Origin: Macrostomum lignano
Lineage: Eukaryota
Assembly: GCA_002269645.1 (NCBI GenBank)
Contig: NIVC01001056.1
Coordinates: 1 to 50,881, forward strand
DNA length: 50,881 nucleotides
Reading direction: 5' to 3'
The translations under genes were made by a program, and so were the position numbers. Shown piece by piece: positions 1-50,881 of the stretch (positions within the stretch are counted from its first letter, which is position 1; the number at the start of each line of letters is the position of its first letter). The notes under the pieces were generated by a model that was not told the DNA's origin, did not search any database, and worked only from the letters and a program-made list of their open reading frames with translations.

Positions 1-1
1 C

Positions 2-273
2 TGCTACCTGCTCTGCACTCTGCCCATCGCTCTGCTGAAACTGTCAATTTTCCTATTCGATTTGACTCGATCGAGAGACATGGCCAGCATGCGAACTTCT
101 ATCTGATCGAAGCTATCGCCGAGATGATTATGTACCTGAGCCACGTGGCTAATTTCTTTCTTTACGTTGCCTCCGCTCAACGATTTCGTCAGGAGCTTCG
201 CCAGACGCTTGCTGCCTGTCCGGCGCCCAGCAGTTCTGGGTGGCACCAATCAGTGTACGCCGACAGGCGGTAA
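2..273 (+). CDS. 3' part (TM6, TM7, helix 8) of a rhodopsin-family (class A) peptide GPCR; gene starts upstream of the window
   Basis: Manual translation. The frame starting at 2 gives CYLLCTLPIALLKLSIFLFDLTRSRDMAS (TM6-like CxLP). After a 1-nt slip near 90 it continues NFYLIEAIAEMIMYLSHVANFFLYVASAQRFRQELRQTL (TM7 NFFLY variant of NPxxY plus FRxEL helix 8), with stop TAA at 271-273. The tail may instead continue in the 167-481 frame. Not in the ORF track. Confidence 0.75.
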   Translation, partial: LPALHSAHRSAETVNFPIRFDSIERHGQHANFYLIEAIAEMIMYLSHVANFFLYVASAQRFRQELRQTLAACPAPSSSGWHQSVYADRR

Positions 274-932
274 GCAGACAGAGCGCCTTCCGTCAGTGCG
301 CACGGCGGCCGGCGGCCTGGACCGTCTGGAGCGGCAGTCCATCAGGCGGACCACAGAGTTGTCCCATTCGGCCATGCGAGCCGCTGCTGGACTCGCGAAC
401 GAAAGCCGCCAAGGTTCACTATTGAATATTGATTTAAAACTGGCATGGTCCGTGAAATTACGGTCAAAATGTACTTTATAAATTCATCGCGTGTTCCATT
501 GTTTTCCTAACCGTTGGCGAAAGCAGACAAGCGCATAATTTCTGGCTGTAATAGTTGAGCAGTTCCGGATATTTTAAAAATTTTGTTTGCTGCAGCAAAG
601 TCAATTAGAGCTTTTAGGAAAAATTTGTCTGTGTATATCTGTGTATCCGAGCTAAATCAGACCTTTTCCCCGATGGATGACAGCGGTCGATATTGACCCA
701 TGTTGACTATTAATCTCATTTTCCTAGAAATCTATCCATCATAAGTTTAAAGAATATTCAAAATGAGATATCTCGTAGATTTTCTTGATTTTCTACGTCT
801 ATAATTTTTGTTTTAATTAATTATAGATAGTCTGTCAGCAACAATAAGAACGAACGAGAAAAACAACGGTGTTTCGTCGTTTTATTTTTTTCAATTCAAG
901 ATTAAAAATGCTGTGACGAGAGTTCATTCAAC

Positions 933-995
933 GAGCTCAGCGGTAACACGTCTGAGTCTCTCGTGCCAAATACAGCCTGAGTTCGATTTCTAGCA
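933..995 (+). mobile_element. degenerate tRNA-derived SINE head
   Basis: A-box-like gagctcagcggtaacacg and B-box-like gagttcgatttc at tRNA-like spacing; no full cloverleaf. Confidence 0.35.
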
Positions 996-1901
996 TTTCT
1001 AAGTCTTGCTGGCCTCCCGCATCATCACCACTCAAGCGCTAACGACTCGACGTTAATTACGAGAGCCTATAAGTTTAAATCTGCTTTAGCTGGATCAAAT
1101 TCATTTTTCTTGATTTAGGTAACATTGTTCTTCAGCGCGCGTCCACAGGCCGTCCGGAACTGGCTGCCAGTGAGCATGAGTAGAGTTGGGAGGATTATCC
1201 ATAAATCTCCCGTTCTAGATTCAATCCCAAATCCTGCCCAGAAGTCCCAGAAGCTACTGTGTACAAAAGATTCCAGTAGGCTGCAGAGTTGAGACTCCGC
1301 TCAACGCAATCCGGCTGCACACACTTGGGCACGCACCGGGAATAAAGGTATTAACGCTAGCCCGGTCCCATTCCTGCATATGTGCTTGACTATCCGCTCG
1401 TGTCCACGCGATTAGAACGGGATGGTATGCTAATTCGGCTCGAGGATTAGCGTTAAGTATACTCATAGGCTTTTGTCTGGAGATTCGATTATATGGATGC
1501 GATGATGAGTTCGGAGGCAATGTCGGGTTTGCTGTGTCAGTTCGGACACTGAAGCAGGTGTGTTAGCAGATTAAGCTGCTTTCGTTTCCATGGTTTCGGT
1601 AATAACTCTACAAGGTCACCAAAGCAGACTGAGCTGCCACGCCTATTGCATTTTTGTGAGGGAGCCACTGCCGATGAAGCAATTCGCTTGCTTTGAGACA
1701 AATTTTCTGTTATTTATACGTATCTTACTTTTTCGGGTGATGACTCCTGTACATGCCATTGTAATTCAAGATCAAGCAATTACGACTGAAGTAGAATGAT
1801 GGAAAACTCAATTTCCCTAGACAAATATTTCGGCAGATATTTCAAGTTTTCATGTTTTCACGGGAAGCAGATCGAGTTGTTATCATTTATTAATGCTTTA
1901 T

Positions 1902-2832
1902 TAAGTGATGATGTGTCATCAATGAGTGACGCGGTATCATTAATGAGTAACGCTATGTCATAATGAGTGACGCGGTGTCATTAGTGAGTGATGATGTGTC
2001 ATCAATGAGTGACGCGGTGCCATTAATGAGTGACGCTGTGTCATTAATGAGTGACGCTGTGTCATTAATGAGTGACGCTGTGTCATTAATGAGTGACGCT
2101 GTGTCATTAATGAGTGACGCTGTATCATTAATGAGTGACGCTGTGTCATTAATGAGTGATGCTGTATCATTAATGAGTGACGCTGTGTCATTAATGAGTG
2201 ACGCTATGTCATAATGAGTGACGCTGTGTCATTAATGAGTGATGCTGTATCATTAATGAGTGATGCTGTATCATTAATGAGTGACGCTGTGTCATTAATG
2301 AGTGACGCTATGTCATAATGAGTGACGCTGTGTCATTAATGAGTGACGCTGTGTCATTAATGAGTGACGCTGTGTCATTAATGAGTGACGCTGTGTCATT
2401 AATGAGTGATGCTGTGTCATCAATGAGAAGTGACGCTGTGTCATTAATGAGTGACGCTGTGTCATTAATGAGTGACGCTGTGTCATAATGAGTGACGCTG
2501 TGTCATTAATGAGTGACGCTGTGTCATTAATGAGTGACGCTGTGTCATAATGAGTGACGCTGTGTCATTAATGAGTGACGCTGTGTCATTAATGAGTGAC
2601 GCTGTGTCATAATGAGTGACGCTATGTCATAATGAGTGACGCTGTGTCATTAATGAGTGACGCTGTGTCATTAATGAGTGACGCTGTGTCATCAATGTGA
2701 TGCTGTGTCATCAATGAGAAGTGACGCTGTGTCATTAATGAGTGACGCTGTGTCATTAATGAGTGACGCTGTGTCATTAATAAGTGACGCTGTGTAATTA
2801 ATGAGTGACGCTGTGTCATTAATGAGTGACGT
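1902..2832. repeat. 21-bp minisatellite (aatgagtgacgctgtgtcatt)n, about 44 copies
   Basis: Direct tandem units visible; source of spurious ORFs 1958-2214 and 2622-2870. Confidence 0.97.
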
Positions 2833-3831
2833 AAACATTCTCTAGACAAAAAATCTGTGAGCGACGCCAAAGTCCATTTTACAATTGGTTTCTCATTTCA
2901 TCTGCTGTGGTCTGCTTCCGATAAGTTTCTATTTCCGTTTTGCTTTTTTTCACACAAATTCAGCGATAAAATGCGAACGTATTTTTTCTAAGAATCAAAG
3001 TGTCCCATCTTTCTGTTAAATGTCAAATGGATCAGACCAAGGGTAAAAGTCTGGGTTTGATGAGATTACCAAATAGGAGAAATCTTGGGCATTGCTAGAA
3101 TAAACTGAAGGTTGCGAGGGTGAGAAGTCAATTTTTGGCAGTCAGAAGTCGTGCAGAATCTATATTTGTAGAGACCACAGATAATAAATACCTGTGGTCA
3201 GACCTTGTTTACTAATTGGTGCACAGAAATGGAACTACAGACAGTCCTGTCAGTATCCTGAGGAGCACCGCAGGCTAGTGCTCAGCTTTGCGTCCTCTTT
3301 GCCCTGCTTCCATCCGGTTTCCTGGGACGAGAGAAGGCCGTAGAGATGAATGAAACTTTTTCAAGGTTATTTTTTTCTCGCTACAGAGGTTGCGAGGTCG
3401 CAAGTAAAGAAAAACAAATTAGAAAGAGTTGGCCTCGAGAATCTGGGACACGGCGGAGCAGCTCCCCAGCCCCGAGCCCGGAGTCAGGCATGGCGATCGG
3501 AATTTCCTCTGCCGCTAATAGCGGCGGCTGTCTCAGTGGAGCAGGCGAGGCTGCGTATCAACAGCTCGACCAGGCAAATGTAGTCGCAGGATTTCAACTA
3601 AGAGGCACAAGCCGGCTTAATTGACTCTTTCCGAAGAAGGAAGAGTGGAATTTTTGTCTTGCCTGGCCCTTTTAACTTCTCCTCATCTTCAGGCTTCTGA
3701 CTGGGTTTTCCAATCAGACTGAGTTTCCTGTTTGCTTGTATTGAAGCATGACCGAAAGTCACACGACCTGCACTTTATTGGCAAAGAAATTTTGAGTACA
3801 AACAGGGGTGAGAGTTTTTAGTAAGTTTCTA

Positions 3832-4695
3832 CGAGGGCTGTCCAAAAGTAAAGTGTTACTTTTGATTATATCTCTCGTTCTGATGATCCAAATACATAAT
3901 TTCGCACAATTTTATTACGTCAACTCTCTTATTTATTAAATTTACGCTCCCAACATCTTTTAAAACAGACAATGGGGGTCGTCTGGAAGTGAGAATTCAT
4001 GGTAATGGCCATAGATAGACACGAGCGGCGATAGCATTTGACCATTACCATGGTTTCTCACTTCCAGCTAACTTCATTGGTCAATTTGTCCATCAGGATT
4101 CGAGTGGGTAGGGGATGGGGGTGTGGGGGCGAAGCCCCCCCTTACAACCATAGACTATTTTATTTGACGCTCATCGACTCGTTCGTTTTCTAAATGATAT
4201 CACGGTAAAATGCTTTATTGTCAATTTCAAACAATGACGCGGTCATTGCTTGAATGTCATTGGCTAAACGTAAATTACCATAGACATTTTGAACAATGGA
4301 AACAAAAGCTATGAACAAAATGTAACAGGAACTGGACTATTGACTTATATAGTAAGTCAACAATGGGAAATATTCTGCTGCTATAAAAGTTCTCTGTTTC
4401 TTCAAGTTTTTTCATAGATATGTCTTTGTCACAGCAGCCAAACAAAGAAGTCTGAGTGCTTTCAATAAAAGTACTTCGCTACTTTCCGATAACTTGTTGA
4501 CCTACTGTAAGCCTATGGTCAAGTTCCTGCTACATTTTTGTTCATAACTTTTTTTTCATAGTCTATTTTAAAAGATGTTAAATTTAATGCAAAGAAGAGA
4601 ATTCCGCTACGAGATTGTGCGAAGTAATGTTTTTTGTATCAACAGAAATAGAGATAAAATCAAAATTGTAACTCTACTTTTTACGACAGCCCTCG
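3832..4695. mobile_element. Tc1/mariner-type non-autonomous element (MITE), 864 bp
   Basis: Left end ta|CGAGGGCTGTCCAAAAGTAAAG. The right end reverse-complements to CGAGGGCTGTCGTAAAAAGTAGAG. TA at left and TT at right (degraded TA TSD). No transposase ORF inside. Confidence 0.7.
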
Positions 4696-5951
4696 TTCCA
4701 TAAGCCGTCAAAAATCACGCCACAATTAAAATGAATGGGCAGTCTTGTCTGCTAGAAACAAAACGGATCAAGCAATGATAAAATTTTGACGCAGACTGAA
4801 ACTGTGCAGCAGAAAAATGCACGGCCGCTCCGCCTGTCTGAGTGCCGCGGCTGGCAAGCCAATTAATCTATCGTCTCCGAGTTTGAGGCCCCGTTCTCGG
4901 AATCAGAGACCTCAGATTGAATCAGCTATGCCGTCAGCCAATGGCTAATCCAATTTCTACTGACTGCATCCGCATCGCCAGCTTTTGCCTCTCCGATCGA
5001 GCAGGCCATTAATGAAGACGGCGAGGCAGCCAAGTTTTTCTTATAAGAGATAAATTGAATGGAATAAAGCGCACAGCTTGTACTGTTAGAAGTCTTCAAT
5101 CTATAGACGCTGTGTAAAGAATTTCGCTGTATTCGCAGGGGTTGACAAGACGCATTTCCTGTCAGTATAATTGAAATAGAAAAATCAATGTCGCAAAAAG
5201 GCTGATTTCTGTCACGAATCACGAATTATGGAGTAAAATTACACGACGAAAACTGACACTTAAAAATGAATTGTGACTGAAAATGGATGCCCTTTGTTGC
5301 TTTTAAGACATTTTCTAACCAAAAAACGAGATTTAGAAATTTTTCTGAATTTTCAAGACGTACACCATTTGGAGGGAGCCAAAAGTGCCTAAATAAAAAC
5401 GTTAATTAACGGACTTGAATAGGCAATCAAAATTCACGCAAAAATAACGCTAAATTATAGGGTTGAGTTCACAACCATCAGGTTCCAGTCCGATCCAGAT
5501 TTTTCTTGAGTTGTTCATCAGCCATGCTGGTTTGCGGTCAGTACATGTAGCTATTCAACTGAAAGAGTTCTCAAAAAAGCCGGACGAACCGGACGAATTC
5601 GGGTCTTAGAACGGAACTGAATTGAAACCTGATGACAGTGATACTTAATTTTTATGCTTTCCAACCGTATTACTAATAGTAATACTCGTAAGACCAGTTT
5701 GTATAATTTTTAGTTAGGCTTTAGAAGCCGATGGGTCCATCTGGCCCAGCCGGCCACTTCGCCGACGCCGCCGTCGGCAGCGAGTCTCCACTCGGAGCTG
5801 GCGATTCACGCTTGTGAGCGTCCGCCTGATGCAGCAGTCGCTGAGGTTTGGCTGCAGAATTCAGAGATAGGCAACGAAATTTTTGTGACAATATCAGAAA
5901 CAGTACCAATAGTATACCGAAAGATAGTTGCCTAGTTGGCAGTGGATTGTT

Positions 5952-8900
5952 TCAGAAGCTTCGGTGACTCACCAATCGGCGCTTGCAATCCTCCAAGCCC
6001 TGTCGCAGCGACGGCAAAGCAGCGATGACACTGCGCTCTCGTTGAATAATAGCGGCCAGAATGTTACCGTCTGAGCAGAACTGCAAGGCCATCGCCAAGT
6101 CGAGAGCGTCAATGTGCTGGTCGTGCAGCAGTTCTTCAAACCAGCGCTGCGACTCGCCTTGAGCTTGGTTGGGGATGAGTTCCAGGCTGAGCCACTTGAG
6201 CAGGGTGTCAAAGTTCATGAAGAACCTGTTGCCATAAAAAAGCATTTTCTGCGGAAAGTTTATTCGAGCCAAAGCTGGGAGAAAACTCAGCTCGGGTCGT
6301 TTATCGAAACGAAAGCAGAACCTGTAGCTTGCATCCACTGCGACAAATTTCTTTTCCAAATACTCAAAAACGCCCGACACAGTGGCCTCTTTTTGTCTCT
6401 TGACAACAGTTCGGCTGACCCTGTGGTGAAGCGCCAATCTCAGCGTGTGCAAGGCATCTTCACGCTTGTCATTCTTCAGTTGGGCCATCGCTCGAAAACT
6501 TTCTCGCATAGCGAATGCAAAGTCTGGTATGCTGTTGATAAGCGACATCGATATATGCGAGTCGCTTGCTAAACCTCGCAGCAGAGTCCAAGCCGCTGGA
6601 TAAAGATCCAGAAAGCTGGTTATCTTAAAATCCGATTGCAGTTCGTAGGTTACAGGTATCAATGTGAATGGGTGAAACTGATGGTAGTCCGAGTGACTCG
6701 TAGGTACCAGCTGGTCCATGAGCGTTATCAATGGTTGGCGAAGATTGTTTGTTGTGCTAACTATCGCCTTATATATGTCTTGCTTTGTCGAGTGGCCTTT
6801 GCGCAAGTAGACGGCGGCTTGGGGCGCAAAGAAGTGCGGCAGACACTCGTGCTCTCCCCCTGCTGCAGACCAGCGAGCAGAATTCCCAAAGCCTTCTTGA
6901 TCAGTTGCAGCAGATTTGATGGGTGCCATTCCTCAGCTGGACTCTCGTGTATCATGCGAAACATTAAAGTCTTCGCGACGTAAGTCTTGAGCCCGCTCAC
7001 TGTCTTGGACAGGTGTCGCTTGATGATAAACTTCAGTATAACGAATAGTTGACCCTGCAGCGTGCTGAAGCCGCGAATCATCAGCCTCTCCAAAAATGTT
7101 GTGCTGAGTCTCAGCCATTCACCCTCTCTGTCCGGAGGCGCCGCTCTGACCAGGTGGCACGGGGACGCAGGCTTATGAACAGAATGAGCCGGTGATGCTT
7201 GACGGGCCTTGGCTTGAAGTACTTCGTTTCGTAGCGCTTCAAGCATGTCCTTTGGAATGTGAGTGGCTCGACCAGGTGTCAGCACGTCTATGTCTGGATA
7301 GCAACAAGCCCTCACTGAATTCACGTAATCCATAGCTGGCGATTGCAGCGTTCGCAACTGAGGATTGCTGGGGTTCGCAGCTGAAAGACAGAGAAATTGC
7401 CAGAATATGAAATGTAATTGCTTTTTAAAACGTCTGGGTACAACAGTACAGGATAAACAGGACATTATACGATAAAAAAGCTGATTGTGGATGAGCTTAC
7501 TAGCAGCCCGAAACCGAGCGTAGCCGCCTTCGTACGTCAATAGTTTCTCGGAATCAGGCGCCGGGCACTGGCAGTAGCCAACAAGATGCAGCTCAACTGG
7601 CAGAATCTCCGTATAGTCTATGTCGGAATCTTCGTCAATGCCACCGTCCAGACTTGTTAGAGAGCTTCCCCCCCTCGCTGTAGCTGCCAACTACATTTAT
7701 ACAGGTATTGGGCTTTAATTTCCGAACTATTTGTTGTAGAACATCTGCCTGCGCCTGTTGAGTGACGGAGCCGTCTCTTGTAAAGCCCGAGCAGCAAAGA
7801 GACTCAAATAGCAGTTGACTAAACTGATGATCATCCGAAATTTTGGCTCTATAATGATTGAAATAACTCGTATGTAATAGTAATTTGGGTTGTGAGCACC
7901 ATGGAACACCGGGCAGCGTCCGCTGCCCATTCTGCTTTGAGCACATACAAGCACGCGAATACTGTACGCAAACACACAGTCGTACACACGCCTTGGCCTT
8001 GGGGTTTGGCCCTCATGGATGGATGTGAGTTGCACGCCAACCTCCCGCCAATTGTTGTGCACACAAGCCCCAAATAAATATTGCACGGAATCAACCAGTG
8101 GGTCTGGCGCAAGAATCGAGAGTGAGCTACTCTTGCCCGACCCCCTGTTCAAATACTCACTACTCATTCATACTTATTCAAATTCTTACTACGAATTACT
8201 CAAGCTATAACTAAATTATACCCTCTTACTATTCCAGAGGACCGTGTCCTTTTTAATACCTTGTCAAAATCGAAGAATGGTTGAAACTCGAGTTTCTCTT
8301 TGTGGCTCGATGCAAGCAGCTAGTTGCCAGTTGCATGCACGACTTTGGCACAATCCGTCTCAGTGCCTTTGCATCAACGTGCAGGACGCTTAAGAATTGC
8401 AGGGCGTTGCCGGAGAGACCGTAGAAAAGAGAGGCCGACAACGCCGCTTCAATGTAGTTCACAGAAGCGTCGGAAAGTAGCAGGCTCAATACCTCAGGCT
8501 GAGTACAGTGCCCGCCGCCACAGTAAGTGGAGTGTTCCCTACATTGTTTTCCAAGTTCACATCGGCCCCGGCCATCAGCAGCACTCTGAGCGCATCTTTA
8601 TGGCCCCGCCTTGCAGCACGGTGAATGGCCGAATCTCCAGCCTCATCCTGTGCATTTACCGATGCACGGGCTTGAAGCAGAACTTGGATTATGCTTGCGT
8701 GCCCGTTCTCGGCGGCCAGGTGAAGCGGTGCTGCACCTGTGTTGCTGAGGGCATCGACTTGGGCGTCGATTTTAATTAGAAACTGAACCAGATCAAGATG
8801 CCCGTTCTCAGCGGCCTTGTGCAGAGGTGTGAATCCGATGCTGTTCCAGTGGTTCACCTCTGCTCCAGCCAGGTGCAGCCTTTCAACGACAGAGGTGTAG

Positions 8901-9429
8901 CCGAACCAGCAAGCCGCGTAGAGCGGGCACGAACCATTTCTGTTAGGCAAGTGAAGATCAGGTCCCGCCCGCAGCAGAATCTCTAGCACGCTGTGTTGTC
9001 CATATTGAGCCAAGATTAGCAGCGGCGACGAGAGATCGTTTCTCCTCAAGTCGACGTCAGCTCCGGCCGCTAGCAGGCACCGAACAACGTCAACGTGTCC
9101 TGTCTGAACCGCGATCAGCAGCGGACCTGACCGTCCAGACAACGGAGGTCCGGATTAGCGCCGGCTTCCAGTAGCTTCTCAACAGCTGCGTCGCCTCCTG
9201 CCTTAGCCGCTGCAAACAGAGGAGTTGCTCCATCAGTCTGCGGACAATCCAACTGAGCCCCAGCATCTATTAGTAGCGTCATCACTTCCACGAAACCAAG
9301 CTGACTAGCCACCCACAGCGGCGTCCGACCAAATGAGTCTCGAGTGTCCGGGTCTGCTCCGGACTTCAGCAGCGATTTCACGGTGTCTTCATGGCGATGG
9401 CGGCAGGCGCGGTGTAGCTCGGATTCCAT
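5952..9429 (-). CDS. ankyrin-repeat (about 10) + Mab-21/cGAS-like nucleotidyltransferase (cGLR) fusion protein with C-terminal helical extension; frameshifted as assembled
   Basis: ORFs 9115-9429 and 8486-9142 give consecutive ankyrin repeats (TPLW/TPLF/TPLH..AA..GH). A GT-AG intron at 8145-8259 is phase-consistent. The NTase motif VVGSYSEG..(frameshift in G7 run near 7680)..SSLTSLDGGIDEDSDIDY follows, then third acidic residue PAMDYV, CHLV..WLRLSTTFLE, GLKTYVAKTLMF..W and CLPHFFAP (Mab-21 lobe motifs). Frameshifts near 9125, 8505, 7860, 7680 and 6850. Confidence 0.82.
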
Positions 9430-10011
9430 CTGCTGGAGTCAGCTAGACTTTACTTACCGGATCGGCGATTTAGTCTGCTGTTTTATTGCTATTTATGCTT
9501 TTTTATTAACATATCTTGTTTATTGCTATTTCTATTTTTATTCCACTTGAAATTATAAAATCTAAGTCAGTTTACGAGCATACTTCACAGTGCATGTTTA
9601 TGGCGCTTGCAGTTGCAGTTCTAAAAATACTCATTATGATTATGAGTATGATTACAAGGTACTTCGGCCAAGTACGTCAGGTATCCGCATGTAGTATGTA
9701 CGTTAATTTTGCTGCATTAAAGGCATTCCACTCCCTCTCCTATTGTTTGTTGTGACTGTTGTCAGGCAACGACGCTACAGCTAGAGTTTTTGGATTGGAT
9801 TTACTTCACTTATCATACAAAAAGAATGAGTAATTTGAATTAATAAATACACAATAATTATGCTGTGTTTGATATTCTATAGCGTTTTCTGCGTGCTGCT
9901 CGAAACCTTATCTTATCTCTTAGCGCGTGCAAAAGTGGCAAAAACGCGTATTAACTTTCCGTTCCGCATAGGCTAAGATATAAAATAACGGCATAGTTTA
10001 AAATATACGAG

Positions 10012-11071
10012 TAGAGCCCGATCACAATAGTCCGGGATTCGAAAATCCCGGGATTGACCATCGGGATCCCGATTCCGCTTCATAATTCAATCATTCATTC
10101 TCGAGTAGTAGTATCTGCAGCTGAGATACTGTACTTGTCAGGTGAAAATCATAACCTAGTTGTCCTGCTTTAATTTATTAATGTTTTAAGTATGCAGGCT
10201 AGAGAGTAGAAGTAGTCGCCAGTTTTTGAAAGGCGAATTTCGACGTCAGTGACTTTTACCGCCGGCCCCGGGAGGCTATGGGGCTGCAGGGATGCAAAAC
10301 AGAAGCTGCTGGCAGATCGTAAAGAGATTTTAAGGTGTAATGAACGTTCTCTGTGCATATGGTACTCGCATATTAATGTATAATGATAATTTTTTTAATT
10401 CCTCATTGTTTGCGATCACACAGCGCTTGCCAGGTGGTCTCGACCTTGCGCAGATCAGAAGCCCCCCTTATGCGAAAGACTTCACTCTCAGCATTGTGAG
10501 GACACCCTTTAGATGTCCAGCACAGGGTGTGGCACAACTACAAGGCAGTCCCTACCTTCAAAAACTCCTTGGCCGTACCCTTAGTTGGGATTAGAACAGT
10601 TGGACTTTTTTCATTTGACCACACACAACCAAATCTACCTATTTTCCAATGGGGTGCCCTTGGGAGGGTGGAGGTCTGAATCATGATGGTCCCCTTCTGC
10701 CCTGGTATCAGTACCTCGGGCCATAGCTCTGTTCATTAAGCTATATCATTCCTCAGATTACATCACAATCAAGTGTGATTTTCCTGAGTTGATACTGGCA
10801 TGTAAAAAAGTACGTCTATTACGCCAGCCCGTAGGCCGAACATGTACATCACACTCCAATTCAGAGCTCACCGTCAGTTCTATGGTTTGCAAAATATTTT
10901 ATTCTGTTCTATTGAAAGCCCTTTAAAATCAGATTAGATGGCTTTGTAAACCGAAATCGCACCAACAAAGATTAACGGGATTGACAAGGTCCAGGATATC
11001 CTGATCTCGAGAATCCCGGGATTTTCGAAGTCCGGGATATCCCGATCCCGAGTCCGTGATTGGCAAATCTA
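10012..11071. mobile_element. MITE-like element with imperfect TIRs and ATCCCGGGAT-type subterminal repeats
   Basis: Ends TAGAGCCCGATCAC / GTGATTGGCAAATCTA. The inverted pair tcgaaaatcccgggatt (about 10038) and aatcccggggattttcga (about 11011) is present, with multiple gggat/atccc motifs at both ends. TSD not resolved. Confidence 0.5.
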
Positions 11072-11924
11072 GGGATTTAATTGTATTCCCTAGTTGCATA
11101 TGCAAGCAGCACCTTTTTCAATGACCTTGAAATGAAATTCGGCAGGAATGCAAACTGAAATATTGATGGACCGAAAATAAAAAACTTTCTAAGGCCCCAC
11201 AAATTAGTGAATATGATCGATCACATCATGATTTGTGTTTGCGCAGAAATGCTCAGTTTTTGCTTGTATATGAAATGAAACAAGCGTTTATCAGGCTGAA
11301 AATTTGAAGAATGTTTTCCATGAATTTTAACCATTAGTCAGAACAAATATAAAATAAATAAATTTGATTTCTTTTCCAACTGGATCTCAACAGAACTGTA
11401 ATATACATTAATGCATTAATAATATTGCATCCAGGATGCATGCATTGATGCAATTTTCTGGAAAAAAATTAATGGGTTCGCATTTAGCAAAAGACAAAAG
11501 CAGTTTATAACATAAGATAATCTGTAAAAACAGTTTTCTGCTTTAAATACTATGCATGAGAAAGAGAACACCAGCTGCAACTTAAGATTTTTTATACTGC
11601 TTTACGCTAAAAGTTTTCCTCGAAAGTAGTAGGCCTGCAGTTTGTTCTCTTAAAATCAAATCAAATCAAATCTGTTAAACAGAGAGAGAGAATATCTGCT
11701 GTTAAAATATTTTTTAAAACCTGCACTTGGCTGGTCAGCAGTGTAAACACTTATGCGGTTTTAAAATTACAAGCGAAAGGGATCAGCCAGACAAATAATC
11801 GACAGGCCTCACCTCAGACCGTAGTTAAGATTTAACCTTTAAATTTCTCGAAATCAATTTTCTATAGGCCTCCTAATATTTTTGGCTGCCCAATAAGCTA
11901 AGCTAACTAAGGTCGGATCAGGCC

Positions 11925-14900
11925 ATGTCTTTTCCTTGCATTTCTTGTGGAGTTATACTCGCCAGCTCAGCTGAACAGCGAGAGCATTATAAAAGTGAAT
12001 GGCACAGATATAATCTGAAAAGAAAAGTAGCTAATCTACCCCCCATTCCTATTGATGAGTTTAATTTGAAAAAGACATTGTTTGCTAAGTCAGATTATGA
12101 GGCTCACAATCCAACTGGGAGTGGTGGAGAAGAGAAATCTAAAAAGAGCTTGGTAAGTACCTCAAGGCTTGATTCCTAATTTTAATTTTAATTTATTTTT
12201 AAGCAAACATTTAACAAAAAAGCAAGGCTTATCAATATCATTTAGAATTAAAAGATATTTATATATTAGCCCTTCCTCTATTTATTGAGAAGGCTTAGGT
12301 TTAGTATAATAAATTGCAGTCTGTAGACCATTATAGGCCTATCCAAGCAAGCATGACAAACCTTAGTGATTTAGTATATTTGGATATAAATTCCTAGTGT
12401 GACAGGCCTTTTGGCTCTGTCTTTCTAAACTTCTAACTATTAGTGTTTATTAAATATCCTACGAGCTGCCACCAAAGTTGTTACTACAGGCCTTTCACCT
12501 CTTACTTTATCAATTTTAATCCCACCGATTTGCCAACTACAGTTATCCTGATTATACTTGCTTTTACTCCCTAACTATTTCTTAGAATTTCATTTAAATA
12601 TTTCTGGGTAGCGTTCTTAGTAGCGTTTCTGGTAGCGTTCTTAGTAGCGTTTCTGGTAGCTTATGGCTTGCTTTCTGGTAGCGTTCTAGTAGCTTATGGC
12701 CTGAGCGGTCTAGTACTGGTATATGTATTAGTGTATAGTCCTAATCGGGCGTTCACCGAGACTAGAGGGTCACGGCGCCTCTCTTGGTATATCTCCAAGA
12801 ATTAGTCCCAATTCCCTTCTCTTAGCAAATTTCTTAGAATCGTTTCACAGGTTTTGCAAATAAATAAGTCGCTATTTAGCTCAAAGACTTTGAAATGGTT
12901 TAGATTGAACTGCTTATTCTGTTCGCAATTATTTGCTCACGAGTAAAAGACAGTTAGAGTATATTTGTCGCAAAACCGCTCCTATATATAGTGATTTCCC
13001 CCACATACGATTAAAACAAAAAAATAATTCTCCAATTTATTTCGCGCATTAAAACAAACTATTATTTGGCGTTCGCGTAGATTCAGTTTCTAAGAAAGAT
13101 TCGAATATACAGTTATTACATTGAAAGAACATTCGAGTATACTATGATAAAGGCATAGCACTAGTACACTAGATAATAAATTTAAATATGGCATTATCTA
13201 TTATGATTATGAAGTTAGAAACCTTTCTAGGTTATCATTATCAAAAATTATACAAAAAGACTTTATATTCTAAGCAATAATAATTTTTTAAAGTCTAGGC
13301 CTACAATTAGGCCTAGGCCAAATGTAATTGTCAATTCATTTTTAAAAGTATTAAACATTATATGCCACTATCAGAAAGGCCAAAGATGTCTAATGTATAC
13401 CAGAGTTTTTTTGGCATTCTTTCATTTTACAATCCCCATTCCTAGGCACTTTCGTTATACGATCCCTATGTAAAAGACACAGTGAAAGAATATAGACACC
13501 AAAAGACTAGAAACATATCCATCAAAGAGTCAAAGTCACTGCACTAAGGCAGTTTCAAAAGCTGTCTATTTTGAAGGCAACCAAACAAAGCCTGGACAAG
13601 AGTCTTCGCAAGAACAGTATAGGAGCCTCCCTATATTCACTTTCATTATACAATCGTTTAAATGGAGGAAGTGTATTGAAAGGGATCGGATAACAAAACT
13701 TAGGCTTTTCATCAATTTCGTAATATGATCCTTTAAGTTAGAAATTTTTTTGCAGGGGATCGTATATCAAAAGTGAAATTTGATATCGTAGGCTACTAAT
13801 TATATATGAAGTAAAAATAGTTCATACAACTTGTTCGATGCCCGCCTGACACCCCCTCACTTTTGTTTTATGATCCCCTTACAGTATGGAGAGTATTGTT
13901 TCATGCTATTGGGGATCATATAATGAAAGTGAGGGGGGTAAAAAATAGATGAATATCATATCATATTATATATGATATGATATGTGAATCGTATAGAACG
14001 ACCTATGAGACTTCTTTTTATTGGCCATTGCTGAAATTTTTACAAGGTGTTTTTTTGCATGTTAGGTACACAATCCCCTCCAAACAAATTTTGCCTTGAG
14101 GGATCGTATTACAAAATTGATGAAAAGCTTAAGTTTTGTTATCTAATCCCTTTCTATACATTTCTTCCATTTAAATGATTAAATGCTTTTGATTTTCTAT
14201 AATAGTGATCATATATCCAATCTTACTAGATTTTAGACAATATTAGATCAATTTGTGCATATTACTGCACCTGGTCCTGTTCACTTATAATTTTGACTTT
14301 TTTCTACATTTTTTGTGCTAGCCCACTGGTTTAACTATAATCGCTATAGATTTTCTTAGTTCTTGACAGAAAGCTATTTTTCCCTATTGCTTTATGGTTA
14401 TTAATTTATATAAATAACTCGAGTTGCAAACCTATGCAGTACACACATGCAGCTCTTACTTTTGACTTAGCTGCAGGGGGCTCTGTGTGTCCAGAAACAG
14501 CGAGGCGTTGCCACCCCTAGCGACATACATGTAGCCCAAGCTGCAGTCTATTCTATTTTTTTTATTAGAGGCAGGGGGGTTGTGTGTACCCTATCGCACT
14601 TTAAGCGATATGGGCACACAACCGGCGAGAGGCATTACTGCCCATTCCGCCAACTCCCCTGAGCAGGCACACAAGCGCGCGGATACATACGCAGGCACAC
14701 ACTCACACAGGAGTGTACAGCAGCCCTAACTTTATTTTATCGTTAGGCATGTACACTTCATTGCACCTTGGGGGGTTGGCTCTCAAGGTCATTAATTGCA
14801 CAAGCGGAGCCAAGCTGAGATTCCAATTCAGCCCCAAATTAATGTGACTGCACTTGGAATTGAGCCTGGGTCGCGGCACACCAGAGCAGCTGCGCTACCG

Positions 14901-16842
14901 CTGGGCTACGGCCCCCTCGCAGTCTATTCTAGGATGCATGTGCATTTTGTGTTACACATGCGGATAGCTTTACACAGGTTGTATAGCGGCCAAGGCGCAA
15001 TCAATCCCAGGTCTGAATGTACCTTGGCACCATAATAGAGATGCATTAGCAAGTTTACCCCTGTAGATCCTGTAAATTGTCTTGCTTCGCGAATGATTAA
15101 AAAGTCATAATAAAAAAACTTTCGATTGGCATTTTAATTTTATCGAATAGACTTAGTCTGTCCTCCTGGAATTGTGCACTTTGTCCTTCAGCCCCAATCC
15201 CCATGCCCGCTAATCCGCAGCCCTACTGCTCCGCCTGTCACAAGAAATTCTCCAGCGCTAAAGCTTTCGAAAATCACGTTGCTTCGAAGAAGCACAAGCA
15301 GCGCGAAGCCGAGCAGCTGGAGCAGCGCGAGACGCCTGGCCGCTCCGACTCGCCCGATTGGCTCAGCGTTGACGGCGACTCTGACTCAGACTCGGGCGAA
15401 CTCGATGGCGAGTCTCCACTCGGCCAGGAGGAGTGCCTGTTCTGCCCGAATGTGGCCGCCAGCCTGGAGGCCAACTGCGCGCACATGCTGCGCGAGCACG
15501 GGTTCGCTCTCCCCGACCCGGACCTGCTGTCCGACCTGGAGGGCCTCATCACTCTGCTAGATTATAAAGTTGGCGTCGGGCGCGAGTGCCTCTGGTGCCA
15601 CGGGGCCAGACGATTTGACAGCGTGCGAGCGGTGCGCAGCCACATGCTGGACAAGGGCCACTGTCGGTATAACCTGGCCGGGAGCACGCCTTTGATCTTG
15701 CCGACTTCTACGACTATAGCAGTCTGGGGGTGAGCAGCATCAGGGTTGGGATTGAGTGCGGATTGGGATCATTAGATGGGATCAGATTAGATGAGATCGG
15801 GTTAGATGGGTTCGGGTTAAATGGGATCAGATGAGATGGGATCAGATTAGATGGGATCGGGTTAGATGGGTTCGGTTTAGATGGGATCAGATGAGATAGG
15901 ATCAGATTAGATGGGATCGGGTTAGATGGGATCAGATTAGATGGGATCGGGTTAGATGGGATCGGGTTAGATGGGATCGGGTTAGATGGGATCGGGTTGG
16001 ATGGGATCAGATTAGATGGGTTCGGGTTAGATGGGTTCGGTTTAGATGGGATCAGATGAGATGGGATCAGATTAGATGGGATCGGGTTAGATGGGTTTGG
16101 GTTAGATGATATCAGATTGGATGGGATCAGATGAGATGGGATCAGATTAGATGGGATCAGATTAGATGGGATCAGATTAGATGGGATAAGGTTAGATGGG
16201 ATCGGGTTAGATGGGATCAGATTTGATGGGAAAAAGATCAGATTAGATGGGATCAGATTTGATGGGAAAAAGATCAGATTAGATGGGATCAGATTGGATG
16301 GATCCGATTAGATGGGATAGGATTAGATAGGATAGAATGAAATGGGATCAAATTAGATTTGATCAGACTGGATGACATCAGTTTAGATGCGATGGGATCT
16401 TATTAGTATTGCATAATCTCGGGCAGAATTTTCAAGCAGAATTCCTCTGCTTGCCGATCGGATCCCCCAGCTCGATCCCAACGCCGGCGAAGACGACGCC
16501 GACTCAGGCGAAGAAGACGCGCCAACCGATCTGGAGACATTCGAGCTGGTGCTGCCGTCCGGCGCCGTTGTCGGGCACCGCTCTCTGATGCGCTACTACA
16601 GGCAGAGCCCGGCCCCCTCCCGGGCGGTGGCCCTGCCTGCGGCCGGCGGCAGCCTGCAGCATCAGCGCCTGCTGGCTCAGTACAGATCCATTGGCTGGCA
16701 CGGCCCGACCCGCGGCCAGGCCGAGGTGGCCACCCTGCGCGATCGGGCCTTCGTGCAGCGGCATCGGCAGCGGGCGGCTGTGCAGCTCGGCTTGGGCGCC
16801 AATCGGCTGCAGAAACACTTCAGGGATCAGAATCCCAAGTAG
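11925..16842 (+). CDS. ZNF622: zinc finger protein 622 / Rei1-like cytoplasmic pre-60S maturation factor; exons 11925-12152, 15221-15729, 16471-16842
   Basis: Exon 1 MSFPCISC..HYKSEWHRYNLKRKV. Exon 2 YCSACHKKFSSAKAFENHVASKKH..CLFC..HMLREHGF..CLWC..HMLDKGHC. Exon 3 ELVLPSGAVVGHRSLMRYYRQ..KHFRDQ. All junctions are GT-AG, phase 0. One missing base in a G run near 15682 restores GEHAFDLADFYDY. Confidence 0.95.
13652..14180. mobile_element. MITE-like foldback element in ZNF622 intron 1 (about 80-bp inverted termini)
   Basis: 13652-13731 matches the reverse complement of 14100-14180 with about 10 mismatches. Internal gggatcgtat..aaagtg motifs occur in both orientations. Confidence 0.65.
14850..14915 (-). 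mobile_element. tRNA-derived SINE head
   Basis: Minus strand reads GGGGCCGTAGCCCAGCGGTAGCGCAGC..CCCAGGCTCAATTCC, with A-box and degenerate B-box. Confidence 0.5.
15745..16400. repeat. 15-bp minisatellite (gatgggatcagatta)n filling ZNF622 intron 2
   Basis: Tandem units visible directly. Confidence 0.95.
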
Positions 16843-16967
16843 ATGCTGGCTCTGGGTCCTCTGCCCATCTTTCATTGCTGCGTCTCTGCTTGCCAATCCA
16901 ATGGCCTGCAGAGTTATGAAAATGATTTTTTGAGTCTTCTATCTGGATCACTGAGATGCGATTGCTG

Positions 16968-17049
16968 TGTTTTTGTCTGCCTGTCTGACTGTCTGTCTGC
17001 CTGTCTGTCTGTCTGTCTGTCTGTCTGTCCTTCTGCCTGTCTGTCTGCC

Positions 17050-17100
<51 letters not shown>

Positions 17101-17112
17101 GTCTCTGTGTCT
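16968..17112. repeat. (TCTG)n microsatellite in the ZNF622 3' UTR region
   Basis: Direct reading; an AATAAA follows at about 17245. Confidence 0.9.
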
Positions 17113-19057
17113 GAGTGTCAGCCCATTTGTCCCATTGAGTTCATCTCCCTGTTCGCCCTGCAAGCCAGTCATAACTGATGTCGCTATCCAGTGTCAATAT
17201 AAACTGTACTGTTTGTTGATCAGCTCCCTCCCAAATGGTTGATAAATAAAACATTGCACCGCACTGTTTTCGGTGATGCTAAGAAATCTTCGCACTGTTT
17301 TGTTTTAAATTTCTGTTTGCAGCAGAGTCCCATCGCACCGAGCGAAGTGCAGCCATCCAAGTAATTAGTTTCTGCAGCTTTTAGATTAGCATGCATACAA
17401 GGTGACTAGGGGGATTCGGAATGCCTTAAGGAAATGGGATCTCTCTCTCCAGACAGCCTGGTTTATGAGGACCCGACGGTAGGGGGGAAGAGAGGTGACA
17501 GGCTTATTTCCGCCCAGCCTTCTCGTTTCCACTTCTTTCGGTTGCTATTGGCAACTTGAAAAAGATTGGGTGATTATAGAAACGGAGCGAACTGGCACTT
17601 TAATTACTGAGGCCTGCCTTGCCTGCTGTCCCAGTTCCCGGTCCGGGTCGTCTTGACAAATCATAAAACACCCGCCTTCTTCTTCTGTCTCCCCCCTCGA
17701 GTCAGTCTTTATGCACCTGCACGTCACGCCACCTACCCTCCTCCCCTCTCTCGATTATAAAACTGTGGCTTGCATGAGCTCTCGAAGTATTCGTTTTTGA
17801 TAATAAAAAAATCCGTAAAAAATTCTTTTGATTTTGTTTGTCAATAAGAAGCAGTAGAAGTTTTCATGTTGCTATCTCGAATGCGGTAAGTTGGAACAGT
17901 AAGTTTGCTAATTATATACTCGTACTTTCCTAGTATAAAGACAAACAACAAGGCCTTTTTTAATGACAAGCCCCAACCAACACTGAATTCGCGGTACCCA
18001 CCCAGTGCCCGAGTCTGGTAGAGAATGAATTGAAAAAGAGTTTGACCAGGGACCTCTGAATACACTTGGACTGTGAATACACTTGGACTGGTACCCAAAA
18101 GTTGTAGCAGAGTTTCGCTTCTTGTGTTATAATTACTTGTACATGTATGCCATAATTTTTCATATTTTTCATATAGAGCGCGAGAGCTCTGGGAGGGAGA
18201 GGCATCACAAAACCCGAAAAATCACAACTATGAAAAGCGCTTTCCCCCACCATAAAACCAAAATATCATAACTCCAAATGTTTTAGCAATGTCCAATGCT
18301 ATTTTGGTTTTTCTAGTTATTATTTCTGCACGAATTCAAACAGTCCATGTGCATCCAGAGGTCCCTGAGCTGGCGCAGCGAGCAGATCGTGAGAAGCAAA
18401 TTGCAGGAGAAGAGATTGCGAAGAGCTGACAATGAAAGAGTGCAAACGGAGCAACGCCCCTACCGTGCACAGCTTATAAATTAGACATGCAAAACCCATC
18501 ATACAAACTGCTTCTCTGTTAAATTATTTCATCTCGAGCTATTCTTCAGCGTGAGTTAACAACAATTTATTAGTTACCTTCACTTGTTATTTTGTAATGC
18601 GAGACTTCTCATGTGCAACAGTTTGTGCTTAGCTTGGAGTGTCAAAAATAGAGTTAAAAAACAGATTTGATTTCAACTTAGATTAGATAAACTGTTCAAT
18701 GTTATAAATTTCGCTTTGTAACTGGAATTCCTGTGACAACACTAAATTTGATTGAGGAAGCTTGTTTGTCACGTGTCAGTTGATTCTGTTGACCGTGTTT
18801 TTGCACCGCTTATCTGTTCTGTAGGAATGTGTACTGTATGTGTGTGTGTGTGTGTAGCACAGGCATGCGCTTGTATTGTGCTTTGCGTGAGTCAGACATT
18901 TTTATGTGAAACTTTCTATGTAAAAATTAACTGAAGATTAGCTACCAACACTGCCGTGCCGCTGCTCTTTAAGAAACCTCTTTATTACATGAAAGACTTT
19001 GCAATGTCTTTTGCACTGCTAGGCCGCCGCCTTTACCACACATCCTTAGTTCCTGCG

Positions 19058-19443
19058 CCAGCCTCTCAGATCCTCAGTTGTTAAGTTATCCTCCCAGATC
19101 CTCAATTGCCAAGCCGTTGTCCCAGATCCTCAGTTGCTGGGCCAGCCTCCCAGATCCTCAGTTGCTGGGCCAGCCTCCCAGATCCTCAGTTGCTGGGCCA
19201 GCCTCCCAGATCCTCAGTTGCTGTGCCAGCCTCCCAGATCCTCAGTTGCTGGGCCAGCCTCCCAGATCCTCAGTTGCTGTGCCAGCCTCCCAGATCCTCA
19301 GTTGCTGGGCCAGCCTCCCAGATCCTCAGTTGCTGGGCCAGCCTCCCAGATCCTCAGTTGCTGGGCCAGCCTCCCAGATCCTCAGTTGCTGGGCCAGCCT
19401 CCCAGATCCTCAGTTGCTGTGCCAGCCTCACAGATCCCCAGTT
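19058..19443 (+). repeat. 28-bp minisatellite (ctcccagatcctcagttgctgggccagc)n, about 13 copies, just upstream of ALAS
   Basis: Tandem units; same unit as the 42415-45505 array in opposite orientation. Confidence 0.95.
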
Positions 19444-19564
19444 GCCATCCCCACCTTACACACATCTCGGGCTCATATTGGTCAGGCCTAGCTCAGCATT
19501 GGGGATATTTAATCCAAGCATTTTCCCACAAATCGCAGTCCCGCCCGCCCGCAGCCCGGCAGCC

Positions 19565-22500
19565 ATGCTGTCCTGCCCGTTTCTCAGCCACCTGCCGAGC
19601 GGCCTCATCCAGTCCCGGCCCTGGTCTCTGCTGCGCTTCGCCCAGCGCTGCCCCGTGATCGGCAAGCACATCCAGCGGGCCATGACAGCCGGCGTTGAGG
19701 AATCTACGCAGTCGCAGCGTCATCAGCAACCGCCGCCGCCTCCGCCAATGTCTGAGAAGAAGTGCCCGTTTCTCAGCGGCCGCCTAGCTGCTAGCGACGC
19801 CGCCGTCTGCGGCCTGTCGCCGCCCAGCGAGTGTCCGTACAGCCGCATGGCCGGCCGGCCGCTGACCGTCTGCTGTATGGACGAGCAACAGGCGGCTCCA
19901 ATGCCAGCCGAGCCGCTGGTGCCGCAGGCTGAGCCCCCCAACCTCTACAACTACAAGGCCCGCTGCGAGGCCCAGCTGCAGCGGAAACGCGACGATCACA
20001 GCTATCGGGTGTTTCGCAAAGTAAACAGGCGCGGCCCGAGTTTCCCCCTGGCCGAGGAGCACACGGGCGGCAGGAAGGACATCACGGTGTGGTGCAGCAA
20101 TGACTATCTGGGCATGAGCTGGCATCCCGTGGTGCAGGTATTGGCAATTTCTGCTTCTAGTAGGGATTGTTGTCTAGTTAGTCTTATCGTACGAGTACAA
20201 TAAATGTATGAAAGTAGATCCTGAGGTGTGATGGGGGTAGAAGGGTGAGATGTTAGAGGCTGAGAGAAACGGGGGAGAAATAGGCTGAGAGATACGGGGG
20301 AGAAGTAGGCTGAGAGAATCGGGGGAGAAGTAGGCTGAGAGAAACGGGGGAGAAGTAGGCTGAGAGAAACGGGGGAAAAGTAGGCTGAGAGAAACGGGGG
20401 AGAAGTAGGCTGAGAGAAACGGGGGAGAAGTAGGCTGAGAGAATCGGGGGAGAAGTAGGCTGAGAGAATCGGGGGAGAAGTAGGCTGAGAGAAACGGGGG
20501 AGAAGTAGGCTGAGAGAAACGGGGGAGAAGTAGGCTGAGAGAATCGGGGGAAAAGTAGGCTGAGAGAAACGGGGGAGAAGTAGGCTGAGAGAAACGGGGG
20601 AGAAGTAGGCTGAGCACAGAAGATCAGCGGTGCTGATCGGTGACCGCCCACAGGAGGCGGTGATCGAGGCGGCCAGGCAGCACGGTGTGGGCTCGGGCGG
20701 CACCCGCAACATATCGGGCAACACCATCCATCACGAGGCGCTGGAGGCCGAGCTGGCCGACTGGCACGGCAAGGAGGCCGCCCTGCTGTTCACCTCGTGC
20801 TACGTGGCCAACGAGGCGACTCTGTACACCCTTGGCCAGCTGGTGCCCGGCCTGGTGTTTCTGTCCGATGCCGGTAATCACGCGAGCATGATTCACGGCA
20901 TCCGCACTAGCAACTGTCGCAAGGTGAGCTGCTGCACTAACGAGTCAGTTTTAACCAAGCGTTCACGATGTTAAAACTGACTGTTCACAATGTTTCACTG
21001 CCAAAAATTCACATTTGTAAATATGCGTTCACAGTGTTGTAACCGAGGATTCACAGTTGTAACCGAGCGTTCACACTATTGCTACATAAGGATTCACAGT
21101 TGTAACTAAGCGTTCACACTATTGCTACATAAGGATTCACAGTTGTAACTAAGCGTTCACACTATTGCTACATAAGGATTCACAGTTGTAACTAAGCGTT
21201 CACACTATTGCTACATAAGGATTCACAGTTGTAACTAAGCGTTCACAGTATTGCTACATAAGGATTCACAGTTGTAACTAAGCGTTCACACTATTGCTAC
21301 ATAAGGATTCACAGTTGTAACTAAGCGTTCACACTATTGCTACATAAGGATTCACAGTTGTAACTAAGCGTTCACAGTATTGCTACATAAGGATTCACAG
21401 TTGTAACTAAGCGTTCACACTATTGCTACATAGGGATTCACAGTTGTAACTAAGCGTTCACAGTATTGCTACATAAGGATTCACAGTTGTAACTACAGGG
21501 TGTCGACGGCCTCCTTTATATCCTTTATCTCCTTTATTATAGTTGTATTTTGTACAGTTTTGTACATTTGTGTACTTTTTGTACATTTATTACTCTCAAC
21601 TGATATAATGTGCTGCATCAAAATAGTAGCAATAAATTTTTATTAACTGTCTAGCACGCCTGCAGCTACCTGTAGACCACCTGGTGCAGGTTGGTATGGA
21701 TGGCCCAAGTGTCAATTTGAAGATTTTTTGCGATTTAAAGACAAAGCTACAGTCTGAGACTGAAGATCTCACTGGTTCGGTTGTTCTTGACACTGGTACC
21801 TGTGGATTGCAAACAGCAAGCCGATCATCCCATTGCAGCCATGATGCCAGTGGTTGGCATCTTCAGCAGTTTCTTCGCAACCTGTATTATTTGTTTAAAG
21901 ACTGTCCAGCTCGAGTAACAGAATTTCAAGCAGTGACACTGCTACAATCTACGCCCAATCAAGTTCTGTACTGTCCGCTGGCCAGAGAATTCCAAAGCAG
22001 CCAACCGAGCACTGGAAATGCTTTCTAGCTTACGCCAGTGGCTGGCTGCAAAGAGACCTGATGATTCAGAGTCCCTCATGTCACAGCTTCGATCTGCTTG
22101 TGCTGACAAGTACTTAGAGGCCAAGCTTCATTTTTTGTCTCTATCGCCAACCTACTTGAGCCATTTTTGCGACAGTTCCAAGCTGCTGCACCAATGTTTC
22201 CATTTTTGTACGAATCTCTAGGAGAAGTGCTTCGCAGTGTCATGCTACGATTTGTGGATGCCGACGTGATGAAGAAGTGCCTCACAGTGACCCAGCTCTT
22301 AGACCTTGACTTAAGCCAACAAGGCGTGCCAGAAAACTACTGTGGACTTTGGTTCAGCTGCTCAGGCTGCTATTGAACAACTCAAGCGACAAGCAACACC
22401 ACCAACTCAACATGAGCACTTGGCTTTTCGCACCACTAGTCGCAAGTTTCTTTTGAAAATGTATGAAAAGTTGTTTGAGAAGTCCCCTTTGGCACAGCCT

Positions 22501-25500
22501 ATTGCCAGGGCAGCAAGTTCTCTATCACCGCACCTTCTTCAGGAGGACACCAGTTTGTGTGACAAGAGGTTCAAGTTGCTAATGAAGCTGCTTTCTGACT
22601 CTGGTTGGTTGACACATGAGGATGCTGATAAAGCGAAGCAGCAGTTTTTTATCATGTAAAGTGATCCTCAGTGCTGTGTAGCTCTCTGCAGAATTTTGAC
22701 AGGCATACTGATCGACTTGATGTGTTCTTTTCTAACCTCTTTTTCTCAGCAGAAAGTGCTGAACAATTGCAAGGAGCTTCTTTGGATTGTTTGTTGTTCT
22801 AATATTGTCACATAAGCAGGCATCAGTTGAAAGTGGCTTCTCTATTAACAATAGTCTGCTGGTGGAAAACTTATCTGACCGAAGCCTAATTGCACAGATA
22901 ATTGTTTCCAAGCTATTCATGATGCCGGATCAGTCACAGCAATTGCCATCACTCCCAGAATGCTGCAGCATGTACGATCTGCCCGTTCAAGGTGCCTGGA
23001 AGCTCGAGAGCTGCAGCATAAACTGGACTCCGATAATGAACAGAAGGCTAAAAATAAAAAGTGGCAGCAAGAGATGGTTGAGAAACTTGAGAAAGAAGTG
23101 GCAGCTAAGCGTCATACGGCAGATGCAGCAACAAAGGATGCCGATGAGCTTGAAAAGAAGCTTGATGAGTTGAACAACGCTGGCCTCTAGTATTGACATT
23201 TTACATCTAGAGACAGCTAATTCCATTCAGGGGACAGTCTAGTTTTTATATTTTGCCTGCATGAAGTAAGTGTAAAAAGTGTTTTTTTTCTGTTTTGAAT
23301 GTAAACGTTTTCCCAACTCCCAGTTCTATTAATATTACATATTTAGTTTCACATGTGTGCAAGCATTTTATGATGAAGAAGTGTGCGTATATCAGTGGTA
23401 ACACTGATTTCATTTATTTTTAACACAATCATCTACTTTCTTAACATCAGGTATTTCTCCAGTAGGTAATCAATGATGATAAATAGATCTGAATAATAAT
23501 AGACAAAAATGTTGCTCGCGCAACTCTGAATGTACAACAGCAACTTGTGTAACAAGAATGCATAAAAAAGTCTCGTTTTTTAATTTTAATGTTGTAGTTT
23601 TTTTTGCTTAAGTCTTGTTACTAAGATAAAGTCCCCCTCCTCTAGCTGTACCCTGACCCTTGCAAAAAATCTCCTTTATTTGGGAGACAAAAAATGCGTC
23701 GACACCCTGTAACTAAGCGTTCACAATATTGCTACATAAGGATTCACAGTTGTAACTAAGCGTTCACAGTATTGCTACATAAGGATTCACAGTTGTAACT
23801 AAGCGTTCACAGTATTGCTACATAAGGATTCACAGTTGTAACTAAGCGTTCACAATATTGCTACATAAGGATTCACAGTTGTAACTAAGCGTTCACAGTA
23901 TTGCTACATAAGGATTCACAGTTGTAACTAAGCGTTCACAGTATTGCTACATAAGGATTCACAGTTGTAACTAAGCGTTCACAGTTTTGCTACATAAGGA
24001 TTCACAGTTGTAACTAAGCGTTCACACTATTGCTACATAAGGATTCACAGTTGTAACTAAGCGTTCACACTATTGCTACATAAGGATTCACAGTTGTAAC
24101 CAAGCGTTAACAGTTGTCGTAACCCGGGTCGGTTTGGGTGCCCAGTCCCGAGTACAATATGTATTACACGCAATATACAGGCGTAGTGACGCTCTGTCTG
24201 TACTTTTATGGATACGAGCAGGCGTGACGACGCTCTGCGATAATAGGTCGATCCCTCTGGTGTTGTGACACTCAGAGTTCACGCTGCAGCTCGAGGTGTG
24301 GTGACACTCTCGAGTGCTTCTAGTTTCCATACTGTAAGGTTGTACACACTATATAAAGTAACCGGTACAGTACTACAATAATACACAATATACTACGCTG
24401 CTGTGCTGCAGTGGTCACAGTCGCAGGCGTGATGACGCTCTAGCTATGGAACCACTGCTACGGCAAGGCCTCGGAAAAGCTAAAGAAGCGAATAAACTCT
24501 GGGTCTTACCGATGACAGAAGCTGTGAGGCTCGTTCGAATATCGCAACCACCTGACCGCTTTATTTGCTCGCAATTAATTGAGTCTTCGCAGTAAGAGAC
24601 CGTCTATACGGCTCGCTTGAGTATCGCTAGTTTAGTTTGAAGAACTAGGCGCGGGCGCGGAGCGGGGGAAGGTGCTGGGCCAGGCTTGAGCACTATATAC
24701 CACTTAAACAGGGTAGAGGGACAGACAGCGAGAGAGAAACGCCAAACAAAAGAAATGACCTCTCAGCCAATCAGCGTGCCCGCCGAGCAGATCTGACTGA
24801 ATGGGGGCTAGAGCGAAAAACACAAACTCTCAGGCCCAGCCAATCAGTGGCCGCCGCGGGGAAAGACTCAAGCCGGGCCGGGCGACCCCCAACCAGCCAG
24901 AACAGGCCAGACACCACACAGTATTGCTACTAATGGTTCACAGTTCCAACCAAGCATTCACAACCTCCATCCCCAATCCTGCAGATAATTTTCCCGCACA
25001 ACAATGTCGCCCGCCTTCGCCAAGAGCTGCTGAAGCTGCCGCTGGATTCGCCCAAGCTGGTGGCCTTCGAGACCGTCCACTCCATGACAGGCGACATCAG
25101 CCCCCTGGCCGAGCTGTGCAGCCTGACTCGCCAATTCGGCGGCCTCAGCTACGTCGACGAGGTGCACGCGGTCGGCATGTACGGCGCCGCCGGTGCCGGG
25201 GTCGGCGAGCGCGACGGCTGCCTGGCCGGCATGGACCTGATCAGCGGCACCCTCGGCAAGGCTATCGGCAACATCGGCGGCTACGTTGCCGGGGACGCCA
25301 CTGTGATTGACGCGGTCAGGAGCTACGCCAGCGGCTTCATCTTCACCACCAGCCTGCCGCCGACTGTGCTGGCCGGTGCTCGGGCCTCCCTTGCCGTGCT
25401 TCGCTCCGTCGAAGGCGCCGAGCTTCGCCAACGCCACCAGGCCGCTGTACAGCTCCTGCGCGAAGCCCTGCTGAGCCGCGGCCTGCCTGTGATCCCCGCG

Positions 25501-25803
25501 CCGAGCCACATCATCCCGCTGCACGTTGGCGATCCCCGGGTTGCTCAGGCCATCTCCGAGCACATGATGCACCGCTGCGGAGCCTACATCCAGGCTATCA
25601 ATTATCCAACCGTTGCTAGGGGCGACGAGCGGCTCCGGTTGGCGCCGACGCCGCACCACACGGAGCCGATGATCGTCCGCCTGGCGGATCAGCTGGCTGA
25701 CGCTTTCCGCCTTATCGGGCCGCACCTGCTGCGCTCCGACGGTCTGGAATCGGCGGCCGCTGATCCACCGCCCAGCCTGCAGCAGCTTGTGGTAGCCGCT
25801 TGA
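19565..25803 (+). CDS. ALAS: 5-aminolevulinate synthase, mitochondrial (553 aa); exons 19565-20137, 20654-20923, 24985-25803
   Basis: [80 protein letters not shown] (PLP lysine), [26 protein letters not shown]. All junctions are GT-AG phase 0 and the frame is continuous. N-terminal CP heme-regulatory motifs are present. Confidence 0.97.
20257..20612. repeat. 25-bp minisatellite (taggctgagagaaacgggggagaag)n in ALAS intron 1
   Basis: About 14 tandem units. Confidence 0.95.
21496..23709 (+). mobile_element. internally deleted hAT-like DNA transposon, 2214 bp, 13-bp TIRs, 6-bp TSD
   Basis: TIR CAGGGTGTCGACG / CGTCGACACCCTG. TAACTA is duplicated at 21490-21495 and 23710-23715. The interior encodes broken transposase motifs. 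Confidence 0.92.
21684..23190 (+). pseudogene. degenerate hAT-like transposase (5' part missing, multiple frameshifts/stops)
   Basis: Fragments [15 protein letters not shown] (CxxH position, H lost), [22 protein letters not shown] (RW motif, other frame), [12 protein letters not shown] and [17 protein letters not shown] (catalytic E region) across ORFs 21684-23190. Confidence 0.8.
24115..24918 (-). mobile_element. solo LTR (804 bp, TG...CA, 4-bp TSD), probably Gypsy-type, antisense to ALAS
   Basis: cagt|TGTCGTAAC...CACCACA|cagt, and removing it restores the 43-bp satellite unit. On the minus strand two CCAAT boxes (about 24840 and 24767) precede TATATA (about 24697), followed by AATAAA (about 24562). 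Confidence 0.75.
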
Positions 25804-25924
25804 CAACCAGATGTGTGTTTTCTGTTGCAGGCTTAGCGCTCTCCAGACACTGTGTACGGTATGCTTTTTCTCTGTTGGAAAGCAAGATGTTTTTTTCTGT
25901 TGTACCGTAAATTCTTTTTGGATA

Positions 25925-26222
25925 TTTATATTGAGATTCTCCCAGAGTTGTCCTGGCTGGGATTCCCCGGTTTTGTCCTGGCTGGGATTCTCCCAGGGTT
26001 GTCCTGGCTGGGATTCTCCCGGGGTATTCCTGGCTGGGGATTCCGATGGGTTGTCCTGATTGAGATTCTCCCGGGGTTGTACTTGCTGGGATTCCCTCAG
26101 GGTTGTCCTGGTTGGGATTTGCCGGGGTTGTCCTGGTTGGGATTCGCCGGGGTTGTCCTGGTTGGGATTCGCCAGGGTTGTCCTGGTTGGGATTCCCCCT
26201 GGTTGGGATTTCCCCTGGCTAT
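25925..26222. repeat. about 27-bp degenerate minisatellite (gggattctcccagggttgtcctggct-like)
   Basis: Tandem units downstream of the ALAS stop. Confidence 0.85.
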
Positions 26223-26994
26223 TCAGTCATTGGTATTCAACCAAACCATCGTATTAGAATAATCCCTGGGTTAAGCGCTAATTTCAATTCCATATATAGT
26301 GAGGTCCCAATATAAACTGTCAGCCAATACTAGCTTGTTTATTACTATATTTATTACTTTGCCCCTTCGAAACTGTGGTTAGCAGCGGCCGTTTGCTGTG
26401 CTAAAAGGCGCGCTTTCTCTATTAGCCAGCTTATTTAGTTTAGAGTATCATACAAATGTATCGAATTCGCAGAAGAACGTTTCTCTAACTGCTAGGAGTT
26501 TAATGTATTTATCTGCCAACGCTGCCATGCTAATGTAGACAAAGCTGTTTAGAAAATTGTTGTTATTTTTGCGTCAACTGAGCTAACTGGTTAAATGTAT
26601 TGTGAAATGCTGCTTCTAGACCAAAGAGTTTGTCTTGCTTTTTTCGTCTGCAACGCCTCTTTTTAAACATCGTTGTTAGCTGTTTTGTTTGTCTTTTTTC
26701 TAGTAGAAAGCCATTACCTGTACTGTGGAGCGCTTCATGCGAAAATCGAATAGCTATATTACTCTTTATATTGGAAACTGAAAGTTATTGCTGAGCAATG
26801 CAGCTCTTATTTCTTTGCCCCTGTATAAGCTGATATTTATTACTGTACGAGTATGACGCAATGCGCAATTCACTATTTACAAAATAAAAGTTCATCTGGC
26901 ACAAAAATACAATCGATCCTTTTTTGTTTACGCGTCGGATTATTCACAAATTCTATTGCTAGAGTTTGATTTCCCTTGATTTTATAGTGTCGCA

Positions 26995-27222
26995 AGTTGA
27001 CACTCTCTTCCGACATGTCCAAGTGTCTGGAAGCGAAGTTTCGGAAGTTGACACTCTCTTCCGACATGTCCAAGTGTCTGGAAGCGAAGTTTTGGAAGTT
27101 GACACTCTCTTCCGACATGTCCAAGTGTCTGGAAGCGAAGTTTCGGAAGTTGACACACTCTTCCGACATGTCCAAGTGTCTGGAAGCAAAGTTTTGGAAG
27201 TTGACACTCTCTTCCGACAGTC
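26995..27222. repeat. 51-bp tandem repeat, about 4.4 copies
   Basis: aagttgacactctcttccgacatgtccaagtgtctggaagcgaagtttcgg repeated; explains ORFs 26873-27314. Confidence 0.92.
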
Positions 27223-27875
27223 TAAATGTCTGGAACGGTGTCAGTGTCAATGTTGGCGATGAGTTAAGTGTACATAATGCAGGCCCCATATATATAAACC
27301 GGTGTTGGGTCTGAACTCTGGGCTCTAGCGGGGCAACGTTCCGGCTTGAAATATTTGTCCAAGTTCTTAAATTTTAATTGCAGAGTTTTATTCTTAACAA
27401 AGCGAGTCGCCCTCCAATTGTTAGCAAATAACGCTAGCTACATCTGCGAGTAACTGCATTCGGTTTGTTTCAGAAGCTGGCATTCATTCATCTACTGTTC
27501 TTGTGCGTTGCAGCTATCTAAACCTACGAGCTCTCATCTCGCCGCTTTCATCTCATCATCAGAGAGCAAACCGGTTCCTCTGTGCGCATTTTTTTGCCTG
27601 CCTGCACACTGGTTGGCCCGCGGCAGCACGCCGCACTGTACGAGCCGTTGGGGAACTTCAATGGGATTGTACGATGCCCATGTACATGTTTGTAGCAATG
27701 GACGAGATGGCAGACAGGTGAACTGAGCGCTTGTTTAACAAGGCGACAGGTAACACAGTGCGTGCGTGCCGTTTTTTCAACTATAAAATCGTATTTAAAT
27801 AGATAACAAGTTTTGCTAGGAAAAATATAAGAAAGCAGAGAACAAAGAGCCCGCAGACACCAGCAAAACACAAGC

Positions 27876-28863
27876 ATGTCGATTACAAGCAAAGCTTCCG
27901 AAGCCTTAAAGAGCTTGGCTACTGCCATAGGGTGCTCTGATAAAGTTGCGATTGCAACCGCCAAAATGACGGAGACTGTTCTGAGCGTGGCGAGCAGCTG
28001 GGAAAAGGCGCAGGCTGATCTCCGGGAACTGTTGAGCAGCAGTGAAAGCGCTGAGTGGAATGAGCTGTCCAAACTGCTCCGGAAAACGAAGCAGTCTGCC
28101 GATTTTTTCAGAATCGCGTGCCAAAATCTGCAAGAAAACTGGAAATCAAAGAGAGAGATCATGGAGGAACCACTCAAGAATGATGAAGTTGATGCCGATT
28201 TCGTAAAAGCCTGTGTTGACAATCTGAAGGAGTTGCTCACCAAAGTTTCCAACTGCGAGGTGAAGTATAAGGAATTTACTGAGGATTTAAATGAGACTGT
28301 CACGTTCGCAACCAAACTTGTTGCGCGGGTAAAAAACGCAAACGAGAAAGCTGAACGAGACGCGTCCAACACGCGTACAGTTGGTTACGGTGCAGCTGGT
28401 GTTTCAGCTTTGGCTGGTGGCGTAGCAGCCACAGTATTGACCGGTGGGTTAGCTCTACTGGCTGCTGCAGCTGGCGGTGTGGCCGCCCTGGCCACAGGAA
28501 AGTACACTCGGGGAAACAGCTGCCCGGCTAGACAAGCTGGGTGAGCAGTTCAACGAACTCAAAAACAAGCTTGAATTGTCGATTAGCGAACTAAACAAAG
28601 TCGGCGACGAACTCGTGGGTCTTCGCTCGGCAACTGAGAGCCTGGCCAGCCGGATTGACGACCTGAAGCTGCTCGCCTTCAAGCGGCAAAGCGAAGAAAA
28701 GAGCCGCCGCGAGAAGGAGCAGGCTGAGAAGCAGAAGCTCGAGAAGGACAAAGAGGAACTCAGACTGGAAAACGAACAGAAGGAAAGAGAGATTCAAGAG
28801 CTCAAGCGAGCTCAGCAGGAGTCATTCAAACGGAAGCAGAGCTGCGTGTGCGCCATCCTGTGA
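27876..28863 (+). CDS. intronless alpha-helical protein (about 329 aa) with central Gly/Ala hydrophobic hairpin and C-terminal CaaX; APOL / ClyA-like architecture; one frameshift near 28505
   Basis: ORF 27876-28544 joins ORF 28477-28863 at GKY/TLGETAARL. Hydrophobic stretch VGYGAAGVSALAGGVAATVLTGGLALLAAAAGGVAALATG is flanked by coiled coils. The protein ends KRKQSCVCAIL*. TATA-like element at about 27825 and AATAAA at about 28968. Confidence 0.75.
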
Positions 28864-29424
28864 AGCCGCGGATTTGAGCCTTTGACCTTTTAAGACATTC
28901 AGCTGGACTGGTTCATACTCCACTGATTTAAATTACATACTCTTAAGTGGTCTTCATTCTGATTCTATAATAAACTTTAAATTTTTTTGCAGTGGGTCTA
29001 GCGTCTGCTGTGATATTAGATAGGTATTCATATTTTATTATTTTTAATACTAGTAACGCATAATTTTTTAAAACTAAACTTAATATCATAAGCTTTTAAA
29101 ATACACATATTACAATACTTGTTAGTTCTCTTAAAAATCGCAGTTGCCATTGTGCTGCTACTCGTATTCGACTCTGATACTTAATTGTCACGCCTGTATT
29201 GAGCCTGTATATTGCTGTATTACTGTATTTTTACTAATGCTCTACAGCAATACAATAATATGCACTCTACAGTTCAGTAAGCCGCAAATCCTACGATTAC
29301 TACTGCCACTAGTAACAACCGAGGTGTCTGGTCAGTATTTTTTAGTTGAAGAAGTGAAGAAGGTTTTGTTGGATGAATTTTCAGAGATTATTTATGGATT
29401 AAATATTCTTCCTTCCTGACATTT

Positions 29425-29630
29425 TGCTTCCAACTGACAGCCTTGCTTCCACCTGACAGTCTTGCTTCCACCTGACAGTCTTGCTTCCACCTGACAGTCT
29501 TGCTTCCACCTGACAGCCTTGCTTCCACCTGACAGCCTTCCACCTGACAGCCTTCCACCTGACAGCCTTCCACCTGACAGCCTTCCACCTGACAGCCTTG
29601 CTTCCACCTGACAGCCTTGCTTCCAATCGA
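29425..29630. repeat. 19/15-bp minisatellite (cttccacctgacag[tc]cttg)n
   Basis: Tandem units. Confidence 0.9.
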
Positions 29631-30374
29631 CAATCTTCCCTGCAATCTGCAAGACAGTGCAATGCTTTACTTAGTGAGAATATCTTTAATTTTGATTAAG
29701 CTTTTAGATAATTTTAATTTTCCATATCGCTGCGGGCAAGTAAAGCGTGCGGACCCGCTCGTGGTTTTAATCACAGCGACTGACCGATCCTAAATAGATG
29801 GCCGCACACAATGGCAGCATTGAATAGGGAGGGCTGGGCAATTTCAACTGAGGATTTGGGCGCTGGGATAAACTCCTGTAAGCTGGAGCTACTCTGATGA
29901 AGCTGGCAGCATCTGCACGGCATGCTTATCAGGAAGCGGCCTTGTCAGCAGTCCATCCAGTTGTAGCGGTGCGTGCAGCTGCCATAGTGGTCTCTGCCCT
30001 GCGAAGCATAAAAACTATAGTACAAAACATGGCTCGTGAGGCATTATTCTATATGAGAATTCACTGATAGAAAGTTTTACTAACTGACAGGTTTGACTGT
30101 GTCAGGTTGGCTCTTAGCCTGAAAACTCTTCGGAATTGTCAGTGAACTGCTATAGCTGTCTAATGCGCTATTGACAAGTGTGGGACAGATTCATATCCCA
30201 ATATATGCTCTTGGGATAACTGCATCCAAAATTGGCAGCAAGATTTTCTCTAATGGCAAGAAATGTCAAGTTGTTTTCACGTTTTAATTGGTTTACGAAT
30301 CAAGGACCACTGGTCCTTTGTCACGAATCTCGTAGGCAAATTGGAAATTCAGGGTGCCTCCACAGTTACCACTA

Positions 30375-30520
30375 CACCGGAGTGTCCCTACTCACTTGTG
30401 TCACCATCAGGTGTCCTGTACTGCAGTGTCCCTACTCACTTGTGTCACCACCAGGTGTCCTGCACTGCAGTGTCCCTACTCACTTGTGTCACCATCAGGT
30501 GTCCTGTACTGCAGTGTCTG
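30375..30520. repeat. about 47-bp tandem repeat, about 3 copies
   Basis: gtgtccctactcacttgtgtcaccatcaggtgtcctgtactgca repeated. Confidence 0.85.
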
Positions 30521-31629
30521 TCACAAGCTGTCACAATCAGATGTCCCGAAGTACTTTCCACCAGATGCACTTTGGTTTGACAGCCTTCCGTCGGCCTACA
30601 ATCCCTGCTTCGGCTCTGGGGTGCTGCAGTCCCAATGAAGGTGAACAGCTTTTAAAATCAGACTAATAGTCGGTATTGTATGGTCTCACTTCTCATCATA
30701 ATGGAACGGTAAATTTTAGCTCAAAAGGACTTTGAAACTTTGAGCAGTTAAGCCGATTTTAGCTCAAATCCATTTCTAGCATTTCTAGCTTATCAAGCTT
30801 TGCCAACACAGCATCGCATTGTCAGACTCAAGACGTGTTAAACAGCGCTGACTGATAAAAAATTGCAGGAAATTTCGCGTTTTGTTTCGTCAGCTCATTT
30901 TGGCTGCCAATCAAGAAAAGAGAATTGCGAAAAAATATTTCGCTTCTTTGGCAGCAAGCGCGGCTCAAGTTGCTGCAATTAACCTGCAGCAGCCATCGAG
31001 CGAAGCGCGCCTATCAAGTCGAGCAGCTCTCCGAATTCGGGCTCTGGGAAATTGGAAATCGCTATTCAAAATTGCATTCATTGCCTTTTTTCCAAGCCTC
31101 TTCTAGGCTGGGCGGGAGACCGCTATCTCAATGGCCACTTGTTTGCGAGCCCAATCCAAACTTACCTGAGGAGCCACAAGTTTGTCAAGCGATATTACGA
31201 TGCATTTAGTCGGAGCTCAAGTCTCGTAGCTGAGTGCGGCAACTCTCGCGATCAATTCTGATTAACAACCCTCATCCCCCGCTATCGGCAGGCGGCTCAG
31301 CAGATGCTGAGTGAACCTGTGCGTCAAGTAGATTGCGGGCCAGGTAACCCCGATCACTGGCAGAGCGAACATATGCTTCCGCCGTGTATTGGGGGAGAAA
31401 ATTTTTACCTGCGTGTGTTACAGTGCGGGGCACCGCTCGGCAGTCGGTGATAAGAGGTTAGGAAATTATTAGACAACACGTTAGGAGCAATTGCTGGTAG
31501 CAGTAGGACGAAACACAAATAACTTTTAGTACACTGCGCATGCATTATAAGAAAGTAAACTTGTTCAGACTAAATAATCGACATATTTATGAGTCACACA
31601 GGAGGCAAGACTGGAATGATTCCGGGAAT

Positions 31630-32170
31630 TAAGGGACTCGGGAACGGAGGGACTCGGAAACGGAGGGTCTCGGGAACGGAGGGACTCGGGAACGGAGGGA
31701 CTCAGAAACGGAGGGTCTCGGGAACGGAGGGACTCGGAATCGGAGGGTCTCGGGAACGGAGGGACTCGGGAACGGAGCGATTCGGGAACGAAGGGACGCG
31801 GGAACGGAGGGTCTCGGGAACGGAGGGACTCGGGAACGGAGGGACTCGGAATCGGAGGGTCTCGGGAACGGAGGGACTCGGGAACGGAGGGACTCGGGAA
31901 CGGAGGTCTCGGGAACGGAGGGACTTGGGAACGGAGGGACTCGGGAACGGAGGGACTCGGAATCGGAGGGTCTCGGGAACGGAGCGACTCGGGAACGGAG
32001 CGACTCGGGAACGGAGCGACTCGGGAACGGAGCGACTCGGGAACGGAGCGACTCGGGAACGGAGGGACCGGAGGGACTCGGGAACGGAGAGACTCGCAAA
32101 CGGAGGGACTCGGGAACGGAGGGACTCGGGAACGGAGGGACTCAGAAACGGAGGGACTCGGGAGCAGAGG
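31630..32170. repeat. 16/17-bp minisatellite (gggactcgggaacgga)n
   Basis: Tandem units; source of ORFs 31589-32476 and their antisense ORFs. Confidence 0.92.
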
Positions 32171-32644
32171 GACTTAGTGACTGAGGAACGCAGATACGGA
32201 TGGGGACTTAAATGGCATCCATTCACGTCATACCGGTCCATTAAAGTGACGAAAATGCTATCAATAGCCGAATTCAACATCTCAGATCCTGGTAGATTTC
32301 AGAATCCAAATTTGTCCAACTTTGGCCCACGCACCTCTCATGCAGCTGCCGCGGCCAATCAACTGACTGCTTTGCGGATGAGGCCGCACTGCTGCATCAG
32401 GTTAATCCCGGGAGCCAGGGAAGAGGGGCAGGGCGGTGAAGAGGCGCAGAATGAGAAAGATGAGATACCCTCGTAGAGAGAACCCAAAACTTCTCGTTGC
32501 ATTCCAGGCGCATAAATACTAGCGCTTGGGCAGCTCCTCGCCACTGGAGTGCGAACGCCAGCTGGGCATTTGAGTAACCCAAGCCATCGCAGTACAGTTG
32601 CAAATCCTGCTAAACGTTTCGAGCACGGAGAGACAACGACGGAT

Positions 32645-33682
32645 ATGACGAAACTGCTGCTACTGCTCTCGGCTGCTCTGATGGCGGTCAACTTGCTGAG
32701 TCATTCAGCCAGTGCCAAGGGTGAGAGCGTGTCTCCTTAATTTACTCGTATTACCAAATTTGGGGTCAGACTCGAAAAATGGTTTGAGTACTAATATAAT
32801 CCGCACATTTCAGACCTGCTGGACACTGATGAGCTCGATAAGGCCGACATAAACGGTGATGCATCTCTTTGGCAAGACAAAAAGCGGGCCGGAGCCTGGA
32901 GCAGCGGATTCGGTAAACGTGCCGGAGCCTGGAGCAGCGGATTCGGTAAACGTGCCGGAGCCTGGAACAGCGGATTCGGTAAACGTGCCGGAGCTTGGAA
33001 CAGCGGATTCGGTAAACGTGCCGGAGCCTGGAGCAGCGGATTCGGTAAACGTGCCGGAGCCTGGAACAGCGGATTCGGTAAACGTGCCGGAGCCTGGAAC
33101 AACGGATTCGGTAAACGTGCTGGAGCCTGGAACAGCGGATTCGGTAAACGTGCTGGAGCCTGGAACAGCGGATTCGGTAAACGTGCCGGAGCCTGGAGCA
33201 GCGGATTCGGTAAACGTGCCGGAGCTTGGAACAGCGGATTCGGTAAACGTGCCGGAGCCTGGAGCAGCGGATTCGGTAAACGTGCCGGAGCCTGGAACAG
33301 CGGATTCGGTAAACGTGCTGGAGCCTGGAACAGCGGATTCGGTAAACGTGCTGGAGCCTGGAACAGCGGATTCGGTAAACGTGCTGGAGCCTGGAACAGC
33401 GGATTCGGTAAACGTGCTGGAGCCTGGAACAGCGGATTCGGTAAACGTGCCGGAGCTTGGAGCAGCGGATTCGGTAAACGTGCCGGAGCTTGGAGCAGCG
33501 GATTCGGTAAACGTGCCGGAGCTTGGAGCAGCGGATTCGGTAAACGTGCCGGAGCTTGGAGCAGCGGATTCGGTAAACGTTCCGGAGCTTGGAGCAGCGG
33601 ATTCGGTAAACGACTTAGCGAGGCCAGTCAAGACATCCCGGAAGTAGCGGCCAACACCGAGTTCTACCTTGACCTTGAGTAG
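32645..33682 (+). CDS. neuropeptide precursor (314 aa), 22 x [A/S]GAW[S/N][S/N]GF-amide; exons 32645-32720 and 32814-33682
   Basis: Exon 1 is the signal peptide MTKLLLLLSAALMAVNLLSHSASAK. The phase-1 GT-AG intron is 32721-32813. Exon 2 has an acidic pro-region DLLDTDELDKADINGDASLWQDKKR, 22 in-frame 33-nt units (32888-33613) each ending G-K-R, an acidic tail LSEASQDIPEVAANTEFYLDLE and TAG at 33680-33682. Confidence 0.95.
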
Positions 33683-34479
33683 ATACAATACGATTCCGAC
33701 AATGAGACACAAACTTTTAACTGCTACATTTACCAATATGCGTCTCTTAGGAACGCTTGAACCTGCTCCGGAATCTCCCAGAATGCGCCACAGAAACTGA
33801 GCCTCGAACCTTGAACACAGTGTACCTCTTTTCCCAAACATCCTTAGCGAAGAGCTGGCGCTGTGTCCATAGGCATCAGTGGATGAACAGAAATATACAA
33901 AATTTAGTCGTAATGCATGCATGGCTTGCAAATCATAACCCACGAGTACAGCTGTGTTGGGTTGGTTTCCATGGCAAAATAACGCCGGTCTCGTTCACTG
34001 AAATACCCTCATTAGCTGAGCCCGACAACAACTGCCATTTTAAGCCCAAAAAGCGGCTCAGTGGGTAAGCAGAATGACAATAAGGAGGAATTACTAAAGT
34101 ATCGCAGGTGCAAGTTTTCTCACGGGCCAAAGTAACTGATGCCATGCTGTAGACATTGACGCCGTATTGTGTTGTTAGTTGTTAGAGATTGGGTAGGAAG
34201 TTTTGAGCACATCTCAGGTGTGCCACTCAGCCTGCAAGCATTTGCAGACCCGAAAGGCTTGCGGTAAATCTCTGGCTCTATGCAGCTATTTCGGTACCCA
34301 AGAGGCACCAGTTATGGACAAGCTGATTCCCAATTCACCGCACGGTCTATGCTGTGATGCTGACTGCAATAAATCAGCCTCTGGCTTACTTCTAAACTAG
34401 ACCAAGTCTGAGACAATAAAGAAAGTTTAAATTCTCTCATTGTTAGCTGTACGGAGTACGGATAACTTCAGAGTAGCGG

Positions 34480-34850
34480 TGGGGGGGGCTGAGTAGCGGC
34501 GTGGGGCTGAGAAGCGGTGTGGGGCTGAGTAGCGGTGTGGGGCTGAGTAGCGGTGTGGGGCTGAGTAGCGGTGTGTGGCTGAGTAGCGGTGTGGGGCTGA
34601 GTAGCGGTGTGAGGCTGAGAAGCGGTGGGGGCTGAGTAGCGGTGGGGGCTGAGTAGCGGTGTGGGGCTGAGAAGCGGTGTGTGGCTGAGTAGCGGTGTGT
34701 GGCTGAGAAGCGGTGGGGGCTGAGAAGCGGTGTGGGGCTGAGTAGCGGTGTGTGGCTGAGTAGCGGTGTGTGGCTGAGAAGCGGTGTGGGGCTGAGTAGC
34801 GGTGTGGGGCTGAGTAGCGGTGTGTGGCTGAGAAGCAGTGTGGGGCGAGT
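34480..34850. repeat. 18-bp minisatellite (gagtagcggtgtggggct)n
   Basis: Tandem units. Confidence 0.92.
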
Positions 34851-35224
34851 CCACAGTTAATTGAACTGCGCTAAATCGATAGCTTCAATCAAACACAGCA
34901 GTTTCATATTGGCGATGCCTCCATGCGCTGTGGCCAGTGAAATTCCTCAACAGCAGCCCCAAGGATGCAGTAAAGCCGACCCAATGCACAGAAGGCCTGG
35001 GCAGCTCTCCTAAGCAGCAGAGCCGGCCGCTGCAGTCTCTGCAGTTACCTCTCCCACCGGGGCCCGCCGGCATTTAGTTTGGGGATGAGGAAGACAGTCC
35101 AGAATCCCGGAGACTCCCGAGACCGATTGAGATTTATGACCCCGAATCAGAGTAAGAAGAGTCAGAGAGAAATGAGCTGCGCAAAGTAGAGCCAATTCTC
35201 ATTTCCGAAGGCCCTCACTGCTTT

Positions 35225-35590
35225 AGACTTCTATCTGCCATTCTATCTGCTAATCTGTCTGCCATTCTATCTGCTATTCTATGCCATTCTATCTGCTAAT
35301 CTGTCTGCCATTCTACCTGCTATTCTATGCCATTCTATCTGCTAATCTGTCTGCCATTCTATCTGCCATTCTATCTGCTAATCTGTCTGCCATTCTATCT
35401 GCTATTCTATGCCATTCTATCTGCTAATCTGTCTGCCATTCTATCTGCTATTCTATCTGCCATTTTATCTGCCATTCTATCTGCTAATATATCTGCCATT
35501 CTATCTGTCATTCTATCTGCCAATATATCTGCCAATCTATCTGCAATTCTATCTGCCATTCTATCTGACATTAATTATGCAATTCTATCT
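35225..35590. repeat. 12-bp minisatellite (ctatctgccatt)n
   Basis: Tandem degenerate units. Confidence 0.9.
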
Positions 35591-35904
35591 CTATGTGTGA
35601 ATCTGTTTACCTTTTTGTTAACGCACTTCTGAGTTTTTCAATGTTTTAATCTATTAAATCGATTAAAATAAGCAGGAAAATTTAATTTCGTGAGAACCGC
35701 CAATCTCAGTTCTCAATGTGGAAGTGCCTGCTGTCACACTGCACACACACACGAGTATATATGTGTTTTTAATGCAAACGTTGATTGCTATTAATATAAT
35801 ATAAAAAGTTAACTGTAGCAGCAGTACAAAAGCGATTCTATCTGCCATTCTCGCAAGCTTCACACGCAAGCGATTCATCTGAACTAGCAATGCGTTAAGA
35901 CTAG

Positions 35905-36145
35905 CATCTAGACTAGCAATCCATCTCTACTAGCCATCCATCTCTACTAGCAATCCATCTCTACTAGCAATCTATCTACTAGTAATCCATCTCTACTAGC
36001 AATCCATCTAGACTAGCAATCCATCTAGTCTAGCAATCCATCTAGTCCAGCAATCCATCTAGACTAGCAATCCATCTAGTCTAGCAATCCATCTAGTCTA
36101 GCAATCCATCTAGTCTAGCAACCCATCTAGTCTAGCAATCCATCA
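35905..36145. repeat. 17-bp minisatellite (ctagcaatccatctagt)n
   Basis: Tandem units; same family as 38863-39643. Confidence 0.9.
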
Positions 36146-37049
36146 AAATAACTGGAGATGAGGCAGCTCAGCCCTTAACCAATGCTCACGCCTGACTGCG
36201 TGTCTTACTGGGTTGGTAAAAAAATCCCAATTTCGCGACGGGAAATGGCAAAAAATGTTGAAAGTTAAATACCGCACGGCTCGAAGCTTTAAGAAGCGAA
36301 AAAATATATAAAGTCGTTAACGTTTTTAGACGGAGAGCACAGTGAGAGAAAACGGTTGAAAAAAGCTGACTATGCTACTGAAAAGCCGTCAGTAGCAAGT
36401 AGAGAAAGATTATCAAAATTCTTGCCAGGGCTTTATGAAAACTCGAACAAATATTGGTTTAATCCAGCCTTAAAAATCTAAACTATGTACCTAAGAGGTC
36501 CTGGGTTCGATGCCCTAGCAGAGGTGTATTGTTTAAAATTCGAATGAATAAAAACTGTGAAAACAATACCGTGGAGGAATATTTAATAACCAGTTTGGAA
36601 GGACAAGTTGACCAGATAGTGAAAACGCGATCAAGAAGTTGAAAGCAAATTATATGAGTGAAAAACTGGCTACTCTGAAAGGCAGGTTAATACTGGACCT
36701 TTGCAAGTGGTTGCACTTGTGTGACAAATAACAGAATATTCTTGGCTAGAAATTAATGACAAAGCAATTGATTAATTGGGGTTATCAATATTCGCAACCA
36801 GTGGAATAGCATTACTTATTGCACTGCTGGGCTTTACATGCTTACAGCAACAGTAAAACCTGTGACAGCAGCTGTAAGTAGTTCAGCTATCAGTTGAATA
36901 GCGAATCACGGCGGCTGTCTCAGACTGCGAAGCAAAGCTGCAAAGCTTGCTGTGCTATGTACAGGTGCACCTGGGAGCCAGGCTGGGGCGCTGAAATGGA
37001 CAGGTATAGCGGGACAGATAGACAGAAAGAGACCATCAGACAGACAAAA

Positions 37050-38385
37050 TCACAGACACAATTGGAGAGACATAATCAGATAGACAATCAGAAAGACACA
37101 ATCAGATAGATGCAAACAAACAGACACAATCGGAGAGAGACAATCGGAGAGAGACACAACCAGAGAAACATAACCAGAGAGACACAACCAGAGAGACACA
37201 ACCAGAGAGACACAATCGGAGAGACACAACAAGAGAGACAATCAGAGAGACAACCAGAGAGACACAATCGGAGAGAGACAATCGGAGAGAGACACAACCA
37301 GAGAGATACAACCAGAGAGACACAATCGGATAGAGACACAACTAGAAAGACACAACCAGAGAGATACAATCGGATAGAGACACAACCAGAGAGACACAAT
37401 CGGAGAGACACAATCGGACAGAGACACAACCAGAGAGACACAATCGAAGAGGGACACAACCAGAGAGACACAATCAGAGAGAGACACAATCGGAGAGAGA
37501 CACAATCGGAGAGAGACACAATCGGAGAGACCCAATCGGAGAGGCACAATCAGAGAGACACAACCAGAGAGACACAATCGGAGAGGGACACAATCGGAGA
37601 GAGACACAATCGTAGAGGGACACAACCAGAGAGACACAATCGGAGAGAGACACAATCGGAGAGAGACACAATCGGAGAGACACAACCAGAGAGACACAAC
37701 CAGAGAGACACAATCGGAGAGAGACAATCGGAGAGAGACACAACCAGAGAGACACAACCAGAGAGACACAATCGGATAGAGACACAACTAGAAAGACACA
37801 ACCAGAGAGATACAATCGGATAGAGACACAACCAGAGAGACACAATCGGAGAGACACAATCGGACAGAGACACAACCAGAGAGACACAATCGAAGAGGGA
37901 CACAACCAGAGAGACACAATCAGAGAGAGACACAATCGGAGAGAGACACAATCGGAGAGAGACACAATCGGAGAGACCCAATCGGAGAGGCACAATCAGA
38001 GAGACACAACCAGAGAGACACAATCGGAGAGGGACACAATCGGAGAGAGACACAATCGTAGAGGGACACAACCAGAGAGACACAATCGGAGAGAGACACA
38101 ATCGGAGAGAGACACAATCGGAGAGACACAACCAGAGAGACACAACCAGAGAGACACAATCGGAGAGACACAACCAGAGAGACACAACCAGAGAGACACA
38201 ACCAGAGAGACACAACCAGAGAGACACAACCAGAGAGACAATCGGAGAGACACAACCAAAGAGACACAACCAAAGAGACACAATCGGGAGAGACACAACC
38301 AGAGAGACACAACAACCAGAGAGACACAACCAGAGAGACACAACCAGAGAGACACAACCAGAGACACAACCAGAGACACAAGCAC
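37050..38385. repeat. (gagagacacaa[c/t]c[a/g])n minisatellite with a 446-bp higher-order duplication
   Basis: The same variant string starts at 37381 and 37827. Confidence 0.93.
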
Positions 38386-38564
38386 CAAGCAGGAAAGACA
38401 AAGACAGAAAACATGCCATTGGCAGTGCATGAAACGAATGCAGAGACGCAGTGAAAGCGGCTGCAAAGTGAAGGGCACTAGCAACAGAGATGAAGCATTA
38501 GCAGCCCAGCTAACCGGACAGAGCGGACGCGGGGACGGCCGGAAGGAGGGGACTCAGAAAATGC

Positions 38565-41500
38565 TCAAATATAGTGCGGAGTCTCCTGCCCAGTGAGCAG
38601 TCTGAACACTGAGGTCGGCATGGTTTTCATGTGGATCTCCCCCACTCCGGAGGCCAGCATGGAGACAATCTTGTCGTGCGGGGTGGCCACCACGGACTGG
38701 CCGTTGATCTCGATGATCCGGTGGCCGACTCGGACTCCGCCGCGTTCGGCGATGCCGCCACGGAGCAGCGAGCAGATGACGCCGTTTTGCACACTGAAGC
38801 CCAATTGGTACTTGGCGTCTGGCCGGCGGATTAGCACCTGCAGCAGTTCGGGATCTTGGCTGGACTAGCAATCCATCTAGGCTAGCAATCCATCTAGGCT
38901 AGCAATCCATCTAGGCTAGCAATCCATCTAGGCTAGCAATCCATCTAGGCTAGCAATCCATCTAGGCTAGCAATCCATCTAGGCTAGCAATCCATCTAGG
39001 CTAGCAATCCATCTAGGCTAGCAATCCATCTAGGCTAGCAATCCATCTAGTCCAGCAATCCATCTAGACTAGCAATCCATCTAGTCTAGCAATCCATCTA
39101 GGCTAGCAATCCATCTAGGCTAGCAATCCATCTAGGCTAGCAATCCATCTAGGCTAGCAATCCATCTAGGCTAGCAATCCATCTAGGCTAGCAATCCATC
39201 TAGGCTAGCAATCCATCTAGGCTAGCAATCCATCTAGGCTAGCAATCCATCTAGGCTAGCAATCCATCTAGGCTAGCAATCCATCTAGGCTAGCAATCCA
39301 TCTAGGCTAGCAATCCATCTAGGCTAGCAATCCATCTAGGCTAGCAATCCATCTAGGCTAGCAATCCATCTAGGCTAGCAATCCATCTAGGCTAGCAATC
39401 CATCTAGGCTAGCAATCCATCTAGGCTAGCAATCCATCTAGGCTAGCAATCCATCTAGTCTAGACTAGCAATCCATCTAGGCTAGCAATCCATCTAGTCT
39501 AGACTAGCAATGCATTTAGTGTGGACTAGCAATCCATCTAGGCTAGCAATCCATCTTGACTAGGCTAGCAATCCATCTTGACTAGGCTAGCAATCCATCT
39601 TGACTAGGCTAGCAATCCATCTTGACTAGGCTAGCAATCCATCCCAGGTAAACTAGAGTACCTGCACAACAGGCGGACAGGACACCAAGCTGAGCTTGAC
39701 TGCAGTCCTCGGTCGGCAGGCTTTGAGCAGCTGCTGGCAGGTGGACAGCGGCAGGCCCACCAGACTGACCCCGTTCACCGCCAGCAGCTGGTCGCCGATG
39801 TTAAGCTGGGCGCATCGGGCCGCTGGGCCGGCTGGCTGCATGTTGGCCAGCACGGCGGTGGGCAGCAGGGAGCCCCAGCCGCTTTCAACAACCACAACGC
39901 CCAACGGTTCGCCTTTGGCTTTGGGCACCAGCACCTCTTTCTGGGTCTCCGGCCGGCTGAACAGAGCCAGCTCCTCGCCTAGGAGGTCCTGCGCTTCCAG
40001 CACGTCCTGGTAGGCGGCCTCCCGCAGCTCTCGGCGATGCGGTCGGTCGACGCCGTTCGCGCGAAGAAACTCCAGATAGGCGGATTGGAAGGCCTGGCCG
40101 ATGGACTGGGCTACCAGGCCGGCCTGAGTGGGCGGGGCGGTGTGTGATATCAACTGATTTATTAATTGATAATGAGTGAGCCCCTCAAAGGGCCGTTTTT
40201 ATTTTCAGATAATTTGGGTGGACAGGGCAGGTGTGTGATATCAGTTGTCGATTTATTCATTGATAATGATTCTGTCCTTCAAAGGGCCGTTTTTCAGATA
40301 ATTTGGGTGGACAGGGCAGGTGCGTGATATCAAATGATTTATTTACTAAATATAGGTGAGGCCCTAAAAGGGCCGTTTTTATTATCTGGGCAGGTGTGTG
40401 TGAAATTAATTGACTTATTCATTGATTATAGTTGAGCCTCTAAAAGGGCCGTTTTTATTGATTTTGGATGGCGGGGCAGGTTAGTGTGAAATCAATTGAT
40501 TTATTGATTGATATAGCAAAAGGGCGCCCAAAAGAACCCATGTATGCGTGCTTTGAATGCTTTCACTACAGAGAAGGTATAGTTCACTGGGCCTCATTAG
40601 CAAGTCGTCCAGACTCCATCATCCTCGAGACTATTCGGGGACTGTTTGCTGTGTGAGGTTATAATTTTAGCAAAAATGAGAATAGCGAAATAATTCGAAA
40701 CTTTCAGCATGGACGAGTGGCGAAATCAATCAAGAACACACAGCTAGTTTCGACCTAGTAATAATAATATAATCATTGATTACACCTGCCCCAATCGGGC
40801 CTGATGTGCAACCGACATCGCATCTGAAGGCTGCGTACGGCTGTTCAGTCCAATGACTGAAGGGTCGCCACACACAGCCTCAATTACCCCAGCTAATGCT
40901 GGCACCCATTTTATAGCTCAAGCAATGTAGAGTAGTGTCTTGCTCAAGGACACAAATTGTTCCGAGAGTGGGTCGAACCGAATCGAACCCCCGACCTTCC
41001 AGCCATGAGTCCAATGCTCTAACCACTAGGCTACAACCACGGTCTCTTACTGAGAAGACTCAATTTGAACTGGAATATACAAGACACTGGAGACAAAGTG
41101 TCACGTGGGGGCAGAAAGTGAAGTTCACTTCCTGTTTAAGTGCAGTTGGAACTTTGGAACTTTTATAGTTCTCCCGTGATCAATTTGAACAGAAAATCTC
41201 GGATAAAGTTTCGATTTAAAAATAGAAAAAAACGAAGGGAGATAAACGAAAAAGGAGAGGCGAGAGAATAAAGGAGAAGAAAGGAGTGGAAAGATGAGGA
41301 GGGAGGAGAGAGGAGATAAGAGAGAGAAGAGAAGAGGAGATGGGGCGAGAGGAGAGGAGAGAGGAGAGAGGAGATGATAGAGAAGAGAGGAGAGGAGAGC
41401 GGAGAGGAGAGAGGAGAGGAGAAAGGAGAGAGGAGAGAGGAGAGAGGAGAGATGATAGAGAAGAGAGGAGAGAGGAGAGGAGAGAGGAGAGAGGAGAGAG

Positions 41501-44500
41501 GAGAGGAGAGGAGAGAGGAGAGGAGAGAGGAGAGAGGAGAGGAGAGGAGAGAGGAGAGAGGAGAGAGGAGAGGAGAGAGGAGAGAGGAGAGAGGAGATGA
41601 TAGAAAAGAGAAGAGAGGAGAGAGGAGAGGAGATGATAGAGAAGAGAGGAGAGAGGAGAGGAGAGAGGAGAGAGGAGAGAGGAGAGGAGAGGAGAGAGGA
41701 GAGGAGAGAGGAGAGAGGAGAGGAGAGGAGAGAGGAGAGAGGAGAGAGGAGAGGAGAGAGGAGAGAGGAGAGAGGAGATGATAGAAAAGAGAAGAGAGGA
41801 GAGAGGAGAGGAGATGATAGAGAAGATAGGAGAGGAGAGAGGAGGGCGAAGAGAAGAGAAGAGAGAAGAGAGGAAAGGGTAGAGAGGAGATTAGAGAGAA
41901 GAGCGCTGAGAAGAGATACAAACCTTGAGCAGGCCGGATTGCTATGGTGAAGTTTCAAAGGACCCGAGGGCCGGATGGAGAGGCACGCGGGCCGGAGTTT
42001 GCCGACCCCTGTACTATAAAAAGCTATTTTTATTCCAATAATTAGATAATAGTAAGCTTTATTTCCATGAATAAGAATGTCCGCGCACACACGCAGAGCT
42101 CAGGCAGTGCGCACTCACCTCGTCAGTCTCGAACACGTGGCAGACAACGCGGGCCTGCTTCTTCTCCGGACTGTGCAGGAGCCGCCTGCGGGCCATGAAC
42201 ACCAGCAGGTTGCCAATATCTGCGATGTAGGCCACGGTCTTCAGCGCGTGGTCCATCATGATCTCCTGCAGGTTGGCGTTCAGCACCAGGATCTTTTCCT
42301 TGGAGATGAACAGGTCGACTGGGACGCAGGGCTGCTGCTCTCCATCCGGCGCCTTGGCGGGCGGTGGACGGTTGAGGTCTTTGATTTAGGGAATCGCGGT
42401 ACTGGGAAAGCGGCGGTGGCCCAGCAACTGAGCATCTGGGAGGCTGGCCCAGCAACTGAGGATCTGGGAGGCTGGCCCAGCAACTGAGGATCTGGGAGGC
42501 TGGCCCAGCAACTGAGGATCTGGGAGGCTGGCCCAGCAACTGAGGATCTGGGAGGCTGGCCCAGCAACTGAGGATCTGGGAGGCTGGCCCAGCAACTGAG
42601 GATCTGGGAGGCTAACTTAACAACTGAGGATCTGGGAGGCTAACTTAACAACTGAGGATCTGGGAGACTGGCCCAGCAACTGAGGATCTGAGAGGCTGGC
42701 CCAGCAACTGAGGATCTGGGAGACTGGCCCAGCAACTGAGGATCTAAGAGGCTGGCTCAGCAACTGAGGATCTGGGAGACTGGCCCAGTAACTGGGTATC
42801 TGGAGAGGCCCAGAAACTGAGAATATGGGAGGCTGGCCCAGCAACTGAGGATCTGGGAGGCTGGCTCAGCAACTGAGGATCTGGGAGACTGGCCCAGTAA
42901 CTGGGTATCTGGAGAGGCCCAGAAACTGAGAATATGGGAGGCTGGCACAGCAACTGAGGATCTGGGAGGCTGGCCCAGCAACTGAGGATCTGGGAGGCTG
43001 GCCCAGTAACTGAGGATCTGGGAGGCTGGCCCAGCAACTGAGGATCTGGGAGGCTGGCCCAGCAACTAAGGATCTGGGAGGCTGGCCCAGCAACTGAGGA
43101 TCTGGGAGGCTGGCCCAGCAACTGAGGATCTGAGAGGCTGGCTTAGCAACTGAGGATCTGGGAGGCTGGCCCAGCAACTGAGGATCTGGGAGGCTGGCCC
43201 AGCAACTGAGGATCTGGGAGGCTAACTTAACAACTGAGGATCTGGGAGACTGGCCCAGCAACTGAGGATCTGAGAGGCTGGCTCAGCAACTGAGGATCTG
43301 GGAGACTGGCCCAGTAACTGAGGATCTGGGAGGCTGGCCCAGCAACTGAGGATCTGGGAGGCTGGCCCAGCAACTAAGGATCTGGGAGGCTGGCCCAGCA
43401 ACTGAGGATCTGGGAGGCTGGCACAGCAACTGAGGATCTGAGAGGCTGGCTCAGCAACTGAGGATCTGGGAGGCTGGCCCAGCAACTGAGGATCTGAGAG
43501 GCTGGCTCAGCAACTGAGGATCTGGGAGGCTGGCCCAGCAACTGAGGATCTGGGAGACTGGCCCAGCAACTGAGGATCTGAGAGGCTGGCTCAGCAACTG
43601 AGGATCTGGGAGACTGGCCCAGTAACTGGGTATCTGGAGAGGCCCAGAAACTGAGAATATGGGAGGCTGGCCCAGCAACTGAGGATCTGGGAGGCTGGCC
43701 CAGCAACTGAGGATCTGGGAGACTGGCCCAGTAACTGGGTATCTGGAGAGGCCCAGAAACTGAGAATATGGGAGGCTGGCACAGCAACTGAGGATCTGGG
43801 AGGCTGGCCCAGCAACTGAGGATCTGGGAGGCTGGCCCAGTAACTGAGGATCTGGGAGGCTGGCCCAGCAACTGAGAATATGGGAGGCTGGCCCAGCAAC
43901 TGAGGATCTGGGAGGCTGGCCCAGCAACTGAGGATCTGGGAGACTGGCCCAGTAACTGGGTATCTGGAGAGGCCCAGAAACTGAGAATATGGGAGGCTGG
44001 CACAGCAACTGAGGATCTGGGAGGCTGGCCCAGCAACTGAGGATCTGGGAGGCTGGCCCAGCAACTGAGGATCTGGGAGGCTGGCCCAGCAACTGAGGAT
44101 CTGGGAGGCTGGCCCAGCAACTGAGGATCTGAGAGGCTGGCTCAGCAACTGAGGATCTGGGAGGCTGGCCCAGCAACTGAGGATCTGTGAGGCTGGCCCA
44201 GCAACTGAGGATCTGGGAGGCTGGCCCAGTAACTGAGGATCTGGGAGGCTGGCCCAGCAACTGAGGATCTGGGAGGCTGGCCCAGCAACTGAGGATCTGG
44301 GAGGCTGGCCCAGCAACTGAGGATCTGGGAGGCTGGCCCAGAAACTGAGGATCTGGGAGGCTGGCCCAACAACTGAGGATCTGGGAGGCTGGCCCAGCAA
44401 CTGAGGATCTGGGAGGCTGGCCCAGCAACTGAGGATCTGGGAGGCTGGCCCAGCAACTGAGGATCTGAGAGGCTGGCTCAGCAACTGAGGATCTGGGAGG

Positions 44501-45721
44501 CTGGCCCAGCAACTGAGGATCTGTGAGGCTGGCCCAGCAACTGAGGATCTGGGAGGCTGGCCCAGCAACTGAGGATCTGGGAGGCTGGCCCAGCAACTGA
44601 GGATCTGGGAGGCTGGCCCAGCAACTGAGGATCTGGGAGACTGGCCCAGTAACTGGGTATCTGGAGAGGCCCAGAAACTGAGAATATGGGAGGCTGGCAC
44701 AGCAACTGAGGATCTGGGAGGCTGGCCCAGCAACTGAGGATCTGGGAGGCTGGCCCAGCAACTGAGGATCTGGGAGGCTGGCCCAGCAACTGAGGATCTG
44801 GGAGGCTGGCCCAGCAACTGAGGATCTGAGAGGCTGGCTCAGCAACTGAGGATCTGGGAGGCTGGCCCAGCAACTGAGGATCTGTGAGGCTGGCCCAGCA
44901 ACTGAGGATCTGGGAGGCTGGCCCAGTAACTGAGGATCTGGGAGGCTGGCCCAGCAACTGAGGATCTGGGAGGCTGGCCCAGCAACTGAGGATCTGGGAG
45001 GCTGGCCCAGCAACTGAGGATCTGGGAGGCTGGCCCAGAAACTGAGGATCTGGGAGGCTGGCCCAACAACTGAGGATCTGGGAGGCTGGCCCAGCAACTG
45101 AGGATCTGGGAGGCTGGCCCAGCAACTGAGGATCTGGGAGGCTGGCCCAGCAACTGAGGATCTGAGAGGCTGGCTCAGCAACTGAGGATCTGGGAGGCTG
45201 GCCCAGCAACTGAGGATCTGTGAGGCTGGCCCAGCAACTGAGGATCTGGGAGGCTGGCCCAGCAACTGAGGATCTGGGAGGCTGGCCCAGCAACTGAGGA
45301 TCTGGGAGGCTGGCCCAGCAACTGAGGATCTGGGAGGCTGGCCAGCAACTGAGGATCTGGGAGGCTGGCCCAGAAACTGAGGATCTGGGAGGCTGGCCCA
45401 ACAACTGAGGATCTGGGAGGCTGGCCCAGCAACTGAGGATCTGGGAGGCTGGCTCAGCAACTGAGGATCTGGGAGGCTGGCTCAGCAACTGAGGATCTGA
45501 GAGGGTGGCGTTGGCCCAGTAAGTGGAGATCTGGGAGGCTGGTGACTGAGACGTAAAGATGTAGCAGGATGCTCATCAGTGCTCCAGCTCGGACACCCAC
45601 CTTGACCCTGTTCACAGCCTCCTGCGCTTGCGTCATCCTGGCGGCTTTGCCGGGCTGGCCCTCGTGACCAGCTGGGTAGAGCCGAGGTACAGCGCCCTGA
45701 ACAGCAGGCCCTCGATCAGCA
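38565..45721 (-). CDS. APBA: X11/Mint/LIN-10 (amyloid-beta precursor protein-binding family A) PTB-PDZ-PDZ adaptor; exons 45601-45721, 42119-42352, 39662-40123, 38565-38837
   Basis: [31 protein letters not shown]; [53 protein letters not shown]; [65 protein letters not shown]; [45 protein letters not shown]. Junction phases are consistent. One missing base near 45665. Confidence 0.95.
38863..39643. repeat. 17-bp minisatellite (ctagcaatccatctagg)n, about 45 copies, filling the last APBA intron
   Basis: Near-perfect tandem units. Confidence 0.97.
40135..40510. repeat. degenerate about 100-120-bp tandem repeat (gggcaggtgtgtgatatc..aaagggccgttttt), about 4 copies
   Basis: Recurring gggcaggtg and aaagggccgttttt anchors. 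Confidence 0.7.
40759..41044 (-). mobile_element. full-length tRNA-derived SINE (tRNA-Met-like head, conserved central box, (ATT)n tail)
   Basis: Minus strand: TAGCCTAGTGGTTAGAGC (A box), CTCATGG loop (CAT), GGTTCGATTC (B box), then TGTGTCCTTGAGCAAGACACT..ATAAAATGGGT, and 3' GGCAGGTGTAATCAATGATTATATTATTATTA. Confidence 0.8.
41255..41925. repeat. polypurine (GAGAG/GGAGA)n microsatellite with internal duplication
   Basis: Almost pure A/G strand. Confidence 0.95.
42415..45505 (-). repeat. 28-bp minisatellite, about 110 copies, in APBA PTB-region intron; 697-bp higher-order duplication
   Basis: Unit cagcaactgaggatctgggaggctggcc. Identical variant strings occur at 44142-44456 and 44839-45153. 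Confidence 0.98.

Positions 45722-50881: not shown

Follow-up and report, generated by a model that had tools for sequence, protein, structure and literature searches.

The best explanation of positions 32645-33682 on the forward strand of the window (the whole 50,881-nucleotide stretch of Macrostomum lignano DNA analysed here, contig NIVC01001056.1) is a two-exon gene for a classical multi-copy prohormone, a reading assigned a probability of roughly 0.78; that it is a counterpart of the mollusc Wx3Yamide precursors is plausible, at about even odds. It looks like the first flatworm representative of an orphan peptide family recorded until now in molluscs alone. As a gene it is of an ordinary sort; what it adds is a member of the family from a further phylum, and it leaves the understanding of prohormones unchanged. 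A complete model is now given for a gene known publicly as "hypothetical" or "secreted" fragments of 68-90 aa.

Structure of the gene and its transcript

The spliced product (translation of 32645-32720 joined to 32814-33682, all features being on the forward strand) was 314 aa long and open throughout on conceptual translation. Coding exon 1 (32645-32720) specifies Met1 to Lys25 and the first base of Asp26, and contains the putative signal peptide MTKLLLLLSAALMAVNLLSHSASA, for which cleavage is expected after ASA24. This call was heuristic, made from hydrophobicity and the -3/-1 rule only: MTK is followed by an L-rich core (maximum nine-residue Kyte-Doolittle score 2.84) and by SHSASA/K, with Ala at both -3 and -1. 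The 93-nt intron (32721-32813, GTGAGA...TTTCAG) is in phase 1 and of the GT..AG type, with donor AAG/GTGAGA and acceptor TTTCAG/AC. Exon 2 begins with the acidic spacer (K)DLLDTDELDKADINGDASLWQD (32814-32878), in which 8 of 23 residues are Asp or Glu, followed by KKR as the first basic cleavage site (32879-32887), 22 tandem 33-nt units that each encode an octapeptide plus Gly-Lys-Arg (32888-33613), and the C-terminal acidic peptide LSEASQDIPEVAANTEFYLDLE with a TAG stop at 33680-33682 (together 33614-33682). The layout proposed in the sequence-only reading, from signal peptide and phase-1 intron through acidic spacer and KKR to 22 G-KR units, was confirmed by translation in every detail. Pattern scans of the flanks returned a TATA-like element, CATAAATA (32511-32518), as a candidate core promoter 127 nt 5' of the ATG, and two AATAAA hexamers (34368 and 34415, spanning 34368-34420) as candidate poly(A) signals, the first canonical ones 3' of the stop. 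An 18-bp tandem array lies downstream of these hexamers at 34471-34850.

Tandem Repeats Finder (TRF) reported a single array at 32888-33612 with a period of 33, 22.0 copies, 97% matches and a score of 1275. The units have the general form xGAW[S/N][S/N]GF-GKR, and the octapeptides, each followed by GKR, comprise nine AGAWSSGF, eleven AGAWNSGF, one AGAWNNGF and one SGAWSSGF, exactly as had been counted before. Computed [M+H]+ values for the two main predicted products are 781.363 (AGAWSSGF-NH2) and 808.374 (AGAWNSGF-NH2); those for the two minor variants are 835.385 (AGAWNNGF-NH2) and 797.358 (SGAWSSGF-NH2).

In GenBank the gene carries the locus BOX15_Mlig020154g1 and is annotated only as a 90-aa fragment. 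Two records (PAA72860.1 and PAA73061.1, "hypothetical protein, partial", 90 aa) equal residues 1-90 of the model, residues 1-25 of PAA72860.1 matching coding exon 1, and the 68-aa UniProt entry A0A1I8HFI7 matches the allele on contig C3614; all three reproduce removal of the intron exactly. The GenBank annotation of the Mlig_3_7 assembly was built from RNA-seq assemblies (PMC5730564). Splicing and transcription are supported because the RNA-seq-derived PAA72860.1 equals the first 90 spliced residues, and with the junction so reproduced the earlier gene model holds. The existing models end inside the repeat, at 68-90 aa, and so we infer the 22-copy mRNA from the open frame. Two further UniProt entries, A0A1I8FAM5 and A0A1I8JQD3, were set aside as independent transcript evidence; one is frameshifted, the other departs from the window sequence, and both look like predictions on another, error-prone assembly, presumably the older ML2.

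The gene had been described as hidden. This was borne out insofar as no full-length model was found, and not insofar as truncated GenBank and UniProt entries, labelled 'hypothetical' or 'secreted', exist. Exact look-up of the 314-aa product returned no record, in a set whose coverage of M. lignano entries is possibly incomplete, and neither a full-length model nor a peptide was found in the databases and papers searched. Queries with peptide strings (AGAWSSGF, WSSGF, WSSSF, SGFamide and others), gene and protein identifiers and Ml-npp-style names found no relevant paper. In the repeat-rich M. lignano genome, genes of this type are obscured by the filtering of tandem repeats and by assembly from short reads. 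One database fragment of the gene is mislabelled "RxLR effector".

Paralogous genes and the mollusc Wx3Yamide family

The gene had been treated as a lone locus, a view that did not survive a search of the genome. Mlig_3_7 contains a set of three W-x3-F-amide paralogs, and each occurs as three copies that are almost identical (nine loci): gene A, that of the window, encodes AGAW[S/N]SGFa, gene B AGQRWSSGFa, and gene C QQRWSSSFa and QPQVWSSSFa. One layout is common to all of them: an exon for the signal peptide, then a phase-1 intron, an acidic spacer and repeats flanked by KR; genes B and C share the intron position and phase of gene A and have equivalent N-termini, and the signal-peptide exon and phase-1 intron are kept in nine of nine loci. 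Exon 1 is identical in the A copies on C1039 and C3614, and the C-terminal peptide of the window gene differs from that of the C3614 copy by one synonymous-position difference. Trp stands five residues from the amidated C-terminus in all 22 window units and in all units of B and C; the approximately 130 peptide copies over the M. lignano loci all end in Phe and none in Tyr. Nine loci with this many copies would, on the proposal of an ancient lophotrochozoan system set out below, suggest a major transmitter. A three-gene family is thereby defined in a genetically tractable flatworm, with exact predicted peptide masses ready for peptidomics. For gene B the computed [M+H]+ is 994.485 (AGQRWSSGF-NH2), and for gene C the values are 1007.469 (pQQRWSSSF-NH2) and 1047.489 (pQPQVWSSSF-NH2). 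Genome-wide, the pattern W-x3-F-G-K-R gave 392 matches where the control gave 134; the matches listed included no further member of the family. Weaker protein matches without G-[KR][KR] periodicity (C1066, C735, C1509, C3226, C2070, C870, C3178 and C9) and minisatellite frames without dibasic sites (C199, C2402, C42, C1219, C1306, C3305 and C390) were all excluded, both from the family and as kinin candidates.

The sequence-only reading had placed the allatotropins nearest among known families. The mollusc Wx3Yamide peptides are nearer, by best reciprocal matches and by gene structure. This family was named by Stewart 2014 (PMC4200219) and includes QQGWHIAYamide (Zhang et al. 2018, PMC5996578); other examples are SNKWSIAYamide, APGWGATYamide (Dreissena KAH3891038.1) and QQGWHSDYamide (Haliotis rubra XP_046558594.1). 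The best phmmer match among 1.84 billion proteins was a precursor with APAWQAVYGKR units (E = 6.5e-61), W-x3-Y-GKR precursors made up about 15 of the best 80 matches, and the named ones were all from molluscs. In the reverse search, with the Haliotis precursor as query against the M. lignano genome, the A and C loci were the sole genuine matches. Best matches are reciprocal between the M. lignano and mollusc precursors, which is weak evidence insofar as E-values between repetitive precursors are inflated because GKR periodicity is shared. In Haliotis rubra and Crassostrea angulata the gene is interrupted once, by a phase-1 intron that comes straight after the signal peptide, and the M. lignano genes follow the same plan of two coding exons, although a phase-1 intron at this point is common among secreted-protein genes.

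In both phyla the precursors encode multi-copy octa- or nonapeptides, flanked by KR and supplied with Gly as amide donor, in which Trp lies five residues from the amidated end and an aromatic residue closes the peptide. On the M. lignano side only gene C has a QQ-x-W start. Both are orphan peptide systems, no function or receptor having been assigned to Wx3Yamide in the literature found. The differences are also plain. Nearly all mollusc copies end in Tyr, whereas Phe ends every one of the M. lignano copies; the three residues after Trp are Ser/Asn/Gly-rich in M. lignano and drawn from H/I/A/T in molluscs; and 22 near-identical units in the window gene stand against 3-20 varied units in molluscs. 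The residues before Trp are AGA in the window gene, AGQR in gene B and QQR or QPQV in gene C, and the peptides of the window gene begin with AGA-, those of molluscs with QQG- (presumably pyroGlu) or APG-. Molluscs do have a Phe-ending minority (QQGWHSGF, QQGWYGHF, QQGWHSHF and LQAWLTTF). The family is tied to Wx3Yamide by a motif of just 8 residues: Trp at position -5 and an aromatic amide at -1, joined by QQ in gene C alone. Lacking the C-terminal Tyr-amide in every copy, the gene is treated as a Phe variant and likely homolog of Wx3Yamide, not as a strict member. At close to even odds, as judged from sequence, the M. lignano family may be the flatworm counterpart of this orphan mollusc family, with Phe replacing Tyr. 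Slightly more tentative is the wider proposal that signalling by W-x3-[F/Y]-amide is of ancient lophotrochozoan origin, common to flatworms and molluscs and not a mollusc innovation.

The most serious alternative, possible but rated distinctly lower, accepts a genuine amidated precursor and holds that W-x3-F-amide is an invention of Macrostomum or of flatworms, its likeness to Wx3Yamide being convergent. No non-mollusc relative appeared in searches of 1.84 billion or 5.8 billion proteins, beyond the processing sites the similarity extends to only two aromatic positions, and at 1.2e-53 the kinin precursors of hemipterans (APAFNSWGGKR) come close to the best match. A 2021 oyster paper still terms Wx3Yamide 'molluscan'. 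Among other flatworms, no homolog was found in the protein databases and the Schmidtea and Schistosoma lists to which this search was confined, and no W-x3-[FY]-amide peptide occurred in those lists. The npp/spp prohormones of flatworms are of the same gene kind, processing logic and phylum, and Smed-cpp-1 encodes [V/T]PGWamide (Collins et al. 2010, PMC2953531). Of six N-terminal contexts before Trp searched in the Schmidtea prohormone supplement, QGW, GAW, QRW, AGW and SGW were absent and PGW occurred in cpp-1 only; GWS, GFGKR and SFGKR did not occur, and RWS was seen only in the unrelated Sma-npp-27. Against convergence stand the peptide length, the Trp position, the aromatic amide end and the QQ-x-W of gene C, all in common with Wx3Yamide, together with the Phe-ending mollusc copies, the reciprocal best matches and the same exon-intron plan. 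If homology with Wx3Yamide is true, a family still described as "molluscan" in 2021 would extend at least across the lophotrochozoans, and there would be an experimental model for an orphan peptide system. If the system is indeed ancient among lophotrochozoans, it becomes directly testable because M. lignano is transparent and open to RNAi and stable transgenesis.

Predicted processing and comparison with other peptide precursors

The reading of the product as a prohormone was upheld by the signal-peptide features at the N-terminus and by a gene for an amidating enzyme of the peptidylglycine alpha-hydroxylating monooxygenase (PHM) type in the genome. The PHM-like ORF lies at C73:272967-273356, and its best PDB matches were all to peptidylglycine alpha-hydroxylating monooxygenase (E = 4e-17). 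The Cu2_monooxygen family to which this search was directed is unusually large in the M. lignano genome, with 44 matches; the top match, on C416, was rejected as PHM, being a membrane-anchored protein of approximately 670 aa. In the precursor, KKR and the 22 units of eight residues plus G-K-R provide every copy with dibasic flanks and a C-terminal Gly as amide donor. A repetitive prohormone of this kind is expected to be disordered.

From established prohormone biochemistry we infer the cleavage and amidation steps, as well as neuronal expression and action on a receptor. The signal peptide would be removed after Ala24, a PC2-type convertase would cut C-terminally of KKR and of every KR, a carboxypeptidase would trim the basic residues, and PHM/PAL would turn the exposed Gly into a C-terminal amide. 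The predicted products are 22 octapeptides (AGAW[S/N]SGF-NH2 and two minor variants), the acidic spacer and the acidic tail. Peptidergic neurons or endocrine cells are the most likely sources of the peptides, whose target would be a receptor, probably a GPCR. PC2 dependence of prohormone processing has been shown in planarians, and for an M. lignano pc2 homolog nervous-system expression and lethality after RNAi knock-down are reported (PMC4490696). It is improbable that the product is instead a non-neuronal secreted repetitive pro-protein, such as a gland, pheromone or antimicrobial/defensive product processed by furin-like enzymes. M. lignano does have many gland-specific repetitive secreted proteins, and the size of the Cu2_monooxygen family means that amidation may extend beyond neurons; however, short identical peptides spaced strictly by G-KR are the hallmark of neuropeptide or peptide-hormone precursors, the nearest mollusc relatives come from ganglia, where peptide analysis or a transcriptome revealed them, and the peptides, neutral and 8 residues long, are unlike antimicrobial peptides.

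The exclusion of the MIP, kinin, FMRFamide and myomodulin motifs in the sequence-only reading was correct. MIP/allatostatin-B peptides follow W-x6-8-W-amide, and the M. lignano peptides have one Trp each and Phe at the C-terminus. Allatotropin precursors contain a single peptide of 13-14 residues ending in -RGF or -HGF-amide; the likeness is limited to the C-terminal Gly-Phe-amide, and the window gene differs in encoding 22 octapeptide copies that end in -SGF-amide and have a conserved Trp. Word-indexed homolog searches returned only a weak allatostatin-A match for the full precursor and nothing for gene C. The kinins, likewise encoded as multi-copy amidated precursors, are defined by F-x-x-W-[G/S/A]-amide. 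A degenerate kinin (leucokinin/lymnokinin), its F-x-x-W-G-amide core rearranged to W-x-x-G-F-amide, is a very improbable origin for the gene. Hemipteran kinin precursors are among the best matches, APAFNSWGGKR and AGAWNSGFGKR being identical at 7 of 11 positions and sharing A-x-A-aromatic-N-S, and no F-x-x-W-G-GKR gene was found in the M. lignano genome search, which leaves a kinin gene otherwise unaccounted for. The order of aromatic residue and Gly is nevertheless permuted: the core is W-[S/N]-[S/N]-G-F-amide, both kinin-defining residues (Phe at -5 and Trp at -2) are displaced, and the defining pentapeptide is absent from the M. lignano units. Lophotrochozoan kinins retain F-x-x-W-[SAG]-amide, as in scallop PNFHPWAamide and AFHAWGamide (PMC5996578), and a kinin query matched the A loci at only about 1e-8.

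The coding frame of the repeat array

It had been stated that ORF lists show only wrong frames across the array, and this was reproduced with a list that requires a start codon. That list contained 32856-33647 (forward strand, PEPGAADSVNV frame) and minus-strand frames, with exon 2 missing because it has no in-frame ATG, GTG or TTG. A stop-to-stop list does show the exon 2 frame, at 32795-33682. Five of the six frames are open across the array, so openness by itself is no proof of coding. On this ground, on the approximately 28% of the window that is tandem repeat, and on the strong spurious protein matches that minisatellite frames yield in this genome, the array might be taken for a non-coding minisatellite whose frames are open by chance, and the gene model for an artefact. 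That reading is already refuted, as far as sequence evidence reaches, by frame-specific conservation across three paralog families, by the signal-peptide exon and phase-1 intron conserved in all nine loci, and by the identical splice in the RNA-seq-derived GenBank CDS.

The dN/dS ratio among the three A copies was uninformative, the C1039 copy being gene-identical and the C3614 copy having one coding difference outside the repeats. The WSS[G/S]FGKR cores of genes A, B and C differ from one another at 5, 9 and 6 of 24 nt. As protein, the cores are identical at 8/8, 7/8 and 7/8 positions when read in frame +0; no other frame exceeds 5/7. Codon use differs among the cores, with Ser encoded by AGC or by TCC/TCG and Arg by CGT, CGA, CGC or AGG. 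The spacers of A, B and C could not be aligned with one another, and those of the B copies carry amino-acid changes. Within the arrays, variable sites fall at codon position 3 in 24 cases, position 2 in six and position 1 in four, and the GCC/GCT differences between units, at codons 1 and 3, are synonymous as previously claimed. Purifying selection acts on the peptide frame, with faster change in the spacers.

Structure and annotation of gene A

The sequence at window positions 32645-33682 (+) was re-read directly and was as the sequence-only reading had described it, a hidden prohormone gene, here called gene A. When 32645-32720 is joined to 32814-33682, a 93-nt phase-1 intron (AAG/GTGAGA ... 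TTTCAG/AC) is removed and an open product of 314 amino acids results, with the anatomy of a classical prohormone. Its N-terminus, MTKLLLLLSAALMAVNLLSHSASA, has the sequence features of a signal peptide (a hydrophobic core and ASA/K) and is followed by K, a spacer (DLLDTDELDKADINGDASLWQD), KKR, 22 units, and a tail (LSEASQDIPEVAANTEFYLDLE). The units comprise 9 AGAWSSGF, 11 AGAWNSGF, 1 AGAWNNGF, and 1 SGAWSSGF, with GKR after each, exactly as first counted, and the reported synonymous differences between units (GCC/GCT at codons 1 and 3) were borne out. Tandem Repeats Finder placed one array at 32888-33612 (period 33, 22.0 copies, 97% matches, 0 indels, score 1275). Exon 2 contains no in-frame ATG, GTG, or TTG, so a start-codon ORF list misses the peptide frame, giving the PEPGAADSVNV frame and otherwise only frames on the minus strand, which reproduces the earlier observation; a stop-to-stop list does show the peptide frame (32795-33682).

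When 1.84 billion proteins were searched exhaustively with phmmer and short M. lignano entries were named by cluster look-up, gene A matched UniProt A0A1I8HFI7 ("Secreted protein", Macrostomum lignano, 68 amino acids). The cluster mate of this entry is PAA72860.1/PAA73061.1 ("hypothetical protein BOX15_Mlig020154g1, partial", 90 amino acids, on two contigs), and PAA72860.1 equals residues 1-90 of the spliced model, letter for letter, across the junction (...SASAK/DLLDT...). RNA-seq assemblies guided by the genome were the source of the Mlig_3_7 GenBank annotation, which was also filtered against annotated repeats (PMC5730564). Both transcription and the intron therefore have support, and PAA72860.1 reproduces the splice junction first proposed. 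Fragments of 68-90 amino acids already represent the gene in public databases, but all of these models end inside the repeat. Two further UniProt entries, matched in the same search, are corrupted versions of gene A: A0A1I8FAM5, to which the name "RxLR effector protein" was given in error, reads through the 5' UTR, and A0A1I8JQD3 carries a frameshift through the repeat. Another, error-prone assembly, presumably the older ML2, appears to be the source of both predictions.

Paralogs and selection on the peptide frame

A protein search of the M. lignano genome (764,410,778 bases, 5269 contigs), followed by modelling of the matched loci, gave eight loci besides the window, making three genes with three copies each. 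Gene A (window C1056, C1039:17722-18756 (-), and C3614:22504-23439 (+)) encodes AGAW[S/N]SGF in 22, 22, and 19 units, respectively. Gene B (C4190, C1733, and C2877) encodes AGQRWS[S/N]GF and PDQRWSSGF in 23, 15, and 12 units, and gene C (C1965, C2913, and C4389) encodes QQRWSSSF, QPQVWSSSF, QRQMWSSSF, and RQRWSSSF in six units per copy. In all nine loci the signal-peptide exon is 70-76 nt long and ends in phase 1, and it is followed by a short intron of 76-159 nt, an acidic spacer, and then KR-flanked, Gly-ending units. Gene A is a real, expressed multi-copy amidated peptide precursor, an ordinary kind of gene; it is annotated only in fragments and belongs to a three-gene family.

Openness of the frame is no evidence by itself that the array is more than a minisatellite: only one of the six frames is closed across it, tandem repeat makes up 28% of the window, and translated minisatellites elsewhere in the genome give strong but spurious protein matches. 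Translations of such minisatellites (C1219:33752-34219, C1306:56517-56999, C199:48153-48497, C3305:34653-35129, and C390:536001-536432), for example EPQFTSWTGE and GGRQAGRLSDV, matched neuropeptide-precursor queries down to E = 2e-42, and are a source of false positives in mining this genome for repetitive prohormones. Judged at the level of sequence, the decisive evidence for a gene comes from the paralogs. Consensus WSS[G/S]FGKR cores differ at 5 (A/B), 9 (A/C), and 6 (B/C) of 24 nucleotides, including Ser AGC versus TCC/TCG and Arg CGT/CGA/CGC/AGG. Their protein identity in the peptide frame is 8/8, 7/8, and 7/8, and in every other frame it is at most 5/7. Variable core sites within arrays fall mostly at the third codon position (24, against 6 at the second and 4 at the first). 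The frame-limited identity and the third-position bias together indicate that purifying selection acts on the peptide.

The C1039 copy of gene A matches the window without a difference in the exons, the intron, and the 600 nt downstream, and differs from it once in the 600 nt upstream; the flanks of the C3614 copy are about 96% identical to the window. Asn-type units account for 18 of the 19 at C3614 (17 AGAWNSGF and 1 AGTWNSGF), which indicates that repeat number and the Ser/Asn mix vary between homeologs or haplotypes. Three copies per gene agree with the hidden polyploidy and the redundant assembly known for the DV1 line (PMC5730564). In the gene B copy at C2877:54486-55010, two units are WASGF and the final unit is AGQRWSSGF-VKR, a Gly to Val change with which the peptide would lose its amide donor.

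Comparison with mollusc Wx3Yamide and other families

The best phmmer match overall was a precursor whose units read APAWQAVYGKR (E = 6.5e-61, a value inflated, as between repetitive precursors generally, by the common GKR period). Tandem W-x3-Y-G-KR units occurred in about 15 of the best 80 matches, among which the named precursors were all molluscan (Dreissena, Mya, Potamilus, Haliotis, and Batillaria), and a profile search brought in Littorina, Crassostrea, Pinctada, Solemya, Candidula, and Elysia. Precursors of this family were named Wx3Yamide by Stewart et al. 2014 (PMC4200219); scallop members are SNKWSIAYamide, LRQGWNIAYamide, and QQGWHIAYamide (PMC5996578), and a 2021 paper still described the family as molluscan, with no function assigned to it. 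In both groups the peptides are eight or nine residues long, Trp lies at -5, and the amidated residue at -1 is aromatic; gene C (QQRWSSSF) shares QQ-x-W with QQGWHIAY, and Phe-ending copies such as QQGWHSGF exist among the mollusc peptides. With the Haliotis precursor as query, genuine matches in the M. lignano genome were the A and C loci only. In the genes of Haliotis rubra and Crassostrea angulata, as in those of M. lignano, a single phase-1 intron follows immediately on the signal peptide, although introns of this phase are often found at that position. All M. lignano copies have a C-terminal Phe, whereas the mollusc family takes its name from Tyr.

Hemipteran kinin precursors scored nearly as well (E = 1.2e-53), and the kinin unit APAFNSWGGKR is identical to AGAWNSGFGKR at 7 of 11 positions; kinins require F-x-x-W-G-amide, and on direct inspection their earlier exclusion was correct. 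Allatotropin, previously named as the nearest likeness, does share the -GF-amide end, but nothing else, and the database searches favour the mollusc W-x3-Y precursors. The exclusions of MIP/AstB, which requires W-x6-8-W-amide, and of FMRFamide and myomodulin, neither of which fits, were likewise correct. Given the inflated scores, the near-equal kinin match, the common intron phase, and Phe in place of Tyr, we regard the gene A family as a Phe-ending variant that is likely homologous to Wx3Yamide, with a probability of about one half, and not as a proven member. It would plausibly be the first non-mollusc representative of this orphan family. The peptides and gene identifiers of A-C appeared in no paper of the literature searched, a scope outside which the two principal flatworm catalogues fell, and W-x3-[FY]-amide was absent from the Schmidtea and Schistosoma prohormone lists searched, M. 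lignano being the only flatworm genome covered. McVeigh 2009 reportedly used M. lignano ESTs.

Predicted processing and genomic surroundings

By analogy with established prohormone biochemistry, signal peptidase would cut the gene A product after Ala24, a convertase would cleave after KKR and after every KR, a carboxypeptidase would trim the peptides, and Gly-dependent amidation would yield 22 neutral octapeptide amides. These would be released from peptidergic cells and act on a receptor that is probably a GPCR. The peptides of gene C start with Gln and would probably be pyroglutamylated. The M. lignano pc2 homolog is neuronally expressed and essential (PMC4490696), and the genome contains a PHM-like gene; in the PDB, its best matches are without exception to peptidylglycine alpha-hydroxylating monooxygenase (E = 4e-17). 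The Cu2_monooxygen domain (PF01082) had 44 matches, many in tandem clusters (C861:376587-425561, C757:32378-66325, C4862:6050-31939, and others), apparently through a large expansion of copper monooxygenases specific to this lineage. The top type, an ORF of about 640-670 amino acids with a C-terminal hydrophobic stretch of membrane-spanning appearance, is not PHM.

Gene A is placed between a 5-aminolevulinate synthase (ALAS) gene (19085-25800, +; Preseq_ALAS 19085-20203, Aminotran_1_2 24934-25800) and a PDZ-domain gene (coding exon 39656-40198, -). Coding exons for ankyrin repeats (5955-9154, -; E = 6e-42) and for a zf-C2H2_2 zinc-finger protein (15101-15730, +; E = 2e-28) are also present in the window. 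About 34 copies of a 16-bp unit (AGGGACTCGGGAACGG) form a tandem array at 31632-32174, about 470 nt upstream of the gene A ATG; the array is also found upstream of both other gene A copies. Another unit, of 28 bp (TGGCCCAGCAACTGAGGATCTGGGAGGC), is repeated in 111 copies at 42417-45509 and, in inverted orientation, in 14 copies 23 kb away (19042-19445), and a 43-bp unit forms two arrays (21007-21495 and 23708-24114).
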